A stretch of DNA of 64,000 nucleotides. Origin: Candidatus Eiseniibacteriota bacterium. GTDB taxonomy: Bacteria > Eisenbacteria > RBG-16-71-46. Both the position numbers and the translations under genes were made by a program. Positions 1 through 64,000 of the stretch are shown here, in pieces. Each line of letters starts with the position of its first letter. Positions within the stretch are counted from its first letter, which is position 1. Under the pieces are notes generated by a model, which saw only the letters and a program-made list of their open reading frames with translations, made no database searches and was not told where the DNA came from. The DNA lies in assembly GCA_963707915.1 (NCBI GenBank), contig OY970178.1, positions 3,094,103 to 3,158,102 on the forward strand. Reading direction: 5' to 3'.

Positions 1-2
1 TG

Positions 3-152
3 GCCGACCAGCAGAAGCTGTTCCGACTGCTCGCGCCCGAGAGCGCGATCGGCGTGACGCTGACCAGCGCGTTCCAGCTGGTGCCCGAGGCGAGCACTTC
101 GGCGATCATCGTCCACCACCCCGAGGCCATGTACTACATGGTGCGGGAGTAG
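3..152 (+). CDS. C-terminal fragment of a methionine synthase (MetH reactivation/AdoMet-binding domain)-like protein; 5' end lies outside the window
   Basis: Frame-3 ORF ends at TAG 150-152. The tail ...SAFQLVPEASTSAIIVHHPEAMYY resembles the conserved C-terminal motif of cobalamin-dependent methionine synthase (ESFAMWPGASVSGWYFSHPDSKYY). Assignment is from memory only. Confidence 0.4.
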   Translation, partial: ADQQKLFRLLAPESAIGVTLTSAFQLVPEASTSAIIVHHPEAMYYMVRE

Positions 153-163
153 GGCGCCCCGAC

Positions 164-2905
164 CTACGCCTCGCGCGGCTCCGGCGCTTCCGGGTCGAGG
201 CCGTAGTCGCGGATGGCGGCCGCCACGGCCTCGGGCGCGACCTGCCCCTCGCGCGCCAGGGCGGCGAGCGTGGCCACGACGATGTGCTCGGCGTCCACCT
301 CGAAGTGCCGGCGCAGGGCCTCGCGCGTGTCGCTGCGGCCGAAGCCGTCGGTGCCGAGCGGGGTGAAGGAGCGCGGCACCCAGCGGGCCACCATGTCGGG
401 CACCGACTTCATGAAGTCGCTCGCCGCGATCACCGGCCCCGGCGCGTCGCCGAGCGCGGCGGTCACGTAGGGCACGCGCGGCGTCTCGAGCGGGTGCAGG
501 CGGTTCCAGCGCTCGACCGCGAGCGCCTCGTTGCGCAGTTGCTGGTAGCAGGTCACGCTCCAGACGTCGGCCGCGACGTCGTGGCGCTCCGCGAGCAGCG
601 CCTGCGCCCGCAGGGCCTCGCGCAGGATGACGCCGCTGCCGAAGAGTTGCGCGCGCTTCGTGCCGGCGCCGCCGCGGCGGAACCGGTACAGGCCGCGCAG
701 GATGCCCTCCTCCACGCCCTCGGGCATCGGGGCCATGGGGTAGTCCTCGTTGTAGAGCGTGAGGTAGTAGAAGACGTCCTCGCCCCGGGTGTACATGCGC
801 TCGAGCCCGTCGCGGACGATGACCGTCACCTCGTACGCCCAGGCCGGGTCGTAGGCGAGCAGGTTCGGGATGACCGAGGCGAGCACCAGGCTGTGGCCGT
901 CCTCGTGCTGCAGGCCCTCGCCGTTGAGCGTGGTGCGGCCCGCGGTGGCGCCGAGCAGGAATCCGCGTCCGCGCATGTCCGCGAAGGCCCAGGCGAAGTC
1001 GCCGGTCCGCTGGAAGCCGAACATCGAGTAGAAGATGTAGAAGGGGATCATCGGCTCGCCGTGCGTGGCGTACGACGTGCCCGCCGCGGTGAAGGCGGCC
1101 ATCGAGCCGGCCTCGTCGATGCCCTCCTCGAGCACCTGCCCGTCGGCCTTCTCGACGTAGGAGAGGTAGACCCTCGAGTCCACCGGCTCGTAGCGCTGTC
1201 CGCCCGCGGCGTAGATGCCGACCTCCTTGAACAGCACCTCGAGGCCGAAGGTGCGCGCCTCGTCGGGGATGATGGGCACCACCCGCCGGCCCCAGGCGGG
1301 GTCGTGGATCAGGTTGCGCAGCAGCTTCGCGAAGGCCATGGTGGTCGAGACCGCCTGGTCCCCGCGCGTGCCGGTGAAGAACTCGGCGAACACCGCGTCC
1401 TGCGGCGCCGGCAGCGGCCGGGCGCGCACGATGCGGCGGGGCAGGCAGCCGCCGAGCGCGCGGCAGCGCTCGACCATGTACCGCACCTCGGGGCTGTCCG
1501 GCCCGGGATGGTAGTAGGGCGCGTCCTTGAGCCGGTCGTCGGGGATCGGCAGCTGGAGCCGGTCGCGGAACTTGCGCAGCTCCTCCTCGTTCATCTTCTT
1601 CTGCTGGTGCGCGACGTTGCGCGCCTCGGTGGTGCCGCCCAGCGTCCAGCCCTTGACGGTCTTGGCGAGGATGACCGTGGGCTTGCCCTTGAAGCTCACC
1701 GCCGCGGTGTAGGCCGCGTAGAGCTTGTGGTAGTCGTGTCCGCCACGGCGCAGCTTCGTCAGCTCGTCGTCGCCCAGGTGCTCCACCATCTTGAGCAGCC
1801 GCGGGTCGCGCCCGAAGAACTTCTCGCGGATGTAGGCGCCGTTCTCGACGGAATAGCGCTGCCACTCGCCGTCCACGGTGTCGTTCATCGCCTCGACCAG
1901 GACGCCGTCGTAGTCCTGCGCCAGCAGCGGGTCCCACTCGCGGCCCCAGATGACCTTGATGACGTTCCAGCCGGCCCCGGTGTAGAGCGCCTCGAGCTCC
2001 TGGATGATCTTGCCGTTGCCCCGCACCGGGCCGTCGAGCCGCTGCAGGTTGCAGTTCACGACGAAGGTCAGGTTGTCGAGGCCCTCGCGGCCCGCCAGCG
2101 CCAGCCCGCCGGAGGCCTCCGGCTCGTCCGTCTCGCCGTCGCCGAGGAAGGCCCAGACCCGCTGTTGCGACGTGTCGGCGAAGCCGCGGGCCTGCAGGTA
2201 CCGGTTGAAGTGCGCCTGGTAGACCGCGTTGAGCGGGCCCAGTCCCATCGAGACCGTGGGGAACTCCCAGCAGCCGGGCATGAGCCGCGGGTGCGGGTAC
2301 GAGGACAGCCCGAGCCCGCCGACCTCCTGGCGGAAGTGGTCGAGCTGCTGCTCGCTGATGCGGCCCTGCAGGAAGCCGCGGGCGTAGATGCCGGGCGCGG
2401 CGTGGCCCTGGAAGAAGACCTGGTCGCCGGGCCCGTCGTCCTTGCCGCGGAAGAAGTGGTTGAAGCCCATCTCGTAGAGCGAGGCGCTCGAGGCGTAGGT
2501 CGCGAGGTGCCCGCCCAGGCCGGGGAACAGGTGGTTGGCGCGCAGCACCATGACCACGGCGTTCCAGCGGATGATGCGGCGGATGCGGTGCTCCATCTCC
2601 TCGTCGCCCTGGAAGACGGGCTCCTGCTCGGGGGAGATGGTGTTGATGTAGCGCGACTGCACCAGCCCCGGCAGGCCGATGTGCAGCATGCGCGCCCGCT
2701 TGAGCAGCTTGCGCATCAGGAAGTCGGCGCGCTCGGGTCCGTGCGCCTGGACGACCCCGTCCAGCGCCGCCGTCCACTCGCGGGTCTCCACCGGGTCGGG
2801 ATCCGGCAGCTGCCGCTTGAAGCCGTCCAGCTGGCCGAGCCGGTAGCTTTCGCCCGGCTGGAGCTCGTCGTGCTCGGTCAGCGACCCGTCGTCGGTGATG
2901 CCCAT
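164..2905 (-). CDS. aceE: pyruvate dehydrogenase E1 component, homodimeric type
   Basis: 914-aa product with the AceE-like N-terminus (DPVETREWTAALDGVV...FLMRKLL) and thiamine-diphosphate/transketolase-like motifs throughout. Start set to the internal ATG (MGITDD) at 2903-2905, because the upstream 64 codons of the ORF are Arg-rich junk. Confidence 0.9.
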   Translation of the reverse strand: MGITDDGSLTEHDELQPGESYRLGQLDGFKRQLPDPDPVETREWTAALDGVVQAHGPERADFLMRKLLKRARMLHIGLPGLVQSRYINTISPEQEPVFQGDEEMEHRIRRIIRWNAVVMVLRANHLFPGLGGHLATYASSASLYEMGFNHFFRGKDDGPGDQVFFQGHAAPGIYARGFLQGRISEQQLDHFRQEVGGLGLSSYPHPRLMPGCWEFPTVSMGLGPLNAVYQAHFNRYLQARGFADTSQQRVWAFLGDGETDEPEASGGLALAGREGLDNLTFVVNCNLQRLDGPVRGNGKIIQELEALYTGAGWNVIKVIWGREWDPLLAQDYDGVLVEAMNDTVDGEWQRYSVENGAYIREKFFGRDPRLLKMVEHLGDDELTKLRRGGHDYHKLYAAYTAAVSFKGKPTVILAKTVKGWTLGGTTEARNVAHQQKKMNEEELRKFRDRLQLPIPDDRLKDAPYYHPGPDSPEVRYMVERCRALGGCLPRRIVRARPLPAPQDAVFAEFFTGTRGDQAVSTTMAFAKLLRNLIHDPAWGRRVVPIIPDEARTFGLEVLFKEVGIYAAGGQRYEPVDSRVYLSYVEKADGQVLEEGIDEAGSMAAFTAAGTSYATHGEPMIPFYIFYSMFGFQRTGDFAWAFADMRGRGFLLGATAGRTTLNGEGLQHEDGHSLVLASVIPNLLAYDPAWAYEVTVIVRDGLERMYTRGEDVFYYLTLYNEDYPMAPMPEGVEEGILRGLYRFRRGGAGTKRAQLFGSGVILREALRAQALLAERHDVAADVWSVTCYQQLRNEALAVERWNRLHPLETPRVPYVTAALGDAPGPVIAASDFMKSVPDMVARWVPRSFTPLGTDGFGRSDTREALRRHFEVDAEHIVVATLAALAREGQVAPEAVAAAIRDYGLDPEAPEPREA

Positions 2906-3119
2906 GGAGCTTCGTCCCCTTCGAGTGTGTGCCGCAGTCCCGTCCCCGATTCGATGCGGCCCGCGCCGTCCCGACTCACGCTCCGGCCGCGCCAGCAGGA
3001 TAGCGCAGCCGCCCTCGCCAGGTGAACGGCAGAGCCGCACGGAGGGCCGGTGCTCGAAAGGTGTGGCGCGGGGGCGTCTGCCGGCGCCCCCGCGCATCCC
3101 GCGGCCCCGCCACGCCGGC

Positions 3120-5483
3120 CTAGGACGTCAGCGGCTGGTGCCGGTCGAGGGCCTCGCGCAGCTTCTGTGCGATCTGCTGGATCCGGTAGGGCTTGGCCAC
3201 GAAGCTCATCGCGCCCGCCTCCATCCACGAGGACTGGCTCTCGACCGTGGCGTAGCCGCTCGCGATGACCACCGGCAGGGCCGGCCGCAGCCTCCGCACC
3301 TCGTGCAGGACCCGTTCCCCCGAGATGCCCGGCAGCGTCAGGTCGAGCAGCATCACGTCCACGTGCGGCTCGCCCAGGCGCAGGATCTCCAGCGCCTGCT
3401 CCCCGGTCTCCACCGCCACCACGTCGAACCCGCGCTGCTGCAGGCCCGTGCGCGCCAGCGCCCGCAGGCTCGGCTCGTCGTCCACCACCAGCACGGTCTC
3501 GTGGCCGCGCGCGGTCGCCGCCGCCGGCACCAGCAGCGGCGCCTCGTCGGCCGTGTCCACCGGGAAGACCGCCCGGAACGCGGTCTCGTCCGGGCCCGCC
3601 GCGGTCACCAGCCAGCCCCCGTGGGCCCGCATGATGTCCTCGACGATGGTGAGCGTGAGCCCGGCCCGGTCGGGCGCCGGCTCCACCGCGCGACGCGTCC
3701 GGCGGCCGGGCGTCGTGTTCAGCTCGAGCGTGACGGCGTGGCGCGGCTCGCCCGCGCCGAGCGCCTCCTCCGGGGGGCGCGCCTGCTCGACCAGGCGCGT
3801 CGCCAGCGTGAGCGTGCCGCCCGCGCCGATCCGGTCGCGCACCTCCTGCACGAGGTTCACCAGCACCTGCTGGAGCAGCAGCGAATCGCCCAGCAGCAGC
3901 GGCAGCTCCGGCGCCAGCCGCAGCGTCAGCGAGGCGGACGGGTCGAGGGCGCTGCGCAACACCTCGTAGGCGTCCTCGATCACCCGGTTCAGGTGGAGCG
4001 GCAGCCGCTCGAAGCGCGCACTGCGGCTGAACTCCAGCAGCGCCCGGGTGAGGCGCGATGCCCGCTCGGTGGCGCCGACGATCTGCGCCGCCGCCTCGTG
4101 CCGCGGATCGGGCTCGGGGCTCTGCTCGAGCAGCAGCGTGCCGAAGCCGAGGATGGTGCCGAGCAGGTTGTTGAAGTCGTGCGCGACCCCGCCCGCCAGC
4201 CGGCCCATGCTCTCCATCTTCTGCGCCTGCGTGAGCCGGCGTTGCATCACCCAGCCCGCCGTGATGTCCTCCGCCGTGAGGACGCGTCCCACCACGGCCC
4301 CGCTCGCGTCGTGCAGCGGCCCGGTGTAGGTGCGCAGCACGCGCAGGGGCTCGTGCAGCTCGGCGACGTACTCCTCGGCCTGGTCGCTGGTGAGCCGGGG
4401 GACGGACTCGCCGGCCCCGCCGCCCTGCAGGAGCCGCAGCAGGTCGGGCGTGGTCCGCGCCAGCGGGGTGCCCGGCCGGACCGGCTCGTCGAGCCGCAGC
4501 ATCTCGGCCAGGCGCCGGTTGCACAGGGCCACCTCCGCCCGGCCGCGCCGCAGGCGCGCCACCAGCACGCCGGTGGGGATCGCGTCGAGGATGTGGCGCA
4601 GGTGCGCGCGCGACTCGGCCAGCTCCTGCTGGAGCGCGTGGCGGGCGCTCAGGTCCTCGATGAATCCCTGCGCCCGGTCGGCCCACGTCTGCTCGCCGCG
4701 CACCGGGACCACGTGGTTCACCAGGTGGGGCAGGTCGCGGCGGTCGCGGTGCACCCCGGTGAAGTGGATGTCGAAGGGCAGGCCGGCGGCGACCCCGGCG
4801 CGGAACTCCGCACGCACCCGCTCGCGGTCCCCGGGGTGGGCCAGCTCGTCCCACGCCCCGTGGCGCCGCAGCAGCTCCGCGGGCTGGTGCCCGAAGAGGC
4901 GCTCGACCGCGGGGCTCACCTCGATCAGCCGCTCCTCGGGCAGCGCCATGGTCCAGGCCACGCCCGGCAGCGCCTCGGCGGCCGCGCGCTGCAGGCCGTC
5001 GGCCGCGCGGACGGTGGCGCGCGCGCGCAGCGCGGCGGTGGTGTCGTGCAGGTGCAGGAGCATGCTCCCGTCCGGCAGGCGCAGCGCCTCGACCTGGCAC
5101 TGGAGCGGCTGGCCCTCGAGGTCCGTCAGCGTGACCTCGTCGCGCAGCGGGCCCGCGCCGTCGGCCAGCCGCCGGGGAACGTCCGCGTCGCCGAGCACCC
5201 GGGCCAGCAGCGCGGACTCGAGCACCGAGCGGCCGCGCAGGCGGCCTTCGGGCAGGCGGAGCAGGCGGTCCGCGGCGGCGTTCACCATCCGGACGATGAA
5301 GTCGGGCCCGAACAGGATCATCGGGTCCGCCGTGGCCTCGAAGAACGGCGCGAGCGCGGGGTCGGCGGCGGGGGGGCCGCCGCCGCTCTCGCCGGGGGAC
5401 GGATGGCGCGCGGGCGGGAGCCCGACGATCAGCGGATGCGCGGCGAGGAAGTGCCAGGCGGACCGCACTCCGGTGGATCTCAT
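3120..5483 (-). CDS. hybrid sensor histidine kinase with PAS domains, HisKA/HATPase_c core and C-terminal receiver domain
   Basis: PAS-like repeats, an H-box (GGVAHDFNNLLGTILGF), a HATPase region and a receiver domain (VLVVDDEPSLR...DVMLLDLTLPGISG...). N-terminal start is uncertain. Confidence 0.8.
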   Translation of the reverse strand: MRSTGVRSAWHFLAAHPLIVGLPPARHPSPGESGGGPPAADPALAPFFEATADPMILFGPDFIVRMVNAAADRLLRLPEGRLRGRSVLESALLARVLGDADVPRRLADGAGPLRDEVTLTDLEGQPLQCQVEALRLPDGSMLLHLHDTTAALRARATVRAADGLQRAAAEALPGVAWTMALPEERLIEVSPAVERLFGHQPAELLRRHGAWDELAHPGDRERVRAEFRAGVAAGLPFDIHFTGVHRDRRDLPHLVNHVVPVRGEQTWADRAQGFIEDLSARHALQQELAESRAHLRHILDAIPTGVLVARLRRGRAEVALCNRRLAEMLRLDEPVRPGTPLARTTPDLLRLLQGGGAGESVPRLTSDQAEEYVAELHEPLRVLRTYTGPLHDASGAVVGRVLTAEDITAGWVMQRRLTQAQKMESMGRLAGGVAHDFNNLLGTILGFGTLLLEQSPEPDPRHEAAAQIVGATERASRLTRALLEFSRSARFERLPLHLNRVIEDAYEVLRSALDPSASLTLRLAPELPLLLGDSLLLQQVLVNLVQEVRDRIGAGGTLTLATRLVEQARPPEEALGAGEPRHAVTLELNTTPGRRTRRAVEPAPDRAGLTLTIVEDIMRAHGGWLVTAAGPDETAFRAVFPVDTADEAPLLVPAAATARGHETVLVVDDEPSLRALARTGLQQRGFDVVAVETGEQALEILRLGEPHVDVMLLDLTLPGISGERVLHEVRRLRPALPVVIASGYATVESQSSWMEAGAMSFVAKPYRIQQIAQKLREALDRHQPLTS

Positions 5484-6060
5484 GACGAGCCTCGCGAGTG
5501 TCGCGACCGGCGCGTGCGAGCCGGTGCGAGTCGTTGGATGCTTTCACCGACGGAGAGCGCGGTCAAGAGGTCCCCGTGGGCCCGTCGGGCGGGCGCGCGA
5601 TGCGCCCGCCCGCGGCGGTCGTCCGGCCCGCACCCGCGGGCCTGCGGGTTCCCACTCGCACCGTCTCCGTATGACTGCGTATGCCACTCTCCTCAGTGAT
5701 ACGGAACCAGCGTATCGGATGCACGAATTCTCCCATCGTAGCGCGTTTCGAGCGCGGATTTCCTTGACGCGGCTCGGGCCGCTGCATAGTGTCCGCCATC
5801 CGCGGACGGCGTTCATCCTCACGAGGCTCGTGGAGACGCGCGTCGGTCGCGGCCAGCGCGCGCGCCGGACCTGGATGCCGAAGGCCGCCCGGTCCGTCAC
5901 CCTTGCGCGCGGGTGCGTGCATCCCTCGTTCACATCCGCTGGCACTCCGGGGACGGCGTCCGGGTCCGGCTGTCGGGCCGCATCGCCGCAACGCCAGCCG
6001 CACCGGCCGCGCTCGGACGAGCGCGGCGCCGCGGCTCATCTCGGGAGGAGGCAGGAACCG

Positions 6061-8289
6061 ATGCATCGTCACGATCCCCGCGGGGGCCGCGTGCCCCATC
6101 CCGCGGCCATGGCGGCAATCCTGGCAGCGGGTCTGGCGCTCGCGGCCGTGGCCCCGGTGCTGGCGGCCGAGGCCGGGCCCCGCGCCGCGTTCTCCGACAC
6201 GACCCGGCCGGTGGTGTTCCTCAAGGAGACCCTGGTGACCGGCGCGCGCTACCCGCGCGCCTACTTCGAGTCGCCGCAGTCGCTCTCCTTCGTCAACGCG
6301 CAGCAGTTGCGCGAATCGGCGCCGCTGGTCCTCGGTGACGTCCTCTCGACCATCCCCGGCGTCGAGAGCAACAAGGACAGCCCCTGGGAGCAGCGCCCGT
6401 CGATCCGCGGCCTCACCGGCCAGCGCGTGCTGGTGCTGGTGGACGGCACGCCGATGAACAGCGTGCGTGGCAACGGGCCGCACCCTTCGCTCGTCGATCC
6501 TTCCCAGGTGGAGCGGATCGAGGTCGTGCGGGGCCCGTCGTCCGTGGCGTACGGCTCCGACGCCATCGGCGGCGTGATCAACATCATCACGCGCGAGCCG
6601 CGCTTCACCGGGCCGGACCAGGTCCTGCGCGGTTCGGCGAACATCGGCGGGGGCTTCAGCGGTCTGCCCGAACGGAACGGCTCGCTCGAACTCTCGGCCC
6701 GGATGCAGAAGCTCTCGGGAATCATCGCAGGCAGCGGCCGCAGGAGCGACGACTTCAGGAACGCCGACGGCACGGTCCCGCATTCGAGTTTCAGCGACTG
6801 GAACGCGCTCGCGAACCTGCGCTACGACCTCACCGACCGTCTCGCGCTCAAGGGCGGCTACCAGTTGTACCGCGCCAGCAAGGTCGGCATCCCCGGGCTG
6901 GACGTCACCGTGCCGGGTTACTCGCAGATCTTCCAGTTCAAGAACTATGACCGCGACTTCGCCCACCTGGCGCTCGACCATCAGTATGCCGAGTCCTCCT
7001 GGCTGTCGACCACGCACATCAAGACCTACTGGCAGCGGGAGAACCGCGACTTCTACTCGGACATCGGCATCGCCATCCCGATGGGCCCGGGGATGAACGG
7101 GCACCTGGCGCTCGCCAAGGACCGCATCCTCGACCTCAACACCTACGGCCTGCAGGTGCAGATGACGTCGCGGAAGACCGCGCTCTACCGGTTCAGCGCC
7201 GGGGTGGACGCGTCCCGGGACATCACCGGCGGGATCAACTCCGAGCTGCAGACGATGACGACGCCGTTCGGCGACCCGCCCCCGTCGATCGATACGTCCG
7301 GCTCGGTGCCCGTCGGTCGTTTCGACAACTACGCGGGGTTCGCACAGGGCGAGTTCTTCCTCGGGCGGCAGTGGACGCTGAACGCGGGCGGGCGCTACAC
7401 GCACTACCGCTATCGCACGGACCGCACGTTCATGGAGCACGCGGCGGTCGCGGGGGAGCCGGACTTCTACTTCGAGCCGCAGAGTCGTGACGACGACGCC
7501 CTGTCGGGCTCGCTGGGGCTGGTCTACACGCCGGTCGCGGACCTTCACCTCACGGCGAACGTGGCGAACGGCTATCGCGAGCCGAACGCCCAGGACCTGT
7601 TCTTCAGCGGGCCGGGTTCGGTGGGGTTCGTGGTCGGCAACCCGGACCTCAAGCCCGAGCGGAGCGTCTCGTACGACCTGGGCCTGCGCTGGGGGCCGCG
7701 CACGCTGGCCATCTCGGGCAACGTCTTCTACTCGACCTTCAAGGACCTGATCAACGCCCTGCCAACGGCGCCGCCGCCGGAGGCGAAGGGTGAAAACACC
7801 TACCGCTACACGAACATCACTACGGCCACGATGTGGGGCGGCGAGGCCGAGGCCGAGTGGCGCTTCCACCCGCAATGGACGGCGCGCACCGGGATGTCCG
7901 GCACGGTGGGTGACATCACCAACCGCGCGGCGATCCTCGAGATCTACGGCGTCAGCGCCGACCGCGTGCCGCTGGAGCTGGTGCCGCCCTTCCGCGGGCT
8001 GGCCTCGCTGCGCTGGACGGAGCCCGCGCGCCGCTTCTGGGCCGAGGTGGGGGCCCGCTATTCCTGGCGCACGAACCGCCTGCCGCCGGTCACTCCCGGG
8101 GCGGAGCAGCTCACCGAGTACAAGAAGGAGTGGATCGTCGGGGACGTGGCTGCCGGGGCCCGCTTCGACACCGGGCAACGCGTCGTGCTGGGCGTGCGGA
8201 ACTTCACCGACCTCCGCTACCGGCAGGCGCTGGGCTCGGTCGTGGAGCCGGGCACGACCTTCTACTGCTCGCTGAGCAGCGACTTCTAG
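6061..8289 (+). CDS. TonB-dependent outer-membrane receptor
   Basis: ATG at 6061 preceded by GGGAGGAGG. Signal peptide, plug-domain motifs (RIEVVRGPSSVAYGSDAIGGVINIITR) and a beta-barrel ending ...TFYCSLSSDF. The upstream 577-bp leader is non-coding. Confidence 0.85.
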   Translation: MHRHDPRGGRVPHPAAMAAILAAGLALAAVAPVLAAEAGPRAAFSDTTRPVVFLKETLVTGARYPRAYFESPQSLSFVNAQQLRESAPLVLGDVLSTIPGVESNKDSPWEQRPSIRGLTGQRVLVLVDGTPMNSVRGNGPHPSLVDPSQVERIEVVRGPSSVAYGSDAIGGVINIITREPRFTGPDQVLRGSANIGGGFSGLPERNGSLELSARMQKLSGIIAGSGRRSDDFRNADGTVPHSSFSDWNALANLRYDLTDRLALKGGYQLYRASKVGIPGLDVTVPGYSQIFQFKNYDRDFAHLALDHQYAESSWLSTTHIKTYWQRENRDFYSDIGIAIPMGPGMNGHLALAKDRILDLNTYGLQVQMTSRKTALYRFSAGVDASRDITGGINSELQTMTTPFGDPPPSIDTSGSVPVGRFDNYAGFAQGEFFLGRQWTLNAGGRYTHYRYRTDRTFMEHAAVAGEPDFYFEPQSRDDDALSGSLGLVYTPVADLHLTANVANGYREPNAQDLFFSGPGSVGFVVGNPDLKPERSVSYDLGLRWGPRTLAISGNVFYSTFKDLINALPTAPPPEAKGENTYRYTNITTATMWGGEAEAEWRFHPQWTARTGMSGTVGDITNRAAILEIYGVSADRVPLELVPPFRGLASLRWTEPARRFWAEVGARYSWRTNRLPPVTPGAEQLTEYKKEWIVGDVAAGARFDTGQRVVLGVRNFTDLRYRQALGSVVEPGTTFYCSLSSDF

Positions 8290-8312
8290 CTCCGCGCGTC
8301 ACCGAAAACGGA

Positions 8313-8353
8313 GGGGGCGCCTCGCAGGAGGCGCCCCCGCTCGTTGTTTTGTC
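8313..8353. terminator. bidirectional intrinsic terminator between the convergent TonB-receptor and cytochrome genes
   Basis: Perfect 10-bp GC stem GGGGGCGCCT/AGGCGCCCCC (8313-8322 / 8329-8338) with a 6-nt loop, followed by TCGTTGTTTTGTC. The opposite strand also carries a T-rich tail (TCCGTTTTCGGTG). Confidence 0.6.
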
Positions 8354-8388
8354 GGAGCCGTCGCGCCACGCGTCGGCGCGACGCCCTG

Positions 8389-9477
8389 CTACCGCTTGAG
8401 CTTCGGATTGCTCATCGCCCGCTGCGCGTGGGCGGCCGTGAGCCCCTCGGTCTTCGAGTCGGCGCCGCTGATGAAGTTGATCGAGGACTGCAGCAGCCCC
8501 ACGATGTACTTCGGATTGTGCACGCCGTGGCTGCGGTCGTCCTGGACCAGGATCAGGTTGTACACCGCGCCGGCCGAGTCGGCCGACGTCTTCACGGCCG
8601 CCGGCGTCGCGGGGCCGCTCGCATTCGCCGTGACCAGGTTCGCGGCGACCAGGCGCGTCTGCAGATCCAGGATCAGGGCGTCCACCTCGTCCTGCGAGCG
8701 CCCGCTCCCGGCGCCGACCTCCGCGAAGTCGCCGATCTCGCCGTGGCACTTCAGGCAGGCCTCGGTGTTGAGGACCTCCCCGCCGTTCAGCTCGTAGGCC
8801 ATGTTGAACGAGTGTCCGCCCACGACGTTCTGGAGCGTCGTCCGCATGTGGCAGTCGAGGCAGCCGTCGGTGGTCGCGGAGCGGTGGTTCGTCCGCTCGT
8901 AGGTGTAGCCGGCGTACTCGTAGCCGTTCGAGCCGATCAGCATGTCACCCTGTGGGCCGTGGTGCGGGCCGAAGCGGTTGCTCAGCGTGGTCCGCGCCGG
9001 AGCGGCGGCGATGTAGGTGCGGATGTCGCGCCGCGAACGGTGGCAGGCCAGGCAGAGGTTGCCGCCCTTCAGGTCGTAGGTCGCGCCGTTCATCAGCGTC
9101 GCGACGGTCGTCCAGCGCACGCGGAAGTCGCCGTTGGTGTGGGGCGCGTGGCAGGTGAAGCAGTGGATCGACGTCGGGTTCTCGACCACGTCGGCGATCG
9201 GGGCGCCGGTCGCGCGGGCCACGAAGCCCTCGCTGGTGTGGCAGCCCTTGCAGTCGCCGTCCTTCTCGTTGAGGGTCTCGCCGCTCGCGTGCTTGGAGTG
9301 CTCCCACTGCTGCACCGCGGCCACCAGGAACGTGCTGGTGTCGGAGTGGCACTCGAAGCAGCTCTGCGGTCCCGCCACCACCTGCTGGACGCGCGTGATG
9401 TTGCGCGAACACGCGGCGAGCGCGAGCCCGAGCACCGCGATCGCCGCCAACGCCATGAGTCTCTTGAACGCCACCAT
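8389..9477 (-). CDS. hexaheme c-type cytochrome, probable outer-membrane lipoprotein
   Basis: Start MVAFKRLMALAAIAVLGLALAACS (lipobox LAAC) with GGAGGAGG upstream. Six CxxCH motifs (CFECH, CKGCH, CFTCH, CLACH, CLDCH, CLKCH). Confidence 0.8.
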   Translation of the reverse strand: MVAFKRLMALAAIAVLGLALAACSRNITRVQQVVAGPQSCFECHSDTSTFLVAAVQQWEHSKHASGETLNEKDGDCKGCHTSEGFVARATGAPIADVVENPTSIHCFTCHAPHTNGDFRVRWTTVATLMNGATYDLKGGNLCLACHRSRRDIRTYIAAAPARTTLSNRFGPHHGPQGDMLIGSNGYEYAGYTYERTNHRSATTDGCLDCHMRTTLQNVVGGHSFNMAYELNGGEVLNTEACLKCHGEIGDFAEVGAGSGRSQDEVDALILDLQTRLVAANLVTANASGPATPAAVKTSADSAGAVYNLILVQDDRSHGVHNPKYIVGLLQSSINFISGADSKTEGLTAAHAQRAMSNPKLKR

Positions 9478-9521
9478 CTCCGTGTCCTCCTCCGTGGTTG
9501 GCAACTGTCGCCTGGTCCGGT

Positions 9522-11081
9522 CTACTTCAGGTGTAGGTTGTATCCGACGTTGATGCGCAGCACGTTCGCCGTGTAGTAGCGGTCCAGCAGGATGTAGTCG
9601 TCGTAGTTGTAGGCGTTGTACTTGAGCTCGAGGATGTACTCGTCCAGCAGCGTGTAGGCGCCCTCCAGGAACACGATCGACTTCTCGATGTCGAGGTCCC
9701 CGCCGATGTCCATGTAGGTCGCGCCGCCGGCGAGCCGCAGGCCCTTGACCCGCGCGAACTCGACCCGCCCCGTCACGAACTGGCTCTCGGTGTGGAAGCC
9801 GGCGGCGAGGTCCTTGTAGTCGTCGTCCGAGTAGCTGTAGTCGGCCGAGAGCGCTCCCCAGGCCGTGATCTCGTAACGGCCGAAGGCGTTCACGGCGTCG
9901 CCGTCGACGGTGACGTTCAGGTCGGGGAACTCGCGCTCGCGCCGCGAATAGCCGCCGCCCAGGGTGACGCCCTCGCGGGGCTGCACCTGGAGCTTCGCGC
10001 GGACCTGCGAGGCCTCGACGTCCTTGAGGAGGGTCAGCTCCTCCTGGTCCTTCTTGACGCGGCTCGCGTAGTCGACCTTGGCGTTCACGACCTTGCCGTA
10101 GCGGAATGCCGTCCCGACGCGCCAGTTGTGGTAGCTGGTGAGCGTTTGGTCGTCGTCGTTGGTCTCGTAGCCGTAGCCGCCGCTGAACTGGCCGTACCGA
10201 TAGAGCCAGGTCGCGTCGAAATCGTTCTGGAATCGGTCGGTCATCAGCCCGCTGGACGGGTCGTCGGTGCGGTTCGCATCGAAGCCGTAGCGGAACCGGA
10301 AGGCCTCGACCGGCTCGACCACCCCGGTGTACTGGAAGCTCGACATCGTGAAGTCGCGGTCGCGGTCGGAGTGCGAGCGGGTGCCGTAGGACGCGCGCAG
10401 CAGGTGGGTCCACTTGTCGTAGAACAGGCAGGGCGAGTAGAGCCGGGCCGACACCACCTGCCCGTTGCGGTCCGCCGCCGGGACGAGCTCGTCGCGGAAG
10501 GCCGACGCGCGCAGGCTGATCGCCCCGCCCCGCCGCCCCTTGTGAACGTCCGCCGCGATCTCGCCGGTCCTCAGCGCGTTGTCGTACCCGCTCCCCAGCA
10601 CGCTCAGCGTGCCGGACGGGTAGGGCAGGCGGTCGCCGTCGCGCGTCAGGACGCCGAAGCCTCCCGAGAGCCCCAGCCAGGCATTCGGCGTGAACTGGGC
10701 GTTCGCCCTCCAGTCCTTGCGTCCGGAGTTGACGAGGCCGCCCGGGGAGAAGATCTGCCGGTGCTGGTCGAAGGCCGAGGTGAGCTTGAAGGTGCCCGGC
10801 ACGCGGAAGACGAGGTCGCCCTGCCGCGAGTCCAGGTTGAGGTCGCGCAGGTCGAGCGAGAAATAGTGACCGCGATCGAGGGCGCCGCTCAGGCTGATCT
10901 GGGCGAGGGAGAACCCGTCGTAGATGTTGTAGGTCTCCTGGACGGCGGAGCGGTCGCCGGTCTGGTTCATGATGATGCCGCCCAGCTTCACGGTGCCGTC
11001 CAGCGTGCCGGCCCAGGCGGCGGTCGCGGCCAGCGTGACGGCGAGCGTGACGCATGTGGCCGTAATCTTGGTCGTTCGCAT
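9522..11081 (-). CDS. outer-membrane beta-barrel protein (porin-like partner of a porin-cytochrome conduit)
   Basis: Signal peptide MRTTKITATCVTLAVTLAATAAWA, then alternating amphipathic beta-strand pattern over 519 aa. The start lies 12 nt after the upstream cytochrome stop. Confidence 0.7.
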   Translation of the reverse strand: MRTTKITATCVTLAVTLAATAAWAGTLDGTVKLGGIIMNQTGDRSAVQETYNIYDGFSLAQISLSGALDRGHYFSLDLRDLNLDSRQGDLVFRVPGTFKLTSAFDQHRQIFSPGGLVNSGRKDWRANAQFTPNAWLGLSGGFGVLTRDGDRLPYPSGTLSVLGSGYDNALRTGEIAADVHKGRRGGAISLRASAFRDELVPAADRNGQVVSARLYSPCLFYDKWTHLLRASYGTRSHSDRDRDFTMSSFQYTGVVEPVEAFRFRYGFDANRTDDPSSGLMTDRFQNDFDATWLYRYGQFSGGYGYETNDDDQTLTSYHNWRVGTAFRYGKVVNAKVDYASRVKKDQEELTLLKDVEASQVRAKLQVQPREGVTLGGGYSRREREFPDLNVTVDGDAVNAFGRYEITAWGALSADYSYSDDDYKDLAAGFHTESQFVTGRVEFARVKGLRLAGGATYMDIGGDLDIEKSIVFLEGAYTLLDEYILELKYNAYNYDDYILLDRYYTANVLRINVGYNLHLK

Positions 11082-11093
11082 TCGTGCCCCGTC

Positions 11094-12041
11094 CTAGAAC
11101 TTGTGGTGGCAGCCGACGTTGAAGCAGCCTCGAAGCGACTCGCTCAGGAACAGGCGGCTGGTGTAGGAGCCGTGGATGTCCGTGTGGCAGTCATTGCAGG
11201 GCATGCCCGCCCATCTCGTCCCGTGCATCGGGTTCGAGTTGTGCCGCGGGACCGAGTGGCACTGCGTGCACAGCTGGAAGTGGGGCGCCTCGTAGGGCTG
11301 CTTGAGCATCCGCGGCAGGTTCGAGCCGTGGGGCTCGTGGCAGGTCACGCAGCCGCCCTCCTCCGTCGAGTAGTCGAGGGTCGCCGGGTGCTCGTAGGGG
11401 AACGGCCCCTCGAACTCGGCATGGCACTTCATGCAGACGTTCGTGCCGTTGGTCGCCAGCTGGCGGCGCGTGGCGTCGAGGGTCAGGTGACACTCGCTGC
11501 ACTTGACGATGCCGTCGTTCACCGGGTGCCGGTACGACCGGGAGAACTGCCCTTCGACGTCCTTGTGGCAGCCCAGGCACAGGCCGCTCTCGGCCTGCTT
11601 GAGCAGCGCCGGGTGCTTCGACGCGTGGACACTGTGGCACGTGCTGCAGTTGAGGTCGTTCGCCGCGTGGGCGTTCTTCTCGAGCATGTTCTGCTGGTGC
11701 GCGTTCTGGTGGCACCCCGAGCACACGCGCGCCTCGGCCGCCGCGCCGCTCTTCGAGGGGTTGGCCATCGGGTACTGGGCCGGGTCCTCGTCCCAGTGGC
11801 GGCTGTCGCCGGCATGGCAGTCCGTGCAGGCGACGCGCGCCGTCGGACCGTCCAGCCCGCCGGCCGGCATCCGGTGCCCGGTGGTGGCGAGGGTCAGGTC
11901 CTGGCCGGTGTGGCAGGCGAGGCACGCCTGGCTGACGCGGGGCTTGCCCTGCGCCGCGGGAGCGCCATTCGCCACGGCGAACGACGCGACCAGCACGACG
12001 CAGGCGATCAGCATCGAGGACGCGGATCGGCATGAAGTCAT
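11094..12041 (-). CDS. decaheme c-type cytochrome (periplasmic)
   Basis: Ten CxxCH motifs plus one CX4CH, and a signal peptide MTSCRSASSMLIACVVLVASFAVANG. Start chosen at the ATG whose complement is at 12039-12041; the annotated ORF extends to 12119 and 12014 is an alternative start. Confidence 0.75.
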   Translation of the reverse strand: MTSCRSASSMLIACVVLVASFAVANGAPAAQGKPRVSQACLACHTGQDLTLATTGHRMPAGGLDGPTARVACTDCHAGDSRHWDEDPAQYPMANPSKSGAAAEARVCSGCHQNAHQQNMLEKNAHAANDLNCSTCHSVHASKHPALLKQAESGLCLGCHKDVEGQFSRSYRHPVNDGIVKCSECHLTLDATRRQLATNGTNVCMKCHAEFEGPFPYEHPATLDYSTEEGGCVTCHEPHGSNLPRMLKQPYEAPHFQLCTQCHSVPRHNSNPMHGTRWAGMPCNDCHTDIHGSYTSRLFLSESLRGCFNVGCHHKF

Positions 12042-12485
12042 GTGGGGCGTTGGCAACGCGACTCCTTCCGAGAGTGGGTCCGGAATGCGACTTCCGTATC
12101 GCTGCGTCGTGAGCGGCACCAGGTGGCGGCCCGACCGGTTGATGGGGCGCGTGATGGCGGCTCGCGGCCGAAAGGCATTCGCGTCGGGCTCGGAGGTGGA
12201 GACGTCCGGAGCTTGTCAGGCCCGCTTCCGCAATGCCGTGTTCGTGATCGTGGATCGAGCGCCATCCCTGCGCGCATGACGTGCACTATAGCGCAGAACG
12301 AAAGCGAAGTCTCCGTAGTAATACCGACCCACCTATCATCGCCCCGCCCCGGGGAATCTTGAGCGATATCGGCGTCCGCATGACGCTTCCGTCGATTCGG
12401 CCGCGCGGTCAAGTTGCGTCCGGCTAAACACGGTGGCGTCGATGGATTCCGCAATGGTGGCCTCATCCGCCCGAGGGGCGGGCCG

Positions 12486-13532
12486 TCAGCTGCCCGTGGT
12501 GTCGGGCGGCGTCGTGTCCTGCGGCAGGGCGAGCACCTGGAGCCGGCCGAGCGCGCGCTCGGTGATGGCGACGAGCCCCCGGCCGTCGGTCACGAACGAG
12601 GTCGGGTAGGAGACCTCGCCGGGAGCCGTGCCCTCGCCCGTGGCCAGGGTGAGGAAGCCGCCGGCGTGGTCGAAGACCTGCACGCTCTGGCGGATCTCGT
12701 CGCACACCCAGATGCGGCCGTCCCGCGTGCCCAGCACCCCCGACGGCAGCGAGATGTTGCCCGGCCCCATCTCGTGCGTCGCGAAGCCGCGCAGGTAGGC
12801 GCCCTCGCCGGTGAACACCTGCACGCCGAGGTCCGTGCGCGCGCAGGTCACCGCCAGCGTGCTGTCCGGCATGACGGCCAGCGCGGTCACGCTGTGCAGG
12901 CGGCCCGGGCCGCTCCCGGGCTCGCCCCAGGAGCCGGCGCGGGAGTAGTCGGCGGCGAAGCGGTGGATCCGGGAGCCCTCTCCGGAACTGGCCACGTAGA
13001 TGGTGCCGTCGGGGCCGACGGCGAGGGCGATCGGCCGCTCGCCGGGAAGGTCCAGGCGCCGCAGCGGGCGGCCGCGACGGTCGAGGACGTCCACGTACGA
13101 CGCCGAGTTGTCCGCCACGAGCAGGCGCCCCGCGCGGTCGAAGGCCAGCGCGCAGGGCTCGCCGTCCACCAGCCCGCCGTCGGGACCGGCGACCCGGTGG
13201 ACGAACCAGGTGAGGGCGCGCCCGGTCTTCGAGAAGACCTCGATCCGGTGGGCGCCGGTGTTGGCGACGTAGATCGCCCCGTCGAGCGGATCGAACGCCG
13301 CCCCGCGCGGCCGGCTCAGGTTGGTGCCGTCCGCGTAACCCCAGATGACCAGCCTAGGGGTGAGCAGGCGCGGGGCCGCGGCGACCGCGGCCAGCGCGCA
13401 CGCGAGCAGCGCGGCCGCCAGCCCCGGGGCGAAGACGTGGCGCCGGACCCGTGCGCTGCGGAGCACCGCGCCCGCTCGGAGGCCGGGCTTCGCCCGGGCC
13501 CCCGGCTTCTCCTCGAGCGTCGCACGCGTCAC
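12486..13532 (-). CDS. NHL-repeat beta-propeller protein, secreted
   Basis: NHL-like repeats (IYVANTGAHRIEVF, IYVASSGEGSRIHRF, RIWVCDEIRQSVQVF). The ORF has no ATG upstream, so a GTG start at 13532 was chosen before the hydrophobic segment RRHVFAPGLAAALLACALAAVAAA. Start is uncertain. Confidence 0.55.
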   Translation of the reverse strand: MTRATLEEKPGARAKPGLRAGAVLRSARVRRHVFAPGLAAALLACALAAVAAAPRLLTPRLVIWGYADGTNLSRPRGAAFDPLDGAIYVANTGAHRIEVFSKTGRALTWFVHRVAGPDGGLVDGEPCALAFDRAGRLLVADNSASYVDVLDRRGRPLRRLDLPGERPIALAVGPDGTIYVASSGEGSRIHRFAADYSRAGSWGEPGSGPGRLHSVTALAVMPDSTLAVTCARTDLGVQVFTGEGAYLRGFATHEMGPGNISLPSGVLGTRDGRIWVCDEIRQSVQVFDHAGGFLTLATGEGTAPGEVSYPTSFVTDGRGLVAITERALGRLQVLALPQDTTPPDTTGS

Positions 13533-13896
13533 GGGGCACGCACCTTTCTGCGGTCGGGCTGGCCCGGGCTCGCCGCCGGGGCGAGGCGGCACGGGGATCG
13601 AGTCCCTTCGGGTCCGCCCATCGGCGCAGACACTACGGTCAGCCTCGCCCGCTGGCAACGCACGCCCCGCGGCGCCACCCGCGGCCGGGCGTTGACGCGC
13701 CTCGACCCCGGCCCCTATGTTGCCGCCGGCCGCGCGGCGGCCCGCAGGGTGCCGGCCCGGGCGGCCGCACGGAGACCACGCCATGACCAGGAACGGGGCG
13801 GTCCATGACCCGCAGGGCGGCAATCCGAGGGGAGCTCGGGACGTGGCCATCGCCGAGCGCGAGCCGGTCCGGCGCGGCGGCGGGCGGGATCACCTG

Positions 13897-15492
13897 ATGC
13901 CTCGCCGGGCGTCCGTGCTGGTCGCGCTCCTGGCGCTCGCGGTCTACCTGCCCCTCTGCCCGCCGGTGTCGGGGGTCGGGGACGGGAGCGAGTTCACCCT
14001 GGTGCTCGCCACGAACGGGGTCGCCCACCCCACCGGCTACCCCCTGTACGTCCTGCTGGGGCACCTGTTCTGCGTGCTCCTGCACGCGCTGGGCGTGTCC
14101 TGGCCGCTGGCTGCCAACGCCTGGAGCGCGGTCGGGGCCGCGGTGGCCATCGGCTTCCTGCACGCGCTCGGAACGGAGCTCGTCCGGCTCGCCACGCCGG
14201 GCCTGGCGGGGACCGCCCGCTTCGTCGCGGCGCTCGTGCCGGCGGCCCTGATCGCGTTCCAGCCCATCCTGCTGGGAGTGGCGACGTCGGCCGAGGTGAA
14301 CAGCTGGAGCCTGGCCTGGGTCTGTGCGGCGGCCTGGGCCTTCCTGCGGCTGTCGGCCGCGGTGGCGCGCGACGGGGGCCCCGAGCCCTCGCCCGGCCGT
14401 GCGGCCGCCCTCTGGGGGCTGGTCTGCGGCCTCGGGTTGGCGCACCACCTCACCTCCGTGGTGGTGGCGCTGCCGCTCTCGGCGGGCCTGGTCGTGCTGC
14501 TCGCCCGGCGGCGGCGTCTTGGGCCCGGTCTGCTGTTCCGGGCCGCCGCGGCGGCGCTGGTCCCGCTCGCGAGCTACGGGATCATCGCCTGGCGCGCCTG
14601 GCACCCGGCCCGGGTGCAGTGGCCGGCGCTGGTCCCGGGAGCGGCCTCGGTGCTCGAGCACATCAGCGGAGCGCAGTACCGCCACTTCCTCGGCTACTTC
14701 GACCCGGCCGCCGACCACCGCGCGTTGCTGGCGCGCGCGGGCTATCCATTCCTCGTCCCGGGGTTGGCGCTGCTCCTGCTCGGTGTCCTGCGCGAGCGGC
14801 GGCCGGAGCGGCGGGTGGCGTGGGCGGCGCTCCTGGCCGCCGCGCTGTCGTCGGCCCTCTTCGCCTTCCGCTACGGGGTTCCCGACCCGGCGCCGTACTT
14901 CCTGCCGGCGATGGCGCTGGGCGCGGCCGCGGCCGCGCCCACGGTGGCGAGCCTGGCGGGCGGGGCCGGGCGCGAGCGGGCGCTTCGCCTGGGCGTGATG
15001 GGTCTGGCCGCGCTCGCCCTGGTCGTCCCCTGGATCCGCGGCGGGCTGGCGGAGCGCCGCGGACTGATCGAGAACGAGGCCATGCTCCGCTCGATGTGGT
15101 CCGCCGTGCCGTCGGACACGGCCATCGTCCTGTGGCCCGACGACCGCTTCATCCACCTGGTCGAGTACCAGATCCTGCGCGGCGAGAAGCCCGCGCTGTG
15201 GATCGCCACGCCGGACATGCTGCTGGAGGCCGCCACGCGCGCCGAGCTGCGGGGGCGCTTCGGGACCGACCCGCTCGAGGGGGTGCGCGTTCCCACGGTT
15301 CGCCCCGGCTTGCCGGACGAGGCGGCGACCATCCAGCGGTCGCTCGCCGCCATCGTCAGGAACCTGAACGCCCGCACGCGCGTCCCGGTGATCTGGTTCG
15401 ACCCGGGCGTGCCCGAGGTGCGGCAGTTGCGCAAGCCCTGGGAGCCGGTGGAAGGCTCCGGCGCGCGTCCCGCCACGCTCCTGTCGCCGTAG
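13897..15492 (+). CDS. DUF2723 / TMEM260-like polytopic membrane protein (GT-C-like glycosyltransferase fold)
   Basis: Multi-pass membrane protein with a DGSEF motif near the N-terminus and a soluble C-terminal domain. Alternative start at 13783 (MTRNG). Confidence 0.55.
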   Translation: MPRRASVLVALLALAVYLPLCPPVSGVGDGSEFTLVLATNGVAHPTGYPLYVLLGHLFCVLLHALGVSWPLAANAWSAVGAAVAIGFLHALGTELVRLATPGLAGTARFVAALVPAALIAFQPILLGVATSAEVNSWSLAWVCAAAWAFLRLSAAVARDGGPEPSPGRAAALWGLVCGLGLAHHLTSVVVALPLSAGLVVLLARRRRLGPGLLFRAAAAALVPLASYGIIAWRAWHPARVQWPALVPGAASVLEHISGAQYRHFLGYFDPAADHRALLARAGYPFLVPGLALLLLGVLRERRPERRVAWAALLAAALSSALFAFRYGVPDPAPYFLPAMALGAAAAAPTVASLAGGAGRERALRLGVMGLAALALVVPWIRGGLAERRGLIENEAMLRSMWSAVPSDTAIVLWPDDRFIHLVEYQILRGEKPALWIATPDMLLEAATRAELRGRFGTDPLEGVRVPTVRPGLPDEAATIQRSLAAIVRNLNARTRVPVIWFDPGVPEVRQLRKPWEPVEGSGARPATLLSP

Positions 15493-15555
15493 CCACGTCC
15501 GGCGCCCTGCCCGCACCGGCCGCCCCGGGGATCAGGTGGCCGGTGCGGCGCGCCC

Positions 15556-18500
15556 TCAGTCGCGCTTCGGCCCCATGGAGGGGTCGTGGCACTGGATGCA
15601 CAGCTCCCGGGTCGGCTCGTGCGTCAGCAGGGAAGGCTGGTCGCTCGAGTGGGGCAGGTGGCAGCCGACGCAGTCGAGCGGCTCGTTGGTGCGCGGGTCC
15701 ACGCCTCCCGAGACCTTGTGGAAGTGCTTGGACGTGTCCGAGTGGCACTGCCGGCACAGCGTGTCCACGTCCTCGGTGAGCAGCTTCTTGTGCTTCCCGC
15801 TGTGGGGATCGTGGCACGTCGCGCAGCCCTGCCCGAGCGCGGCGTGCACGTTCTTCCGGCGGAACGGGCGGGGATCGTGGCACTGGAAGCAGAGCTTCTC
15901 GCCCGCGCGCTTCAGCACGCCGGTCGCCATGCCCGCGTGCGCTCCGTGGCAGGAAAGGCAGGCCTCGCGCGACTGCAGCGGCGCGTGGACGACGGGCGCG
16001 GAGAGCCACGCTTTCTGCCCCTCGTGGCAGCGGAAGCACAGGTCGGGCACCGGCTGAGTCGTCGCCCCGGTCTTGCGCTCGCCATGACACTCGACGCACC
16101 TGCGCTGCGCGAAGGGCATGTGCGAGACGGGCTTGAGCATGCCGGGCCGGCCCGTCGCTCCGACGTGCGGATCGTGGCAGTCCACGCAGTTGGCCTTCGC
16201 GAGGGCGAAGCCCTGGTGCTTCGCCAGGAGCCCCTGCTTCTCGATCGAGTGGCAGGCGGTGCAGAGCGCGGCCCCCTGGCGCTTCGTCATGCCGGGCTCG
16301 TCGGTGCCGTGGCTCGCGTGGCAGGTCGAGCAGAGCCCCATGGCGACCGGCGCGTGGGGCTTGCCCTGCGCGATGCGGGTCTGCAGGTCCGCGTGGCAGG
16401 TGAAGCACAGCGCGCCGGTGCGCTGCTTCAGCAGCGCCGGGTTGGCGCTCTCGTGCGGCTCGTGGCAGGTCGCGCACTGGCCCGCGGCCGCGGGCGGGTG
16501 CCCGTGCTTGAGCCGGGCGTCGGCGACGGCCCCGGCATGGCACCGGACGCACAGCCGGATGGGCTGGGTGACCAGCAGCGCCGCGCGGTCGGAGGCGTGC
16601 GGCGTGTGGCAGGCGACGCAATCGCCCTTCGCGACCGGCGGATGCACGTGGCCGGCGGCCGCGCCCTGCGGTGTGGCCTTCTTCTTCGGGATCTGGTGGC
16701 ACGAGGCGCACAGCGTGGCCGCCGGGCGCGCCAGGTTCAGGGCCCCGGGCGCGCCGGTCTTCCCGTGGCACTTGGTGCACTCCTTCGACCCGAAGAACGG
16801 GTGTTCGCGGGCCGCCAGCAGGCCGGCCGACTTGGACGCGTGCGGGGTGTGGCACGAGAGGCAGTCGACCGCGGTCAGCGTGGCGCCGCCGTGTTTCCGG
16901 GTGAGGTCCGCGTCCTCCAGGTCGTGGCAGTCGCCGCACAGCGCGGGCACCTTCTTCGTCAGGGCGGGCGCCGCCACGCCGCCGTGGGGATCGTGGCAGG
17001 AGAGGCACTCGCCGCTCTCCACCGGGGGATGCACGGTGTCCCCTTCCTTGCCGATGCCGCCGTGGCACCGGGTGCACAGGGCGTTGGGCTCGTCGCGCAG
17101 CAGGGCCGCCCGCGACCCGCCGTGGGGCTCGTGGCAGGCCGCGCACTGCCCGGCCGCGGCCGGGGTGTGGGGTGCGGGGCCCTTGATCTTCGCGGCGATG
17201 TCGGCGTGGCACTTGGTGCAGAGGGTGGCCCCGCCGGTCGCGAGCAGGCGGTTGGTGAGCCCGCCGTGGGCGCCGTGGCACTCGAGGCACTGCCCGGCGG
17301 CTGCCGGCGCGTGCGGATGGGACGCCTTGGCCGCCATCACCTCCTGGCCGTGGCAGGGCGCGCAGATCTTCGCCGGCTCGCCGCGCAGCAGCTTGCCCTG
17401 GCCCGACTGGTGCGGGTCGTGGCAGGCGGTGCACTGGCCGGAGCGGAACGGCGGGTGCACCTCGAGGCCGACGAGCTTCTGCGCCAGGTCGGCGTGGCAG
17501 GTCCGGCAGAGCGCGCGCATGTCCTTGCGCAGGAGCCGCTCCTCGGCCGCCGAGTGGGGGGCGTGACAGCGCAGGCAGTCCTTCTTCGCGAACGGCGGGT
17601 GCGTCCCGGCGCTGTCGGCGCGGGCCCCGAGGTCCTTGTGGCAGTCGAGGCACATCGCGCCGTCGGCGGTCTTCAGGAGGTGCTCGCGGTCGGATCCGTG
17701 CGGCTGGTGGCAGCCGGCGCAGTCGCCGGCCGCGAACGCCTTGTGGACCACCGGCTGCTTCAGCGCTTCGGCGAGCTGGTCGTGGCACTGGCCGCAGAGT
17801 TCCAGCGGCTTCGACTTGAGCAGGCCCCGGGCGACCCCGCGGTGCGGGTCGTGGCAGGTGAGGCACTCGCCGCCCGCCGCCGGCGGGTGGGGCGTGGGTT
17901 TCTGGGACGCGGTCCGCACGTCGTCGTGGCAGGTGAAGCACAGCTCCGGCACCTCGGTGACGAGCTTCGCGCCCGCCTTGCCGTCCTCCATCGTGTGGCA
18001 GGCGTCGCAGCTGCCCTCGGCCGCGGGCGCGTGCGCGGTCTCGCGCCGGAGCGCGGTCTCGGTCGAGGCGTGCGGGTCGTGGCAGTCGAGGCAGGCCAGC
18101 CCGGCGACCGTGAGCTTCGCGTGCGCGGTGGCCGTGTCGGCGGGCTTGTGGCACGTCGCGCAGAGCTGGTCGGCCGGGCCGCGGAGCAGCCCGGCGTCCT
18201 TCGAACCGTGGGCGTCGTGGCACGCGTAGCAGTCGCCCCGGGCAAAGACCGCGTGCACGTGCGGCTTCTTCGCCTGGGCCGCGGCCTCCTCGTGACAGGG
18301 GAAGCAGGTGGCTTGCGGGCCCCCGGCGCGCAGCAGCCGCGGCTGGTCGGAGGCGTGCGGATCGTGGCAGGAGAGGCACTTGCCCTGTTCGTAGGCGGCG
18401 TGCGCGTGCTCGGGCTTCGCGGCCGTCTTCAGGGCGTCATGGCAGCCGAAGCACAGCTCCGGCGCCGGCTTCACCAGGATCAGCTTCTGCAGGAAGCCGT

Positions 18501-18717
18501 GGCTCTTGTGGCAGGCCGCGCAGTCCACCTTCGCGACCGGCGCGTGAACGAACTTCCTCGACCCGTAGTCCTGCTTCGCGTCCTTGTGGCAGTCGTAGCA
18601 GGGACGGCCCTTCGGCACCGGCTTCGCGGCGTCGACGTGTCCGGGCAGCAGCAGCGGGACGGCGCCGAGCAGTGCTGCCGCGAACAGCGCGCGCAGGAGA
18701 CGGGCGGGGCGGCTCAT
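15556..18717 (-). CDS. giant multiheme c-type cytochrome, 1053 aa, 42 CxxCH motifs in repeated c7-like units
   Basis: Signal peptide MSRPARLLRALFAAALLGAVPLLLPGHVDA. 42 CxxCH motifs counted by eye, spaced about 18-22 aa apart with intervening His ligands (…DPHAS…). Confidence 0.9.
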   Translation of the reverse strand: MSRPARLLRALFAAALLGAVPLLLPGHVDAAKPVPKGRPCYDCHKDAKQDYGSRKFVHAPVAKVDCAACHKSHGFLQKLILVKPAPELCFGCHDALKTAAKPEHAHAAYEQGKCLSCHDPHASDQPRLLRAGGPQATCFPCHEEAAAQAKKPHVHAVFARGDCYACHDAHGSKDAGLLRGPADQLCATCHKPADTATAHAKLTVAGLACLDCHDPHASTETALRRETAHAPAAEGSCDACHTMEDGKAGAKLVTEVPELCFTCHDDVRTASQKPTPHPPAAGGECLTCHDPHRGVARGLLKSKPLELCGQCHDQLAEALKQPVVHKAFAAGDCAGCHQPHGSDREHLLKTADGAMCLDCHKDLGARADSAGTHPPFAKKDCLRCHAPHSAAEERLLRKDMRALCRTCHADLAQKLVGLEVHPPFRSGQCTACHDPHQSGQGKLLRGEPAKICAPCHGQEVMAAKASHPHAPAAAGQCLECHGAHGGLTNRLLATGGATLCTKCHADIAAKIKGPAPHTPAAAGQCAACHEPHGGSRAALLRDEPNALCTRCHGGIGKEGDTVHPPVESGECLSCHDPHGGVAAPALTKKVPALCGDCHDLEDADLTRKHGGATLTAVDCLSCHTPHASKSAGLLAAREHPFFGSKECTKCHGKTGAPGALNLARPAATLCASCHQIPKKKATPQGAAAGHVHPPVAKGDCVACHTPHASDRAALLVTQPIRLCVRCHAGAVADARLKHGHPPAAAGQCATCHEPHESANPALLKQRTGALCFTCHADLQTRIAQGKPHAPVAMGLCSTCHASHGTDEPGMTKRQGAALCTACHSIEKQGLLAKHQGFALAKANCVDCHDPHVGATGRPGMLKPVSHMPFAQRRCVECHGERKTGATTQPVPDLCFRCHEGQKAWLSAPVVHAPLQSREACLSCHGAHAGMATGVLKRAGEKLCFQCHDPRPFRRKNVHAALGQGCATCHDPHSGKHKKLLTEDVDTLCRQCHSDTSKHFHKVSGGVDPRTNEPLDCVGCHLPHSSDQPSLLTHEPTRELCIQCHDPSMGPKRD

Positions 18718-19238
18718 CGCGCGGACACGGTGTCGTGGCCGGCCGGCCGCGTCGGGGGCGCGGTGGGCGGGCTCGCCGGGGCGACGGCCGACGTGTCGAC
18801 CATGATCGGCGCCCGCCCGGTGAACTCGACCTTGACCACCTGGAAGGCGAACATGGACTTGCGCGCGAAGTGGGGCGGCATCTTGAGCAGCGCCCAGGTC
18901 GTGTCCTGCGGCGCCTTCTTCTGGAAGACGATGATGCGGAAGGCGGGGTTGTCGGGCTGGTCGGACTTCGACATGATCTTGCGGGTGGTGAGGTCCATGG
19001 TGAAGTCGGGCACGTACTCGACCACGCGCGCCGAGAAGTCGGTGTCACCGAGGATGAAGTCCTGCTTCAGCTTCACCCGCTGCAGGTCGCGGAAGTCGTG
19101 GAAGACGCGATGCCGCACCAGCAGCGTCACGGCGTCCAGCCGCGCCCCGCCCGCGGCCGCCGGCGGCTTCACCTGCGCCTGGGACGGGAGGACCGCGACG
19201 AGTCCGATCAGGAGCCCGAGCCACCACGTGCGTCTCAT
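18714..19238 (-). CDS. small secreted/periplasmic hypothetical protein
   Basis: Start MRRTWWLGLLIGLVAVLPSQAQ with AAGGAAGGA upstream. Stop overlaps the giant cytochrome start by 4 nt. Confidence 0.55.
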   Translation of the reverse strand: MRRTWWLGLLIGLVAVLPSQAQVKPPAAAGGARLDAVTLLVRHRVFHDFRDLQRVKLKQDFILGDTDFSARVVEYVPDFTMDLTTRKIMSKSDQPDNPAFRIIVFQKKAPQDTTWALLKMPPHFARKSMFAFQVVKVEFTGRAPIMVDTSAVAPASPPTAPPTRPAGHDTVSAR

Positions 19239-19867
19239 CTGGATCCTTCCTTGCGGGGGCCCGGCGCGCGGCGCGCGCCCGCCACCCTGAAGTCGCCGAG
19301 CATGTCCTGGGCGAGCAGCGAGACCAGCCGTTCCGTGCTCATGACCCGTCCCCAGCCGAACAGCGTCTCGTGGTCCTCGCCGGAGCGGAAGTGCACACCG
19401 GCCCACAGGACCCGGCCGCTCGCGGCCTCGACCAGCCGCAGCGTGCCGCCCACGGCGGGCACGTCCAGGTCGCCGCTGCGCAACCGTCCGCTCTCGAGCA
19501 CGCTGCCCATCAGCAGGTAGGGGGCGCGCAGGGCCTCGCCCAGCTCGCGGACCTGCGCCGGCGTGAGCGAGCCGCCCGAACGGATGCCCAGCGAGTCCAT
19601 CGCCTCGTCCACCTGCCCGGGCTCGGCCATCTCGAGGGCGCCGCTGGCGACCAGCTGGGCGAAGAACACCTTGCTGAAGAGCGCGCCCTGCTCCTCGCGG
19701 CCCGCGAGGTTCTCGAACGGCACGAGCGCGGCGCGCGGGTGGTCCGCGGGCACGGTGCCTCCGGCGGAGCGACGCAGGGCCGGTGCGCTCCCGGCGCACA
19801 GCACCGCCAGGCCGGCGAGGACGGCGAGCCGCAGCCCGATCGCGATGCGCCCGTGACGTCGAGCCAT
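19235..19867 (-). CDS. lipoprotein with an LpoB/CsgG-like (TolB-N-like) fold
   Basis: Signal/lipobox region ...LAVLCAGSAP, then the motif AALVPFENLAGREEQG. Paralog of the next gene. 4-nt overlap with the downstream gene. Confidence 0.6.
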   Translation of the reverse strand: MARRHGRIAIGLRLAVLAGLAVLCAGSAPALRRSAGGTVPADHPRAALVPFENLAGREEQGALFSKVFFAQLVASGALEMAEPGQVDEAMDSLGIRSGGSLTPAQVRELGEALRAPYLLMGSVLESGRLRSGDLDVPAVGGTLRLVEAASGRVLWAGVHFRSGEDHETLFGWGRVMSTERLVSLLAQDMLGDFRVAGARRAPGPRKEGSR

Positions 19868-19869
19868 GG

Positions 19870-20460
19870 TCAGAACGCCCTCCCGCGCAGCCGGGCCACG
19901 AGCTCGTCGCAGGCGTCCTGCGTCAGCCGTCCCAGCGAGCGCGAACTCTGGCCGAGGACCGGGATGCGGCTCTTGCCGCGCTTCGCGATCGAGGACCGCC
20001 AGACCACGTTCCCGGTGTTGGCGTCCAGCAGCTCCGCGTCGAACGACAGGACCGGGATGTCGCCGTTCTCCGTGCGCTGCATGGTGTACTCGCTGACCGC
20101 GCCGCGCAGCACGCCGGTGGCTCCCAGCCGGAGGGCCACCTCCTTGAGCTTCTGCAGGTCATACGTCCCGTCCGTCTCCGGCATGACGTTGTCCTTCAGC
20201 AGGGCGGTGCGGAACTCCTCGGGCTGCACGATCTGGTAGCGGTCCGTCATGATCAGCGAGGTGATGAAGGCGCGCGTGACGCGCGGTCCGGCCAGCCCCT
20301 CGCTGCTCAGGTTGGTGAACGGCAGCACGGCGATCCTGGTGTAGAAGGCCATGTCCGCGTCGGGATTCAGGTAGACCCGGGAGACCGGGGCGCAGGAGAG
20401 CAGGAGCAGGCCCAGGGCGGCGGCCGCCATGCGTGCCAGAGGATGGTGCTTCCCGGCCAT
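19870..20460 (-). CDS. lipoprotein with an LpoB/CsgG-like fold (paralog of 19235..19867)
   Basis: Lipobox LLLSCAP, then RIAVLPFTNLSSEGLAG, a motif typical of the LpoB/CsgG/GNA1162 lipoprotein fold. Confidence 0.65.
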   Translation of the reverse strand: MAGKHHPLARMAAAALGLLLLSCAPVSRVYLNPDADMAFYTRIAVLPFTNLSSEGLAGPRVTRAFITSLIMTDRYQIVQPEEFRTALLKDNVMPETDGTYDLQKLKEVALRLGATGVLRGAVSEYTMQRTENGDIPVLSFDAELLDANTGNVVWRSSIAKRGKSRIPVLGQSSRSLGRLTQDACDELVARLRGRAF

Positions 20461-20461
20461 G

Positions 20462-22111
20462 CTACCTCCAGAGACTCTGGGACAAGGTCGCGCTCACCTG
20501 CCGGGCGCGGGTGGGAAGACCCGGGTCCGCCTGAGTGTAGCGAATCGTGGCGTGCAGGTCGCGGTTCAATGCCACGGCGAGCCAGGCGCCGTAGGCCTCA
20601 CGGCCGGCCGTGAGCGACGTGCCGGGGTCGCGCAGTTGCTGGTTCGCGCGGGTGTAGGTGCCGCTCGCCTGGACGGTGCGCGAGGGGGTCCACTGCACGC
20701 TGGCCTGCAGCGTCGAGCGGTCGGGCGCGTTGCGCACGAAGCCCCCGGCGCGGCCCCAGCTGCCGCTCGCCTGCAGCTTCTCCGAGGCCCGCCAGTCGAG
20801 GCTCGTCGTGTAGGTGGTCGAGGCCGGGCCGTCGCCCCGCAGCGTCGCGCCGGTGCGGTAGCGCCGCAGGTTCGCATTGAGGGTGACGGTGCGCAGCGGC
20901 ACCGCGCGCAGGCCGGCGGCGGTCTGCAGCGTCACCAGGGTCGCGGCCGGGCCGGTTTCGAGGCCCGCGCTGGGGCGGTCGGCCCTGGAGAGCGAGGCCT
21001 CGCCGAAGGCGTCGAACCCCTTCGAGAGCCGCATCCGCGTGTTCGAGCGGATGCTCTGGACCGGGCGGGCGCGGTCGCCGGGGAGCCAGTTCCACGACTG
21101 GTTCGCGCTCGCTCCCAACCTCCACCCGGGCCGGGCGTCGCCCTCGGCCGAGGCCGACGTGCTCAGGAAGCTCTCGGTCTCCTCGCTGCCCGCGACGTTG
21201 ACGCTGCGCACTCCGCCGCCGCCGGACAACTGCACCGCCTTCCAGGGCCGGTGGATGACGCTGAGTGAGCCGTCGTGATCGACCTCGGTCGTGGTGGCGA
21301 ACTGCGTGGTGCCCACGCTCCGGAAGCTGTAGGCGAGACTGGCAGAGGTCCGCTTGGAGATCGCCAGCCCCCCGTTCGCGGACGCGCTGTGCACGCGCGA
21401 GGTGGCGTCATGGGCCCCGTCGACCTGCCTGCGCGACTGGTTGTAGTCGTACTGGAGGACGGCATTCGCACGCCGGTTCTCGAGGCGCACGGTCGAGCCG
21501 GCGTTGACGTTCTCCTCGCTCCCGGTCCGCCGCCGCGCGCTGCGGTCCTCGTTGGCCAGGTCGCCGTAGCCCGCGTGGAGGTTCAGCCGCCCCAGGTCGT
21601 AGTTGGCCATCAGGCTGCGCCTCACGGCCGCTGTGCCCGGGAACGGGCCGCTCGCATCCTGGTTGCGACGGTTCCACGAGGCCGACAGCTGGGGAAGCCC
21701 GGCCCGCTGGAAGTAGCCCGTCAGGTTGGTCTCCTGCTGGCGGGTCGTGAGGTTGCGCGAATCGACGACCGTGATCGGCCGGTAGGAGCCGAACAGCCCG
21801 AACAGCGGATGGGCCAGGCGCAGGGAGCCCTGCGGGAGGATCTGGCGGTCGGGTCGTCCGATGGTGCGCTGGTCGGTGAACTGGAACCGGGACGAGAGCT
21901 CGTAGGCCTTGCGGAAGCGGCGGGAGTAGTCGAGTTGCACGGAGGTGAGCCACCATTCCACGTCGTTGGCCGGGTCCAGCAGGCTGAGCTTCGAGTATTG
22001 CACCTCGGCGACTCCCCGGATCTTCTGCTGGGCGTCAGCGGGCCCGGCGAGCAGAACGGCCGCCATCGATGCCGCCACCAGCCCCGCCCCCAGCGCTCTT
22101 CGCCGCATCAT
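20462..22111 (-). CDS. outer-membrane beta-barrel protein
   Basis: Start MMRRRALGAGLVAASMAAVLLAGPADA. 549 aa rich in alternating strands and in Ser/Thr/Asn/Gln/Tyr. Start overlaps the upstream cytochrome stop. Confidence 0.6.
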   Translation of the reverse strand: MMRRRALGAGLVAASMAAVLLAGPADAQQKIRGVAEVQYSKLSLLDPANDVEWWLTSVQLDYSRRFRKAYELSSRFQFTDQRTIGRPDRQILPQGSLRLAHPLFGLFGSYRPITVVDSRNLTTRQQETNLTGYFQRAGLPQLSASWNRRNQDASGPFPGTAAVRRSLMANYDLGRLNLHAGYGDLANEDRSARRRTGSEENVNAGSTVRLENRRANAVLQYDYNQSRRQVDGAHDATSRVHSASANGGLAISKRTSASLAYSFRSVGTTQFATTTEVDHDGSLSVIHRPWKAVQLSGGGGVRSVNVAGSEETESFLSTSASAEGDARPGWRLGASANQSWNWLPGDRARPVQSIRSNTRMRLSKGFDAFGEASLSRADRPSAGLETGPAATLVTLQTAAGLRAVPLRTVTLNANLRRYRTGATLRGDGPASTTYTTSLDWRASEKLQASGSWGRAGGFVRNAPDRSTLQASVQWTPSRTVQASGTYTRANQQLRDPGTSLTAGREAYGAWLAVALNRDLHATIRYTQADPGLPTRARQVSATLSQSLWR

Positions 22112-23511
22112 CGAGCATAGTTGATCGTGTACGACTCGGGATCGTGACACGTCGGCGAGCAGGTGCCGCCGCTGGCCGTCTCGGTGTAGGAGCCGATGCC
22201 CGGGTTGCGCCCCGTGGCGATGAGATGGCGCTGGTCGGGCGAGCCGTGCGTGACGTGGCAGGCGTAACAGGGGACGTGCTCCTCGCCGACGTGCTCGGCG
22301 TGGCCCTTGTCCACCCCGGGCTTGTTGAACCGCGAGAGGGCCCTCGTCGCCTCGGGCGCGCCCGGGTCCGCGTAGACTTCGGGGGTGTGGCAGGCGAAGC
22401 AGATCTCGCCGGTGCTCATCGTCCGCGGCTGGGGCGAGGCGGTGTAGGGCTGCGTCAGGATGTAGCGGTACGAGGAGCCGTGCGGCCCGCGCGTGGACCC
22501 GACGAAATCGCTGCCGTGGCAATCGCCGCAGCGCGTGAGGCTGGCGGCGCTCCAGCCGGGCGCGAACGCGCCGGCCGGGATCCCCGGGTTGCGGCCCGCG
22601 GCCTCGACCGGGTGGAACGACTCGTTCGCCGGGTTCAGGACCAGGGCCAGGTCGGTCTGCCCCGAGGGCTGGCTGGTCCAGGACGAATGGCACTTGAAGC
22701 AGAGCTGGTATTCCGCCACCGGCGCGCTCAGCGTATCGGAGCCGGCGGCGAACGTGAACGTGGGGGGCGTGCCCGCCGGGCCGTTCTGCACCAGCACCCG
22801 ACTCACGCCCAGGTTGGTGCGCGAGAGCCCGGGGGCGGCCGGCGTGGCGGGCCGGTCGGCGCCGGCCACGTGCGGGTTGTGGCAGTCGACGCACTCGGAG
22901 TGGCGCGCGTTCGCGGGCGAGACCCCGAAGTCGGCGGGATCGGATTCGGCCGGTCCCTTGTGGCGCCCGGAGTAGAGCCGCACCGGGTGCCGGTAGACCT
23001 TGGCGAGATCGGCGCCGATGTTGGTGGAAGCGGGCGCGCCGTCATGGCAGGTGAGGCAGAGAGTCTCCTCGCGCCCGATGGCGAGCGCCGGGATCAGCCC
23101 GCCGGCGTCCGACCAGCCGTGCGGGTCGTGGCAGTTGAGGCACTTGCCCTCCGCGCCCGGCTCGGTGCGTGGCGGGGGGGTGGGCCCCGGCCAGGCGGTC
23201 CCGGTGGCCGTGCCGTGAGAGGCGCCGGAGTACACCCAGGGCCCCGCGTAGCTGCCGGCCGTCCAGGGCTTGTCGTGGCAGCGGTCGCAAAGCGAGTTGT
23301 CGTCCGGGCCGAGCAGCGCGTGCCCGTAGACGACATCCCCCTGGCCGTGCACGGTGTGGCACTGGTCGCAGTCGCCCGCGTGCGCGCCCTGCGCCAGGAG
23401 CTTCTCGACGCCGGCGGGGGTGCGATAGGGATGCAGGGGCTGCGCTCCAGTCGCCAGCAGGCACACCAACGCCAGCCCCGCGAGGCTCGAGACGAGATCC
23501 CTCGGTCGCAT
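22108..23511 (-). CDS. multiheme c-type cytochrome (about 9 CxxCH plus 1 CX3CH)
   Basis: Start MRPRDLVSSLAGLALVCLLATGAQP, possibly a lipoprotein. Motifs CDQCH, CDRCH, CLNCH, CLTCH, CVDCH, CFKCH, CGDCH, CFACH, CYACH and CSPTCH. Confidence 0.8.
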   Translation of the reverse strand: MRPRDLVSSLAGLALVCLLATGAQPLHPYRTPAGVEKLLAQGAHAGDCDQCHTVHGQGDVVYGHALLGPDDNSLCDRCHDKPWTAGSYAGPWVYSGASHGTATGTAWPGPTPPPRTEPGAEGKCLNCHDPHGWSDAGGLIPALAIGREETLCLTCHDGAPASTNIGADLAKVYRHPVRLYSGRHKGPAESDPADFGVSPANARHSECVDCHNPHVAGADRPATPAAPGLSRTNLGVSRVLVQNGPAGTPPTFTFAAGSDTLSAPVAEYQLCFKCHSSWTSQPSGQTDLALVLNPANESFHPVEAAGRNPGIPAGAFAPGWSAASLTRCGDCHGSDFVGSTRGPHGSSYRYILTQPYTASPQPRTMSTGEICFACHTPEVYADPGAPEATRALSRFNKPGVDKGHAEHVGEEHVPCYACHVTHGSPDQRHLIATGRNPGIGSYTETASGGTCSPTCHDPESYTINYAR

Positions 23512-23591
23512 GCTGCCCAGATTAGCCCAGCGCGTCGAAAACCTCACGCTGCCCACCCGTCCCGGCCTGGAAGTGGATGCCCGATGGACAT

Positions 23592-23622
23592 CCGGCCGAC
23601 TCCGGGATGCGGAGCCGGCCGG
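23592..23622 (-). terminator. GC-rich hairpin just downstream of the OmcS-like gene (possible partial terminator or attenuator)
   Basis: 13-bp stem with one mismatch (CCGGCCGACTCCG / CGGAGCCGGCCGG) and a 5-nt loop. No U-tract follows. Confidence 0.35.
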
Positions 23623-23644
23623 ACCTTGCCCGATGTTGCGAGGC

Positions 23645-24718
23645 TCAGGGGATGATCGCGACCGGGTTGCCGGCCGGGAAGCTGCCCTGGGTGTGGCACT
23701 GACGGCACAGGTCGCGGTACTCGCCGCCGTCACCCTGCTCGGTGATGTCGGTCGGGGTTGCGGGCGTGTTGGGACCGGTCGTGGTGTTGTCCACGAACCA
23801 GATCAGCCCGAAGCCGTTCTGGTTGCCGTGCGACTTGTGGCAGGTGAAGCACGACGGGGTCGCGGTGGCGGTCGAACCGTCCCACTGGCCCAGCCCGTCC
23901 ATCAGCTTGACCTTGTGCGTGTGCAGGTTCAGCTGGGTGCGGTTGCTGGTGCTGAGGTCCACGCCGGCCGTCGGGTGACGGACCACGCCGTCGACGGTCT
24001 CGATGTTGGCGTCCGCCGGTGAGCCGTGGAAGGTCGTGTGGCAGGCCTGGCACCATGCGCCGTAGGCGCTCGTGGTCTGGCTCGGCTCCTGGTAGTTGAC
24101 GTTGTTCCAGCCGTAGCCGCGCGCGGCCGCCTCGTAGACGTCCTTCGTGTTGGTGGGCGTCCCGCCGATCTCGTAGGAGACGAACCGGTTGTAGAAGGCG
24201 TTGGTGCTGCGCGTGCTGCTCTTCAGGTTGCGGTAGTTCGCCGCGCCGTGCGCGGAGTGGCAGTCCGCACAACCCAGGCCGCTCGCGCTCACGGGCGAAG
24301 TCGTGCCGCTGAAGCCCGGCGGCGTGGCGGTCGACCACAGCGTGTGGCCGTCACCGACGGAGTAGCCGGCGTCGTTCGTGTAGCCGTGGCCCGACTCGAC
24401 GTTCAGCGCACCGGCGAGGCGGCCGTTCAGCGGGGCCGCGCTCGTGGTGCCGAGCACGTCCGGAACGTCCGTGCGACCGTCGTGGCACGAGAGGCACACC
24501 GCGTTGACCGACGACTGGCGCAGCAGCTTCGCGAACGGAGCGCCGGCGCCCGGAGGATTCAGCTCGCCGGTCTCGGGGTAGGTGTGCGACTGCTGGCCGT
24601 GCATCACGTGGCAATCGCTGCAGACCAGCAACTGGCCGACGTGATAGTCGCCCGACAACGCGACGGTCGTGAGACCGGCGAGGGCCAGGACGACGAGGGA
24701 GAGCAACAGGCGCTTCAT
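23645..24718 (-). CDS. omcS-like: OmcS-family hexaheme c-type cytochrome (nanowire-type extracellular cytochrome)
   Basis: Signal peptide MKRLLLSLVVLALAGLTTVALS and six CxxCH motifs. Motif-by-motif resemblance to Geobacter OmcS as recalled from memory: CSDCHVMHG vs CEGCHTMHN; CLSCHDG vs CLNCHQH; WCQACHTTFHGSP vs WCANCHTDIHNS; CFTCHKSHG vs CLSCHRAHA; C-terminal LCRQCH vs LCNKCH. Long Ser/Thr/Gly-rich inter-heme spacers. Confidence 0.75.
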   Translation of the reverse strand: MKRLLLSLVVLALAGLTTVALSGDYHVGQLLVCSDCHVMHGQQSHTYPETGELNPPGAGAPFAKLLRQSSVNAVCLSCHDGRTDVPDVLGTTSAAPLNGRLAGALNVESGHGYTNDAGYSVGDGHTLWSTATPPGFSGTTSPVSASGLGCADCHSAHGAANYRNLKSSTRSTNAFYNRFVSYEIGGTPTNTKDVYEAAARGYGWNNVNYQEPSQTTSAYGAWCQACHTTFHGSPADANIETVDGVVRHPTAGVDLSTSNRTQLNLHTHKVKLMDGLGQWDGSTATATPSCFTCHKSHGNQNGFGLIWFVDNTTTGPNTPATPTDITEQGDGGEYRDLCRQCHTQGSFPAGNPVAIIP

Positions 24719-25276
24719 GAGTTTGCTCCTCGTGGTGGTGGGGGATGCTTCGGGTTCGAATCTTCAGGAGTCGGGTCTGAAGGTAACGAGCGAGTTGCGC
24801 TGACCCCCCTTTCGAACCCGGGAGTGGGAACGAGTGCTGGTCCAGCGGCGTTTCGCAGGACCGTGCTCGATTCGAACGGACCTTCCTGAGCCTTCGGATC
24901 GGGCGGGAGGCGGGAGGCGTTCTGCCTCCCTCCGTCACCCTGCGTCTCGACCACGAGTGACTCAGGACGTTGAGACGGGAACGATGATACGGTAATGTGA
25001 ACTGCGCGTCTAGGTGAAAGTACTGATGCGAGGTCCGCAGTCCACCTGTGGTCTGGTGTTCTAAAGTACCATGTGCCATCTAGATACGTAGACTAATGGC
25101 TATCAACGACATGAGTCCGCTTCTGGGAACGGATGGTCCTTACCGGCGCTTGCCGAATCAACTGGAGTCTGAAATCCTCCGTCGACTAGGCCATTTCCCG
25201 CTCTTGTGTTCCATAAAGAAACGATTGGTTGGATGGTCTTCCGCCCGTCGAGTGACCCATAATTCCGAGGGAAGTC

Positions 25277-27487
25277 GTGAATCTTGGTGACCTGCTGCTG
25301 AAGCTCGCATTCCTGCTCGCGGTCCCGGCCGCCTTCCTCTTCTTCCAGGACGTCCGGGGCCGCCGCGGGCCCGCAGCGGCTGAATGGATGTTCGGGCTCC
25401 ACTCGGCCGCCATCCTCGGCGCGGTCGTCACGCTCTGGGCGCTCTTCCTCGGCCACCGCTTCGAGTACGCCTACATCGCCGAGTACAGTTCCCGCGCCCT
25501 CTCGCCCGCGCTCACCTTTGCGGCCTCCTGGGCCGGGCAGGAGGGCAGCATCCTGCTCTGGGCACTGCTCATGGCGCTGGTGGGCGTCGCCCTGATGCGG
25601 CAGCCGGGGCCGCTCTCCCGGCCGGCGATGTTCTTCGTCGCGCTCGCCCAGCTCGGCCTGCTGGTGCTGCTCCTGGTGCGCAGTCCGTTCCGCGTGAGCC
25701 ACGTCACCCCGGCGGACGGCCAGGGCCTGAACCCGCTGCTCGAGGATCCCTGGATGGTCGTCCATCCGCCGGTGCTCTTCGTGGGGTACGCGGCGATGGT
25801 GGCCCCCTTCGCCCTGGCGGGCGCCGCGCTGGTGCTCGGTCTGTGGCGCGAATGGAACCGCGCCGTTTGGCCCTGGGTGCTGTTCGCGGTGCTCTCGCTC
25901 GGAACCGGCATCGCCCTCGGCGGCATCTGGGCCTACAAGGTGCTGGGCTGGGGCGGCTACTGGGGCTGGGACCCGGTCGAGAACGCCTCGCTCGTGCCCT
26001 GGCTCGTCGCGGTCGCGCTCCTGCACGGCCTGTTCATCCAGAAGACCACCGGTGGGCTGGTGCGCAGCAACCTGCTCATGGCGTTCCTGGGATGGCTCAC
26101 CGTGCTCGGCGGGACCTACCTGACCCGCAGCGGCGTGCTGCAGGACTTCTCGGTCCACTCCTTCGCCGACTCGGGCCTCAACGTGCCGCTGATCGTCAAC
26201 CTGGCCGGCGCCCTGCTGATCGCGGCCGTGCTGCTGGCCTGGCGCTGGCGCGCGATCGAGTCGAGGCCCACCCGCTGGACCAGCGTCTCGCGCGAGGCCG
26301 CGCTGTGGGTCGGGCTCGTCACGGTGCTGGTCTTCGCGGCCATGGTGACCTTCGGCACGATCGCTCCGCTGCTCACCTCGCTGGCCGGCCGGCCCGCCAG
26401 CGTGCGCCCGTCGTTCTACCAGTCGATGAGCGTGCCGCTCGGCGTCCTGCTGGTGCTGGTCATGGCGGTCGCGCCGGCGCTGCGCTGGTCGCGGCAGGTG
26501 GGGTTCGGCTGGCTCACGGCGCTCGCCCCGGGGTTCCTGTGCGCGCTGCTGGCGTTCGGGGGCGCGCTCCTCACGGGCGTGCGGGACGGGGCGCACCTGG
26601 CGCTGCTCGCCACGACCGGGTTCGCCCTCGGGATCAACGCGTGGATGACCGTGAAGCTGTTCCGCCGCGGCTGGAGCTACGGCGCGGGCTACCTCGGGCA
26701 CGCGGGGCTCGCCATCATGATCCTGGGGATGGTGATGTCCACGGCGCTGGGACGCACCGAGCGCCTGACGCTGCGGACGGGCGAATCGGGGCAGGCCCTC
26801 GGCTACACGATCACCTACCGCGGAGACCATTTCGATCCGCGCGGTGGCCACCAGCTCGACGTGCTGGTGAGCCGCAAGGGCTGGAGCTTCGAGGCCCGCC
26901 CGCAGCTGCTGAAGATGCCGCAGGGCGAGGGCAGCATGCACAAGCCGGCCATCAGCGGCCGGCGCGAGCTCTACCTGTCGCCAGTGGACGTGCAGCGGCT
27001 GGAGAGCGACGCGGACCGGATCGTGTGGCTGCCGCAGGGCCAGGCGGTGCCGGCGCTGGGACTGACCTGGACCTTCGTGGGGTTCCGGATGGAGTCGCAC
27101 GAGGCCATGCAGGTCCTGGCCGACATCGATGTCCGCCGGAGCGGGCCGGCGGTGCGGATCTCCCCCGGGATGCGCGCCGACGCGCAGGGGACCCGGGCGC
27201 TGCCGGTCGAGGTGGCCGGCCTGGGGCAGGTCACGGTCGAACGGATCGACGCGGATCGCAAGCGGGTGGGTGTGCTGCTCCCGGGTGCCGGGGCGGCGAG
27301 CCAGGCGGTGCTGGAGTTCAGCACCAAGCCGCTGGTCAACCTGGTCTGGGTGGGCGCGCTCATCACCCTGCTCGGGGCCGCGCTGGCCGGCCTGCGCCGT
27401 GCCATCGAGGTCGTGCCTGGCGCGCGACGCCGGCGGGCCGCCGCCGCTCCGGCCGCTCCAGCCGTCCCGACCGGCGGGGCCCGGTAA
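25277..27487 (+). CDS. ccmF: cytochrome c-type biogenesis protein CcmF/NrfE (heme lyase)
   Basis: GTG start with GAGGGAAG upstream. Polytopic membrane protein with the Trp-rich WGGYWGWDPVEN motif typical of CcmF. Confidence 0.85.
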   Translation: MNLGDLLLKLAFLLAVPAAFLFFQDVRGRRGPAAAEWMFGLHSAAILGAVVTLWALFLGHRFEYAYIAEYSSRALSPALTFAASWAGQEGSILLWALLMALVGVALMRQPGPLSRPAMFFVALAQLGLLVLLLVRSPFRVSHVTPADGQGLNPLLEDPWMVVHPPVLFVGYAAMVAPFALAGAALVLGLWREWNRAVWPWVLFAVLSLGTGIALGGIWAYKVLGWGGYWGWDPVENASLVPWLVAVALLHGLFIQKTTGGLVRSNLLMAFLGWLTVLGGTYLTRSGVLQDFSVHSFADSGLNVPLIVNLAGALLIAAVLLAWRWRAIESRPTRWTSVSREAALWVGLVTVLVFAAMVTFGTIAPLLTSLAGRPASVRPSFYQSMSVPLGVLLVLVMAVAPALRWSRQVGFGWLTALAPGFLCALLAFGGALLTGVRDGAHLALLATTGFALGINAWMTVKLFRRGWSYGAGYLGHAGLAIMILGMVMSTALGRTERLTLRTGESGQALGYTITYRGDHFDPRGGHQLDVLVSRKGWSFEARPQLLKMPQGEGSMHKPAISGRRELYLSPVDVQRLESDADRIVWLPQGQAVPALGLTWTFVGFRMESHEAMQVLADIDVRRSGPAVRISPGMRADAQGTRALPVEVAGLGQVTVERIDADRKRVGVLLPGAGAASQAVLEFSTKPLVNLVWVGALITLLGAALAGLRRAIEVVPGARRRRAAAAPAAPAVPTGGAR

Positions 27488-27560
27488 GCGGTCAACTTCG
27501 GCGTGTCGGTGGCCGATAACCCGAGAGCCGCGAGATCGACTCCGGGAGGATGCCACGACG

Positions 27561-28385
27561 ATGACCCACCCTGACGACGTACTGCGCGCGCGCGAGTGGC
27601 TCGAGCGCCAGTTGGCCGACCTCGGTCAACTGCGCAACGCGACGCGGCGTGACCAGAGTTTCAAGACGTGGCGGCAGCAGACCCTCACGGTGATCCAGCG
27701 GGTCTGGCCCGGCGACGCGCGCCGGGTGGACCGCTTCCGCCGCATCCCGTTCAGTCCGCCGGGCCAGCATGCCACGGCCGACCAGGTGCGCGATGGCTAC
27801 GAGCGCGGCTGGGGCGAGGCGGGGGTGCTGCTGCGGGAGTTCCTCTCCGAGATCAACCTGCTCGGCCTGCCGCAGATCCGCGCGGCCGGGACCAGCGCGG
27901 GCTCGGAGACCGAGGCCGCGATGGGTCCGATCCCGGCGCTGGACGGCCGCAAGGCGCCGCGGCCGCCGGCAGCCGCCGCGCCGGCCGCCGCCGCGCCGGC
28001 CGCCCCGGGCCCGCCTACGGGACCCCCGCCACTCGAACGCCGGTCCGGCGGTGACGTCGGCCGCGCGATGGACCGGCTGCTGGGGCGCGCGCGGGGCTTT
28101 GCCGGACCGGCCGAAGTGCCGCCCGCGCCTCAGGACGCGGCGCCCGAGCCGGGCTCTCCGGCGGCGGAGCTGGAGCGGATCGCGGGCGAGCTGGAGACGC
28201 TGGGGCTCACGCCGGCGATGGCCGTCCCGGCACGCGCCGCGCTGCTCGCGCTGGCGCGCGAGGCGCGCTCGAAGCCGCCGCGCTGGGAGTTGGTGGGCGA
28301 GGCGCTGGCCCACGCCGGGGCCACCCCGGCGCTGGCGCGGCGCGTGCTGCCGCTGCTGCACGAGTTCGTCGCGAAAGCGGCGTAG
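27561..28385 (+). CDS. hypothetical protein with a Pro/Ala-rich linker
   Basis: ATG at 27561 with GGGAGGA 10 nt upstream. No recognisable domain. Confidence 0.5.
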   Translation: MTHPDDVLRAREWLERQLADLGQLRNATRRDQSFKTWRQQTLTVIQRVWPGDARRVDRFRRIPFSPPGQHATADQVRDGYERGWGEAGVLLREFLSEINLLGLPQIRAAGTSAGSETEAAMGPIPALDGRKAPRPPAAAAPAAAAPAAPGPPTGPPPLERRSGGDVGRAMDRLLGRARGFAGPAEVPPAPQDAAPEPGSPAAELERIAGELETLGLTPAMAVPARAALLALAREARSKPPRWELVGEALAHAGATPALARRVLPLLHEFVAKAA

Positions 28386-28483
28386 CCCCGGTCCCGCCGG
28401 GACGGACCGCGCGGTTGCCCGGGGACGCCACCCGGGCCCTCCGGCCGTGGACCGTTGCGCCACGGCTCCTGTGCTATCCTGCG

Positions 28484-28500
28484 ATTCCCTAAGGGAATCC
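28484..28500 (+). promoter_or_regulatory. perfect palindrome GATTCCCT/AAGGGAATC overlapping the clpB ribosome-binding site
   Basis: GATTCCCTAAGGGAATC lies immediately 5' of the clpB ATG at 28503. It can form a 7-bp hairpin that occludes the AAGGGAA Shine-Dalgarno, or serve as a dimeric operator. Confidence 0.3.
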
Positions 28501-28502
28501 GC

Positions 28503-31172
<2,670 letters not shown>

Positions 31173-31179
31173 ACATGCG

Positions 31180-31199
31180 CCCGCGCGATTGACCGCGGG
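31180..31199 (+). terminator. short GC hairpin after clpB
   Basis: CCCGCG-N8-CGCGGG starts 8 nt after the TGA. Weak T content downstream. Confidence 0.25.
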
Positions 31200-31344
31200 G
31201 ACGGCTTCGTGTTCCACTGGGCGGGTTCGTCCAGTGTCATCCCGGCAGGGAGCGGCGGGGCCCGACACGATCCGGATCCGAGCGCAGGCCTCCGGATGAC
31301 CCGCCACCCTTCGTCCACGGCCTCCAGGGGCTCCACCTCGAGCG

Positions 31345-32604
31345 GTGCGCGAATCCTCCTTGAAGACCATCCTCTTCGTCGATGACAGCCCGGCCGCTTC
31401 GTACGGTGGATCCAAGCGCGTCCTGGTGGACATCGCCACCCGTCTCGATCGTTCCGAGTGGCGCCCATACGCCGCCTTCCGTACCGACGGTCCGTACCGG
31501 GCCGAACTCGACGCCGCGGGGATCCCCACGCTGGTCTATGGCAGGCTCGCGCAGCGCTCCCGGTCGGTGGCGTTCCCGGCCTGGCTCCGGTGGCTCGGGC
31601 TCGACACCGCCCCCGAGGGGACGGTGCGCCGGGCCGCCCTGCGCCGCGCCCTCTGGAACGGGCGCGCGGCCTTCCGCTGCCTGTGGCCGGACCGCTTGCT
31701 GGCGCGCCGGCTGTGCGCCGCGCTGCCCCGCGACGTCGCGGTGGTCCACTACAACTCCCGCATGTCGGACGGCTGCGAGTGGGCGCACGTGGCGCGGTGG
31801 CTCGGCGCCGCGCTGGTGATCCACGATCACGAGGTGTGGCGGGAGCCGACCAGCCTGTATCGCCGCGTGGCGCGCCGGGCCGCGTGCCTGGTCTGCCTGA
31901 CGGAGGAGCGCGCGGGGAAGCTGCGCGAGTTCTGCGGAAGCGCCATCCGGGCGACGGTGGTCTCCAACGGGGTCGATCTGGACGCGCTCCAGGCCCGCCG
32001 CGAGCCGGACAAGGTCGCCGCGCTCCGGGCGGAACTGCGGGGCCGCCCGCTGCTCGTGACGGCCGCTCACTACCGGCCCTGGAAGGGGCAGCTGCAGGCC
32101 CTCGACGCGGCGGCGCGGCTGGTCGCCGAGGGCCGCTCGTTCCTCTGGAGGTTCTGCGGGCACCCGTCGGACCCGGCCTACTTCGAGGCCCTCCAGGCCC
32201 GGGTCGGGGCCCTCGGCCTCGGGAGCCACGTCGTCATCGAGCCGCACCGGGACGACGTGCCGGCGCTGCTCGAGGCCGCCGACGTCGCGGTGCACACCTC
32301 GATCGAGACCGAGCCGTTCAGCCTCTCCATCCTCGAGGCCATGGGCTTCGGCGTTGCCGTCGTCGCGGCGCGTGCCGGCGGACACACGGAGGTCGTCCGC
32401 CACGGCGTGGAGGGTCTCCTCTACGCCCCGCGGGACGTGGCGGATCTGGCGGAGGCGCTCGCCGCGCTGCTCGCGGACCCGGCGCTTCGGCAGCGGCTCG
32501 GCGCGGCCGGCCTGGAGCGCGTTCGCACCTCCTACTCCCTCGCCACCCAGGTGGAGCGCCTCGAAGCGATCTACCGGGAGGCCGTCCTCGCGGGAGCCGG
32601 CTAG
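31345..32604 (+). CDS. glycosyltransferase family 4 (GT-B fold)
   Basis: C-terminal GT1/GT4 motif (EAMGFGVAVVAARAGGHTEVV...GLLY). Start is GTG 31345 or TTG 31360. The TAG stop lies inside the IS target duplication. Confidence 0.8.
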   Translation: MRESSLKTILFVDDSPAASYGGSKRVLVDIATRLDRSEWRPYAAFRTDGPYRAELDAAGIPTLVYGRLAQRSRSVAFPAWLRWLGLDTAPEGTVRRAALRRALWNGRAAFRCLWPDRLLARRLCAALPRDVAVVHYNSRMSDGCEWAHVARWLGAALVIHDHEVWREPTSLYRRVARRAACLVCLTEERAGKLREFCGSAIRATVVSNGVDLDALQARREPDKVAALRAELRGRPLLVTAAHYRPWKGQLQALDAAARLVAEGRSFLWRFCGHPSDPAYFEALQARVGALGLGSHVVIEPHRDDVPALLEAADVAVHTSIETEPFSLSILEAMGFGVAVVAARAGGHTEVVRHGVEGLLYAPRDVADLAEALAALLADPALRQRLGAAGLERVRTSYSLATQVERLEAIYREAVLAGAG

Positions 32605-32605
32605 C
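32600..32605. repeat. target-site duplication GCTAGC (left copy)
   Basis: Identical 6-mer flanks both ends of the IS element; IS481-type elements duplicate NCTAGN. Confidence 0.7.
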
Positions 32606-33666
32606 TGTGGAGTCTCAGGACGTTGTTCTCACCCGGGGTCGCAACCGACTGAAGGGTGGTAGGCCGTCCAGACTACCGTGTGGACGTCTCTGGTTGTAGT
32701 AGCGAAGCCAGCGGGGCAGGACGCGGGCCCGGACCTCGGAGGTCAGGTAGGCGGCCCCGTAGGCCCACTCGCGGATCAGGGTCTGGATGAAGCGCTCGGC
32801 CTTGCCGTTCGTCCTCGGGCGGTAGGGCCGCGTACGTTTGTGGACCAAGCGCAGCCGTTCCACCTCGTGAGCAAAGCAGCGCGCGAGGTAGCCCGAGCCG
32901 TTGTCACTGAGGATTCGGCGGATGCGGATGCCCAAGGTGCGGAACCAGGCCACAGCACGACGCAGGAACGCTGCCGAGGTCACGCCGGTCTCGTCCCGCA
33001 GCACCTCGGCATAGGCGATCCGGCTGCGGTCGTCGATGGCGACGTGCACGTAGTCCCAGCCCACCCGATGACCCCGTCGCCGGCGGTCTCCGGTGATGCG
33101 GTGACCGTAGAAGCCACTGATCCGCCCCAGTTTCTTGACGTCGAAGTGGAGCAGGTCCCCCGGGCGACGATGCTGGTAGCGGTTCGCGGGCTCCTGCGGC
33201 TCGAGCTTCTGGAGCCGTTCCAGCCCGGCGCGTTTGAGCACCCGCGCCACCGTTGCCCGCGGACGCTTCAGGTCCCGGGCGATCTGCGGCCCGGTCATCC
33301 TCGTGCGCCGCAGCAGCAGGATCATCTCCCGCCATTCGATCGGGGTCGCGTGGGGGTGGCGCCGAGGCCGCGAGCTGCGGTCCTGCAGGCTGGCCGAGTC
33401 CTCGGCCTGGTAGCGGCCCAGCCACTTGTGGGCCGTCCGGCGGCTGATCCCTGCGGCCGTGGCCGCTCGGGTCACGCTCCAGCCCGACTCCCGTACCCGG
33501 CCAACAAGCAGTGCTCGACTGGCAGGGCAGGTCCGTGCTCCACTGTGGAGGTTCATCCGGGGTTCCTCGCTGGTCAGACGTTGACGGCTTCGAACACCAC
33601 CAACATCTGTCAGAAGGACCCCGGTTGAACAGTCTCAACCTGTGAACAACCTAGTGAGACTCCACA
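32606..33666 (-). mobile_element. IS481-family insertion sequence, about 1061 bp, imperfect terminal inverted repeats TGTGGAGTCTCA...GTTGTTC
   Basis: Left end TGTGGAGTCTCAGGACGTTGTTCTCAC and right end (reverse complement) TGTGGAGTCTCACTAGGTTGTTCACAG share 13/13 terminal nucleotides plus a GTTGTTC block. A single DDE transposase lies between them. Flanked by GCTAGC direct repeats. Confidence 0.8.
32615..33556 (-). CDS. IS481-family DDE transposase (integrase core domain)
   Basis: N-terminal HTH (SVTRAATAAGISRRTAHKWL), rve-like core (HFDVKKL...D...E) and a C-terminus typical of IS481 transposases. Confidence 0.9.
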   Translation of the reverse strand: MNLHSGARTCPASRALLVGRVRESGWSVTRAATAAGISRRTAHKWLGRYQAEDSASLQDRSSRPRRHPHATPIEWREMILLLRRTRMTGPQIARDLKRPRATVARVLKRAGLERLQKLEPQEPANRYQHRRPGDLLHFDVKKLGRISGFYGHRITGDRRRRGHRVGWDYVHVAIDDRSRIAYAEVLRDETGVTSAAFLRRAVAWFRTLGIRIRRILSDNGSGYLARCFAHEVERLRLVHKRTRPYRPRTNGKAERFIQTLIREWAYGAAYLTSEVRARVLPRWLRYYNQRRPHGSLDGLPPFSRLRPRVRTTS

Positions 33667-33672
33667 GCTAGC
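33667..33672. repeat. target-site duplication GCTAGC (right copy)
   Basis: Matches 32600-32605. Confidence 0.7.
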
Positions 33673-34624
33673 GGCCGACGAGCCGTCCGAGGGCCCTGCT
33701 CAGGACCTTCCCCGGGGCGAAGTCGTAGCGCAGGCTGGTGAGCAGGCAGCGCAATGCCGCCCCGGGGGCGTGGCGGCGGTCCAGGTGGTCGCGGCCCAGG
33801 GCCCACATGCGGCGGGCGTAGATCCGGCGATAGAGCGGGTCGCCCGTGTCGGCGAGCGGCCGGTGGTGGCGCGCGAACACCTGCTCGTACGCGCTCAGCA
33901 GCCGGGCGAAATCGGCGGTGATGCTCCCCGGGGTCTTGACGTAGCGGTACAGCGGGCCGGGCGCGTAGGCGGCGATCACTCCGGAGCGCACCATCCGGAT
34001 GCAGAGCTCCCAGTCCTCGTAACAGCGGAACGCGGGATCGTAGCCGCCGAGCCGCAGCAGCATCCCGCGCTCCAGCAGCACCGTCCGCTCCACGAAGCAG
34101 TGCTCGAGCAGGGCGGGGAGCCAGCCCGAGGTCGGGCCCGCCGGCAGAGCGCTCGCGCGGAACTGCTCGCCTTCGGCGTCCACGCGCACGATGTCGCTGA
34201 TGCACCAGCCGGCCCCGGGCGTGCGCCCGACCGCGGCCAGCGCCCGTTCCAGTGCGCGCGGATCGAGCTCGTCGTCCGCGTCGAGCGGCATGATCCACTC
34301 GCCGTGCGCGCGCCCGACCGCGGCGTTGCGCGCGGCGGAGACGCCGGCGTTGCGCTGCCGGATGACGGCGGCGACCCTGCCCTCCGCCGCGAGCCGCTCC
34401 AGCAGCTGCGGGGTGCCGTCGGTGGAGCCGTCGTCCACGGCGATCACCTCCAGCGCCGGGACGGTCTGGACCTCCACCGAGCGGACCGCGCGCTCCAGCG
34501 TGTTCGCGCGGTCGTGGACCGGGATGCACACGCTGATCGAGCCCCGCACCGACGGTGCCGGGGGGGCCGGGGTCCCGGGCGTGGCCGCGGCGGGACGCCG
34601 GGACGGGTGGGGGCTGTCTTCCAT
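33668..34624 (-). CDS. glycosyltransferase family 2
   Basis: ISVCIPVHDRANTLERAVRSV...VIAVDDGSTDGT...DADD motifs (GT-A DXD). The stop (CTA on + strand) lies in the right copy of the IS target duplication. Confidence 0.8.
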   Translation of the reverse strand: MEDSPHPSRRPAAATPGTPAPPAPSVRGSISVCIPVHDRANTLERAVRSVEVQTVPALEVIAVDDGSTDGTPQLLERLAAEGRVAAVIRQRNAGVSAARNAAVGRAHGEWIMPLDADDELDPRALERALAAVGRTPGAGWCISDIVRVDAEGEQFRASALPAGPTSGWLPALLEHCFVERTVLLERGMLLRLGGYDPAFRCYEDWELCIRMVRSGVIAAYAPGPLYRYVKTPGSITADFARLLSAYEQVFARHHRPLADTGDPLYRRIYARRMWALGRDHLDRRHAPGAALRCLLTSLRYDFAPGKVLSRALGRLVGR

Positions 34625-35084
34625 GTCCGTTCGCCTCGCGCCGTGATCGGTCGGTTCGCTCGCGGGCGTCCGGGCGCGCGGAAGACCCGACCGAAGCCCT
34701 GCCGAAGCGGGAGCACCCCGACCGGACTCGCTGCCGGGCTCGACAACACCGTGTGGCGCCGGTGCGTCACTCCCGGGCGTGGGAGGGGAGAAGAGCGGAC
34801 CCGGATACGCGTGTCAAGGGCGGCGTCTCACCGGGTTGCCGGCTCCGGCCCGGATCCCCGCGCGGGGCCGCGGGGGGACCCGTAGAGTGTGGCGGGGCCA
34901 TGCATTCCGCCTTGGGAGCGGTCCAGACTTGTGCGCCGCCCGGGGCCGGTGCTCCCGGGGGCGGGGGTCCGCACTCTCAACCCCTTGCGCCGCAACCCCG
35001 GTTGCTCCAACATGCGGCGGCACGCTAGGTGCAATCGTGGTGAGCCCTTTCCCGAACCACAGTCCCGGCTGAGGCTGGCGACCC

Positions 35085-37052
35085 TTGTCCCGAGGACCCA
35101 TGCACGTCATTCGTGATCGACAGCCGGCCGTCGTCGTCCGGAACGCCTTGATGAGGATCCTGCCGGTGCTGGGCTGCCTGCTCCTCGCGGCGGGCCCGAG
35201 CGCCGCGGCGACCTACTACGTGAGCACCGCCGGCAACGACGCGAACGTCGGCACCCAGTCCTTGCCGTGGCGCACGCTGGCCAAGGCCAATGCCACGCTC
35301 GTGGCCGGGGACGCCTGCTGGATCGCCGCCGGGACGTACGCCGACCCGATCCAGCCCGTCAACTCCGGCACGGGCTACCGCCCCGGCGGGATGATCAGCT
35401 ACGTCGGCTCGATCGCGAACCCCGGGGGGGTCGTCGTTCCCTCGCTCGTGCTGCGGGGCCAGTACGTGAGCGTCAAGGGCGTGACCGTCACCATGCCGTC
35501 GACGTCACACCTGGGAGCCATCCTCTCGGGCACCCGCGACTCCCTGTCCTTCTGCACCCTCAACAACGAGTGGGTGCAGATCGACGGCGGCAGCGACAAC
35601 CTGATGGCGAACTGCACCATCAACGCGGGGCATTTCTTCTTCGACGGGCTGGGTACCGCCGACACGACCCCGTTCGTCGTGCGCGACACCATCCGGAACT
35701 GCACCTTCAACCTGAACCCGACCGACCCTGCCCACACCTCCAACATCACGATGAGCTGGACCGGGGTGAAGTCGTGCCTCATCGACAGCTCCCGCTTCAA
35801 CATCACGGCGGGGACGGCCGTCCCCGGTGGCGGCTTCACCAAGCTGTTCTACAGCCAGCGGAACCGGATCGCGGACTGCAAGTGGACGATGACCCTGAAC
35901 ACCACCGGGAGCTGCGACGAGTGCTGGAGCTTCCGGATCCGCGACATCAGCCGCTTCAACGTCTTCGAGCGGGACACGTTCTACATGGACGGCGCCGGCG
36001 GTGCGCTGCACGTGGGGTTCTACGCGGCCTGCACGGGGGCGGTGGGGAACAACCTGGCCAACACCAACAACAAGTTCGACCACTGCCTGTGGAAGATCCC
36101 GGTCCAGACCCAGATCGGCGGGGCCGTGGTCTTCCAGGCCCCCGGGACCGCCGACACGCTGGACCACTGCACCATCATCTCGGGGGTCGATCCCGCGATC
36201 GCGTTCAAGGGCGACGCCGCCACCGTCAACCCGAACTCGCTGGTCATCGACCACTGCACGTTCGTCAGCTTCGGGCCCGAGGGCCGGGTGTTCGACAACA
36301 GCGACGGGTCGGGCGTGGCGCCGGGCGGGGCGAACGCGTTCACCAACTCGATCTTCTACGCCGCTGCCGCCGCTCCGACGCGGGCGCCGTACTGGCTCCG
36401 CTACCCGACGGGCGTGGCCTCGGATCGCAACCTGTTCTACTCGCAGGGCGGGTCGGGACGCGTGCTCGATCTCGGATTCGCGGACTACCACTCGCTCACC
36501 CAGGCCTGTACGGACCACGGATACGACTGCAATTCCGTCTTCGGGAACCCGGCGTTCGCCGTCTCGAGTTCGGTCGCGGCCTTCGACCCGCGCCTGCTGT
36601 CGGGCTCCGCGGCGATCGGCCGGGGGGCGGGCGGGAGCGACATCGGCGCGTTCCCTTTCGTCCCCGGCGGCGCTGACCTGACCCCTCCGGCCACGGTCAC
36701 GAACCTGGCGGTCGTGCAGGTGGGCGTCGACTACGCGCTGCTCGGCTGGACCGCCCCGGGCGACAACGGCACCACGGGCACGGTCGCCGCCTACGACCTG
36801 CGCACCTCGACGCAGCCCATCACCGCGGCCAACTTCGCCGCCGCGACCGCGGTGGCGGTGGCGCCCGCGATCCTGCCGGCGGGATCGGCCCAGAGCTACG
36901 CGGCCACCGGGCTCACCGCATCGACGCCGTACTACTTCGCGCTCAAGGCGCGCGACGCGGCCGGCAACTGGTCCACGGTCAGCAACGTGCCCACGACCAC
37001 CACGACCGCGACGGACCAGGTGCCGCCGGCGCGGATCACCGACCTCCACTAG
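35085..37052 (+). CDS. secreted right-handed parallel beta-helix (pectin-lyase-fold, DUF1565-like) protein with a C-terminal Ig/FN3-like domain
   Basis: Signal peptide, N-terminal YYVSTAGNDANVGTQSLPWRTLAKAN signature, many NxT/Cys-containing beta-helix rungs, Thr-rich C-terminus. The exact start is ambiguous between 35085 and internal Met codons. Confidence 0.65.
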   Translation: MSRGPMHVIRDRQPAVVVRNALMRILPVLGCLLLAAGPSAAATYYVSTAGNDANVGTQSLPWRTLAKANATLVAGDACWIAAGTYADPIQPVNSGTGYRPGGMISYVGSIANPGGVVVPSLVLRGQYVSVKGVTVTMPSTSHLGAILSGTRDSLSFCTLNNEWVQIDGGSDNLMANCTINAGHFFFDGLGTADTTPFVVRDTIRNCTFNLNPTDPAHTSNITMSWTGVKSCLIDSSRFNITAGTAVPGGGFTKLFYSQRNRIADCKWTMTLNTTGSCDECWSFRIRDISRFNVFERDTFYMDGAGGALHVGFYAACTGAVGNNLANTNNKFDHCLWKIPVQTQIGGAVVFQAPGTADTLDHCTIISGVDPAIAFKGDAATVNPNSLVIDHCTFVSFGPEGRVFDNSDGSGVAPGGANAFTNSIFYAAAAAPTRAPYWLRYPTGVASDRNLFYSQGGSGRVLDLGFADYHSLTQACTDHGYDCNSVFGNPAFAVSSSVAAFDPRLLSGSAAIGRGAGGSDIGAFPFVPGGADLTPPATVTNLAVVQVGVDYALLGWTAPGDNGTTGTVAAYDLRTSTQPITAANFAAATAVAVAPAILPAGSAQSYAATGLTASTPYYFALKARDAAGNWSTVSNVPTTTTTATDQVPPARITDLH

Positions 37053-37131
37053 GGGCGGGTCGCCGGCCGAAGAACCCGGGCCGGCGGAGGCCGGGACGCC
37101 CGCACGCAGCACCGTGCGGTGGCGCGCGGTC

Positions 37132-38448
37132 CTAGAGGGCGCTGCGCTGGGGCGAGTAGAAGACCACCTTGTTCTTGGGCGGGCGCTTGGCCCTCAGCAG
37201 CGCCTGGTTGGCGGCGCGCCACAGGTCCTCGCCGCTCAGCGCGTGGTCCGGGAACAGCGCCACCCCGAGGCTCATCGTCACGCCCACCGGGTGCCGCTTG
37301 CGGTCGAGCCCCTCGACCTCGATGGCGAGCCGCTCCACCACCGAGCGCAGGCGCTCCGAGACCGTCACCACGTCGTGGGCGTGCACCGGTGAAGTGAGCA
37401 GCACGGCGAACTCCTCGCCGCCCCAGCGCGCCACCGTGTCGAAGGGACGCACGCCGTGGCTCAGCGACTGCGCCACCTGCACCAGCACCTCGTCGCCGGC
37501 CCCGTAGCCGAACGAGGTGTTGAACGACTTGAAGTCGTCGATGTCCGCGATGCACAGCGCCATCGAGGTGCGTTCGCGCTGGGCGCGCGCCATCTCGTTG
37601 CGCAGTTGCAGGTCGAAGTACGAGCGGTTGTAGACCGCGGTGAGCGGATCGATGAAGATCAGCTTCTCGATGCGGGCGGCGCGCTCCAGGACGCCGGCGC
37701 ACGAGTCCGCCAGCAGGGCCACCAGCGCCAGCGCGTCGGGCGGGAAGCGGTCGGCGTCGCGCGACAGCACCTCGAGCAGCCCCAGCGGCTCGCCTTCGAA
37801 CGTGGCGGCGGCCGCGATCACGGCCGAGCGGATCCCGCGCCGCCGGCCTTCGGCCACGAGCGCGGGACAGCGCTCCGTGTCGGGGCAGTAGAGCAGCGCG
37901 TCGGGCCTCCCGCGCGCCTCGGCGGCGAGCGCGGCGGAGAGCGGTTCGGGGCCGGTGGCCTCGTCGCCGGGGGGGACGAAGCGGACCTCGCTGGCGCCGA
38001 GCAGCTCGCGGCCGGCCCGGTCGAGCTGCTCGATCAGCCCGGGGCGGGTCTGGCCGGAGCGCGGGTCGAAGGCGAGCATGGCCTCGTCGAGCCTGAGCAG
38101 CCGGCGCACCTGCTCGAGCCCGGTCTGGGCCTGCTCGGGCAGGCTCGACCGCAGCACGACCAGCAGCCCGGTGCGCTCCAGTGGGGCGGGCTGCTCGAGC
38201 GTGATGATCCCAAGGGTGTCGCGGGTCTGCCAGCGCCGCACGCGCCGGCCGTTCTCGGAGTCGGGCATGCGGCGCACCGCGCCGGTCTCCTCGAGGCGCG
38301 CGAGCGCGAAGAGGGCGGCCTGCTCGAGCTGGGCCGAGACGCCGGTCTGGAGCGCGCGCTGGACGCGCAGGCGGTCGGTGGGGGGCAATTCGTCCAGCGG
38401 GAGCAGGTGCTCGATGAGCTCCCGAAAGTCGATCGCCTTCTGTCGCAT
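37132..38448 (-). CDS. GAF-GGDEF diguanylate cyclase
   Basis: GGEEF active site (RWGGEEFAVLL) and an upstream GAF-like region. Start is at 38448 (MRQKAIDF, AGGGA upstream) or 38478. Confidence 0.8.
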   Translation of the reverse strand: MRQKAIDFRELIEHLLPLDELPPTDRLRVQRALQTGVSAQLEQAALFALARLEETGAVRRMPDSENGRRVRRWQTRDTLGIITLEQPAPLERTGLLVVLRSSLPEQAQTGLEQVRRLLRLDEAMLAFDPRSGQTRPGLIEQLDRAGRELLGASEVRFVPPGDEATGPEPLSAALAAEARGRPDALLYCPDTERCPALVAEGRRRGIRSAVIAAAATFEGEPLGLLEVLSRDADRFPPDALALVALLADSCAGVLERAARIEKLIFIDPLTAVYNRSYFDLQLRNEMARAQRERTSMALCIADIDDFKSFNTSFGYGAGDEVLVQVAQSLSHGVRPFDTVARWGGEEFAVLLTSPVHAHDVVTVSERLRSVVERLAIEVEGLDRKRHPVGVTMSLGVALFPDHALSGEDLWRAANQALLRAKRPPKNKVVFYSPQRSAL

Positions 38449-38698
38449 GGGGCGTCCCTGCCTCGATTCCGATGCCATCGGGTGCGGCCCTCCGGAGCCC
38501 TGACGAGGTGCGATCTCACGAGGTGCTGGGCCCGCCGATCCCGGTGCGGAGCGAGACAATGGTAGCACAGCCGGGGGGCGCCGGAGCCGTCGCGCGACGG
38601 ACGCGGCGGGCGAGTGGGGCGGCGAGGCGCGGGGCCGGGGCATTCGACCCAGCGGGGGCTCCGCGCCGGGCGGTCGGGCGCGGCCCGTCCGGGGGAGG

Positions 38699-38809
38699 CT
38701 AGCGGAAGAACGTGAAGCGCAGGATCAGCAGCAGGAAGAGCAGCAGCAGGTAGAACTGCAGGAAGTACAGGGCGAACCGCTTGCCCTTGGTCATCTTCAC
38801 CGGGGGCAT
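38699..38809 (-). CDS. 36-aa extremely hydrophobic micropeptide (MPPVKMTKGKRFALYFLQFYLLLLFLLLILRFTFFR)
   Basis: Starts 8 nt after the stop of the MgtE-N/CBS gene. Local AT-rich codons. A single predicted TM helix. Confidence 0.3.
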   Translation of the reverse strand: MPPVKMTKGKRFALYFLQFYLLLLFLLLILRFTFFR

Positions 38810-38816
38810 GGCGGCC

Positions 38817-40106
38817 TCACGTCCTCACCTTGGTCACGACACCCTTCATGACCTCGTTGTAGCGCACCACCCCGAGCAGGTGGTCGTGGTGGTCGACGAC
38901 CGGCAGCAGCCGGTAGTGGTACTTCACGAACAACTCCTGCAGGTCGTCCCGCAGGTCCTCGGCCTCGGCGCTCACCACCGGGGAGATCATGATGTCGCCC
39001 ATCAGGGTGTCGTCCTGCGCCAGCACCAGGTCGCGCAGGTCCACCACGCCCTCGAGCACGCGCTCCTCGCCCTCGACCACGTAGACGTACGAGATGCCAT
39101 CGGCCTCGCGGCCGGAGCGGCGGATGTCGCCCAGCACCTCGCCCACGCGGCTCTCCTTGCCGACCGCGAGGAAGTCCGGGGTCATCAGCGAATGGGCGGT
39201 GACCTCGCGCTCCGAGAGGATGGCGTGGAGCCGCCGGGCGGTCTCGGCGGGCAGCATCTTCGTGAGCTCGGTCACGTGGGCATGGGGCAGCACGGTGAAG
39301 AGGTCGGCGAGCTGGGCGACGTTCATCTCCGCGAGCACGGACCGTGCCCGCTCCTCGCGCATGTCGGCGATGATCTGGCGCTGGGCGCGCGGCTCGGCCT
39401 CGAGCAGGGCCTCGGCCGCGGTCTCGGAGTCGAGCGCCGAGAACAGCGCCTCCTGCTCCTTGCCGGAGAGCTCCTCGAGCGCGTCGGCCAGGTCCTCGGG
39501 CGGCAGGTCCACGAGCTGTTTGCGCGTCACCGAGAGCGACACCTTGTCGGTGCTGACGGCGTCCTCGAGGTTGAGCGGCTGGACGTACTTCCAGGTGATC
39601 AGGTTCTCCTTGAAGAGCTGGAGCCATCCCAGGTGCCAGCGGCGCAGGAAGCCGTTGAACGAGGTGTCCACGTGCACCACGGCCAGCCGGCCGCGGCTCT
39701 CCAGCAATTGCACGTCGTTCACGGCCTCGACGCGGCGGCCGTCGATGTCGAGGATGGTGCGTCCGACCAGGTGGTTCTCGAGCAGCATCCAGCCCGGCTG
39801 GTCCACGAACGGGGGATAGGCCTCGCCCGCCTCGGGCGGCTGCACGAAGATGGCGTCGTCCTCGATGCGCAGCACGCGCTTCCACGGCACGAACTCGGTG
39901 GGCTTGCCCCAGCCGTGCTCGACGACGATGCCGACCGCCTCCGGGTAGAGCTCGGCGAGCGAGAAGACCAGGTCGTCCACCTTGCCGATGCGGTCGTGGA
40001 TCTTGCCCTTGCAGACCGGGCGGTGGATCAGCTGCGAGAAATAGAGGAACCGGAACTCTCCCGGCAGCTCGAGGTTCTTCGTGCTCTTCTGGGTGGTCGC
40101 GGTCAT
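38817..40106 (-). CDS. stand-alone MgtE-N plus CBS-pair regulatory-domain protein (no membrane domain), with an N-terminal PRC-barrel-like region
   Basis: MgtE intracellular N-domain and tandem CBS domains, but the protein ends without TM helices. Start ATG preceded by GGAGGTGA. Confidence 0.65.
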   Translation of the reverse strand: MTATTQKSTKNLELPGEFRFLYFSQLIHRPVCKGKIHDRIGKVDDLVFSLAELYPEAVGIVVEHGWGKPTEFVPWKRVLRIEDDAIFVQPPEAGEAYPPFVDQPGWMLLENHLVGRTILDIDGRRVEAVNDVQLLESRGRLAVVHVDTSFNGFLRRWHLGWLQLFKENLITWKYVQPLNLEDAVSTDKVSLSVTRKQLVDLPPEDLADALEELSGKEQEALFSALDSETAAEALLEAEPRAQRQIIADMREERARSVLAEMNVAQLADLFTVLPHAHVTELTKMLPAETARRLHAILSEREVTAHSLMTPDFLAVGKESRVGEVLGDIRRSGREADGISYVYVVEGEERVLEGVVDLRDLVLAQDDTLMGDIMISPVVSAEAEDLRDDLQELFVKYHYRLLPVVDHHDHLLGVVRYNEVMKGVVTKVRT

Positions 40107-40108
40107 GG

Positions 40109-41438
40109 TCACCTCCGGCTCATCCCTGCGGGAAGAGCCCCGGGAAGAGGGTGCTGAGCGCGAACAGCGTCGAGACGATGACGATCGCCGATCACGATGC
40201 TCCAGTTCACGATGTTCTGCCAGCGCGTGTTGACGTACTTCCCCATGAAGCCCTCGTCGTTGAGGATCAGCAGCAGGAAGACCAGGGCGACCGGCAGCAG
40301 GGTGACCGCCACGACCTGCACGTACATGGTGATGGTCACGAGCGGGGCGCCGGGGATGAGCACCACGGCCCCGCTGGTGAGCAGCATGCCCAGGTAGGCC
40401 ATGTAGAACCAGGGCGCGTCGCGCACGCTCTTGTTGAGCGAGTGGGCCCAGCCCAGCACCTCGCCCATCGCCCAGGAGGAGGACAGCGAGATGCACAGCG
40501 CGCCGAGGAAGCCGGCGTCGAACAGGCCGATGGCGAAGAGCTGCTGCGCCAGCCGGCCCTGCCCGTGGGGCAGCAGGGGCACCAGCGCGTCGGCGGTCTG
40601 CCGGGCGTCCTCGATCGCGATCGGCGGGCTGGTGGTAGTGAAGAGCGGCCCCGGTGACGATGATGATGAACGCCGCCACGATGCAGGTGAGCAGCGCGCC
40701 CGCCAGCGTGTCCCACTTGCCGAAGCGCACGTCGTGGATGTCGAGGCCCTTGTCCACGACCGAGCTCTGCTGGAAGAAGATCTGCCACGGCGTGATCGTG
40801 GTGCCGATGTTCGCCAGCAGGATGAAGATCAGGCCCGGGGTGAATCCGCCCGGGATCTCGGGCTTCACGAAGCCGTCGAGCACCTTGTTCCAGCCGGGTG
40901 CGCCCGGGGCATTCATGGCCCACAGGGCCGCCGGGATGTAGACCAGGTTGAAGATGCAGAAGAAGAGCGTCAGCTTCTCGAAGGTCCAGTAGCGCCCGGT
41001 CACCACCACCGTGAAGAGGATGGCGGTGACCCCCAGGAACGTGATCCAGGGCGGCACGCCGAAGATGCTCGCCGCCGCGATCATGCCGATGTACTCGGTC
41101 ACCAGCGTGAGCCAGTTCACGATCGCCAGGTCGAACAGCGAGAACCATCCCCAGACCGGCCCGAAGCCCTCGAAGATGGCCTCGGCGTGCCCGCGCTTGG
41201 TGACCGCCCCCAGCCGCACGGTCATCTCCTGGATGTAGTAGGCGATCGGGACCAGCAGGAGGAAGATCCACAGCAGGCTGAAGCCGTATCGGGATCCGGT
41301 CACGGCGTAGGTGGAGATGCCGCCGGCGTCGTTGTCGGCCACCATGGTGATGATGCCCGGGCCCAGCACGGCGGCGAAGATCGTGATCTGCCGCCGGAAA
41401 CGCGAGAGCTTGTGGATGCTCTTGCTGAGCCAGTACAC
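40109..41438 (-). pseudogene. mntH: Nramp/MntH divalent-metal transporter interrupted by a +1 frameshift near 40615-40630
   Basis: N-terminal two-thirds (GPGIITMVADNDAGGISTYAVTGSRYGFSLLW...FIIIVTGAALHYHQP) are in one frame. The C-terminal third (IAIEDARQTADALVPLLPHGQGRLAQQLFAIGLFDAGFLGA...) is in the +1 frame. No single ORF spans the gene. This could be a sequencing error. Confidence 0.6.
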
Positions 41439-41669
41439 GTGCACCTCGAGGTGGGTCCGGCAGGGGGGCGGAGGCCTGGGCAGCCTGGCGCTGGACGATT
41501 CGGCGCAGAGTAGGCCGCGGCTCCGCGGTCGGCAAGCGGAAATGGGCCGGATGCGCGCCGGGACGCGACGCGCGACGCGAATTGGAAACGGCTTGACACT
41601 CCGCGACGGAGGCCGATACGGTGGAAGTCGTCGCTTCCTTCGTCGGCTCGCCATGGAGTCCTCCCCGCC

Positions 41670-42143
41670 ATGCTGCTCTCCGAGCTCCTCAATCCCGACG
41701 CGATCTGCCTGCGCCTGAAGGGCCGCGCCAAGCGCGAGGTGCTGGTCGAGCTCGTGGACCTGCTCGAGGCCAGCCACGGCTTCGCGAGCCAGGGCGAGAT
41801 CCTCGACCGCGTGCTGCGGCGCGAGGCCATGATGTCCACGGGGCTCTTCCCCGGCGCGGCCATCCCGCACGGCAAGGCCCGCTCGGTGAACCGCATGGCG
41901 GCGGCCTGCGGGCTCTCGCCCGAGGGCGTGGATTTCGAGTCGGAGGACGGCCAGCCGACCCACCTGTTCGTGCTGCTGGTCTCGCCCGAGAACGCCACCA
42001 CGCCGCACGTGCGGCTGCTCGCGAACATCTCGCGCCTGCTCAAGGACGACGCCGTGCGCAAGGGCCTGCTCGAGGCGCGCAGCCCGGAGGAGTTCCTGGC
42101 GGTGATCCGGGGCGGCGAGAGCCCGTCCATCCCGCAGGGCTGA
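41670..42143 (+). CDS. ptsN: PTS EIIA(Ntr/fructose-type) protein, PtsN-like
   Basis: PTS_EIIA_2 fold with the conserved His region (PGAAIPHGK). Confidence 0.7.
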   Translation: MLLSELLNPDAICLRLKGRAKREVLVELVDLLEASHGFASQGEILDRVLRREAMMSTGLFPGAAIPHGKARSVNRMAAACGLSPEGVDFESEDGQPTHLFVLLVSPENATTPHVRLLANISRLLKDDAVRKGLLEARSPEEFLAVIRGGESPSIPQG

Positions 42144-42168
42144 CACCCGGCCGGCGCCACCGGCCGCG

Positions 42169-42834
42169 ATGGGGGACACGGTGCACTTCCTCGACGCCTG
42201 GGCGGCGCTGCCGCTCCCCGAGCTCCTGCGCTTCGCCGTCCCGGCCGCGCTGCTGCTGGTCGCGGTGCTGGCGCCCGGCCGCGTGCCGGCGCGGCTCACC
42301 GCGCTGGGGCTGGCGGCCGCGATCCCGTTCCTGCCCGGGTCGGGTGGTTCGGCGTGGGTCACGGCGGGCTGGGTGCTCCTCTGGCTGGCGATCGCCTGGC
42401 GGGCGGGGCGGCCCTCGTGGCGGGCGGGGCGCTCCGGCGCGCGGCTGGGGGGGATCGAGTCCGGCACCGTGGGGCTGCTGCTCGGGGCGTCGTCGCTCGC
42501 CTTGCTGCTCGCCGGCGTGGCCCGGCTCGACCTCGACGCCGCCGCGACGCGGCAGTGCTCCTTCGGCGTGCTGCTGGTCAGCCTGGGCTTCCTGCACCTC
42601 ATGCTGCGCCGCCACGCCGTGCGGGCCGCCACCGCCTTCGCCGCGATGGGGCTCGGCCTGCAGCTCCTGCAGGCCGCGGTGCGGGTGGTGGCGACGGCCG
42701 GCAGCGCGCCCCCCGAGGGACTGCCGCTGGCCGCCAGCGCGCTGGCGGTGGCGCTGACGGTGCGCGTCGGCGCGGCGCGCCTGGCGACGGCCGGCTCTCC
42801 GTGGGTGAGCGAAGCCCACGACCTGCATGACTGA
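42169..42834 (+). CDS. hypothetical polytopic membrane protein
   Basis: Hydrophobic, Ala/Leu-rich. Translationally coupled to the next gene. Confidence 0.45.
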   Translation: MGDTVHFLDAWAALPLPELLRFAVPAALLLVAVLAPGRVPARLTALGLAAAIPFLPGSGGSAWVTAGWVLLWLAIAWRAGRPSWRAGRSGARLGGIESGTVGLLLGASSLALLLAGVARLDLDAAATRQCSFGVLLVSLGFLHLMLRRHAVRAATAFAAMGLGLQLLQAAVRVVATAGSAPPEGLPLAASALAVALTVRVGAARLATAGSPWVSEAHDLHD

Positions 42835-42837
42835 GCC

Positions 42838-44172
42838 ATGCGCCTCCTGAGCCACCTGTTCCCCGGTCCCCGCACCGCGGGCGGCCTGCTGTGCACGGCG
42901 GGCCTCGTGCTGGCCGTCCTGCCCGCGCGCTTCGCGCCGGCGCTCGGGATCGAGCTGCTCGCGGGCGGATTCTGGTGGTGGGCCCGCGCCAGTGACGAGC
43001 CCGCCTTCCAGGTCCCGCGCTGGCGCTGGCTGCGCCGGCCCGCGACCGCGCTGTGGCTGGCGGCCGCCATCGAGATGGCGCTGCCCGGGGCGGCCGGCGG
43101 TTTCGTGGTGCCGCCCGCCACGCTCGCGTTCTGGTCGCGGGTCGAGGCCATCGCGATCGTCTGGGCCGCGCTCGAGTTGCTGGCCGCGCTCCCGCTGGCG
43201 CGGCCGTTCTCGGACCTGCCGGGCCCGCTGGTCGGCACCGGCGCGTGGTTGCCGGCCCTGCTCCCCGCGGCCGGGTTCCTGCTGCTCTGGCGGTTGGCGC
43301 CGCGCTGGCTCGACGTGGACGAGGTGCGTGACGCGGCCGCCGCGCTGCTGTTGCTCACCGCGGGGCTGGCGGCGCTGCGGGCCTACGGGCGCCGGCGCTG
43401 GACCGCCGGGCTGCGCTGGCTGGTCGTGTTCGACGGCGCACTGGCCGGCGTGCTGCTGGCGAGCGGCGCGGTGCCGCCGTGGATCGCGGGCGTGCTGTGG
43501 GCCGGCGCCTGCGGCACCCACGCCCACCTGCTGGCCGGCGAGCTCGGCGGAGCGAGCGCACGTCGCGGCCCGGTGATGGCGATGTCGTGGCGCATGACCT
43601 CGTGGATCTCGACCGCCGCGCTGGGCTGGCCGCTGCTCGCCGCCGCGGGCGGGCTGAGCGCGCGCCGCGCCGCGCTCGTGCTGGTCTGCGGGGGCGTCCC
43701 GGTCGCGCTCGCCTCGTGGGTGAACGTGGCCCGCCTGGTCGAGGCCCCCGAGCGCCGCTCGCTCGCCCGGCCGGTGTCGTGGTTCACCCCCACCCGCGTC
43801 GCCCCGGTCGTGCTGCTGGGCGGCGTGCCGCTGGCGCTGGTGAGTGCGTGGTGGGTGGGCTTCGCGCCGCGGCCGCTGTACGCGCTGCTCGCGCTGCTGC
43901 CCGCGGCACTGGGCGGGGCGCTCGGCCTGCTCGCCCTGCACGGCGCGGCGAGCGCCCGCGAGGCGCGCGCCGACCGGGTCGCCCAGCACGCCGCGCGCCG
44001 CCTGTTCCGCCTGGTGATCGGCCTCGAGCGCGCGCTGGTCGCGGGGGCGGGGCGCCTGGTGCGGGTGCTCGCCACCCCGCTGCGCGACCTGCACACCGGC
44101 GACGCCCAGGAGTACGTGCTGTTCCTGGTCGGCGTGGCCGTGCTCGCCATCCTGCTGCCGCTGATGCGATGA
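42838..44172 (+). CDS. hypothetical polytopic membrane protein
   Basis: About 12 predicted helices. ATGA overlap with the next gene. Confidence 0.45.
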   Translation: MRLLSHLFPGPRTAGGLLCTAGLVLAVLPARFAPALGIELLAGGFWWWARASDEPAFQVPRWRWLRRPATALWLAAAIEMALPGAAGGFVVPPATLAFWSRVEAIAIVWAALELLAALPLARPFSDLPGPLVGTGAWLPALLPAAGFLLLWRLAPRWLDVDEVRDAAAALLLLTAGLAALRAYGRRRWTAGLRWLVVFDGALAGVLLASGAVPPWIAGVLWAGACGTHAHLLAGELGGASARRGPVMAMSWRMTSWISTAALGWPLLAAAGGLSARRAALVLVCGGVPVALASWVNVARLVEAPERRSLARPVSWFTPTRVAPVVLLGGVPLALVSAWWVGFAPRPLYALLALLPAALGGALGLLALHGAASAREARADRVAQHAARRLFRLVIGLERALVAGAGRLVRVLATPLRDLHTGDAQEYVLFLVGVAVLAILLPLMR

Positions 44173-45377
44173 GCGCGACCGCCCTGCTCGCCCGCCCCGC
44201 CCTGCCGGTGGCGCTCGCACTGGTCGCGGCCCTGCTGCTGGTCGCGTCGCAGCGCCGGCAGCGCCCGCTCTCCGGCTCGCTCGGCCTGCTGCTCGCGCTG
44301 GTGCCCTGTGCGCTGGTGCTCGCGCGGCTCGACGCGGCCGGCTGGATCATGGCCCCGCTGGTGGCCGCGCTCACCATCGCCGCGCTCGCCCGCGAGCGTC
44401 CCGACCCGCTGCCCGGCGAATGCGCGCTCAAGCTGGTCTGGGTGCTGGGGGGCGCCTTCGCCCTCACCGCGGTGGGGCTCGCGCTGCTGGCGCTCGCCAC
44501 CGGCGTGACCGCGCCGCGCGAGCAGTGGAGCGTGCTGCAACTCGGCCTCTCGCAGCGCATCGTCTGGGCGGTGGCGCTGCCGCTGGTGCTGCTCGCCGGC
44601 GTGGTGCTGCTGGGCGGGGCGCCCTTCCACTTCTGGGTGGCCGACCTGTTCCAGGGCGCCTCCGCCGCGCTGGTGCCGCTGGCGGTCGCGACCCTGCAGG
44701 GGCTGGGGGCGATGTGGCTGGTGCGGTGCCTCGCCGGGATCGAGGCGTTCGCGGACGGCGCCGCGCTGGCGGGGACGCTGCTGCGCACCGCCGCGGTCGC
44801 CGCGCTGCTCGCCGGCGCCGGCACGCTGCTCTTGCAGCGCCGGCCGGAGCGGCGGGTGGGCACGCTCGCGAGCCTGCAGGGCGGTCTCGCGCTGGCCGCG
44901 CTGGCCATCACCGCGGGGCGCGGCCCGCTGGACGCGATGGTCGCTGCCTGGCTGGTGCCCTGGGCCGCGCACCTGGCGCTGGCGCTCTCGGGCGCGGCGC
45001 TGCTCGCGCGCCTCACGCCCGCCGACCCGGCCGCGGGCGCGCCCGGCGGCCACCTGTTCCGCCGCCACCCGCTGAGCGCGTTCGCCGGGCTCTACGCGCT
45101 GTTCTCGCTGGCCGGCGTGCCGGGCACGCCCGGCGCCGCGCTCTGGCTCGAGATCGCGCGCGGGCTCGCGGCCGGCGGCCGCAGCGGACTGCTCGTCGCG
45201 CTCGCGCTCGGCTGGCTCGCGGCCTTCACCACCGCGATGCAGGCGCTGCGCGACGGGTTCGGCGCGCCCACCGCGGTGCGGCCGGAGCGCCGCGTGCCGG
45301 TGCCGGTGCGGGCCGCGCTGTGGGCGAGCGGCGCGGGGCTCGCGGCGCTGGGCGCGGCGCGGGCGCTGCTGCGATAG
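44169..45377 (+). CDS. NuoN/MrpD-like (complex I antiporter-type) membrane subunit, degenerate
   Basis: GGAPFHFWVADLFQGA resembles the PFHxWLP motif of proton-pumping NuoL/M/N/MrpD subunits. Confidence 0.5.
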   Translation: MSATALLARPALPVALALVAALLLVASQRRQRPLSGSLGLLLALVPCALVLARLDAAGWIMAPLVAALTIAALARERPDPLPGECALKLVWVLGGAFALTAVGLALLALATGVTAPREQWSVLQLGLSQRIVWAVALPLVLLAGVVLLGGAPFHFWVADLFQGASAALVPLAVATLQGLGAMWLVRCLAGIEAFADGAALAGTLLRTAAVAALLAGAGTLLLQRRPERRVGTLASLQGGLALAALAITAGRGPLDAMVAAWLVPWAAHLALALSGAALLARLTPADPAAGAPGGHLFRRHPLSAFAGLYALFSLAGVPGTPGAALWLEIARGLAAGGRSGLLVALALGWLAAFTTAMQALRDGFGAPTAVRPERRVPVPVRAALWASGAGLAALGAARALLR

Positions 45378-45574
45378 CCCGGGCCGGGGGAATGGGGGCT
45401 CCCCCGCGGGCGCAGGGCGAAGCGCCCCGGGAGCGCCGCGGCCGGGGGGCGCTCTGCCGCGTTCAGCGTGGCCATGCGGCATCCGGTCACATCGTGGCTG
45501 TGCCTGTCGGCTCGCTGCCGCAGGATCCCCGCAGGCGGAGGTCGGAGGGGCCGGCCGCCGGAACAGGAGGACGG

Positions 45575-46123
45575 ATGGACAGGAAGGCATTCCTCATGGG
45601 CATGTGCGGGCTGGGTGCCTGCAGTTGTGTCGCGGGTCTGCTGGACGCGCCGGCCGCGCGGGCGGCCGAAACGGCGGAGGTCCCGGATCAGCGGCTGGTG
45701 TTCGCGCGCTACCAGGTGGCCCATCTGGTCCGCTTCATGGCGGCGGGGCCCGCGGTGCCCGCCTGCACGGACGCCGTCGAGCGGACCGGCCGCGAGTGCG
45801 CGAAGCTCGGCGGACTCGGCGCGAAGTTCAAGGGCGACCCGCAGGGGTACTTCGAGACCGCCCGCAAGGCGTGGGGCACCGACTTCCAGTGGGACAAGGC
45901 GAAGGGCATCGTCACGGTCGCGGTCGCCGAAGGCCCGTGCGGCTGCCCGCTCGTCGACGTCAAGCGCACGCCGGCCTTCTGGTGCAACTGCTCGGTCGGC
46001 TACCAGAAGGAGATGTTCTCGGCGGTGTTCGACCGGCCGGTGCAGGCGACGCTCAAGGAGTCGAAGCTGGCGGGCGCGAAGCGCTGCGTGTTCGAGGTCC
46101 AGGTGGGTCCGTCGGCGGGATGA
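45575..46123 (+). CDS. Cys-rich secreted hypothetical protein
   Basis: AGGAGGAC RBS, hydrophobic signal-like N-terminus, CGCP...CNC cysteine cluster. Confidence 0.5.
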   Translation: MDRKAFLMGMCGLGACSCVAGLLDAPAARAAETAEVPDQRLVFARYQVAHLVRFMAAGPAVPACTDAVERTGRECAKLGGLGAKFKGDPQGYFETARKAWGTDFQWDKAKGIVTVAVAEGPCGCPLVDVKRTPAFWCNCSVGYQKEMFSAVFDRPVQATLKESKLAGAKRCVFEVQVGPSAG

Positions 46124-46166
46124 GACCGGGAACGCGTCGCCGCACCGGTCGTCGCGCTCCTCTTCT

Positions 46167-46865
46167 TCACCGGGGGGGCGACTCCTTCGACCCGGTGAGT
46201 GACTTGCTCAGGACGACGTGCAGGGCGAGGTCCGAGGAGGCGCGCTCCGTGCACCGGTAGCCGAGGCCCGCCGTATCGATGCCGGCGAGCAGGTGCTCGC
46301 CGCGCCCGAGGAGCACCGGGGACATCACGAGATGCATCTCGTCGATCAGCCCCGCGGTGAGGTACTGGCGGACGGTGGCGACGCCACCACCGAGACGGAC
46401 ATCCTTGCCGTGCGCCGACTCCTTCGCGCGCTGCAGCGCGGCCTGGATGCCCTCGGTCACGAAGTGGAAGGTCGTCCCGCCCTGCATGACGATGGGCGCG
46501 CGGGCGTGGTGCGTGAGCACGAACACGGGGACGTGGTAGGGCGGGTCGTCCCCCCACCATCCCTTCCAGTCGTCGCCGGCCCAGGGGCCCCGCATCGGCC
46601 CGAACATGTTCCGGCCGAGGATCCAGGCGCCGACGTTCTCGAAACCGCGCGCGGCGAACGCGTCGTCGACGTCCTCCCGGCCGACCGGGTCGCGGATCAG
46701 CGGCCCGGCGAACCCGGCGTGCATCTTCTGGAAGGTCTTCGTGCCGAAGACCCACTCGTGGAGCGCCATCCCTCCGACGCCCATCGGATCGGCGAGGGCC
46801 TGGTCAGGACCGGCGCCGAAACCATCGATCGAGATCGAGAAAGCGTTCACCCGGAGCCTGGACAC
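46167..46865 (-). CDS. dihydrofolate reductase family protein (RibD C-terminal-domain-like)
   Basis: N-terminus MSRLRVNAFSISIDGFGAGPD typical of RibD_C/YwjB-like reductases. Confidence 0.65.
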   Translation of the reverse strand: MSRLRVNAFSISIDGFGAGPDQALADPMGVGGMALHEWVFGTKTFQKMHAGFAGPLIRDPVGREDVDDAFAARGFENVGAWILGRNMFGPMRGPWAGDDWKGWWGDDPPYHVPVFVLTHHARAPIVMQGGTTFHFVTEGIQAALQRAKESAHGKDVRLGGGVATVRQYLTAGLIDEMHLVMSPVLLGRGEHLLAGIDTAGLGYRCTERASSDLALHVVLSKSLTGSKESPPR

Positions 46866-46970
46866 GGCGTGGATCCTCCCCGGCCTGGGTTTCGCCTGCG
46901 CCCCGCCCTTCCGGCGTGGCCCACGGCTTTCGATGCATCGGCCCCGGCCGCGGTTGCAGTTCTCCCGCCT

Positions 46971-48602
46971 TCAGGGTCCGAGCTTCTCGATGGCCGATGT
47001 CGCCACCCAGAACACCTGGTTCCCGTTCTGGGTCGAATGGCGGTTGTAGAAGAGGTACTTCCCGTCGGGCGACAGATGGGCGCCGTACTCGTCGTCCGGG
47101 CCGTTGAACGCGTCGCCGAGGTTGACCGGCGTCGTCCAACCACCGTGCCCGTCGGTGAAGCTCGCGTACAAGTCGGTCCCGCCGTGCCCGCCGATGCGGC
47201 CCGAGTAGAAGACGAGGAAGTGCCCGTCGGGCGCGATGCACGGGTCGCCCTCGTAGGACTGCGCGTTGATGGGGGCGTCGAGCTTCTTCACCACCATCGC
47301 GCCGGAGGCGTCCCGATACGCCTTGTAGATCTGGTTGGCCAGCCCGGCAGGAGCCCGGCCGAAGTAGCGCGTGCCGTCGGTCATGACGCTGCTGCGGACC
47401 TCGCGCTGCTCGCTGTTCACGGGGGGTGGCAGCGGCGCCGGCGGGCCCCAGCCCTTGTCCAGCCAGCTCACCTGCCAGAGATCGGGGGCGCCCTGCTTGA
47501 TCGCGGTGAACGTGACGGTCCGGCCGTCCGCCGAGAAGACCGGCTCGCCGGTGAAGGCGAAGTCCGCGGCGAAGGGAACCTCCTGGAAGGCGCTCCAGGT
47601 GCCGCGCACGCACTCCGAGGAATACAGGCGGGAGTTCGAGTAGTCGGACGCGCCGACCGCCACCAGGCAGCGCCTGCCGTCGGGCGAGAACGAGATGTCC
47701 TCGACCCAGCGGCTCAGGCTGTCGAGGATCTCCGGGGCGAAGCGCACCGGCCGGTCCCCGGGGCGGGCCGCGCCGAAGTAGACGCCGCGGAGCGGGGCCG
47801 GCAACGGATGGATGACCGGAGGCTCGGTCGGGCTCGGGGCCGCGCTGGTGGGCGTGCCCGGATGATCGGAGAAGTACGCCGTCAGCGCGGCGATCGCCTC
47901 GGTGCGCAGGGGCATGACGATCTCGAGGTTCATGGCGGCGCTCAGCAGTCCGGTGGCCATCTCCTGCGTGAGCCGCCCGTCCGTCACCGCGGGATCGAGG
48001 CCCGCCTCGATGCCGGCGACCAGTTGTGCGGGCGTCGTCGCCTGGAGGTTGCCCTTCACGAGCTGCAGCGTGCCCTGCACGTCGGCGTGGGGGAGCGAGG
48101 CGAGGCGCTCGTCGAAGCGCTTGCGGAAGGCGGCGCGGAGGTCGTTCCCCGGTTCCGCGCTGGCCTCCAGGTAGGTGCCGGTGATCAGGCCCGTCAGGAC
48201 CCGGCCGACCGGGTTCTGGTTGAGATTGCGCACGCGCTCGATGCAGCCCACGGCGCCGTCGTGGTCCCGCTTCAGCAGGGCGACCGCGAGCAACGTGGTG
48301 TAGCTGCGCTGGATCAGGGAGCTGTCCGCGATGGCCGAGGCGGCGAGGTCCGCCCTGAGGTCCTTCTCCACCTGCAGGGCGAGCGCGAGCACCGCCGCAT
48401 GGTTCTGCAGCACCTCGCTCGGCTTGCCCTGGATCGTATACGCATGGGCGGGCAGGGTCGCGGGCGTGTTCTCGGCGGCCCGGGCCGGCGTCGCGGCCGG
48501 TCGGAGGCCGACGCCTGCCGTCACCGCGAGCACCGCGCAGATCAGAGCCGCCCGGCGTGTGAACGATCTTCCTTCCTTCATGCCTGAGAGAGCCAAGTCC
48601 AT
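46971..48602 (-). CDS. secreted PD40/TolB-like beta-propeller protein
   Basis: PD40-like repeats (ISFSPDGRR, FSADGRTVTF, CIAPDGHFLVFYS, AHLSPDGKYLFYN). Start between 48581 and 48602; AAGGAGG lies at 48603-48609. Confidence 0.6.
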   Translation of the reverse strand: MDLALSGMKEGRSFTRRAALICAVLAVTAGVGLRPAATPARAAENTPATLPAHAYTIQGKPSEVLQNHAAVLALALQVEKDLRADLAASAIADSSLIQRSYTTLLAVALLKRDHDGAVGCIERVRNLNQNPVGRVLTGLITGTYLEASAEPGNDLRAAFRKRFDERLASLPHADVQGTLQLVKGNLQATTPAQLVAGIEAGLDPAVTDGRLTQEMATGLLSAAMNLEIVMPLRTEAIAALTAYFSDHPGTPTSAAPSPTEPPVIHPLPAPLRGVYFGAARPGDRPVRFAPEILDSLSRWVEDISFSPDGRRCLVAVGASDYSNSRLYSSECVRGTWSAFQEVPFAADFAFTGEPVFSADGRTVTFTAIKQGAPDLWQVSWLDKGWGPPAPLPPPVNSEQREVRSSVMTDGTRYFGRAPAGLANQIYKAYRDASGAMVVKKLDAPINAQSYEGDPCIAPDGHFLVFYSGRIGGHGGTDLYASFTDGHGGWTTPVNLGDAFNGPDDEYGAHLSPDGKYLFYNRHSTQNGNQVFWVATSAIEKLGP

Positions 48603-49028
48603 CCTCCTTGTCGGCACGACGATCACCTCGGAGTGAGTGGGGCGGAGCCGATCCACGGGCATCATAGCCCGCGACATCTGCGCGGATCGCGGGGAGCGAA
48701 CCGATGGCCCGTCTTCCGGCACGAAACGCACGAATCGCGGCACGAGCGCGGGAGAAGAACTCTCCGGGCGCGAGTCCCCCGGGCGCATTCGCCGCAGGCG
48801 ACGGCGGCGAATGCGGGATGGCGGGCGCCGGTGCGCGGTCCGGCGCCGCCCGGCACTGGAGCAGCCCGGTCGCGCCATTGTAGGCTCGGTCGCGTGCCGA
48901 AGGTGATCCGACGCGACTTCCCTCCGCGGGACGTCGCGTGGCGATGCGGCACACGACCGGGACCGACCCTTCCTCGAGCGTCCGCCGGATGGGCGGAGCG
49001 TCGGGGATCATGAAGCGGGAGGGGATGT

Positions 49029-49916
49029 ATGAAGCGCAGTCTCGCGGTTGCCGTGATGGCATTGGTCGAGTTGTCGGTGCTCCAGCCCGCGGCTGCGACG
49101 TGGGCGGCGCCCTACCTGGGACAGAAGCCTCCGGGCGTCACGCCCCGCATCTTCGCGCCCGGCGTGGTCTCCACCGGCAACCTCCACAGCCGGCTGGCGA
49201 TCTCGCCCGATGGCCGCGAGATGTTCTGGAACACCGTGGACACGACGACGTTCTCGACGCAACTGATGACGGTGCGGGAGGTCGGCGGTCGGTGGACGAA
49301 GCCGGAGGCCCCGTCCTTCGCGACCGCGGGTTCCACGCAATCGCCCCGGTTCTCGCCGGACGGCGATCGGCTCTACTTCAACACGCGTGCCGAGCAGGAA
49401 TGGACGGCGGCGTTCGTGGAACGGCTCGCGTCGGGGTGGGGGGCGCCGCGTCGCGACGGCGTGATGCTGAGCAGTAGCTCGTCGTTCACGCGGTCGGGGA
49501 AGGTCTACCTGTCGTCGGGGATGGAGACCAAGATCTGGGGCACCGGGATCTTCTCGGCCCGGCTCTCGGCGGACGGCATCACCGACGCCGTGCCGCTGGA
49601 CTCGGTGATCAACGTCCCGCACGCCATCGACTACACGCCCTTCGTGTCGCCCGACGAGTCCTTCCTGCTGTTCTCGTCGAACCGCCCGGTGGTCGGCGAG
49701 AAGGAGGACATGCACGTGCTGGCGAGCTTCCGCTCCACCGATGGGACGTGGTCGGTGCCGCGCCGCGTGAGCGAGATCCACGCCAGGTTCCCATCGCTCT
49801 CGCCCGATGGCCGCTATCTGTTCTTCTGCGGCGACGACGGCAACATGTACTGGGTGGACGCGAAGGTCATCGAGACCCTGCGGCCCGCTCGGAGTGCGGG
49901 CGCTACGCGGCGCTGA
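49029..49916 (+). CDS. secreted PD40-repeat beta-propeller protein
   Basis: GGGAGGGGA RBS, signal peptide, repeats (LAISPDGREMFW, RFSPDGDRLYF, FVSPDESFLLFSS, SLSPDGRYLFFCG). Confidence 0.65.
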   Translation: MKRSLAVAVMALVELSVLQPAAATWAAPYLGQKPPGVTPRIFAPGVVSTGNLHSRLAISPDGREMFWNTVDTTTFSTQLMTVREVGGRWTKPEAPSFATAGSTQSPRFSPDGDRLYFNTRAEQEWTAAFVERLASGWGAPRRDGVMLSSSSSFTRSGKVYLSSGMETKIWGTGIFSARLSADGITDAVPLDSVINVPHAIDYTPFVSPDESFLLFSSNRPVVGEKEDMHVLASFRSTDGTWSVPRRVSEIHARFPSLSPDGRYLFFCGDDGNMYWVDAKVIETLRPARSAGATRR

Positions 49917-50006
49917 GGCGCACGGGCCCCCGCGCGCCACGTTCGATCCCGGCCAGGGCGGCGCACACGGCCCGGCCGGTCTTGCCTGGGCCGCGGAGGA
50001 CGGCGA

Positions 50007-50822
50007 TCAGGAGCCGAAGCGTCGCTGCAGGTCGGCGTACGCGATCGCGCCGTCGAGGAAGCCGAGCGTCCCGGAGTCGAGCAGCTCCCGGCCGGCTCGC
50101 TCCAACAGGCTGAGCGAGGCTCGGGCCAGGCTTCCGCCCAGGCTGACCCGCTTGACGCCGAGCGAGAAGAGCGTGGGCGCGTCGATGGTGTTCGCCAGCC
50201 CGGCCACCACGTTGAGCGGGCCCGGGATGGCCGCGGCGAGCCGGCGGATCGTGTCCTCCTCGACGACGCCGGGCACGAAGACGCAGTCGGCCCCGGCTTC
50301 GACGTACCGGACCGCCCGCTCGACCGTTTCGGCGAACGCATCGCCGGTCGTGCCGGCGAAGTAGGTGTCGGTGCGGGCGTTCAGCACGAAGGTGCCCCTG
50401 GGCGCCGCGGCCCGGGCGGCCGCGAGCCGGTCGACGGCCTCATCGATGCTGAACAGCCCGCCCTTCCCGGAATCCTCGAGGTTGCCGCCCACCGCCCCGA
50501 GCTCCACGGCCCGGGCCACGGTGCGGCCGACGTCCTCCGCGGTGTCGCCGTACCCCGCTTCGAGGTCCGCGGTCACGGGCACGCCCACCGCGGCCACGAT
50601 GCGACCGACCTGCTCGAGCATCGTGTCGCGGTCCAGCGGTCCTCCGTCCGGGACTCCGCAGGACCAGGCGATGCCCGCGCTGGTCGTGGCGATGGCCGGG
50701 AAGCCGACCTGCTCGAGGATGCGGGCGGACCCGGCATCCCAGGCGTTGGGGAGCACGAAGCCGGGACCGGCGTGCAGGGCAAGCAGGGCGGCGGCCTTGT
50801 CGGTCGAAGGTCCGGTGGTCAC
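50007..50822 (-). CDS. isocitrate lyase/PEP mutase superfamily enzyme (2-methylisocitrate lyase or carboxyvinyl-carboxyphosphonate phosphorylmutase-like)
   Basis: VLPNAWDAGSARILEQ...TTSAG N-terminal signature and the ...EAGADCVFVPG motif. GTG start at 50822 chosen; the annotated ORF extends to 51011 with Arg-rich junk. Confidence 0.65.
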   Translation of the reverse strand: MTTGPSTDKAAALLALHAGPGFVLPNAWDAGSARILEQVGFPAIATTSAGIAWSCGVPDGGPLDRDTMLEQVGRIVAAVGVPVTADLEAGYGDTAEDVGRTVARAVELGAVGGNLEDSGKGGLFSIDEAVDRLAAARAAAPRGTFVLNARTDTYFAGTTGDAFAETVERAVRYVEAGADCVFVPGVVEEDTIRRLAAAIPGPLNVVAGLANTIDAPTLFSLGVKRVSLGGSLARASLSLLERAGRELLDSGTLGFLDGAIAYADLQRRFGS

Positions 50823-51244
50823 GAGCCCCCCACGTCGATGTCGGTGTACGACATACCGCCGGGGAGCCGGGCGTACCCGCCTCCCCGGCCGAAGCGGACC
50901 TCGACCGGGGCCGGCCGCGATGCGCGTGCCGCTTCCGTCGCTGCCGCGTCGTCGTCGTTCCAGTCTTCCGCGAGCACACCCCATTGTTGGCGGCAGGGTT
51001 GACGTTGTCAACCCGGAGTGTCCCCATTCCTCGGACCACCGGTCATGACAGGGGCTTCGGCGTGATGGGGTGGACCTCGGGCTTCATCGCCGCGCGGGGA
51101 ACAGGTATCTTCGAAGCGCGGCGCCGCGACCGGGAAGACGCAGCTTCCGGCGCGCGCCGCCCGCATCTGGAACCGACGGGCGTCGCGCGGGATGATCACC
51201 CGCGTCCCCCGGGGGCATCTGCATCATCTCGTCTGGAGGATGGT

Positions 51245-52770
51245 ATGCGAGCTCGGGTCGTCGCCCGGCTTCTCGCCCTGGCGCTGGTGGTGTCGTCGCC
51301 GTGCCCGGCGCAGGCGGGCACGGTGCGCATCGAGAGCGGGGGGATCGATAGGCGTCCCGAGCGGCCTGCCCGGCGTCCTCGTCTTCAGGGGGGTGCCCTA
51401 TGCGCGGCCGCCGGTCGGGGCGCTCCGGTGGCAGCCGCCGCAGCCGCCGGCGGCGTGGAGCGGTGTGCGCAGGGCCGACGGCGTCGCTCCGTGCTGCCAG
51501 CAGGTGCCGTGGTCGGCGCCGCCCTGGACGGCGGAGTTCGTCACGCAGGAGCGGACGAGTGAGGACTGCCTCGACCTCAACCTCTGGACCGCGCAAGCCT
51601 CAGGCCGCACGAAGCGCCCGGTGCTCGTGTGGCTGCACGGCGGCGCGCTGACCGGAGGATCCGGCGCGGTGGCCGTGTACGACGGCGCCCAGCTCGCCCG
51701 TCGCGGCCTCGTGGTGGTGACCGTCAACTACCGGTTGGGCGCACTCGGCTTCCTCGCGCATCCCGGGCTGAGCGCGGAGTCCCCGCGGCACGTCTCCGGG
51801 AACTACGGGCTGCTCGATTGCATCGCCGCGCTGCAGTGGGTCCGGCGGAACATCGCGGCCTTCGGTGGCGACCCCGGGCGAGTGACGATCGCCGGGCAGT
51901 CTGCGGGCGCCGACCTGGTCAGCGCGCTGATGCGCTCGCCCCTGGCGACAGGGCTCTTCCACCGCGCCATCCTGATGAGCGGGGGCTCGTCCGACGGATA
52001 CCCTGCCGCTCGCCGAGGCCGAGCGGCAGGGCGCGGCGTGGGCGAGGACCTTCCAGGACAGCTCGCTCGCGGCGCTGCGCGCGCTGCCCGCCGCCGGAAC
52101 CATGGTCGGCGGGCGCTTCGGGCTCGTGGCGGACGGCTGGTGCCTTCCCGCGAACGGATCGACCGCTCCGGTGAGCGACGTGCCGATCCTCTTTGGCCTG
52201 ACCGCGGACGAAGGCAGCAGTGACCCCACGTACGGCAAGGTCACGGCCGCGGAGTACGCGGCGTTCGCGCGCTCGCACCTGGACACGCTGGCGGACGAGG
52301 CGCTGCAGCTCTATCCGTTCTCCAACGACGAGCAGGCCGGGCTCGCGCAGAAGCAGAGCATGCGCGACCTCGGGCTCTTCCAGACCCTGCGCTGGGCGCG
52401 CGCGCGCGCCGCTCGGGACCACGCGCCACTGTACGCGTACTATTTCACGCGCGGCATCCCCTGGCCCGAGCATCCGGAGTTCGGCGCGTTCCACAGCTCC
52501 GACGTGCCCTATGCATTCGCGAACCTCCGGCTGCTGCAACGTCCCTGGCAGGAGGCCGATCGCCGCCTGTCCGAGACGCTCGCGGCGTACTGGGTCCGCT
52601 TCGCCCGGACGGGAGATCCGAATGGGCCGGGATTGCCGGAGTGGCCGGCGTTCGATCCCGGCGAGCCGCGGCTGCTGGAGCTGGGCGCGACCGTGGCCCC
52701 GCGCCCGATCCTCGAACCCCGGCGCGTGGAGTTCTACGAGAAGTGCCTGGCGCTTCCCCCGCGCGAGTAG
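51245..52770 (+). pseudogene. carboxylesterase type B (para-nitrobenzyl-esterase-like) with two frameshifts at G-runs (about 51340-51346 and 51981-51995)
   Basis: Signal peptide in frame A, FRGVPYARPPVGALRW...EDCLDLNLW...GQSAGA core in frame B, and the C-terminal half (TLPLAEAERQG...EFYEKCL) in frame C. Both shifts sit next to GGGGG(G) homopolymers. Confidence 0.65.
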
Positions 52771-52841
52771 GCGCGCGCAGCCCGCCTCACGATCCGCCCG
52801 CTGGCCATGCTGCAGTCCGCGCGAAGCGTCGATGATGCCCG

Positions 52842-55817
52842 TCACTCCAGCAACGTCAACTTGCGCGTTCCGACCACACGGTCACCGAGCCGCATGCGCA
52901 CGAAGTAGAGCCCCGCCGCGAGTCTCCGGCCGCTGGCGTCCGCCGGTCGCCAGGACGCCGACCATTCGCCGGCACTGCGCGCGCCCGGCTCCACCGACGC
53001 CACCCGACGGCCAGCCATGTCGAGGACGTCGAACGCCACCTCGCCCTCGGCCCGCAACGCGTAGTCGATGCGCAGCGCGCCGCGGCCCGGGTTGGGCGAG
53101 ATGCCGCCTAACGCGTCGCGGTCGGGACGTGGCGTGCCTTCCACGGTGACGGTTCCGCTCCGCAGTCCGACCTCGAAGATGCCTGCGCCCCCGTCGCGCA
53201 CCACGACGACGCCGTACCAGCCGGTGACCGGCGCCGTGATCACCACGGACTGCTGACTCTCCACCAGCGCGCTCGCGCGACCCGTCCACAAGGGGCCGCC
53301 GGTGGGCGCGAAGACCAGCACCTTCGCATCGAGCCCGGGGCTGTGCGAGAACGTGAGGGTGTAGGTCTGGCCGGCGATCATGGGCGCATCCCAGCTCTCC
53401 ACCAGGAAGTCGCTCGTTGTGGTGCGCACGTTGTCGGGCGCGTCGAGCGTCAGCTCCTGATGGCCTGGGAAGTACTCCACCAGTCCCGCATCGGCGCCGG
53501 TCCAGCGGATCGCGGAAGCGTAGTAGGTGGCGAACGAGTTGAAGTTGAAGTCGCCGACCACGACGTCCGCCTCGGGGTACATGGTCGAGTTCGCCAGCAT
53601 CCCGCTCAGGCACGTGCCGATCGCTCCACCTGTCGGCGACGAGTAGGCGTAGAGACTCCAGTCGCTGCTGCTCGTCAGTCCGGCCGCGGCGATCGCCGTC
53701 CAGTAGGGCAACGCCGGCGCGAACGAGACGAACGCCCTTGGCTCGGTCGGCACGATGAACGCCGGCCCCGGCGTGAGCGACACGATCGGCGGGCAGGTGC
53801 GCACCCTGATCGTGTAGGCGTCCGCCGCTCCGTTCTCGTTGACGACAACGACTCCATAGAATCCGCTGCTCGGCGCCGTGTACGTGTGGGCGCCCGCGCC
53901 GCTCTCGAACTCGGCCATCTGGCGGCCTGCCCAGTACTCGTAGCCGGTCTCGTTGCGGAACAGCATGAGCGTGAGGGAGGCGGCCGGACCGCTCGAGAGT
54001 TCGAACTCGTAGGCCTGCCCGGCCTCCAGGTACACGTCCCAGCAACCCACGACGTCGTCGGGTCCGGTGGTGCGCTGCGTGACGTTGTTGTCATTGGCGA
54101 TGATCAGGTTCTCGCCGGAATCCCACTGCACGGCTGTCGACGACACGCTTTCGGCGCGGGGCTGCGCGGCGTTCAGATAGTAGGTGCCGGGCGTGTTGTA
54201 GTTGAAGTCGCCGACGACGACGGGTTGCCGCCCTGAGGGCACGCCATAGGACGTGGCAAAGGGCAGCGTGGTGCAGCTTGGCCACAGCGAACTGAGGTTG
54301 TCGCCGTTGAGGTTCAGCACCCATTCCGGGCTTTCGCCGCGCAATGCGGCGGCGGTCCAGTATCGGGCGGTCTGCGCGATCGAGAAGTACGCCGTCATCA
54401 CCATGCCGGTCGAGGCGGTAACGCCGGGCGAGAGCGCGGTCGGGAACGAGCAGTCGCCGAAGGTAACGCTGTAGTCGCCGGCAACCGCCGCATCGTTGAC
54501 GACCGCCACGCCGTACCATCCGCTCACCGGCGCGGTGTAGGTGGTCGGCCCCGCCCCGCCCCCTGGCGAGCTCAGGACGGCCGCGGACCTACCGGCAAAG
54601 TACGCGCCGCCGCCGCTGTTGGCGAACAACAGCAACGTCCGACCGATGGGGAGTGAGAGGATGAAGCGGTACGTGTGGCCGGCGTGCAAGTAGACGTCGT
54701 AGAAATCGGCGAGATCGCTGCCCGCCATGGACTCGAAATGCGGGAGGCTGTTGGTTTCGAGGATCCCCTGCGTACCGGTGAACTCGACTTCGCCCGCGGC
54801 CGCGCCGCTGAACAGGTGCGGGTAGACGAAGTACCAGCCCGCGGGTGAGAAGCTGAAGTCGCCCACCGTGAGGTCCACGCTGCCGGGGCCGAACCCCGAG
54901 GTGGCGAACAGCCCGTCGAAGCACGTCGGCGGACTGCCGCCGCTCGGCATGTCGTAGAGGCCGAGGTCCCAGTCTGCGGCCGAGGACCGGACCGCACATC
55001 CCATCCAGAACGGGTCCCTCGCCTCGAAGGCCAGGTTCCCGTTCGGCAGAGCGACGACAACCGGCGTCTGCGCCGTGAGGGCCGAGGGGATCGGGCAGGT
55101 CGAAGCCGTGACGCCCAGCTTGTACGAGAGGGCGGTGCCGGCGTCGTTGGTGAGCACGAGGCCGTAGTAACCGGTCGTTGTCGGCGTGAAGGTCGTTGTG
55201 CCGGTGACGTCGAAGTGGGCTGCGCTGCGGCCGGCCCAGTAAGTGCCGCCCGTGATGTTGGCGAACAACATCAGGTGGGCCCCCGACCAGTTCGTGGGGA
55301 AGAAGTCGAACGTGTAGGTCGTGCCCGTGGACATGTAGACGTCCCAGACGCGGATCAGGTCGGATGTGGCCATCGATCCGGAGATCGCGGAGCCGTTGGG
55401 TACGATGACGTCGGGGCCGTCGTCCCACTGCACGGTCGCATTCCCTCCGGAGTATCGGGACACCGAGGGGTAGTAGGTGCCCGGCGCGTTGTGGTTGAAA
55501 TCGCCGACGACGAAGTCCAGCACGCCGACTCCGGCGGTCGATGACGCCAGCAGGCCGGTGGGCGTGCAGGAAGGCTCTGGCGTGGTGCCCGAGTAGAGGA
55601 AGAGGTCCCAGTCCGCGCCCGGCTGCGGTCGCACCGCAACGGCAGTCCAGAAGGCCGAGGACTGCGCGAACTGACAGAGTGCCGGCGTGCTCGATACCGG
55701 CACCGCAGTGCCCGAGGTCAGCACTTGGGTCGGACATGCCGCACGCGCCGGGCCGGCGAGCGCGAGCGCAAGTACGACGGCGCTCGTCGTGTGGTGGAGA
55801 GCGATTCGGAGAGTCAT
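52842..55817 (-). CDS. large secreted protein of four tandem ~220-aa repeats with a C-terminal FlgD-Ig/T9SS-like sorting domain
   Basis: Signal peptide. Repeated blocks each containing VVGDFNxNxPGTYY and WD/YW motifs. C-terminus ...GLYFVRMRLGDRVVGTRKLTLLE. Confidence 0.7.
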   Translation of the reverse strand: MTLRIALHHTTSAVVLALALAGPARAACPTQVLTSGTAVPVSSTPALCQFAQSSAFWTAVAVRPQPGADWDLFLYSGTTPEPSCTPTGLLASSTAGVGVLDFVVGDFNHNAPGTYYPSVSRYSGGNATVQWDDGPDVIVPNGSAISGSMATSDLIRVWDVYMSTGTTYTFDFFPTNWSGAHLMLFANITGGTYWAGRSAAHFDVTGTTTFTPTTTGYYGLVLTNDAGTALSYKLGVTASTCPIPSALTAQTPVVVALPNGNLAFEARDPFWMGCAVRSSAADWDLGLYDMPSGGSPPTCFDGLFATSGFGPGSVDLTVGDFSFSPAGWYFVYPHLFSGAAAGEVEFTGTQGILETNSLPHFESMAGSDLADFYDVYLHAGHTYRFILSLPIGRTLLLFANSGGGAYFAGRSAAVLSSPGGGAGPTTYTAPVSGWYGVAVVNDAAVAGDYSVTFGDCSFPTALSPGVTASTGMVMTAYFSIAQTARYWTAAALRGESPEWVLNLNGDNLSSLWPSCTTLPFATSYGVPSGRQPVVVGDFNYNTPGTYYLNAAQPRAESVSSTAVQWDSGENLIIANDNNVTQRTTGPDDVVGCWDVYLEAGQAYEFELSSGPAASLTLMLFRNETGYEYWAGRQMAEFESGAGAHTYTAPSSGFYGVVVVNENGAADAYTIRVRTCPPIVSLTPGPAFIVPTEPRAFVSFAPALPYWTAIAAAGLTSSSDWSLYAYSSPTGGAIGTCLSGMLANSTMYPEADVVVGDFNFNSFATYYASAIRWTGADAGLVEYFPGHQELTLDAPDNVRTTTSDFLVESWDAPMIAGQTYTLTFSHSPGLDAKVLVFAPTGGPLWTGRASALVESQQSVVITAPVTGWYGVVVVRDGGAGIFEVGLRSGTVTVEGTPRPDRDALGGISPNPGRGALRIDYALRAEGEVAFDVLDMAGRRVASVEPGARSAGEWSASWRPADASGRRLAAGLYFVRMRLGDRVVGTRKLTLLE

Positions 55818-56434
55818 CGCGAGCCTCCCTTCGCGATGCGACGAAGCTCCGCCTGCTTCTCGAGCTGCGCGGGCGCCAGCGGCGTGGGCGCGGGGTTGAG
55901 GATCGCGCCGGCCGCCAGCCGGTTCTCCGATGCAGACGACGGCGCACTGCGCGCGTGCGCCCGCTTCTCGGTGATCGCCGCGGCCCGCTCCGCCCCCAGC
56001 TTCGGATCCAGCGGCCGTGACGTAACGAGCGGGCCGGGCCTGGTGCGTACGTCACCCGCGGGCGCAGCGCCCGCGGGCAGCCCGAGCATCGTGGCGCGAT
56101 TGCGCTGCTGCATCCTCAGCAGCGCGCCAGACTGCTTCTCGGCCTGCGAATTCTCCGTCGGCCGGTCGGGGCCCGGCGGGCGCGAGGTCGCGACCGGCGG
56201 GGCCTTCGCATCGCCGAGCGCGAACGCCGCTGCCGGCGCCGGAATCGCCGCGTGGATCGACTCCAGCTTGATGCGTTGAGCGGCCGTGGGCGTGGGCGAT
56301 AGCGAAGGCGGCAGTTCGGTGCGCACCTCGGCGGGCTTGCCGGTGGCGTCCGGCGAGGAGTCACCGGCGAGCGCCGGATCGGGTGAGGCGCACAACGCTA
56401 CCGCGCTGGCGAGAACCAGGAGAGCGCATTTCAT
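55814..56434 (-). CDS. secreted Pro/Ala-rich hypothetical protein
   Basis: Start MKCALLVLASAVALCASPDPALA with GGAGGAG upstream. Stop overlaps the start of the repeat protein. Confidence 0.5.
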   Translation of the reverse strand: MKCALLVLASAVALCASPDPALAGDSSPDATGKPAEVRTELPPSLSPTPTAAQRIKLESIHAAIPAPAAAFALGDAKAPPVATSRPPGPDRPTENSQAEKQSGALLRMQQRNRATMLGLPAGAAPAGDVRTRPGPLVTSRPLDPKLGAERAAAITEKRAHARSAPSSASENRLAAGAILNPAPTPLAPAQLEKQAELRRIAKGGSR

Positions 56435-56828
56435 GGGAGACTCCTCCGCGTCGAGGTGAAGAATCGGCATGGGGCTACCGCTCAAACGACCCGAGGCCGC
56501 GCGAATCACACGGGAAGTGCGGGCGCGAGGGATCCCCGAGGCGGGGCGGACGGGCCGTGCCGGGGGCCACCGGGAACGAGCTTGCGTCGGGCGAAGGGCC
56601 CGGCTTTACTTGCGCTCACGACGAGGGGTCTGCGTCCGCAAATGACCCCGAGCGGGGCCGGGACGTTCCGCCGGAGCCCGCGCCGGCGAACTCCCGAGCC
56701 GCGGCTGGAGGGTGGGTGTCGAATCCCGAAGGTCAACTCCACTGGGTCGGCGGGGCGCCCGCGGGCGCCGCGCCCCGTTGATCGACTTTTCCGTGGCCGC
56801 CACCCGGGCGGGGCCGGTCCGGCTGGGG

Positions 56829-59756
56829 ATGCTCCTCGCCGTGGTGTTGCTCGCGAGCGGCGCGGGTTCCACGCCGTCCGCGCCGGGGCGGGCCGCGGCG
56901 CCCGAGGTCGCCGGGCGCACGTCGCCGGGGGCTTCGGCCCCGGATCGCACTCCCGTCCAGCGCCGCACGCTCGCGCTCCTCGATTCGCTCTGGGCCGCGG
57001 GGAGGACCGATACGCTGTGGACGTGCGCGGAGGCCGCGTTGCGGACGGCCCGCGTCCGCGGCGACGCGAGGCTCACGCTCGATCTGCTGGCGACGCGCGG
57101 GCGGATGCGCGCGAGCCTCGGACTGATCGCGGAATCCGAGCCCGATCTACGAGCCGCCATCCGCATGGCGCGATCGGCCGGCGACGACTCGACGCTGCGG
57201 GCCAGCCTGCGATGGCTCGCCTATGCCCTGGATCGCGAGGGCAGGAACGACGAGGCGCTCCGCGCGTGGCAGCGTCTTCGCGCGCACTCGGAGCGGGCCG
57301 GCGACCTCGTGCACCAGGCGTGGGCCTGGTCGGGCATCGGCTTCCTGCGCTGGCAGTCGGGCGACCCCCGGGCCGCCGAGAGCGCCGACCTGCGGGCGCT
57401 GGGCCTCTTCCGCGCGGCGCACGACGAGCGCGGCGAGGCGTTCGTGCTGAACGCGCTGGGTGTGGTGGCGAACGCGCAGGGTGACTACCTCCGGGCCGAC
57501 CAGCGCTTCCGGCTCGCGGCCGCGAAGGCCGACCGTGCGCGGTGGACGTGGCTGGCGGCCGTTGCCTGGAACAACGTCGCGTCGCTCGAGCAATCGCTGG
57601 GCGATCCGGGGCGCGCCCGCACCCTGTACGTGAAGGCCGCCGAGTTGCATCGCCGCGCAGGTGACCTGGCGGAAGCCCTGGTGACGGGCGAGAACGTCGC
57701 GCGCTGCGACGCGGCGCTGGGCGCGTACGACGAGGCCGCCGCGGAGCTCGAGCTGCTCTTCCGGGAGTGTCGCGAGCACGGGATCGCACACCTGGAGGGC
57801 GGGCTTCGCAACGCGCTCGCCGACGTGCGCACCCGCCAGGGTCGCCCGCACGCGGCCGCCCGTCTCTATCGGGCGAACCTCGAGCGTGGAGCCTCGATCA
57901 CGGCGGATGCGCATCAGGAAGCGGTGCTCGGACTCGCCCGCACGCTTGCCGCCGTGGACAGCGTGCCGGCTGGCCTGGCGCTGATGCGCCGGGAGTCGAG
58001 CTGGATTCGCACGGCGGCGGACGCGATCGGTCGCGCCGAATGCGACGAGGAGCTGGGCGACTTGCTGCTGCGAGCAGGTCGCCCGCAGGAGGCGCTGCGG
58101 GTCCTGCTCTCCGCGGCCGCCGAAGCTCGCCGGCTGGGGGTCGGTGCGCCCCGCATCCGGGCTCTGGCCGGGGCCGCCCGGGCCGCGGAGCGTCTCGGCA
58201 TGCGCGATCGCGCGCTGGCGCTGCTCCGCGAGGCACTCGGCGTGTGGGAAGTGGAGCGGGGCCTGCCCGCCGATCCCGAGTGGCGTGAGGTGCGTGGTGT
58301 CGTTGCCGCGGACGTGGTTGCGAGCCTGGGAAGGCTGCTGCTCGTGCTCCCGCCCGACGCCTCCCCTGCCGAGCGCGCCCGGCACGCATTCGACGCGGTG
58401 CAGGCGTTCAAGGCGCGCACGTTGATGGAGCGCATGCTCGGCCCCGCGCGCGGCGACACGTCGTCACCCGCGGCGATCCCGACCACCTGCACGGAGCTAC
58501 AGCGTCGGGTGCTTCGCCCCGGGGAGCTGATGCTCGACTTCTACCTCGGGGCGGATTCCGGGCTGGTGTTCGTCGTGAGTCGCGAGGAGTGTCGCGCCTA
58601 CCGCATTCCGCCGCGGCGCGAACTCGAGTCGGTGCTCGCGCCGTACTCGCGAGCCGTCGCCGCGGCCGACGGGAGTGCGGAGCCCGCGAGGGGGCGCGAC
58701 GCCGGTCTGGCGCTCGCACATCGCAGCGTGCGCGAGTTGCTGCTCGGGCCGGCGCTCGATCGCATCGCGCGGAGCCGCAGCCTGATCGTGGTTCCCGACG
58801 GCATCCTCGATCGCCTAAGCTTCGCCGCGCTGCTCGACGACCCTTCGCCGGACCCGGCGGCGCGTCGGCTCGCGCTGCAGACCGTGCCGTCCGCGTCGAT
58901 CCTCGCCCGACTGCGAGCGACGCTGGCCGACCGCCCGGCGTGGGTGCGTGACGGGCCGTCGATCCTCGCTCTCGCCGGCGGCAGGGACGCGAGCGGCAAC
59001 CGACTCTCCGGCGCGCTGGGCGAAGTCCGGGACCTCGCCTCCGACTTCCGCCGCGTCTCCCTCGCGCTGCCCGGGACGCCGTCGCCCCCGCGGGCGGGTC
59101 CGGTGGACTCGATCCGCGCGGCGGAACTCCGCGGGACGGCGCTGCTCGAGCGCGCGGCGGGTTACGATGTGCTCCACTTCGCGGCGCACACCACGATCGA
59201 CGAGCAACGTCCCTGGCGATCCTCGCTCCGCCTCGGCGACGAGACCGACCCGGGGCGGCTACTGCGCCTGACCGGCTCGGCCATCGCGCGATCGACGCTC
59301 TCCGCGCGGCTGGTCGTCCTGTCGACCTGTCGTTCTGCCGACGGCCGGTTGCTGCCGGGGGAAGGCGTGCAGGGGCCGGCGGCGGCGTTCCTGGTCGCTG
59401 GGGTTCCGGCCGTGGTCGCGGCGCTGTGGCCGGTGCAGGACGCCGATGCCCGCTGGATGATGCGACGCCTCTACCTCCACCTGGCGGAGGGTGCGACCGT
59501 GGGCGAAGCGCTGTCGCTGGCCCAGTCGGACGCGCGCAGGACCGCCGAGCGATTCCGTTCGGCGCGCTGGGCGGGCTATGTCGTCGTCGGCGACGGCGAC
59601 TTGCGGATTCCGATTCGACGCAGGACGCTTGCGGAACGCTTCGGGCTCCCGGCCGCGCTCCTGCTGTTCGGATGCGCGGCGGTCCTCGGCTGGCTTCTCC
59701 GGCCACCTGACATCAAGAGGGAATGTGATTCCCGCGAACCGTCGGCGTTTCCATGA
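56829..59756 (+). CDS. TPR-repeat plus CHAT-domain (caspase-like protease) protein with a C-terminal membrane anchor
   Basis: Multiple TPR-like helices. C-terminal CHAT region with catalytic His/Cys (VLHFAAHT... / LVVLSTCRSA). Final hydrophobic helix LPAALLLFGCAAVLGWLL. Start alternatives up to 56712. Confidence 0.7.
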   Translation: MLLAVVLLASGAGSTPSAPGRAAAPEVAGRTSPGASAPDRTPVQRRTLALLDSLWAAGRTDTLWTCAEAALRTARVRGDARLTLDLLATRGRMRASLGLIAESEPDLRAAIRMARSAGDDSTLRASLRWLAYALDREGRNDEALRAWQRLRAHSERAGDLVHQAWAWSGIGFLRWQSGDPRAAESADLRALGLFRAAHDERGEAFVLNALGVVANAQGDYLRADQRFRLAAAKADRARWTWLAAVAWNNVASLEQSLGDPGRARTLYVKAAELHRRAGDLAEALVTGENVARCDAALGAYDEAAAELELLFRECREHGIAHLEGGLRNALADVRTRQGRPHAAARLYRANLERGASITADAHQEAVLGLARTLAAVDSVPAGLALMRRESSWIRTAADAIGRAECDEELGDLLLRAGRPQEALRVLLSAAAEARRLGVGAPRIRALAGAARAAERLGMRDRALALLREALGVWEVERGLPADPEWREVRGVVAADVVASLGRLLLVLPPDASPAERARHAFDAVQAFKARTLMERMLGPARGDTSSPAAIPTTCTELQRRVLRPGELMLDFYLGADSGLVFVVSREECRAYRIPPRRELESVLAPYSRAVAAADGSAEPARGRDAGLALAHRSVRELLLGPALDRIARSRSLIVVPDGILDRLSFAALLDDPSPDPAARRLALQTVPSASILARLRATLADRPAWVRDGPSILALAGGRDASGNRLSGALGEVRDLASDFRRVSLALPGTPSPPRAGPVDSIRAAELRGTALLERAAGYDVLHFAAHTTIDEQRPWRSSLRLGDETDPGRLLRLTGSAIARSTLSARLVVLSTCRSADGRLLPGEGVQGPAAAFLVAGVPAVVAALWPVQDADARWMMRRLYLHLAEGATVGEALSLAQSDARRTAERFRSARWAGYVVVGDGDLRIPIRRRTLAERFGLPAALLLFGCAAVLGWLLRPPDIKRECDSREPSAFP

Positions 59757-60361
59757 TGAAGCCGGACGCTGAGGATCCCCGAAGCGACGAGGATCTGGCG
59801 CTCCTGGCCGCGGGCTGCCCGGATAGTCCGGCCGGGAGGAAGGCGGCGTGCACGGTTCTCGAACGCTACGCACGGGTCGTCTACCGCTGGTGCTATTCCT
59901 ACGTCGGCAACGTCGAACAGGCCGAGGATCTCGCGCAGGACGTGCTGCTACGCGCCTACCGTCACCTCGGGGACTTCGAGGGATGGGGACGATTCTCGGC
60001 CTGGCTCTTCGTGATCACGCGCAACCTCTGCCTGGACGCGGTGCGGCGCGACGCGCGTCGGAAGCGCGAGGAGATCGAGTTGGATCGGCTCGCCGACCCC
60101 GCTCCGGGGCCGGAGGCCGAGTTGGCCGCGCGCCGGGAAGAGGAGCGCACGTTGTCGCTGATTCGAGAGCATCTGTCGGAGCAGGAGCAGGACGCGCTCT
60201 GGCTCCGCTGCTTCGAACGCATGCCCCTCGACGCCATCACCCGTGTGCTCGGTATCACGCAACGCAGTGGAGCGCGCGCGGTGCTCCAGAACGCCCGGCG
60301 CAAGCTCCGCGCGGCGTTGGGCGATGCGCATCCGCTGGCCCGGGAGGGGGACGATGACTGA
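59753..60361 (+). CDS. ECF (group IV) RNA polymerase sigma-70 factor
   Basis: Region 2 (YRWCYSYVGNVEQAEDLAQDV...) and region 4 HTH. ATGA overlap with the CHAT gene stop. Confidence 0.85.
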   Translation: MMKPDAEDPRSDEDLALLAAGCPDSPAGRKAACTVLERYARVVYRWCYSYVGNVEQAEDLAQDVLLRAYRHLGDFEGWGRFSAWLFVITRNLCLDAVRRDARRKREEIELDRLADPAPGPEAELAARREEERTLSLIREHLSEQEQDALWLRCFERMPLDAITRVLGITQRSGARAVLQNARRKLRAALGDAHPLAREGDDD

Positions 60362-61175
60362 ACGATGCCCGACGCTGCGCGAGCTCCTCGCGCTGGTGGA
60401 CCGCGTGCCCGGTGGCGACGCCGCCCACGGCGTGAGCGGCGCCCCGAGCCAGCCGCCGCCGATCCCCACCGACGCGGGCGCCTCCAACCCGCCGCTCCCG
60501 GATGACACCTGGGCGCACGTCCGCAGTTGTCCGCGGTGCCGGAGTCTGCTGGCGGCCTACCACGAGTTCGAGTCGCCGCAGGTCCGAGATCGCTGCGAGG
60601 GCGAGCCCGAGGCAGTGGCGCGCCTGGGCGCATTCCTCGAGTCGATGATCGTCGGGCCCGGCGCCGCCCCGACCGTGGCCGCGATCCCCGGGGCCCGACG
60701 GCTTGCGGGTGGCAGGGCGGGGGAAGCCACGCGGGTCGGGGAGATCTTCCGTCTACTCACCGGGTCCGGCCGCCTGGTTCCCGTGGCCGGCGCGGCAGCC
60801 ATCGTCGCGGCGGTGTTCCTGTTGGTGCGCGGGAACGTGGATACGGCTCTGCGCTCCACCGTGCTTCGCGAGCAGCCGGCCGAATCCGCAGTCGGCAGTA
60901 TCGTCGTCTTCCCACCGCGCCCGGTTGCGGGACGCGGGCTCGAGTTGCGCTGGAGGCGCGGGGGACCCGACGACACCTACCGGGTCCGCCTGCTCGATTC
61001 CGGGATGCGCGAGGTCGGGTGTGTGGAGGCGGGACGTGAGACGCTTCTGGTACTCGCCACGTCGGCGCTTACCGGCCCGCGCCTCCCGGTCTTCTGGCAG
61101 GTGGAAGCGCTGCGCGAGGGCGATCGCGTCGGCGATTCTCCTCCCGGCGAGCTGCCTCTGCTGCGTGGGCGGTAG
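60354..61175 (+). CDS. zinc-finger (zf-HC2) anti-sigma factor with a single TM helix
   Basis: HVRSCPRCRSLL (H-x3-C-x2-C) near the N-terminus. TM segment LVPVAGAAAIVAAVFLLV. 8-nt overlap with the sigma-factor gene. Confidence 0.7.
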   Translation: MTERCPTLRELLALVDRVPGGDAAHGVSGAPSQPPPIPTDAGASNPPLPDDTWAHVRSCPRCRSLLAAYHEFESPQVRDRCEGEPEAVARLGAFLESMIVGPGAAPTVAAIPGARRLAGGRAGEATRVGEIFRLLTGSGRLVPVAGAAAIVAAVFLLVRGNVDTALRSTVLREQPAESAVGSIVVFPPRPVAGRGLELRWRRGGPDDTYRVRLLDSGMREVGCVEAGRETLLVLATSALTGPRLPVFWQVEALREGDRVGDSPPGELPLLRGR

Positions 61176-61277
61176 CTCGAGTGGCGCGAGTCCCGCCGCC
61201 CCCCCTCGACCGAGCCGCCGGAGCCGTAGCCGGCGCGCGGCGCTCTGGGTGGCGTGGTTCAGCGGGGACTGAGAACT

Positions 61278-61349
61278 TGGTGCGCCGCCTAGGACTTGAA
61301 CCTAGAACCTACTGATCAAGAGACTCTGATCGCCGCCAGCACGCAGCGG
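61278..61349 (-). other. degenerate tRNA-like remnant: intact T-arm, 3' acceptor strand and encoded CCA, with a collapsed D-arm (possible integration-site scar)
   Basis: Minus-strand reading ...CTAGG TTCAAGT CCTAG GCGGCGC A CCA (canonical T-loop, 5-bp T-stem, 7-nt acceptor strand, discriminator, CCA). The 5' strand CCGCTGC pairs 6/7 with the acceptor. Only 18 nt precede a GATCA/TGATC stem with an 8-nt loop, so no proper D-arm or anticodon loop. Confidence 0.35.
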
Positions 61350-61583
61350 TTGTCGCGCAACGCACTGCGAAGAACGGCAAGAAGTTGGCCCGGGAACGAA
61401 CGGGCATCTGCGGGCATCCTCGGGCACTTGAAGGGGCACGAAACGGGGAAGGTTTCCCCGCTCGGATGGAATGGGGATCGCCATGTTCGCCTCGGCGTGC
61501 CCGGGTGGCGTTTCCGCAGAAATTCATGAAATGCAGTGGACATGCCACTGGATTTCTCTGCCCGCCTGGGCTAGCCTTCGGGC

Positions 61584-62753
61584 ATGTTCCGGCGCTTCCT
61601 CGACCTCCCCGCCCTTGCTGCCGAGCGGAGTTTCTTCCTGCTCGGGCCTCGCCAGACGGGCAAGTCCACGCTGTTGCGGGCCTCCTTTCCGGATGCGCTG
61701 TTTCTCGACTTGCTGGACGCGCAGACGTTCCGCTCGTTGGCGGTGGCCCCGAACCTGATCGGTGAGCGCGCGCGAGCATTGAAGGGGCGTCACCGCGTTG
61801 TCATCGTCGATGAGATCCAGAAGTTGCCCGAGCTGCTTGACGAGATTCACCGGCTCATGGAACTCGACAAGTCCCTGCGCTTCATCCTCACCGGGAGCAG
61901 CACGAGGAAGCTCCGCACTCGCGGGCGAAACCTGCTCGGTGGCAGAGCCGGGCTGGTGCGGATGCATCCGATCGCATACCCGGAGCTGGGGACTGCCAGC
62001 CGACCTCATTCCTGGGCGGACATGCTTCGATGGGGCGGGCTTCCCTCGGTGCTCGGTTCGAAGACGTCGAAGGACGATCTCCAGGCCTACGTGGGCCTCT
62101 ATCTCCAGGAGGAGATCAGGGCCGAGGGGTTGGCGCGCTCCGTTCCGAACTTCAGTCGGTTCCTCGAGACCGCGGCCGCCATGAACGGCGAGACCCTGAA
62201 CTACACGAAACTGGGCAACGATGCACAGCTCTCACCGCGGACCGTGCGGGACTACTTCCAGATCCTGCAGGACACGTTGGTGGGCGATCTGCTTCCTCCC
62301 TTCCAGCACACCCGCACGCGCAAGGCCGTTGCCACGGAGAAGTTCTACTTCTTCGACATCGGGATGACGAACGCTCTCGTCGAGCGTTGGGCCGTTTCGC
62401 CGCGCACGCCGGAATACGGTCGTCTGCTCGAGCACCTGGTCGAGCGCGAGATCAGGGCCTCGATGGACTACCTCAGAAACGACCGTCATCTGTTCTTCTG
62501 GCGCACGCTGTCGCGGCTGGAAGTCGACTTCGTCGTCGCGGAAGGGCAGAAGCCCGTGGTGGCGATCGAGGTGAAGGCTTCGCGGTCGGTCTCCCAGCAG
62601 GACCTCAAAGGCCTCCGGGCGTTCGCCGAAGACTGGCCGCGGGTTCGCAAGGTCGTGGTGTCGCTGGAGCCCCACCTACGCACGACGGAGGATGGCGTGG
62701 AGATCGTGCCGGTGGAGGAGTTCCTGGCTCGGCTCTGGGGTAAGGCGATTTGA
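61584..62753 (+). CDS. AAA-superfamily ATPase with a DUF4143 C-terminal domain (COG1373-like)
   Basis: Walker A LLGPRQTGKSTLL, Walker B VVIVDEIQK, C-terminal DUF4143-like region. Confidence 0.8.
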   Translation: MFRRFLDLPALAAERSFFLLGPRQTGKSTLLRASFPDALFLDLLDAQTFRSLAVAPNLIGERARALKGRHRVVIVDEIQKLPELLDEIHRLMELDKSLRFILTGSSTRKLRTRGRNLLGGRAGLVRMHPIAYPELGTASRPHSWADMLRWGGLPSVLGSKTSKDDLQAYVGLYLQEEIRAEGLARSVPNFSRFLETAAAMNGETLNYTKLGNDAQLSPRTVRDYFQILQDTLVGDLLPPFQHTRTRKAVATEKFYFFDIGMTNALVERWAVSPRTPEYGRLLEHLVEREIRASMDYLRNDRHLFFWRTLSRLEVDFVVAEGQKPVVAIEVKASRSVSQQDLKGLRAFAEDWPRVRKVVVSLEPHLRTTEDGVEIVPVEEFLARLWGKAI

Positions 62754-62859
62754 TGGTCTGCTGCCAGATTTCGGTCCAGCGTGGCGGGATGCCGACTACA
62801 AGTGCATCAGCGTCGGGGGCAGGTCAGGCAGTAGTCCCCAGCTCATCTCGGAGGCCGCC

Positions 62860-63759
62860 ATGGGTATTGTGACGAAGCACAAATCACGACGTATACCTGC
62901 CAAGCTTCGAATATCATGCCTGCCACTCCTGACCTGGCTGATCGTTCTGGGTGCAGGGCTCCTGGTCACGGGCTCCACGGCCCGGGCCGCGGTCTGGGAC
63001 TTGCCCCGTCGGCCCCTGGCTGACGACGAGAAGCTCGCCCTCACGGTGAGCCAATCGGACGCGATTGTCATCGCCTGCATCCGGCAGGTGAGGGACAGCA
63101 CGATCGAGCTGCGGTCCGACCCTGAGTCCGGCTCCACCGATCACGTTTCCTATGTCGACGTGGCGCTCGTCCCACTGCAGTGGCTCAAGGGCGATCCCGA
63201 ACCCGGCGACCTGCACGTCGGGATGTTCCCGACGATGGACAGGGTGCTGGACGAAGTGCAGCGACGCCTCCGGGAAGGATCACTCACCGCGATGTTCTTC
63301 CTGCGGCGCTCTCCTCGGGGCTGGATGATCTCCGATGACCCGAACGGCTTCCGGACGGGAAGCCTGCTGGTTCTCGACCAGCCGACGAGCGCCACTCATG
63401 ACATCGCCGCGGTGCGGGCGGCCGTCGCCCGGCAGAGCCTCGACTCGCTCCTCGTCCGGGCGGATCTCGTTGTCGTCGGCCATCCGGACCTCACGTCGTC
63501 GCGGGTGCACGTGGACAGCGTCGTCGTGGGCGAGTCGCCGGGCGTCTCAATCCGCGTGGACAGCCCCGTCTGGGGCGTGGTCCAGCCCGGTCGGTCGGTT
63601 CTCTTCCTGCGTCGGCTGGCGCCAGACAGGTTCGAGACGCTCGACTTCTTCGCCGGCAGCGTGCCGATGAAGTCGGACTCCCTCGAGCGTCAGGGAATCC
63701 CGCTCCAACGGCTCTTCGAGCGCGCCGCAGAGTTGCGCCGGGGTGCGGGACCGAGATGA
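62860..63759 (+). CDS. hypothetical membrane-anchored/secreted protein
   Basis: GGAGG RBS. N-terminal basic stretch and TM helix (LPLLTWLIVLGAGLLVTGSTARA). No known domain. Lower-GC 5' region. Confidence 0.5.
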   Translation: MGIVTKHKSRRIPAKLRISCLPLLTWLIVLGAGLLVTGSTARAAVWDLPRRPLADDEKLALTVSQSDAIVIACIRQVRDSTIELRSDPESGSTDHVSYVDVALVPLQWLKGDPEPGDLHVGMFPTMDRVLDEVQRRLREGSLTAMFFLRRSPRGWMISDDPNGFRTGSLLVLDQPTSATHDIAAVRAAVARQSLDSLLVRADLVVVGHPDLTSSRVHVDSVVVGESPGVSIRVDSPVWGVVQPGRSVLFLRRLAPDRFETLDFFAGSVPMKSDSLERQGIPLQRLFERAAELRRGAGPR

Positions 63760-63854
63760 GTGCGCCCATGAACTCCCGGAGCAGGTGCGTCTTGCTGCTC
63801 GGAATGGTCCCGTCCATGCTCCCGACCGCGGTCGCGGCCGGGACGATGGACTGA
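63756..63854 (+). CDS. 32-codon signal-peptide-like ORF ending at an in-frame TGA; the same frame stays open to the window end
   Basis: MSAPMNSRSRCVLLLGMVPSMLPTAVAAGTMD-TGA, then EGPYVCAPWYCYEYNGRYWYKHWYGGSSEYVYVSGSTTGVTT... in the same frame with GC3-rich codons. Confidence 0.3.
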   Translation: MSAPMNSRSRCVLLLGMVPSMLPTAVAAGTMD

Positions 63855-64000
63855 GAGGGCCCCTACGTCTGTGCTCCCTGGTACTGCTACGAGTATAACG
63901 GGCGATACTGGTACAAACACTGGTACGGCGGTTCGTCGGAATACGTGTACGTATCCGGCTCGACGACCGGTGTCACCACCGCGGCGCTGTCAAGTGCCGC

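What the first reader, a model, noticed from the sequence alone, without database searches (positions are those of the whole stretch)
32600..33672. IS481-family element inserted exactly in a CTAG shared by the stop codons of two convergent glycosyltransferase genes
Removing the IS and one GCTAGC copy reconstructs ...GCCGGCTAGCGGCC.... The + strand GT4 gene ends with TAG. The minus-strand GT2 gene ends with the complementary CTA of the same palindrome, a 4-bp convergent stop overlap. The insertion preserved both reading frames. It now separates the two genes by 1 kb and places outward-facing IS ends next to both. Together with the DUF2723 glycosyltransferase and the beta-helix protein, this marks a surface-glycan or EPS locus undergoing IS-mediated change.
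Basis: seen in the sequence. Interest (0 to 1): 0.55.

Follow-up and report, generated by a model that had tools for sequence, protein, structure and literature searches.

The report
IS481-family insertion at shared stop codons
A 1,061-bp mobile element of the well-known IS481 family has landed in the four bases CTAG that served as the stop signal of two genes facing each other, and because it copies its target on both sides neither gene is damaged; this is a tidy example of behaviour already described for this family.

Summary
Window 32606-33666 is a complete 1,061-bp insertion sequence. It has 26-nt imperfect terminal inverted repeats (TGTGGAGTCTCA...), one 313-aa DDE transposase gene on the minus strand, and a perfect 6-bp target duplication, GCTAGC. 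The transposase passes NCBIfam's IS481 equivalog cut-off.

A 100% identical copy lies in a different context on another assembly, flanked by CCTAGC. Related copies show NCTAGN on both sides in 33 of 39 resolvable cases.

Removing the IS and one repeat makes the GT4 gene (+) and GT2 gene (-) end in one shared CTAG. Orthologous loci in five relatives keep the convergent GT2/GT4 pair with no IS, but with 34-126 bp spacers, so no sequenced empty allele shows the overlap.

Both genes stay intact automatically, because the duplicated hexamer carries TAG on both strands. This was already reported for ISRe46 in Rhodococcus equi. At least two relatives sit between convergent stop codons in the same way.

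The "EPS locus undergoing IS-mediated change" reading is not supported. The DUF2723 gene is 17 kb away, and the insertion changes no coding sequence.

Verdict: a new member of a known kind, of low interest.

The parts
31345..32604 (+). GT4-family glycosyltransferase gene (419 aa). Its TAG stop at 32602-32604 lies inside the left copy of the target duplication.
   Evidence: Pfam Glycos_transf_1 (5e-31) and Glyco_transf_4. The C-terminus aligns with orthologues to within 2 residues of the end.
32600..32605 (.). Left copy of the 6-bp target-site duplication, GCTAGC.
   Evidence: Sequence. Identical hexamer at 33667-33672. The second IS copy is flanked by CCTAGC on both sides.
32606..33666 (-). 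Complete IS481-family insertion sequence, 1,061 bp.
   Evidence: 100% identical over its whole length to L001 787-1847, with homology ending exactly at both termini. Boundaries confirmed by script.
32606..32631 (.). Transposase-distal terminal inverted repeat, TGTGGAGTCTCAGGACGTTGTTCTCA. It contains the transposase TGA stop at 32615-32617.
   Evidence: (I1) and 25: 22 of 26 positions match the other end. The motif ...CAGGACGTTG resembles the published ISLxc2 and ISRe46 repeats.
32615..33556 (-). Transposase gene, 313 aa, a single ORF. Candidate catalytic residues are D139 (HFDVK), D218 (SDNGS) and E254 (GKAERF).
   Evidence: NCBIfam NF033577 IS481 equivalog, 285.7 bits against cut-off 224. Pfam PF13011, PF00665 and PF13683. 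Translation and motif positions.
33546..33630 (-). Leader hairpin whose 3' arm pairs the Shine-Dalgarno sequence (GAGGAA) and the AUG of the transposase mRNA.
   Evidence: Minimum free energy -61 kcal/mol, z = -4.4 against 200 shuffles. Analogous start-codon-sequestering stems occur in all relatives folded. 2 of 8 basal pairs show compensatory changes.
33641..33666 (.). Transposase-proximal terminal inverted repeat (reverse complement TGTGGAGTCTCACTAGGTTGTTCACA). It carries an internal CTAG at 33651-33654.
   Evidence: This exact 28-nt end is found in 9 JGI metagenome contigs.
33667..33672 (.). Right copy of the target-site duplication, GCTAGC.
   Evidence: Sequence.
33668..34624 (-). GT2-family glycosyltransferase gene (318 aa). 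Its stop (CTA on the + strand, 33668-33670) lies inside the right copy of the duplication.
   Evidence: Pfam Glycos_transf_2, 8e-30. Orthologues are 59-74% identical and end after the same conserved GR, followed by a variable 3-27-residue tail.

Best explanation
A young, intact and probably still active IS481-family insertion sequence transposed by simple insertion into the palindromic tetranucleotide CTAG. At that point the GT4 gene (+ strand) and the GT2 gene (- strand) ended in overlapping TAG stop codons.

Shown here:
- The element's identity, exact limits and family.
- Its NCTAGN target rule.
- The integrity of both flanking genes.
- The absence of the IS from orthologous loci.

Mechanism, inferred from family knowledge: the DDE transposase makes cuts staggered by 6 bp, centred on CTAG. 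Repair duplicates GCTAGC. Because CTAG reads TAG on both strands, the left copy keeps GT4's stop and the right copy keeps GT2's stop, so the insertion is neutral for coding.

In this 72% G+C genome CTAG is four-fold depleted. In the window it occurs only at gene ends or outside gene-like frames. An NCTAGN-specific element is therefore channelled to harmless sites, and selection removes the remainder. Insertions between convergent stops are a recurrent outcome of this.

Inferred consequences:
- The two genes are now 1,067 bp further apart.
- Read-through from GT2 enters the transposase gene in sense, but a stable leader hairpin sequesters its ribosome-binding site and AUG.
- Read-through from GT4 is antisense to the transposase.
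- Any transcription leaving the IS would be antisense to the glycosyltransferase genes.
For: Identity and family: NCBIfam IS481 equivalog above its cut-off, IS3 model far below its own. Pfam LZ_Tnp_IS481 + rve + rve_3. 1,061 bp, one ORF, repeats starting TGT.

Mobility: a 100%-identical copy sits beside a phage-type integrase and excisionase on another assembly, with TSD CCTAGC.

Target rule:
- 33 of 39 resolvable relatives in GTDB genomes have CTAG in both flanks, and 26 have perfect 6-bp duplications.
- All 9 metagenome contigs sharing the 28-nt end are NCTAGN-flanked.
- The same rule is published for IS481, ISRe46 and ISLxc2.

Insertion rather than ancestral spacer: five relatives share the synteny ClpB-GT4 >< GT2 ... 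GGDEF and have no IS, with 34-126 bp spacers. GT2 and GT4 are 71-77% identical to their counterparts in these five loci, and GGDEF is 86.5% identical.

Genes intact: C-termini align with orthologues.

Recurrence: MetH >IS< PEP-utilising enzyme in Alloalcanivorax (L015), and EamA >IS< histidine kinase in a Coriobacteriales MAG (L037). In both, Pfam domains run to the TSD stop on both sides. By a crude ORF/GC3 test, double-stop sites are 6 of 35 insertions against 1 of 100 background CTAGs, Fisher p = 0.001.

CTAG rarity: 17 observed against 73 expected. No window CTAG lies in a gene-like frame other than as a stop.

Independent support for the junctions: short-read contigs of run ERR12037368 carrying GT2 and GT4 both end exactly at the last base of GCTAGC.

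Leader hairpin.
Against: - No sequenced empty allele with the shared CTAG was found. An exact 30-mer of the reconstructed site has no match in JGI metagenomes, and the nearest orthologous loci have separate stops and spacers.
- Four of the six duplicated bases are dictated by the target rule, so only the two outer bases testify to a single insertion event. I estimate that two unrelated sites would agree at both about 1 time in 6. About 7 of 33 relatives do show unequal outer bases.
- The source genome is not among the GTDB representatives, so the copy number in this genome could not be counted.
- The enrichment at stop codons rests on a crude gene test and on non-independent copies. It cannot separate target preference from selection.
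- No promoter or terminator consensus was found in or beside the IS. All transcriptional consequences are inference.
Confidence: 0.92

Rival explanations
1. The present junction is the product of IS-mediated rearrangement rather than one insertion. GT4 and GT2 originally had separate CTAG-containing stops with a short spacer, as in relatives. Two IS copies inserted, or one copy transposed intramolecularly, and recombination deleted the spacer. This left a single IS flanked by halves of two different duplications that happen to look alike.
For: Relatives have 34-126 bp spacers and none has overlapping stops. The window's GT2 has the shortest C-terminal tail of 8 homologues. Only the 2 outer TSD bases are informative. 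About 20% of related copies have CTAG on both sides with unequal outer bases, so such rearrangements do occur in this clade.
Against: Both outer bases match, G...C on each side. This scenario needs two insertions plus a recombination where one insertion suffices. Young multicopy sets have perfect duplications in 16 of 17 cases. The GT2 tail is variable among homologues, and two others also end within 3-6 residues of the same GR. Either way both stops pre-existed, because the target CTAG must be present before insertion, so both proteins are native.
Confidence: 0.05
2. The IS is placed here by an assembly error. A repeat collapsed or was mis-joined in a metagenome-assembled genome, and GT4 and GT2 are really adjacent without it.
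For: The source appears to be a MAG; the same proteins occur on a 3.6-Mb ENA/NCBI contig. The IS occurs elsewhere in the same sample series, so the repeat exists to be misplaced.
Against: Perfect target duplication with the family's specific target sequence at both junctions. An independent short-read assembly breaks at exactly both junctions instead of joining GT4 to GT2. A misassembly would not create a 6-bp duplication.
Confidence: 0.02
3. The insertion is adaptive. The IS was retained because it rewires expression of the glycosyltransferase pair, for example by uncoupling convergent transcription or by supplying antisense RNA, so that it remodels a surface polysaccharide.
For: In B. pertussis, IS481 outward and read-through transcripts commonly run antisense into neighbours (PMC6161684). 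The locus does differ from relatives in gene content next to GT2.
Against: No coding change. No promoter-like site found. The same type of site is used by relatives between unrelated housekeeping genes such as MetH and a histidine kinase, which points to neutrality rather than a locus-specific benefit. ISs are generally over-represented between convergent genes because they are least intrusive there (PMC2942039). The DUF2723 gene is not part of the locus.
Confidence: 0.08

Closest known systems
IS481 of Bordetella pertussis (type element of the IS481 family)
   Same: Size of about 1 kb, a single DDE transposase ORF, terminal repeats beginning TGT, and a 6-bp duplication of NCTAGN (family knowledge; PMC3053399 and PMC3279416 found). 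The transposase matches the family equivalog model.
   Different: Sequence is distant; the best annotated plasmid relatives are only 49-52% identical. The host is an uncultured high-G+C diderm bacterium rather than Bordetella. Pin and Pout promoters are defined experimentally for IS481 and none could be recognised here.
ISRe46 / TnRErm46 of Rhodococcus equi (PMC6794481)
   Same: An IS481-family element with NCTAGN duplications. [quoted passage not shown] This is the same principle as here.
   Different: ISRe46 carries cargo (erm(46)) and takes its own transposase stop from the duplication. Here the transposase stops at a TGA inside the terminal repeat (32615-32617), there is no cargo, and the duplication supplies stops to two genes at once, one on each strand.
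ISLxc2 / ISLxx4 of Leifsonia xyli (PMC2516522)
   Same: 1.1-kb IS481-family elements with the NCTAGN target and a very similar terminal repeat: TGTGTTTCTCAGGGACGTTGGT there against TGTGGAGTCTCAGGACGTTGTT here.
   Different: The ISLxc2 transposase stop lies in the host target site, whereas here it lies inside the IS. No protein comparison was made.
General pattern of ISs enriched between convergent genes (Plague 2010, PMC2942039)
   Same: The IS sits between two convergent genes, the least intrusive intergenic class.
   Different: Here there was no intergenic DNA at all. The target specificity for CTAG, not only selection, directs the element to the stop codons.

Membership tests
IS481 family of insertion sequences | Transposase matches the family-specific profile above its curated threshold and better than sister families (IS3, IS21). 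| tested here: met
   NCBIfam NF033577, 285.7 bits against cut-off 224. IS3 model 89 bits against 160; IS21 model 53 against 160. Pfam PF13011 LZ_Tnp_IS481, 61 bits against 22.
IS481 family of insertion sequences | DDE catalytic core (rve fold) with conserved D, D, E motifs. | tested here: met
   Pfam rve and rve_3 hits. The motifs HFD139VK, SD218NGS and GKAE254RF are present. Assignment is by motif only; no activity was tested.
IS481 family of insertion sequences | A single transposase ORF without programmed frameshift. This distinguishes the family from IS3. | tested here: met
   One uninterrupted 313-aa ORF, 32615-33556, covers 89% of the element.
IS481 family of insertion sequences | Length about 1-1.3 kb, with terminal inverted repeats beginning 5'-TGT. 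| tested here: met
   1,061 bp. 26-nt repeats with 22 of 26 matches, both starting TGTGGAG.
IS481 family of insertion sequences | 6-bp target-site duplication with consensus NCTAGN. | tested here: met
   GCTAGC in the window and CCTAGC in L001. 33 of 39 relatives have CTAG on both sides and 26 are perfect 6-mers. 9 of 9 metagenome copies are NCTAGN-flanked.
IS481 family of insertion sequences | Evidence of mobility: identical copies at unrelated sites. | tested here: met
   The window and L001 copies are 100% identical over 1,061 bp with unrelated flanks. Copy number in the source genome could not be counted.
IS481 family of insertion sequences | Copy-out/paste-in transposition through a circular or junction intermediate, as presumed for the family. 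| not testable with these tools
   Requires detection of excised circles or IR-IR junctions in reads or by PCR.
   Only GT4 and GT2 are adjacent. The Polysacc_synt flippase and the 443-aa gene that precede GT2 in all five relatives have no tblastn match anywhere in the 64-kb window. The DUF2723/TMEM260-like gene lies at 13717-15492, separated by cytochrome, CcmF and ClpB genes.
GT4 and GT2 glycosyltransferase families (flanking genes) | Family-specific catalytic domains. | tested here: met
   PF00534 and PF13439 for 31345-32604; PF00535 for 33668-34624. No NCBIfam equivalog reaches its cut-off, so substrate and product are unknown.

The most novel reading that the evidence does not exclude
Elements of this IS481 clade may be more than merely tolerated at stop codons. 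They may be preferentially established at CTAGs formed by the overlapping TAG stops of convergent genes. Such a site would be a 'double-stop safe harbour': the 6-bp duplication regenerates both stops, convergent host transcription plus a conserved leader hairpin keeps the transposase silent, and the IS acts as a spacer between colliding transcription units. In high-G+C genomes, where CTAG is purged from coding frames, this would make the family nearly harmless and would help explain its abundance. The pilot count is 6 of 35 insertions at double-stop sites against 1 of 100 background CTAGs.
Probability: 0.3. Interest if true: 0.4.

Novelty: new member of a known kind. Interest (0 to 1): 0.2.

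Why it matters
The practical value is mainly for annotation. The element is an unnamed IS481-family member, with at most 84% aa identity to anything in the GTDB representatives and about 50% to annotated plasmid copies. It should be masked and named, and the two glycosyltransferase genes should be annotated as intact.

It is also a clean illustration of how a palindromic, stop-codon-containing target (NCTAGN) combined with a 6-bp duplication makes insertions coding-neutral, here for two genes at once. If the pilot enrichment at double-stop sites holds in a proper genome-wide analysis, it would give a simple sequence-level explanation for the success of IS481-type elements in high-G+C bacteria. 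The insertion itself does not indicate any change in surface-glycan biosynthesis.

Tried and rejected
- Exact 30-mer of the reconstructed empty site in JGI metagenome contigs: no hit. No direct empty allele was obtained.
- Genome-contig scan with the transposase, to count copies in the source genome: the source genome is not among the GTDB representatives. The best hit is 84% identical on a 4.3-kb 'Ca. Eisenbacteria' MAG contig.
- Megablast of the IS against plasmids: only 50-70-nt fragments. The protein search gives relatives at 52% identity or less.
- Viral contigs: no match to the IS end.
- Sigma-70 promoter and intrinsic-terminator scan of 32300-34000: nothing found. This is uninformative for an organism of unknown promoter type.
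- Rfam scan of the whole window: no hits.
- Search for further IS copies or solo ends in the window: only the two real ends and one chance match.
- IS traces at the borders of the beta-helix gene segment that replaces the flippase: none.
- My first boundary script over-extended the repeats into the palindromic duplication. It was replaced by one anchored on TG...CA.
Recounting shows the coding sequences including stops overlap by 4 bases, so the statement stands.
- IS3-family membership was considered and rejected.
Full report
**What is there.** At 32600-32606 the sequence reads GCC GGC TAG C|TGTGGAGTCTCAGGACGTTGTTCTCA... At 33641-33672 it reads ...TGTGAACAACCTAGTGAGACTCCACA|GCTAGC. The hexamer GCTAGC therefore occurs at 32600-32605 and at 33667-33672, and the two copies bracket a 1,061-bp segment, 32606-33666. 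The ends of that segment are the longest inverted repeat in the region: 32 nt at 88% including the palindromic hexamer, or 22 of 26 positions for the element proper. Inside lies one long ORF on the minus strand, 32615-33556, of 313 aa.

**Family.**
- The ORF product hits Pfam LZ_Tnp_IS481 (61 bits, cut-off 22), rve and rve_3.
- It passes the NCBIfam equivalog model for IS481-family transposases (NF033577, 285.7 bits, cut-off 224). It falls far below the IS3 and IS21 cut-offs.
- The usual DDE motifs are present: HFD139VK, SD218NGS and GKAE254RF.
- Size, the single ORF, the TGT-initial repeats and the 6-bp NCTAGN duplication all fit the family definition.
- The terminal repeat resembles those published for ISLxc2 and ISRe46.
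- The nearest annotated plasmid-borne transposases are only 49-52% identical, for example ISBcen26. The nearest in GTDB species representatives is 84% identical, on a short contig of a 'Ca. Eisenbacteria' MAG. This is an unnamed member of the family.

**Mobility and target rule.** The exact transposase protein is also encoded on an unrelated 30-kb ENA contig (L001), next to a phage-type integrase and an excisionase-like gene. The two copies are 100% identical over all 1,061 bp. Similarity stops precisely at TGTGG...CCACA, and the second copy is flanked by CCTAGC on both sides.

I located the ends of 39 related copies from 57 genome loci (after removing one duplicate site):
- 33 have CTAG in both flanking hexamers, and 26 have a perfect 6-bp duplication.
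- In the young copy sets (the window and L001 pair, a Solirubrobacteraceae MAG and an Acidobacteriota MAG), 16 of 17 copies have perfect duplications.
- About 7 copies have CTAG on both sides but unequal outer bases. This is the signature of recombination between copies.

Nine JGI metagenome contigs contain the exact 28-nt transposase-proximal end. Every flank that can be read is NCTAGN. This is the published target of IS481, ISRe46 and ISLxc2.

**The flanking genes and the reconstructed site.** ORF 31345-32604 (+) is a GT4 glycosyltransferase and 33668-34624 (-) is a GT2 glycosyltransferase. GT4 ends ...A G A G * with TAG at 32602-32604. GT2 ends ...L V G R * with its stop at 33668-33670.

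Deleting the IS and one hexamer gives GCCGGCTAGCGGCC. There the two coding sequences including stops overlap by CTAG, and the stop triplets share TA. A CTAG must exist before an NCTAGN-specific element can insert, and it is in frame as TAG for both genes. Both C-termini are therefore native under any scenario. Preservation of both frames follows automatically from duplicating a hexamer that reads TAG on both strands.

**IS-free alleles.** No close relative of the host is available. The next GT2 homologues are 59-74% identical. Five loci recovered from them (L002, L003, L005-L008) are clearly orthologous. CcmF, ClpB and GT4 lie on one side, and GGDEF (86.5% identical) and an MgtE-like gene on the other. 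In all of them GT2 and GT4 are convergent with no IS between them, so the 1-kb segment is an insertion. However, their stops are separate, with 34-126 bp of spacer. The window's GT2 lacks the short, variable C-terminal tail of its homologues. The shared CTAG is therefore a feature of this lineage, inferred from the duplication and not seen directly. An exact 30-mer of the empty site is absent from JGI metagenomes.

One indirect hint of an empty allele exists. In the Logan short-read assembly of run ERR12037368, the contig carrying GT2 (3,757 nt, gene end at 3,756) and the contig carrying GT4 (2,048 nt, gene end at 2,047) both stop exactly one base after the stop codon. That is the last base of GCTAGC. 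A k = 31 de Bruijn contig entering a plain repeat should run about 30 nt into it. A break exactly at the junction is what a mixture of occupied and empty sites would give. This is my inference, because the DNA of those contigs could not be read.

**Caveat on the duplication.** Four of its six bases are fixed by the target rule, so only the two outer bases testify to a single event. From the flank frequencies seen in relatives, I estimate that two independent sites would agree at both outer bases about one time in six. A two-insertion-plus-deletion history therefore cannot be excluded from the sequence alone. It is far less parsimonious, and I give it about 5%.

**Why this site.** CTAG occurs 17 times in the 64-kb window against 73 expected from dinucleotide-preserving shuffles. 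Apart from the three IS-associated sites, 5 of the other 14 are stops of gene-like ORFs. None lies inside a gene-like frame in any other way. An NCTAGN-specific element in this genome is thus confined to gene ends and non-coding DNA.

Among related copies, a crude ORF-length and GC3 test finds a gene-like ORF ending in the duplication's TAG on at least one side in 16 of 35 insertions, and on both sides in 6. For background CTAGs in the same loci the figures are 16 of 100 and 1 of 100, with Fisher p about 0.001 for each comparison.

Two double-stop cases were confirmed with Pfam:
- L015, Alloalcanivorax balearicus: methionine synthase MetH on one side and a PEP-utilising enzyme on the other.
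- L037, a Coriobacteriales MAG: an EamA transporter and a histidine kinase.

In each case the C-terminal domains run up to the stop. The configuration in the window is therefore recurrent rather than singular. Target specificity and purifying selection cannot be separated with these data. The general excess of ISs between convergent genes is known (PMC2942039). The provision of a target gene's stop codon by an IS481-family duplication has been described for parB in R. equi (PMC6794481).

**Likely consequences (inferred).** Both neighbours point into the IS.
- Transcription leaving the IS, as Pin read-through and Pout do in B. pertussis (PMC6161684), could only be antisense to GT4 and GT2.
- No sigma-70-like promoter or intrinsic terminator is detectable. 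This says little for an organism of unknown promoter type.
- GT2 is on the same strand as the transposase gene and ends 111 nt upstream of its start codon (33668 against 33556), so GT2 read-through would enter it in sense.
- The 110-nt leader from the IS end to the AUG folds into a very stable structure (-61 kcal/mol, z = -4.4, 0 of 200 shuffles as stable). In it the Shine-Dalgarno sequence GAGGAA and the AUG are paired.
- Every relative folded has an equivalent hairpin. In many, the conserved repeat motif GTTGTTCAT itself pairs with ATGAAC at the start codon. A consensus fold of eight relatives keeps an 8-bp basal stem with compensatory changes at two pairs.
- This resembles the classical protection of IS transposase genes from external transcription, which I cite from general knowledge of IS10- and IS50-type regulation and did not test here.

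**Context claim.** The window encodes a TonB-dependent receptor, many multihaem cytochromes, CcmF and ClpB. The host is therefore a high-G+C diderm bacterium, not an actinomycete.

The DUF2723 (PF11028, TMEM260-like) gene is at 13717-15492, 17 kb from the IS and separated from it by those unrelated genes. In relatives, GT2 is preceded by a Wzx-type flippase and a 443-aa gene. Neither has a match anywhere in the window. A Pel9A-like beta-helix/FN3 gene of lower G+C (64-70%) lies there on the opposite strand, and it is absent from the relatives' loci. The locus has thus been remodelled, but that remodelling carries no IS ends. The IS insertion itself changes no protein. 'A surface-glycan locus undergoing IS-mediated change' is not supported.

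**Verdict.** The finding is real and precisely described. The element is a new member of the IS481 family behaving exactly as the family is known to behave. Confidence in that explanation is 0.92, and interest is low at 0.2. The most novel reading the evidence leaves open is preferential establishment at double-stop CTAGs as a safe harbour. I rate it at about 0.3 probability and moderate interest if true.

Noticed in passing
window 33535-33666 (- strand); L009, L011, L015, L018, L020, L026, L029, L030, L037, L039, L041, L042, L044, L045, L050, L057 leaders: The transposase leader forms a long hairpin that pairs the Shine-Dalgarno sequence and the AUG (-61 kcal/mol, z = -4.4). In relatives the conserved repeat motif GTTGTTCAT itself pairs with the start codon region ATGAAC, with compensatory changes at 2 of 8 basal pairs. 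This probably blocks translation of read-through transcripts. I found no description of it for the IS481 family in the paper search.
   Followed up: partly
Logan contigs of ERR12037368 carrying window GT2 (33668-34624) and GT4 (31345-32604): Both short-read contigs end exactly at the last base of the GCTAGC duplication rather than about 30 nt inside the IS. This suggests that occupied and empty alleles coexist in that sample. The DNA was not readable, so this is inference from contig lengths only.
   Followed up: partly
window 34625-37131, compared with L002 2784-6004, L003 and L005-L008: Relatives carry a 443-aa gene and a Polysacc_synt (Wzx) flippase between GGDEF and GT2. The window has neither anywhere in 64 kb. 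Instead it has a lower-G+C Pel9A-like beta-helix/FN3 gene (35085-37052, +). No IS ends or repeats mark the replacement.
   Followed up: partly
whole window; CTAG sites listed: CTAG is four-fold under-represented (17 against 73 expected). It is found only at gene stops or outside gene-like frames, with small clusters in the AT-richer intergenic stretches 25010-25189 and 61289-61574. TAG appears to be an unusually common stop codon for a 72% G+C genome, judged from crude ORF calls.
   Followed up: partly
L015 (Alloalcanivorax balearicus NZ_ARXS01000014.1), L037 (Coriobacteriales MAG JACRBU010000067.1): Independent IS481-family relatives sit between convergent genes whose stops both lie in the NCTAGN flanks: MetH and a PEP-utilising enzyme in L015, an EamA transporter and a histidine kinase in L037. 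L030 and L042 look the same by ORF and GC3 criteria but have no Pfam hits.
   Followed up: yes
L009, L013, L028, L030, L037, L039, L050, L056; L067, L072, L073, L074: Copies with CTAG on both sides but different outer bases of the hexamers. This probably records recombination between IS copies, meaning genome rearrangements, as known for IS481 in Bordetella.
   Followed up: no
L001 1-4833 (ENA ERZ25039554 contig_109331): The second, identical IS copy lies between a phage-type integrase gene and an HTH_17 excisionase-like gene. An 85-aa called gene (1786-2043, -) runs into the IS end, so that insertion may have altered a gene. The integrative element could be a vehicle for spreading the IS.
   Followed up: no
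window 11094-27487: A large cluster of multihaem c-type cytochromes, including a 1,053-aa protein with 18 Paired_CXXCH matches, plus an NHL-repeat protein, a TMEM260-like O-mannosyltransferase homologue and CcmF. This suggests extracellular electron transfer. With the TonB-dependent receptor at 4330-8289, it shows the host is a diderm, not an actinomycete.
   Followed up: no
window 33651-33654: The transposase-proximal terminal repeat itself contains an ACTAGG site 12 nt from the IS end. Copies of the element are therefore potential targets for further insertions of the same element.
   Followed up: no

Follow-up and report, generated by a model that had tools for sequence, protein, structure and literature searches.

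Nramp-related Mg2+ transporter genes (nrmT) adjoin genes for a stand-alone MgtE cytoplasmic domain, as described by Shin et al. (2014, PLoS Genet; PMC4072509). Those authors proposed feedback regulation and also offered a chaperone role for the MgtE-like protein. In the only published test of such a pair by co-expression, using the A. capsulatum genes, which lie in the other gene order, Mg2+ rescue by NrmT was unchanged by the MgtE-like protein, and the carrier acted mainly as a Mn2+ importer (PMC4072509). Transporters of this type (NRMTs) are marked by DxxG in helix 1 and TxxA/T in helix 6, which replace DPGN and AxxM; EleNRMT carries Mg2+ and Mn2+ independently of H+, and its enlarged site takes hydrated Mg2+ (PMC8806188). 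CBS pairs in MgtE, CorB/CNNM and CorC are regulatory modules of their own transporter (PMC5529423, PMC8242095). In MgtE, the CBS ATP pocket comprises Y170, R187, D188, N203 and F227 (PMC5529423), and the cytosolic Mg2+ sites Mg4, Mg5 and Mg7 involve D91/D247, D226/D250 and E59, respectively (PMC5882242).

Here we describe a locus in a 64,000-nt stretch of DNA (the window), probably from a Candidatus Eisenbacteria genome. It belongs to a widespread bacterial family of three-gene operons encoding an NRMT, a soluble MgtE-like sensor and a 36-residue membrane peptide. It resembles the pairs of 2014 in that a magnesium-type Nramp lies beside a soluble homologue of the MgtE N domain and CBS pair, with M-box riboswitches in some members. 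It differs in five respects: nrmT precedes the sensor gene, whereas the A. capsulatum pair is arranged in the opposite order; the sensor carries approximately 190 extra N-terminal residues that form PRC barrels; the cassette includes the peptide gene; there is no riboswitch in the window; and the transporter gene is frameshifted. The transporter-sensor pairing has been on record since 2014, and only the peptide seems to be undescribed. A literature search combining PRC-barrel with MgtE, or Nramp with MgtE, CBS and PRC, found no papers.

A conserved three-gene cassette

An earlier note on this DNA had recognized three adjacent genes spanning 38699-41438, and this layout was confirmed: carrier, sensor and peptide genes are co-directional on the minus strand from 41438 to 38699, in that order, and fill the span exactly (Table 1). 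With two extra bases removed from nrmT (see below), its frame ends at TGA 40122-40120, 13 nt ahead of the sensor ATG at 40106. The much tighter junction originally reported, with a stop 2 nt from the next start, relied on TGA 40111-40109, which belongs to the wrong frame because of a second frameshift at ~40186. The peptide frame begins 7 nt past the sensor stop rather than 8 nt as first counted. Together, the 13-nt and 7-nt spacers suggest that the cassette genes are co-translated. An Rfam scan of the whole window at gathering thresholds detected no riboswitch or other RNA, a scan of 41350-41750 at E ≤ 10 returned nothing, and no sigma-70-like promoter was found in the nrmT leader.

Table 1. 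Coordinates of the cassette and flanking features in the window
Feature	Position	Strand	Details and evidence
nrmT (Nramp-related Mg2+ transporter gene)	40120..41438	-	GTG start 41438, true stop TGA 40122-40120; two 1-base insertions
Frameshift 1, one extra base (+1)	40625	-	Exact base in GGCGGGC ambiguous; 2 nt past tandem CGATCGCGATCG
Frameshift 2, one extra base (+1), within CGATCGCCGATC	40186	-	Context ATC GGC G ATC
Spacer between nrmT and sensor gene, 13 nt, with GGAGGTGA Shine-Dalgarno	40107..40119	-	Direct sequence reading
Sensor gene, intact, 429-aa cytosolic product	38817..40106	-	Pfam, TIGR00400, PDB, AlphaFold/Foldseek
PRC barrel 1	aa 20-92, 40049..39831	-	Pfam PRC PF05239, E 1e-10, above cut-off
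PRC-like barrel 2	aa ~106-177, 39791..39576	-	Weak PRC match, E 0.008 (below cut-off), plus beta-rich AlphaFold domains
MgtE N domain	aa 201-298, 39506..39213	-	PF03448, E 4e-18
CBS pair	aa 301-422, 39206..38841	-	PF00571 twice
Micropeptide gene, 36 aa, MPPVKMTKGKRFALYFLQFYLLLLFLLLILRFTFFR	38699..38809	-	Profile HMM across loci
5' leader and divergent intergenic region, nrmT versus PTS-EIIA-like gene	41439..41669	-	Rfam scans negative
PTS-EIIA-like gene, divergent from nrmT	41670..42143	+	Neighbor

The arrangement is strongly conserved elsewhere. In 76 of the 77 loci with enough upstream room to contain it, an Nramp gene lies directly upstream of the sensor gene on the same strand (intact in 73); for the peptide, the denominator is 84 loci, and it was found in every one. 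These loci come from phyla that include Acidobacteriota, Planctomycetota, Verrucomicrobiota, Desulfobacterota, NC10, Bacteroidota and Gemmatimonadota. The cassette also has a distant copy on a Citrobacter plasmid, and plasmid-borne pairs of Nramp and MgtE-like genes occur in both gene orders. One locus (L037) keeps sensor and peptide but lacks any Nramp within 4 kb. Firmicutes operons in the sensor-then-carrier order also exist, and the single Alicyclobacillus example had no peptide. Given this strongly conserved synteny, a functional link between carrier, sensor and peptide is well supported. The earlier note had suggested trans-regulation of the transporter by an MgtE-type sensor; that idea is not new, and the 2014 co-expression was without effect.

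Identity of the transporter

The nrmT product with both extra bases removed is 438 amino acids long, equal in length to its homologues (intact at 437 to 438 aa), and matches the Pfam Nramp domain (PF01566) in one stretch over profile positions 1-356 of 357 (249.6 bits). Judged by its sequence, it is a member of the NRMT clade, predicted to be a magnesium-type Nramp, and not MntH as initially labeled. Its best match among solved structures is EleNRMT (Eggerthella lenta, PDB 7QIA; Ramanadane et al. 2022, PMC8806188) at 218.6 bits, compared with 63.6 bits for the best canonical Nramp. Scores against the NCBIfam MntH models fell far below the cut-offs (NF001923, 106.3 versus 430; TIGR01197, 52.5 versus 272.5). 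The canonical DPGN and A..MPH motifs are absent, and DAGG and TTITPW stand in their place, giving the site signature DxxG (DAGG), TxxT (GTTITPW) and Q. DAGG, GTT[IV][TA]PW and Q are common to all 76 syntenic homologues. The EleNRMT residues D55, G58, T224, A227 and Q379 all align with the repaired transporter; D55, G58, T224 and Q379 are identical, as is the His-to-Trp exchange on helix 6b, whereas Thr takes the place of A227, which makes this the TxxT variant. Two further differences are that no partner protein was included in the work on EleNRMT (PMC8806188), and that the gene here is interrupted by two insertions. M-box riboswitches (~120 bits) were detected directly upstream of the Nramp gene in two of the 32 related loci scanned (L026 and L027). 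The Nramp proteins of these two loci are ~80% identical to the transporter described here, and the riboswitches lend indirect support to its predicted transport of Mg2+.

A soluble sensor with an MgtE-like core

The sensor joins the N domain of MgtE to a CBS pair and has no transmembrane domain. It matches the TIGR00400 mgtE model only over profile positions 20-249 of 450 (match end, 249-253) and the MgtE cytosolic domains in the PDB (2yvy) at E 4e-26, consistent with the original description of these two domains without a pore. That description had the protein made only of these parts; however, residues 1-190 form a PRC-barrel region, with one barrel identified by Pfam and a second indicated by a weak match and its predicted fold (Table 1). 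The AlphaFold model built from a 120-sequence alignment reached a pLDDT of 78.5, with the beta-rich N-terminal domains at ~60-89; with only 23 sequences, pLDDT was <50 for residues 1-196. Foldseek returned 2yvy, 8gpv and 5x9g as the best matches of the model (1.7e-18). The family is large: its homologues number more than 2271, with identities of 62-94%. The exact sensor sequence is not in the databases, nor is that of the PTS-EIIA-like neighbor.

Compared to the Mg2+ channel MgtE of Thermus thermophilus (PDB 2YVX/2YVY/5X9G), the likeness of the N domain and CBS pair extends to both sequence and fold. Equivalents of the ATP-site residues are kept as Y340, R358 (invariant), D359 and Y398, and N203 is lost (I374), so that the ATP pocket of the CBS pair is largely conserved and ATP binding is predicted. 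Of the acidic Mg2+ ligands, E59 (the Mg7 site) and D247 are kept as E232 and E418, whereas D91, D226 and D250 are replaced by A264, H397 and K421. Sensing of Mg2+ in the manner of MgtE is doubtful because these three residues are not kept. H397, in the place of D226, is a nearly invariant His across homologues, which raises the possibility of a ligand other than Mg2+. The sensor also differs from MgtE in having neither plug helix nor transmembrane pore (PF01769), in the two PRC barrels added at its N terminus and in being encoded apart from any membrane domain.

A small membrane peptide

The 36-aa hydrophobic frame of the earlier note is present at 38809..38699. Its profile HMM matched exactly once in each of the 84 loci, always on the strand of the cassette, and these loci span many phyla; Y20, L27 and F32 are invariant. 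The exact peptide also occurs in the databases on a 1.5-kb contig and, according to the index, on a contig of >1 Mb. Divergence by codon position (0.405/0.222/0.573) follows a coding-type substitution pattern. On these grounds, the product is a conserved, coding peptide predicted to form a single membrane helix. No Pfam or NCBIfam family matched it. Related peptides fall into at least 339 clusters, every one labeled "hypothetical" and none with a Pfam domain. When 1.84 billion representatives were searched with the profile, 328 clusters emerged, all of 32-150 aa; in nearly all of the 150 best clusters listed, the motif is N-terminal, and none of the 328 representative clusters showed a fusion to sensor or carrier. 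The suggestion that the micropeptide is a membrane tether gains no support from fusions, and the peptide may or may not have that role. An origin as a remnant of the MgtE TM1 or plug helix was rejected: appending the peptide to the sensor extended the TIGR00400 match no further than profile position 253, and peptides searched alone gave no relevant family match. The literature searched makes no mention of this 36-aa peptide, which seems to be novel.

Small membrane proteins such as MgtS, MgtR, KdpF and MntS reportedly modulate cation transporters. The peptide resembles them in size (~30-40 aa), in its single helix and in having its gene with or close to that of a cation transporter; it differs in being kept across many phyla, whereas those proteins are narrow in distribution and enterobacterial, and we claim no sequence relationship. 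In the photosynthetic reaction-center H subunit, a single transmembrane helix anchors a PRC barrel to a membrane complex. The architectural analogy lies in a PRC barrel at the cytoplasmic face combined with a single transmembrane helix, with the difference that barrel and helix are separate gene products here.

Two single-base insertions in nrmT

The +1 shift that had been placed at 40615-40630 was borne out: in the minus-strand context CAG CCC G CCG ATC, a base at ~40625 is extra relative to every homologue and aligns with a 1-nt gap in L004, L001 and L006. Its deletion restores HYHQPPIAIEDARQ. This is not the only break, as had been thought: DNA alignment to L004, L001 and L005 revealed a second extra base at ~40186, the deletion of which restores NWSIVIGIVIVSTLFALSTLFPGLFPQG up to the stop codon. 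At ~51985, a G5 run carries a third +1 insertion, which splits an unrelated conserved carboxylesterase gene. The original remark that no homopolymer is involved is roughly right, but each of the three insertions can be read as a short G/C run lengthened by one base. Relative to the closest relative (89.7% nucleotide identity over 7 kb), the nrmT pair are the sole net frame-breaking coding indels, and the five neighboring genes aligned to L004 show no such indel. dN/dS was 0.14-0.20 downstream of the first break, 0.14-0.17 upstream of it and 0.135-0.22 in an intact neighbor, giving no sign of relaxed selection in the out-of-frame part. In a nanopore-derived metagenome-assembled genome (L083), the same gene lies in three pieces. 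Two other apparent splits proved not to be frameshifts: in L071, the break at the frameshift 1 loop is a run of N, and in L032 it is an in-frame insertion.

Alternative readings of the locus

We consider it probable that the frame breaks are assembly or sequencing indels, a reading favored because the out-of-frame part of nrmT shows no relaxed selection and because an unrelated gene carries a third +1 insertion. The less probable competitor is that the shifts are real and nrmT was recently inactivated, by the first indel followed by a neutral second one, with the sensor and peptide genes so far undamaged. In that case, ribosomes starting at nrmT would read on to the sensor stop and yield an 873-aa chimera, and the frame after the first shift is indeed open down to 38817 (ORF 38817..43358). 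Two independent indels within one 1.3-kb gene, with none in the five neighbors, also fit inactivation somewhat better, since a uniform error process would place two of the three window indels in one such gene with a chance of only ~5-7%; moreover, L037 retains both sensor and peptide although no Nramp adjoins them. Against inactivation stand the unraised dN/dS, the 73 of 76 homologues that are intact, the same kind of indel in an unrelated conserved gene and the uniform type and direction of all three indels, as expected of systematic overcalls. The decaying locus that the earlier note had raised as an alternative is therefore possible, with its partner genes intact, but not favored. Programmed +1 ribosomal frameshifting, which would yield the full-length transporter and agrees with both shifts being +1, is effectively ruled out because the 73 intact homologues need no shift at either site; the two sites also share no known +1 shift-prone motif, and the same kind of indel breaks the carboxylesterase gene. 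As to how indel errors might have arisen, both nrmT insertions lie ≤5 nt from CGATCG, a proximity shared by 1.2% of the window. An error linked to a methylation motif is a lead only, because the pattern was picked post hoc and the third insertion has no CGATCG nearby. Because at least three one-base insertions split conserved genes in this window, apparent pseudogenes in the assembly are not to be trusted without reads.

Whatever the status of the frame, the transporter could in principle be a canonical MntH, a Mn2+/Fe2+ importer under the trans control of a Mg2+ sensor. The Pfam Nramp domain agrees with this, as do the rescue of a Mn2+ transport defect by the A. capsulatum relative (PMC4072509) and the carriage of Mn2+ by EleNRMT (PMC8806188); the exchange of the DPGN and MPH-type motifs, the low MntH model scores, the Mg2+ transporter as nearest structure and the M-box riboswitches of close relatives make it very improbable. 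Rather more room, albeit still little, is left for a sensor that is not a gate for the NRMT at all but chaperones or buffers metal, or serves some other target as a nucleotide-responsive adaptor, with the peptide as an unrelated, carrier-stabilizing subunit. Such a role was raised with the chaperone alternative of 2014 and would accord with the co-expression result (PMC4072509), with the lack of conservation of the acidic Mg4 and Mg5 ligands and the His at D226, and with the absence of an Nramp at L037. It is opposed by the near-universal co-occurrence and tight spacing with NRMT across phyla and by the precedent of CBS pairs that regulate their own transporter in MgtE, CorB/CNNM and CorC (PMC5529423, PMC8242095).

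Proposed mechanism and implications

Weighing these alternatives, we favor, as the likelier account, an ordinary member of the NRMT cassette in which a sensor would gate the carrier in trans and the peptide would be a subunit, the frame breaks most likely being assembly or sequencing indels. We infer the physical interaction, the ligand sensed and the direction of regulation within the cassette. The NRMT would be an Nramp-fold carrier that, like EleNRMT, moves Mg2+ (and Mn2+) with no proton coupling, and being uncoupled it would need a brake. The CBS pair would probably read nucleotide status, since most of the ATP-binding residues of MgtE are kept, and perhaps cation status as well. From a docked position at the membrane, the sensor may shut or open the carrier on its cytoplasmic face, an action in trans that would mirror the cis role of these domains in MgtE. 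Docking would probably fall to the PRC barrels, which are very conserved, and to the peptide. A bolder version, which we advance tentatively, is that the NRMT is an obligate three-part machine in which the peptide recruits the PRC barrels and the CBS pair, responding to ATP or a cation, gates a Mg2+/Mn2+ carrier that is otherwise uncoupled. If this were true, the peptide would be a missing component and could explain the null result of the two-gene co-expression of 2014.

What the MgtE-like protein does beside Nramp-related Mg2+ transporters has been a standing question since 2014. The peptide, together with the double PRC barrel that is the most conserved part of the sensor, offers a testable three-component model for how a Mg2+ carrier may be braked, and the cassette tells experimenters which three genes to co-express.

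Gene organization and identity of the carrier

Six-frame translation of 38690-41560 placed all features of the cassette on the minus strand: an Nramp-like carrier gene (nrmT), a sensor gene, and a short open reading frame. The earlier note had reported a single frame break in the carrier gene; the break near 40640 was recovered, but a second is present near 40190. DNA alignment to the closest relatives (L004, L001, L005, and L006; the first, a Candidatus Eisenbacteria MAG, shares 89.7% nucleotide identity over 7 kb) located a single inserted base at about 40625 (CAG CCC G CCG ATC) and another at about 40186 (ATC GGC G ATC). With both deleted, the product is 438 aa long (437 to 438 aa in homologues) and matches Pfam Nramp in one stretch over positions 1 to 356 of 357 (249.6 bits). 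The real spacer to the sensor ATG (40106) is 13 nt and includes GGAGGTGA; the previously described gap of 2 nt was counted from a spurious stop (40111-40109), because the first reading was out of frame at the 3' end.

Features of the cassette, of the frame-shifted esterase gene, and of riboswitch-bearing relatives
Feature	Location	Strand	Remarks
Carrier gene (nrmT)	GTG start 41438; TGA end 40122-40120	-	six-frame translation; frame changes near 40640 and near 40190
Sensor gene	40106..38817	-	429 aa, intact
Micropeptide gene	38809..38699	-	36 aa; begins 7 nt past the sensor stop
Sensor domains	residues 20-92 (Pfam PRC); 201-298 (MgtE_N)		two CBS domains are also matched
Type-B carboxylesterase (Pfam COesterase)	51192..52770; shift near 51981-51985	+	N- and C-terminal halves in different frames near 51985
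M-box (Mg2+) riboswitch	L026, 2341-2517		Rfam
M-box (Mg2+) riboswitch	L027, 2213-2389		Rfam

The carrier had been taken for MntH, which it is not: the NCBIfam MntH model scored 106 bits against a cut-off of 430, and the best solved relative was the Mg2+ transporter EleNRMT of Eggerthella lenta (PDB 7QIA, 218 bits, versus 63 bits for the top canonical Nramp). Site residues D55, G58, T224, and Q379 of EleNRMT are identical in the product, and A227 is replaced by Thr. The product carries DxxG-TxxA/T, the defining signature of Nramp-related Mg2+ transporters (NRMTs) (PMC8806188), and DAGG, GTT[IV][TA]PW, and the Gln are found in 76/76 syntenic homologues. EleNRMT transports both Mg2+ and Mn2+ and does so uncoupled from protons (PMC8806188). 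Two NC10/Methylomirabilota MAGs (L026 and L027), whose carriers are about 80% identical to that of the window, each have an M-box riboswitch (about 120 bits) immediately upstream of NRMT; Rfam scans detected none in the other 30 related loci or in the window, its NRMT leader included.

Conservation of the cassette

Among 80 sensor loci from many phyla, gathered from one genome per species, 77 had enough upstream DNA to assess the carrier. In 76 of these, NRMT immediately preceded the sensor gene in the same orientation (as a single full-length match in 73). The sole exception, L037 (a Smithella sp. MAG), keeps the sensor gene and micropeptide (4001-5400), with no Nramp within 4 kb upstream or across the 9.3-kb locus. 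Distant plasmid-borne pairs were also found. The Citrobacter freundii IncHI1B conjugative plasmid pPSV (NZ_LR881935; L084) encodes an NRMT, a small ORF, and a CBS protein in that order at 2012-4724, adjoining a heavy-metal P-type ATPase and an ArsR/SmtB regulator; the small ORF is missing from the plasmid's incomplete gene table and matches the peptide profile weakly (E 5e-4). In an Alicyclobacillus plasmid pair, the gene order is reversed and the peptide was not detectable.

The micropeptide, MPPVKMTKGKRFALYFLQFYLLLLFLLLILRFTFFR, matched nothing in Pfam or NCBIfam. Its profile nevertheless gave one match per locus on the same strand in 84/84 loci, usually 0 to 130 nt past the sensor gene and, in two Bacteroidetes loci, between the carrier and sensor genes. 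Y20, L27, and F32 are invariant in all 82 distinct DNA versions, and divergence per codon position is 0.405, 0.222, and 0.573, which by sequence comparison is the pattern of a translated gene. The family comprises at least 339 clusters in a large protein collection, all unnamed or "hypothetical" and lacking a Pfam domain. Among 1.84 billion representatives, its 328 clusters were all 32 to 150 aa, and none was a fusion to carrier or sensor.

Domains of the sensor and its counterparts of the MgtE ligand residues

The sensor had been described as MgtE_N plus a CBS pair only; those domains stand, but a Pfam PRC domain precedes them. Only positions 20 to 249 of the 450 in the full-length mgtE model are covered, and MgtE cytosolic-domain crystal structures match at E 4e-26. 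In an AlphaFold model built from 120 homologues (pLDDT 78.5), beta-barrel domains occupy residues of about 19-88 and 106-177, with a disordered linker, the helical N domain, and the CBS pair after them, and Foldseek ranked MgtE cytosolic domains first. More than 2271 homologues share 62 to 94% identity, and many of the family's invariant positions sit in the N-terminal 190 residues.

MgtE is controlled by its N and CBS domains via Mg2+ and ATP binding (PMC5882242, PMC5529423). We mapped its ligand residues onto sensor family conservation through the alignment to the MgtE crystal-structure sequences. Most of the ATP pocket is kept (Y170 to Y340, R187 to invariant R358, D188 to D359, F227 to Y398), with N203 alone lost. 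Of the Mg2+-bridging acids, E59 (E232) and D247 (E418) are kept, and D91 (A264), D226 (nearly invariant H397), and D250 (K421) are changed. His397 (38916-38918) is followed in the window's sensor by a His-rich stretch, VVDHHDHLLG (DHHDH at 38882-38894); together these could hint at a transition-metal ligand instead of Mg2+.

Origin of the frameshifts

A codon-model Viterbi pass across the entire window recovered both Nramp shifts and one further same-strand switch lacking stop/start signals, in a carboxylesterase gene unrelated to the cassette. Shortening the G5 run at 51981-51985 by one G yielded a single 509-aa protein (323.7 bits); the break is due to one added base, and the simplest reading is that the run is really G4. 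The window thus has three +1 insertions in 64 kb, and each can be read as a lengthened G/C run. The apparent frameshifts of the locus are most likely not biology, and assembly or sequencing error is their probable source. Evidence against long-standing decay comes from dN/dS, which is 0.14 to 0.20 past the first break, 0.14 to 0.17 before it, and 0.135 to 0.22 in the intact sensor gene; the same gene is likewise in three pieces in L083, a nanopore-derived MAG, which also counted against such decay. A very recent real inactivation would fit the placement of two of the three indels in one gene, and six genes aligned to L004 contained no other net frame-breaking indel, yet we consider it less likely than error. 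Recoding is highly improbable. The frame entered past the first shift is open as far as the sensor stop, within a 1513-aa ORF (38817..43358), and real shifts would predict an 873-aa chimera (41438..38817, minus strand) of the Nramp N-terminal half, an out-of-frame stretch, and the whole sensor; this long open frame is probably a by-product of the 72% G+C.

At 40612-40625 and 40182-40187, both Nramp insertions lie within 5 nt of CGATCG, as does only 1.2% of the window, and the second itself creates its CGATCG. This may indicate motif-linked (e.g., methylation-linked) basecalling error, a pattern spotted post hoc and lacking at the esterase indel. A shared frameshift suggested by tblastn in L071, an Acidobacteria MAG, proved to be a 10-N run (1095-1104), a scaffold gap or masked stretch at the exact Nramp loop of the window's first frameshift.

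Elsewhere in the window, a 231-aa ORF (55814..56509, minus strand), whose start resembles a signal peptide and whose body is of low complexity and rich in Pro, Ala, and Ser, occupies most of a 0.9-kb stretch scored as non-coding by the codon model, flanked by two large divergent genes.

A candidate trans-acting regulator of NRMT

The central idea of the earlier note was already published, since in the report of Shin et al. (2014, PMC4072509) most NrmT genes adjoin a gene for a homologue of the MgtE cytoplasmic domain, as here, and the authors raised feedback regulation or chaperone activity as speculative functions; coexpression of the A. capsulatum pair had no effect. Neither the PRC-barrel extension nor the conserved 36-aa peptide was found in the searchable literature. 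An NRMT carrier lacking proton coupling would need control. The largely kept ATP pocket and partly kept Mg2+ acids suggest that the sensor is a nucleotide-responsive, possibly cation-responsive, cytosolic regulator acting in trans on NRMT, with the PRC barrels and the peptide as likely docking elements. The locus belongs to a known system, as a variant whose third component is undescribed.

Follow-up and report, generated by a model that had tools for sequence, protein, structure and literature searches.

The window, meaning the whole 64,000-nucleotide stretch of DNA that was analysed, carries on its + strand a unit of three genes for a TPR-CHAT protein, an ECF sigma factor and an anti-sigma factor, in which neighbouring genes overlap. 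The open reading frame check returned the frames and both overlaps as the initial annotation had described them: the TGA stop of the CHAT frame (59754-59756) and the start codon of sigma (ATG at 59753) share the letters ATGA at 59753-59756, and the anti-sigma frame opens with ATG at 60354, before the sigma frame has closed at 60359-60361, so that these two overlap by 8 nt. The genes merely overlap, and it was wrong to call them "translationally fused".

56793..59756, + strand: TPR-CHAT gene (ORF and public gene call)
59753..60361, + strand: ECF sigma gene, 202 aa (Pfam and NCBIfam matches)
60354..61175, + strand: single-pass zinc-type anti-sigma gene, 273 aa (position after sigma, family conservation)

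The public gene call starts the CHAT protein at GTG 56793 (987 aa); the ATG at 56829, from which the gene had previously been taken to start, gives an alternative of 975 aa. The GTG is the likelier start, since it provides the charged n-region of a signal peptide and the ATG does not. Residue numbers of the CHAT protein are counted here from ATG 56829.

56793..56870, + strand: predicted Sec-type signal peptide, VAATRAGPVRLGMLLAVVLLASGAGS, with a hydrophobic N-terminal stretch and then small residues
56952..58448, + strand: TPR superhelix of about 12 helix pairs, aa 42-540 (AlphaFold2 secondary structure and Pfam)
58731..59594, + strand: CHAT caspase-like domain, aa 635-922 (Pfam)
59187-59189 and 59328-59330, + strand: catalytic codons of His787 and Cys834, respectively (alignment)
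59643..59699, + strand: C-terminal membrane anchor, aa 939-957, followed by a short tail (hydropathy 2.08)

The CHAT domain was matched by Pfam with an E-value of 3.6e-41 and 141.9 bits (cutoff 24), and the repeats by TPR_12 (7.7e-20) together with TPR_2 and TPR_8. On careful alignment the catalytic dyad, H787 and C834, is present: these two residues and H783 are invariant in all 18 aligned sequences as well as in 97/97 unique sequences, which are divergent (about 30-50% identity). This invariance argues that CHAT catalysis is under selection. The AlphaFold2 model of the protein (pLDDT 83, pTM 0.76) has a helix at 934-956 that matches the C-terminal membrane anchor, and its best PDB matches by Foldseek were DdvA (8rw5, E 8.5e-14; 8rot), separase and Csx29. 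DdvA of Myxococcus xanthus is a transmembrane anti-sigma factor with a periplasmic TPR-CHAT, and DdvS is its ECF sigma (PMC11506125; PDB 8rot, 8rw5). DdvA is the one known CHAT-containing anti-sigma factor.

The sigma factor was recognised by Pfam Sigma70_r2 (2.9e-20) and by TIGR02937 (sigma70-ECF; 94 bits against a cutoff of 42.9), the closest solved structures are those of the ECF sigmas SigE and SigW, and N-terminal alignment revealed an extension of about 30 aa with a conserved sDEeL motif. Its homologues in the module loci scored 240-295 bits against one HMM and thus form a single clade. In these loci the anti-sigma gene always comes after the sigma gene. The anti-sigma factor itself had no Pfam or NCBIfam match, even at E<=10; its family comprises 3618 representative clusters at E<=1e-3 and 1072 at <=1e-10.

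60366..60539, + strand: cytoplasmic sigma-binding domain with the zinc motif C5...H55-x3-C59-x2-C62 (conservation, model helices)
60771..60830, + strand: transmembrane helix, aa 140-159 (hydropathy 2.32; model helix 144-159)
60831..60893, + strand: flexible juxtamembrane linker, aa 160-180, with a V-L-R172-E motif (low pLDDT, conservation)
60894..61148, + strand: extracytoplasmic fn3-like beta-sandwich domain, aa 181-265 (pLDDT about 90)

The Cys/His/Cys/Cys motif and the one hydrophobic helix bear out the single-pass zinc-type anti-sigma factor that had been proposed from the sequence. Among 209 anti-sigma sequences the zinc ligands are kept in 194 (C5), 193 (H55), 207 (C59) and 207 (C62), and the model places helices of the cytoplasmic domain at 8-16, 50-58, 60-73 and 85-100. 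Some 28 additional, Pro-rich residues stand between C5 and H55 in the window protein; this insertion is absent from the 53 locus homologues in the alignment. The outer domain gave weak Foldseek matches to fn3 and cytokine-receptor domains (E about 2e-3), and its profile matches to fn3 were weak also.

A signal-peptide-like N-terminus was found in 14/18 aligned CHAT homologues, namely those with an intact predicted N-terminus, the remaining four being N-terminally short, and in nearly all 18 a hydrophobic segment near the C-terminus runs into a tail rich in Arg. Because the CHAT membrane helix is flanked on either side by Arg-rich sequence, the main support for the topology comes from the signal-peptide-like N-terminus and from a single natural fusion, at locus L034, in which CHAT is joined in frame, via two membrane helices, to the anti-sigma linker and fn3 domain. 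This fusion fits an arrangement in which CHAT and the outer part of the anti-sigma factor face the same compartment. Taken with the anti-sigma topology, the signal-like N-terminus and C-terminal helix of CHAT place the TPR-CHAT region and the fn3 domain on the same predicted side of the membrane.

In the linker, all 209 of 209 sequences carry R172 (codon 60867-60869), embedded in the motif [VI][LV]R[GED]. The model gives pLDDT <50 for aa 160-164 and 166-179, and in the sequence that connects the membrane helix to the fn3 domain the stretch around R172 is the only low-confidence segment, a low confidence that stems from the 9-sequence alignment on which the model was built. Separase, metacaspases and gingipain R, all proteases of clan CD, cut after Arg. 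The R172 linker is a candidate site-1 cleavage site; R172 could alternatively be a structural or contact residue. Cleavage has a rival here, which we regard as unlikely, in that CHAT may be a non-cutting partner or sensor of the anti-sigma factor (acting as a co-receptor, or protecting the linker much as RseB shields RseA), or may have its substrate elsewhere, for instance in itself. Linkage and shared compartment fit binding as well as cleavage, the large TPR scaffold is a protein-binding module, and DdvA dyad mutants were like the wild type under the conditions tested (PMC11506125). Against this reading, a His-Cys dyad that is fully invariant over 97 divergent sequences argues for selected catalysis, and an invariant Arg in a flexible linker is the expected look of a protease site.

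The linkage of CHAT, sigma and anti-sigma in other genomes had been set beforehand as a refutation test, and neighbourhood surveys found it strongly conserved. In the genome survey anchored on CHAT, 53 of the 62 assessable loci had all three genes on one strand, in the order CHAT-sigma-anti (29) or sigma-anti-CHAT (24); in the metagenome survey anchored on sigma, the same held for about 46/53 assessable loci, a reciprocal sigma-to-CHAT linkage of about 87%. Recurrence in two independent surveys shows that the unit is not a chance association, and a linkage that outlasts changes of gene order argues for function. The three-gene unit is conserved in hundreds of uncultured bacteria; its hosts are Eisenbacteria, Krumholzibacteriota and Latescibacterota, with several paralogous copies of the module per genome.

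Immediately 5′ of the sigma start codon, still within the 3′ end of the CHAT coding sequence, lies the consensus TGTGATT-N14-GCGTCTC, a putative ECF-type promoter, of which the window holds two copies, the second facing a divergent operon of likely sigma targets.

59724..59751, + strand: ECF-type promoter-like motif before sigma, TGTGATT at 59724-59730, N14, GCGTTTC at 59745-59751
56484..56510, - strand: second motif copy, TGTGATT-N14-TCGTTT, facing the divergent operon (PWM scan, exact pattern)
55814..56434, - strand: likely sigma target gene 1, 206-aa secreted/lipoprotein-like protein (public gene call)
52842..55817, - strand: likely sigma target gene 2, for a secreted protein of 991 aa whose C-terminus is an FlgD_ig sorting domain (type-IX-secretion-like)

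The sigma ATG starts 1 nt after the GCGTTTC box. A pattern search of the window with TGTGATT-N14-KCGTTT gave 2 matches against 0.00 expected. The PWM scan gave 90 matches against 11 in shuffled sequence. The motif occupies the same position in about 45/51 module loci, in both gene orders, and was recovered in an independent metagenome set (31/70 loci at >=16 bits); it is kept both before sigma and before the adjoining large secreted-protein gene. As it follows the body of the CHAT coding sequence and precedes the sigma ATG, the sigma and anti-sigma genes probably have their own autoregulated promoter, and the earlier description as an operon needs revising in this respect. The ATGA overlap is present at the window locus but is peculiar to this genome: in 14 of the 23 CHAT-sigma-anti loci the CHAT frame already ends at the TGA contained in the conserved TGTGATT box, some 25 nt ahead of the sigma ATG, and translational coupling of sigma to CHAT is not a conserved feature. 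In the window's gene order CHAT lies upstream of the sigma-type promoter and the PWM scan found no such motif in front of it, which weakens the alternative of an effector that sigma activation would set free.

On the divergent side, ATG 56434, the start of the gene for the 206-aa protein, is preceded at a distance of 6 nt by a ribosome-binding site, GGAGGAG. The protein has the N-terminus MKCALLVLASAVALCASP, no known domain and no Pfam match. The stop of its gene is overlapped by the start of the gene for the 991-aa protein, in which Pfam matched FlgD_ig at aa 923-975 (4.6e-8). In most module loci the second motif is followed by a large ORF (about 160-1700 aa), and FlgD_ig or Por_Secre_tail closes the C-terminus in 7/8 scanned ORFs, the passenger domains varying (FG-GAP, Kelch/beta-helix, CARDB or none). 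These cargo genes bring in another possibility, in our judgement improbable, that CHAT would be a maturation or quality-control protease for the type-IX-like-sorted secreted proteins and its linkage to sigma would reflect shared regulation of one secretion unit. The prevalence of the sorting domains speaks for it, as does PorU, the type-IX sorting-domain peptidase, which is also a clan CD cysteine protease. Furthermore, CHAT occurs without a sigma/anti-sigma pair at 9 assessable loci, and at least two of the loci without the pair, L004 and L008, have retained CHAT and the motif along with a large ORF downstream, which in L004 encodes an FlgD_ig-bearing secreted protein, so CHAT may have a cargo-related role. 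Standing against this, CHAT lies upstream of the sigma promoter without a motif of its own and is not obviously co-induced with the cargo, the passengers vary while CHAT and the anti-sigma factor stay conserved, the L034 fusion links CHAT to the outer part of the anti-sigma factor and not to cargo, and the reciprocal linkage of sigma to CHAT is about 87%.

We consider it very unlikely that the unit is an anti-phage or abortive-infection system with CHAT as the toxic effector. CHAT domains do occur in defence systems, DdvA/DdvS controls a defence island, PADLOC gave a weak BovA match (9e-6) and a PDC-S01-like ATPase gene lies just downstream of the module. The BovA match, however, spans the catalytic core only, sigma and anti-sigma had no PADLOC matches, and the PDC-S01 gene is separated from the module by a tRNA fragment and is not a conserved neighbour of it. 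Related loci adjoin secreted-protein genes and not defence genes, no cas genes were found in the window module or in the related loci examined, and the predicted extracytoplasmic location and the several paralogues per genome fit envelope signalling better.

The idea that CHAT acts as a site-1 protease, put forward in the initial annotation, is the best-supported reading on circumstantial grounds (topology, R172, the L034 fusion and the DdvA match), the cleavage itself being something we only infer. We give about an even chance to the module being a split, two-polypeptide counterpart of Myxococcus DdvA/DdvS that serves envelope signalling, with CHAT as a trans-acting site-1 protease. The ECF sigma would be held at the inner membrane by the zinc-type single-pass anti-sigma factor, and TPR-CHAT would be exported via its signal peptide and tethered to the same membrane by its C-terminal helix, which would leave about 14 residues between the caspase-like domain and the membrane surface. 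The TPR superhelix and/or the fn3 domain would probably sense the signal, whereupon CHAT, once activated, would cut the anti-sigma linker, plausibly after R172, about 13 residues outside the membrane, and the short stub would become a substrate for an RseP-type site-2 protease, releasing sigma. Free sigma would transcribe from the TGTGATT-N14-GCGTCTC promoters, one driving the sigma/anti-sigma genes from an mRNA that would be leaderless or nearly so, the other driving the neighbouring large secreted-protein operon, in the window the divergent pair for the 206-aa and 991-aa proteins. Most likely, the module switches on genes for large secreted proteins.

No description of a split CHAT/sigma/anti-sigma module was found in the available literature. 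The remark that this is not a textbook ECF module is fair, but precedents exist in DdvA/DdvS (PMC11506125) and in Csx29/Csx30 with the CASP sigma factor (PMC10028731). For DdvA, the authors proposed that CHAT makes the site-1 cut in the linker and that RseP acts next, and they showed that truncated DdvA is lost in an RseP-dependent manner; CHAT-dependent cleavage has not been observed (PMC11506125). Both systems pair an ECF sigma with a TPR-CHAT outside the inner membrane (here predicted), share a cytoplasmic sigma-binding domain of the Cys/His/Cys/Cys zinc type, and would follow the same logic, with CHAT clipping a juxtamembrane linker ahead of RseP. No match to DdvA was detected at the sequence level, the likeness being structural. 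Whereas DdvA has TPR-CHAT fused to the anti-sigma factor, here protease and anti-sigma are two proteins, the former with an N-terminal signal peptide and a C-terminal anchor and the latter with its own fn3-like outer domain, so that cleavage would be in trans between different proteins and not between dimer halves. The likely targets are large secreted-protein genes instead of a CBASS/CRISPR island, and the hosts are Eisenbacteria, Krumholzibacteriota and Latescibacterota instead of Myxococcota.

In the type III-E CRISPR craspase, the TPR-CHAT protease Csx29 cleaves Csx30, an inhibitor of the ECF-like CASP sigma factor (PMC10028731). As we propose for the window module, a TPR-CHAT protease there cuts a sigma inhibitor in trans and frees an autoregulating ECF-type sigma, but craspase is cytoplasmic, RNA-activated through Cas7-11 and encoded in CRISPR loci, and Csx30 does not belong, as the window anti-sigma factor does, to the zinc-type membrane anti-sigmas. 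Anti-sigma factors are also subject to classical regulated intramembrane proteolysis, as in DegS/RseA/RseP of E. coli and PrsW/RsiW/RasP of B. subtilis. There too a single-pass anti-sigma holds an ECF sigma that autoregulates, and an outer site-1 cut, here proposed, licenses the site-2 protease; the classical site-1 enzyme is a serine or metalloprotease encoded elsewhere, whereas here the role would fall to a cysteine protease of the caspase-like type that carries a TPR sensor and whose gene is part of the module. Finally, CHAT-domain genes also lie near ECF sigma genes in ECF54, a group described as actinobacterial and without an anti-sigma factor, whose genomic neighbourhoods were noted to include CHAT, subtilase and carboxypeptidase genes and which was proposed to be under proteolytic control (PMC8999054; PMC7826278). 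By that description the window module, with its conserved anti-sigma factor and its different lineage, is set apart from ECF54.

The three open reading frames lie where the initial annotation had placed them, all on the forward strand: a TPR-CHAT gene ending at 59756, an ECF sigma factor gene (59753-60361) and a gene for a single-pass anti-sigma factor (60354-61175). The ATGA at 59753-59756 superimposes the CHAT stop codon (TGA, 59754-59756) on the sigma ATG at 59753, and the sigma frame, which ends at 60361, overlaps the next ATG at 60354 by 8 nt. Because the genes overlap rather than fuse, "translationally fused", the term first applied to them, was wrong. The public gene call starts the CHAT gene at GTG 56793 (987 aa), a likelier start than ATG 56829 because the N-terminal hydrophobic stretch then gains a charged n-region; the CHAT residue numbers used here count from ATG 56829. 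A generic promoter and terminator scan of 56300-61600 returned no sigma-70-type promoter and no convincing terminator.

The CHAT-sigma-anti-sigma linkage described in the initial annotation is upheld in related genomes. Three full-length orthologues of the CHAT protein (P0004, P0006 and P0017, 33-52% identical) are followed, in this order, by a sigma gene of 202-204 aa and a gene of 216-245 aa; the orthologue P0016 has a sigma gene and a 263-aa gene upstream of CHAT, and the P0011 locus carries neither sigma nor anti-sigma. A CHAT-anchored survey of one genome per species, queried with a 9-sequence CHAT alignment, gave 75 loci, almost entirely from Eisenbacteria, Krumholzibacteriota and Latescibacterota metagenome-assembled genomes (MAGs; some submitted under the label Fibrobacteraceae), of which 62 were assessable, and the sigma and anti-sigma of each locus were scored with HMMs built from those same loci. 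All three genes stand on one strand in 53 of the 62, in the order CHAT-sigma-anti-sigma, as in the window, in 29 and in the order sigma-anti-sigma-CHAT in 24. The P0016 locus (L005) was counted as being without the module, owing to a sigma score of only 29 bits against the module sigma profile. The module sigmas all reach 240-295 bits against one HMM and therefore form one clade, and the anti-sigmas of these loci are homologous over their full length. The reverse survey, anchored on the sigma alignment, covered 80 metagenome loci, 53 of them assessable; CHAT is adjacent to sigma in 46 (34 upstream, 12 downstream) and lies 234 nt upstream in one further locus. Chance adjacency was rejected, since the linkage is kept in both survey directions and in two gene orders.

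Several copies of the module are often found per genome in the CHAT-anchored survey, and single MAGs hold three to four or more paralogous modules (loci L009/L020/L024/L033; L015/L017/L056; L029/L055/L067). At another surveyed locus (L021:5385-5879), two short ORF fragments matching the anti-sigma profile lie just upstream of an intact CHAT gene and the sigma gene is absent; this looks like a module in decay.

The sigma factor (202 aa) has the ECF (group IV) layout, with sigma2 and sigma4 only in about 200 aa. It matches Sigma70_r2 at 2.9e-20 and 72 bits (cutoff 24) and the NCBIfam model TIGR02937 (sigma70-ECF) at 94 bits (cutoff 42.9); Sigma70_r4 scores 19 bits, below the Pfam cutoff, and the best PDB relatives are ECF sigmas. 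In all module loci the sigmas of this clade carry ~30 additional N-terminal residues ahead of region 2 (59753-59850 in the window), in which an s-D-E-e-L motif is conserved. Some ECF sigmas are modulated by N-terminal extensions.

The anti-sigma gene, which always comes after sigma in module loci, encodes the pattern C5...H55-x3-C59-x2-C62 and one hydrophobic helix (aa 140-158), and on its zinc motif the protein would be assigned to the ZAS, class I anti-sigma factors. Over 209 aligned members, the putative zinc ligands are kept at C5 in 194, at H55 in 193 and at C59 and C62 in 207 each, and in the outer part of the protein R172 and W200 are absolutely invariant. The first Cys and the His are 21 residues apart in aligned homologues without insertion. 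The window protein has a Pro-rich insertion of ~28 aa (GGDAAHGVSGAPSQPPPIPTDAGASNPPLPDD; 60408-60503, aa 19-50) between C5 and the H-x3-C-x2-C; it is absent from the 53 locus homologues in the alignment, one of which, at L027, has just 4 extra residues in that position. The protein had no match in Pfam or NCBIfam even at E<=10, and its profile retrieved from the PDB marginal fn3 matches only, the N-terminal domain of the Myxococcus xanthus anti-sigma factor DdvA not being among them. It is a member of a large unnamed family: by exhaustive profile search it comprises 3618 representative clusters at E<=1e-3, or 1072 with the threshold at <=1e-10, and nearly all lie within 210-280 aa. A word-indexed homologue search gave 5-8 proteins, and the structure model, which rests on 9 sequences, has four N-terminal helices in the predicted sigma-binding region, where pLDDT is only 50-78, a membrane helix (144-159), then a stretch of low confidence (160-179) that holds V-L-R172-E, and a confident beta-sandwich at 181-265 (pLDDT ~90) with weak fn3 likeness (E ~2e-3).

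The CHAT domain matches Pfam PF12770 over aa 635-922 (model positions 8-289 of 289; 3.6e-41, 141.9 bits, cutoff 24), and TPR_12 repeats were also found in the protein. The catalytic dyad on which the site-1-protease proposal of the initial annotation depends is present, H783, H787 and C834 being invariant in 18 of 18 aligned and in 97 of 97 unique sequences, and H787 and C834 are 47 residues apart, as against 45 for H862 and C907 in DdvA (PMC11506125). The CHAT protein might instead control the anti-sigma without cutting it, a reading that we regard as unlikely and against which the invariance of the His-Cys dyad argues. The AlphaFold2 model (pLDDT 83, pTM 0.76) has ~12 pairs of TPR helices (aa 42-540) and a CHAT domain of mixed alpha/beta structure, and it ends in a helix at 934-956. 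In Foldseek against the PDB its top match is DdvA (8rw5, E 8.5e-14; 8rot), followed by human and yeast separase and Csx29; these matches have E-values of 1e-13 to 1e-11 at probability 1.00, and low global TM-scores (0.3-0.4), which long flexible superhelices would lead one to expect. The predicted structure thus has the TPR-CHAT fold of the separase/craspase type. A PDB sequence search with the protein and its profile returned TPR proteins only, without DdvA, Csx29 or separase, and the relationship to these three is visible by fold only.

Where the predicted N-terminus is intact, almost every member of the family begins like a signal peptide, in many cases with small residues at its end, and at the C-terminus nearly all possess a hydrophobic helix and, behind it, an Arg-rich tail. 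At one surveyed locus (L034:5827-9108, Latescibacterota chromosome CP070763.1) the TPR-CHAT gene is fused in frame to the outer part of the anti-sigma, in the order signal peptide, TPR, CHAT, membrane helix 1 (938-956), RWRRGARP, helix 2 (964-981), ILRG linker and fn3-like domain; no other fusion was seen, and this locus has lost sigma and the zinc domain. L034 may have decayed, or may function as a single-chain variant. Its two-helix topology is as expected if CHAT and the anti-sigma outer domain share a compartment. On the evidence of its signal-peptide-like start, its C-terminal anchor and the topology at L034, TPR-CHAT is predicted to be exported and held by its C-terminal anchor on the outer face of the cytoplasmic membrane, the catalytic domain ending ~14 residues before the anchor.

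Alignment of the loci at the sigma start brings out the motif TGTGATTYY-N12-GYGTCTC in about 45 of 51, and in most the ATG comes 2-5 nt later; an initial search, ahead of whichever gene opens each module, had given only a weak signal, and the motif became clear with regions anchored on the sigma start. The motif stands before sigma in both gene orders, though the flanking proteins are only ~35% identical, and its copy in the window is TGTGATT (59724-59730) and GCGTTTC (59745-59751), followed by the ATG at 59753. In an independent metagenome set it scores at least 16 bits before sigma in 31 of 70 loci, and many more carry degenerate versions. It has the two-block layout and the spacing of an ECF promoter, which suggests a candidate promoter whose position would imply a leaderless or nearly leaderless sigma mRNA. 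Paralogous modules within one MAG use the same promoter consensus, which prompts the question of what keeps their sigmas from cross-talk.

This conserved promoter-like motif changes the operon picture of the module. At CHAT-first loci it lies within the 3' end of the CHAT gene, and in 14 of 23 CHAT-sigma loci (e.g., L002, L009, L010, L012, L028, L055 and L069) the CHAT stop codon is the TGA of TGTGATT, one DNA element being both stop codon and presumed -35 element. The window is an exception, where the CHAT frame crosses the box in a different frame and reads on ten codons further, hence the ATGA overlap. The conservation is therefore at the level of DNA and not of protein. Given the 14 loci with the stop inside TGTGATT, translational coupling through ATGA was rejected as a conserved trait.

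A scan of 985 kb of loci with the motif as position weight matrix (PWM) found 90 matches, against 11 in shuffled sequence. Apart from those before sigma, most lie just after the module, either behind the anti-sigma in one gene order or, in the other, downstream of the CHAT stop or across it; in four sigma-anti-sigma-CHAT loci (L015, L026, L027 and L077) the TGA of this second copy is likewise the CHAT stop codon. The layout in the window, which recurs at loci L028 and L029, is divergent:

56510-56484, reverse strand: second motif copy, found by the PWM scan and by exact pattern, facing the divergent operon
ATG at 56434, reverse strand: gene for a secreted or lipoprotein-like protein of 206 aa, first in the divergent operon, with GGAGGAG before it
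52842-55817, reverse strand: gene for a 991-aa FlgD_ig secreted protein, after the 206-aa gene, with a C-terminal FlgD_ig as its only Pfam match

Within the 64 kb of the window, the pattern TGTGATT-N14-KCGTTT has exactly two occurrences where 0.00 would be expected; the pattern was drawn up once the data had been seen. Behind most second-copy matches stands a large ORF of ~160-1700 aa. In eight such ORFs that were scanned the passengers differ (FG-GAP repeats, Kelch/beta-helix, CARDB, or nothing recognisable), and seven of the eight end in FlgD_ig or Por_Secre_tail, a sorting domain used in type-IX-like secretion. By eye, the 991-aa protein consists of about four repeats of a ~230-aa module, with the strings YWTA.A.R, DWDL.LY, VGDFN.N.PGTYY and GWYGVVVVN; a tandem repeat at the DNA level was not found in its gene. 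The sequence CCAAG(A/G)GGA recurs downstream of the -10 block in the second copies of L036, L043, L050, L056, L010 and L038 and is absent from the motif copies before sigma; it may be a start-site region plus ribosome-binding site, or a further regulatory element.

The position of these genes brings in another reading, which we consider rather improbable, namely that CHAT matures or checks the adjacent secreted cargo. In its favour, loci such as L004 and L008 keep CHAT, the motif and a large downstream ORF without the sigma pair, and PorU is also a clan CD protease. The promoter layout, the variability of the cargo and the L034 fusion all weaken the case for such a role.

The most economical reading is that the module is a split DdvA-like switch. 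The zinc-type anti-sigma would hold the sigma factor; on sensing a signal, the membrane-tethered TPR-CHAT would cut the flexible linker of the anti-sigma, for which R172 is the obvious candidate site because clan CD relatives cut after Arg, as separase, metacaspases and gingipain R do. The remaining stub of ~13 residues would then become a site-2 protease substrate, and the freed sigma would drive its own promoter together with the neighbouring secreted-protein operon. We infer the cleavage, its site, the site-2 step and the signal; the geometry fits, with the catalytic domain and the candidate site each ~13-14 residues from the membrane. No RseP-type S2P gene adjoins the module among its neighbours in the window and the related loci.

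In its full form, which we put forward tentatively, the proposal is that a periplasmic tethered CHAT is the dedicated trans site-1 protease of a zinc anti-sigma, with its cut after an invariant Arg that lies 13 residues from the membrane, and that this unit has multiplied into several paralogues per genome in Eisenbacteria, Krumholzibacteriota and Latescibacterota, each wired to one large type-IX-like secreted-protein gene. Within this trans site-1 reading the sigma mRNA would be leaderless, and the -35 box of its promoter would double as the stop codon of the protease gene. The module may sense its own cargo, with the TPR or the fn3 part reading secretion load. The alternatives are not mutually exclusive, and a cargo-sensing feedback loop is also possible.

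We considered it highly improbable that the module is a defence system: PADLOC gave only a weak BovA core match for CHAT and none for sigma or anti-sigma, and the neighbouring genes are not defence genes. In the region behind the anti-sigma gene, scans for tRNAs, Rfam families and tandem repeats yielded no complete element, and ARAGORN found no tRNA anywhere in the window. The 3' part of a tRNA, comprising T-arm and acceptor end (...CTAGGTTCAAGTCCTAGGCGGCGCACCA) and lacking the 5' half, lies at 61279-61338 (reverse strand) and could be the attachment-site remnant of an element integrated directly after the module. Just beyond it lies a gene for an AAA_14/DUF4143 ATPase (61584-62753, forward strand) matching the PADLOC candidate defence family PDC-S01 at 4.1e-63; this gene is not conserved beside the module in other loci.

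With the enzyme separate from its presumed substrate, and with V-L-R172-E evident as a candidate site, the idea of CHAT as a site-1 protease becomes directly testable; it is the unobserved key step of DdvA, the only characterised anti-sigma factor with a CHAT domain. If true, a dedicated CHAT site-1 protease module would represent a previously undescribed class of cell-surface signalling, and a third, envelope-located case of a caspase-like protease freeing an ECF sigma, after DdvA and craspase. A function-level label would be given to the unnamed anti-sigma family, whose representative clusters exceed 1000 at E<=1e-10, and likewise to the ECF clade and the TPR-CHAT subfamily, which are abundant in poorly known phyla, and the motif could be used to predict sigma targets in metagenomes. 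Full-text literature searches, with ECF classification supplements outside their coverage, retrieved just three relevant items, on DdvA, craspase and ECF54, and no description of the split module or of the anti-sigma family; the sigma clade may already have an ECF group number.

Among known systems, CHAT genes have been noted near the sigmas of ECF54, an actinobacterial group that lacks anti-sigmas (PMC8999054; PMC7826278). Going by that description, membership was rejected, given the conserved anti-sigma here and hosts that are Eisenbacteria, Krumholzibacteriota and Latescibacterota MAGs. In craspase, Csx29 cleaves the sigma inhibitor Csx30 (PMC10028731). Assignment to this type III-E system (Csx29/Csx30/CASP sigma), which is defined by association with Cas7-11/CRISPR and by a cytoplasmic protease, was likewise rejected: cas-related Pfam families were not found among the neighbours in the window and five related loci, and the CHAT protein of the window carries export and membrane signals.

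The closest comparison is with DdvA, where the zinc sigma-binding domain, the membrane helix and TPR-CHAT form one chain, whereas here the sigma-binding domain and TPR-CHAT reside on different proteins, both in the window and at each of the 53 module loci; for want of this one-polypeptide feature the module was not assigned to the DdvA family, and the L034 fusion differs from DdvA in being without the sigma-binding domain. CHAT-dependent cleavage was not observed for DdvA, only an RseP-dependent loss of truncated DdvA, one reason being that a single dimeric protein is both enzyme and substrate, with a signal that is not known (PMC11506125). DdvA controls an anti-phage defence island, whereas here the motif precedes large FlgD_ig or Por_Secre_tail secreted-protein genes; the module very plausibly works in the way that DdvA is proposed to.
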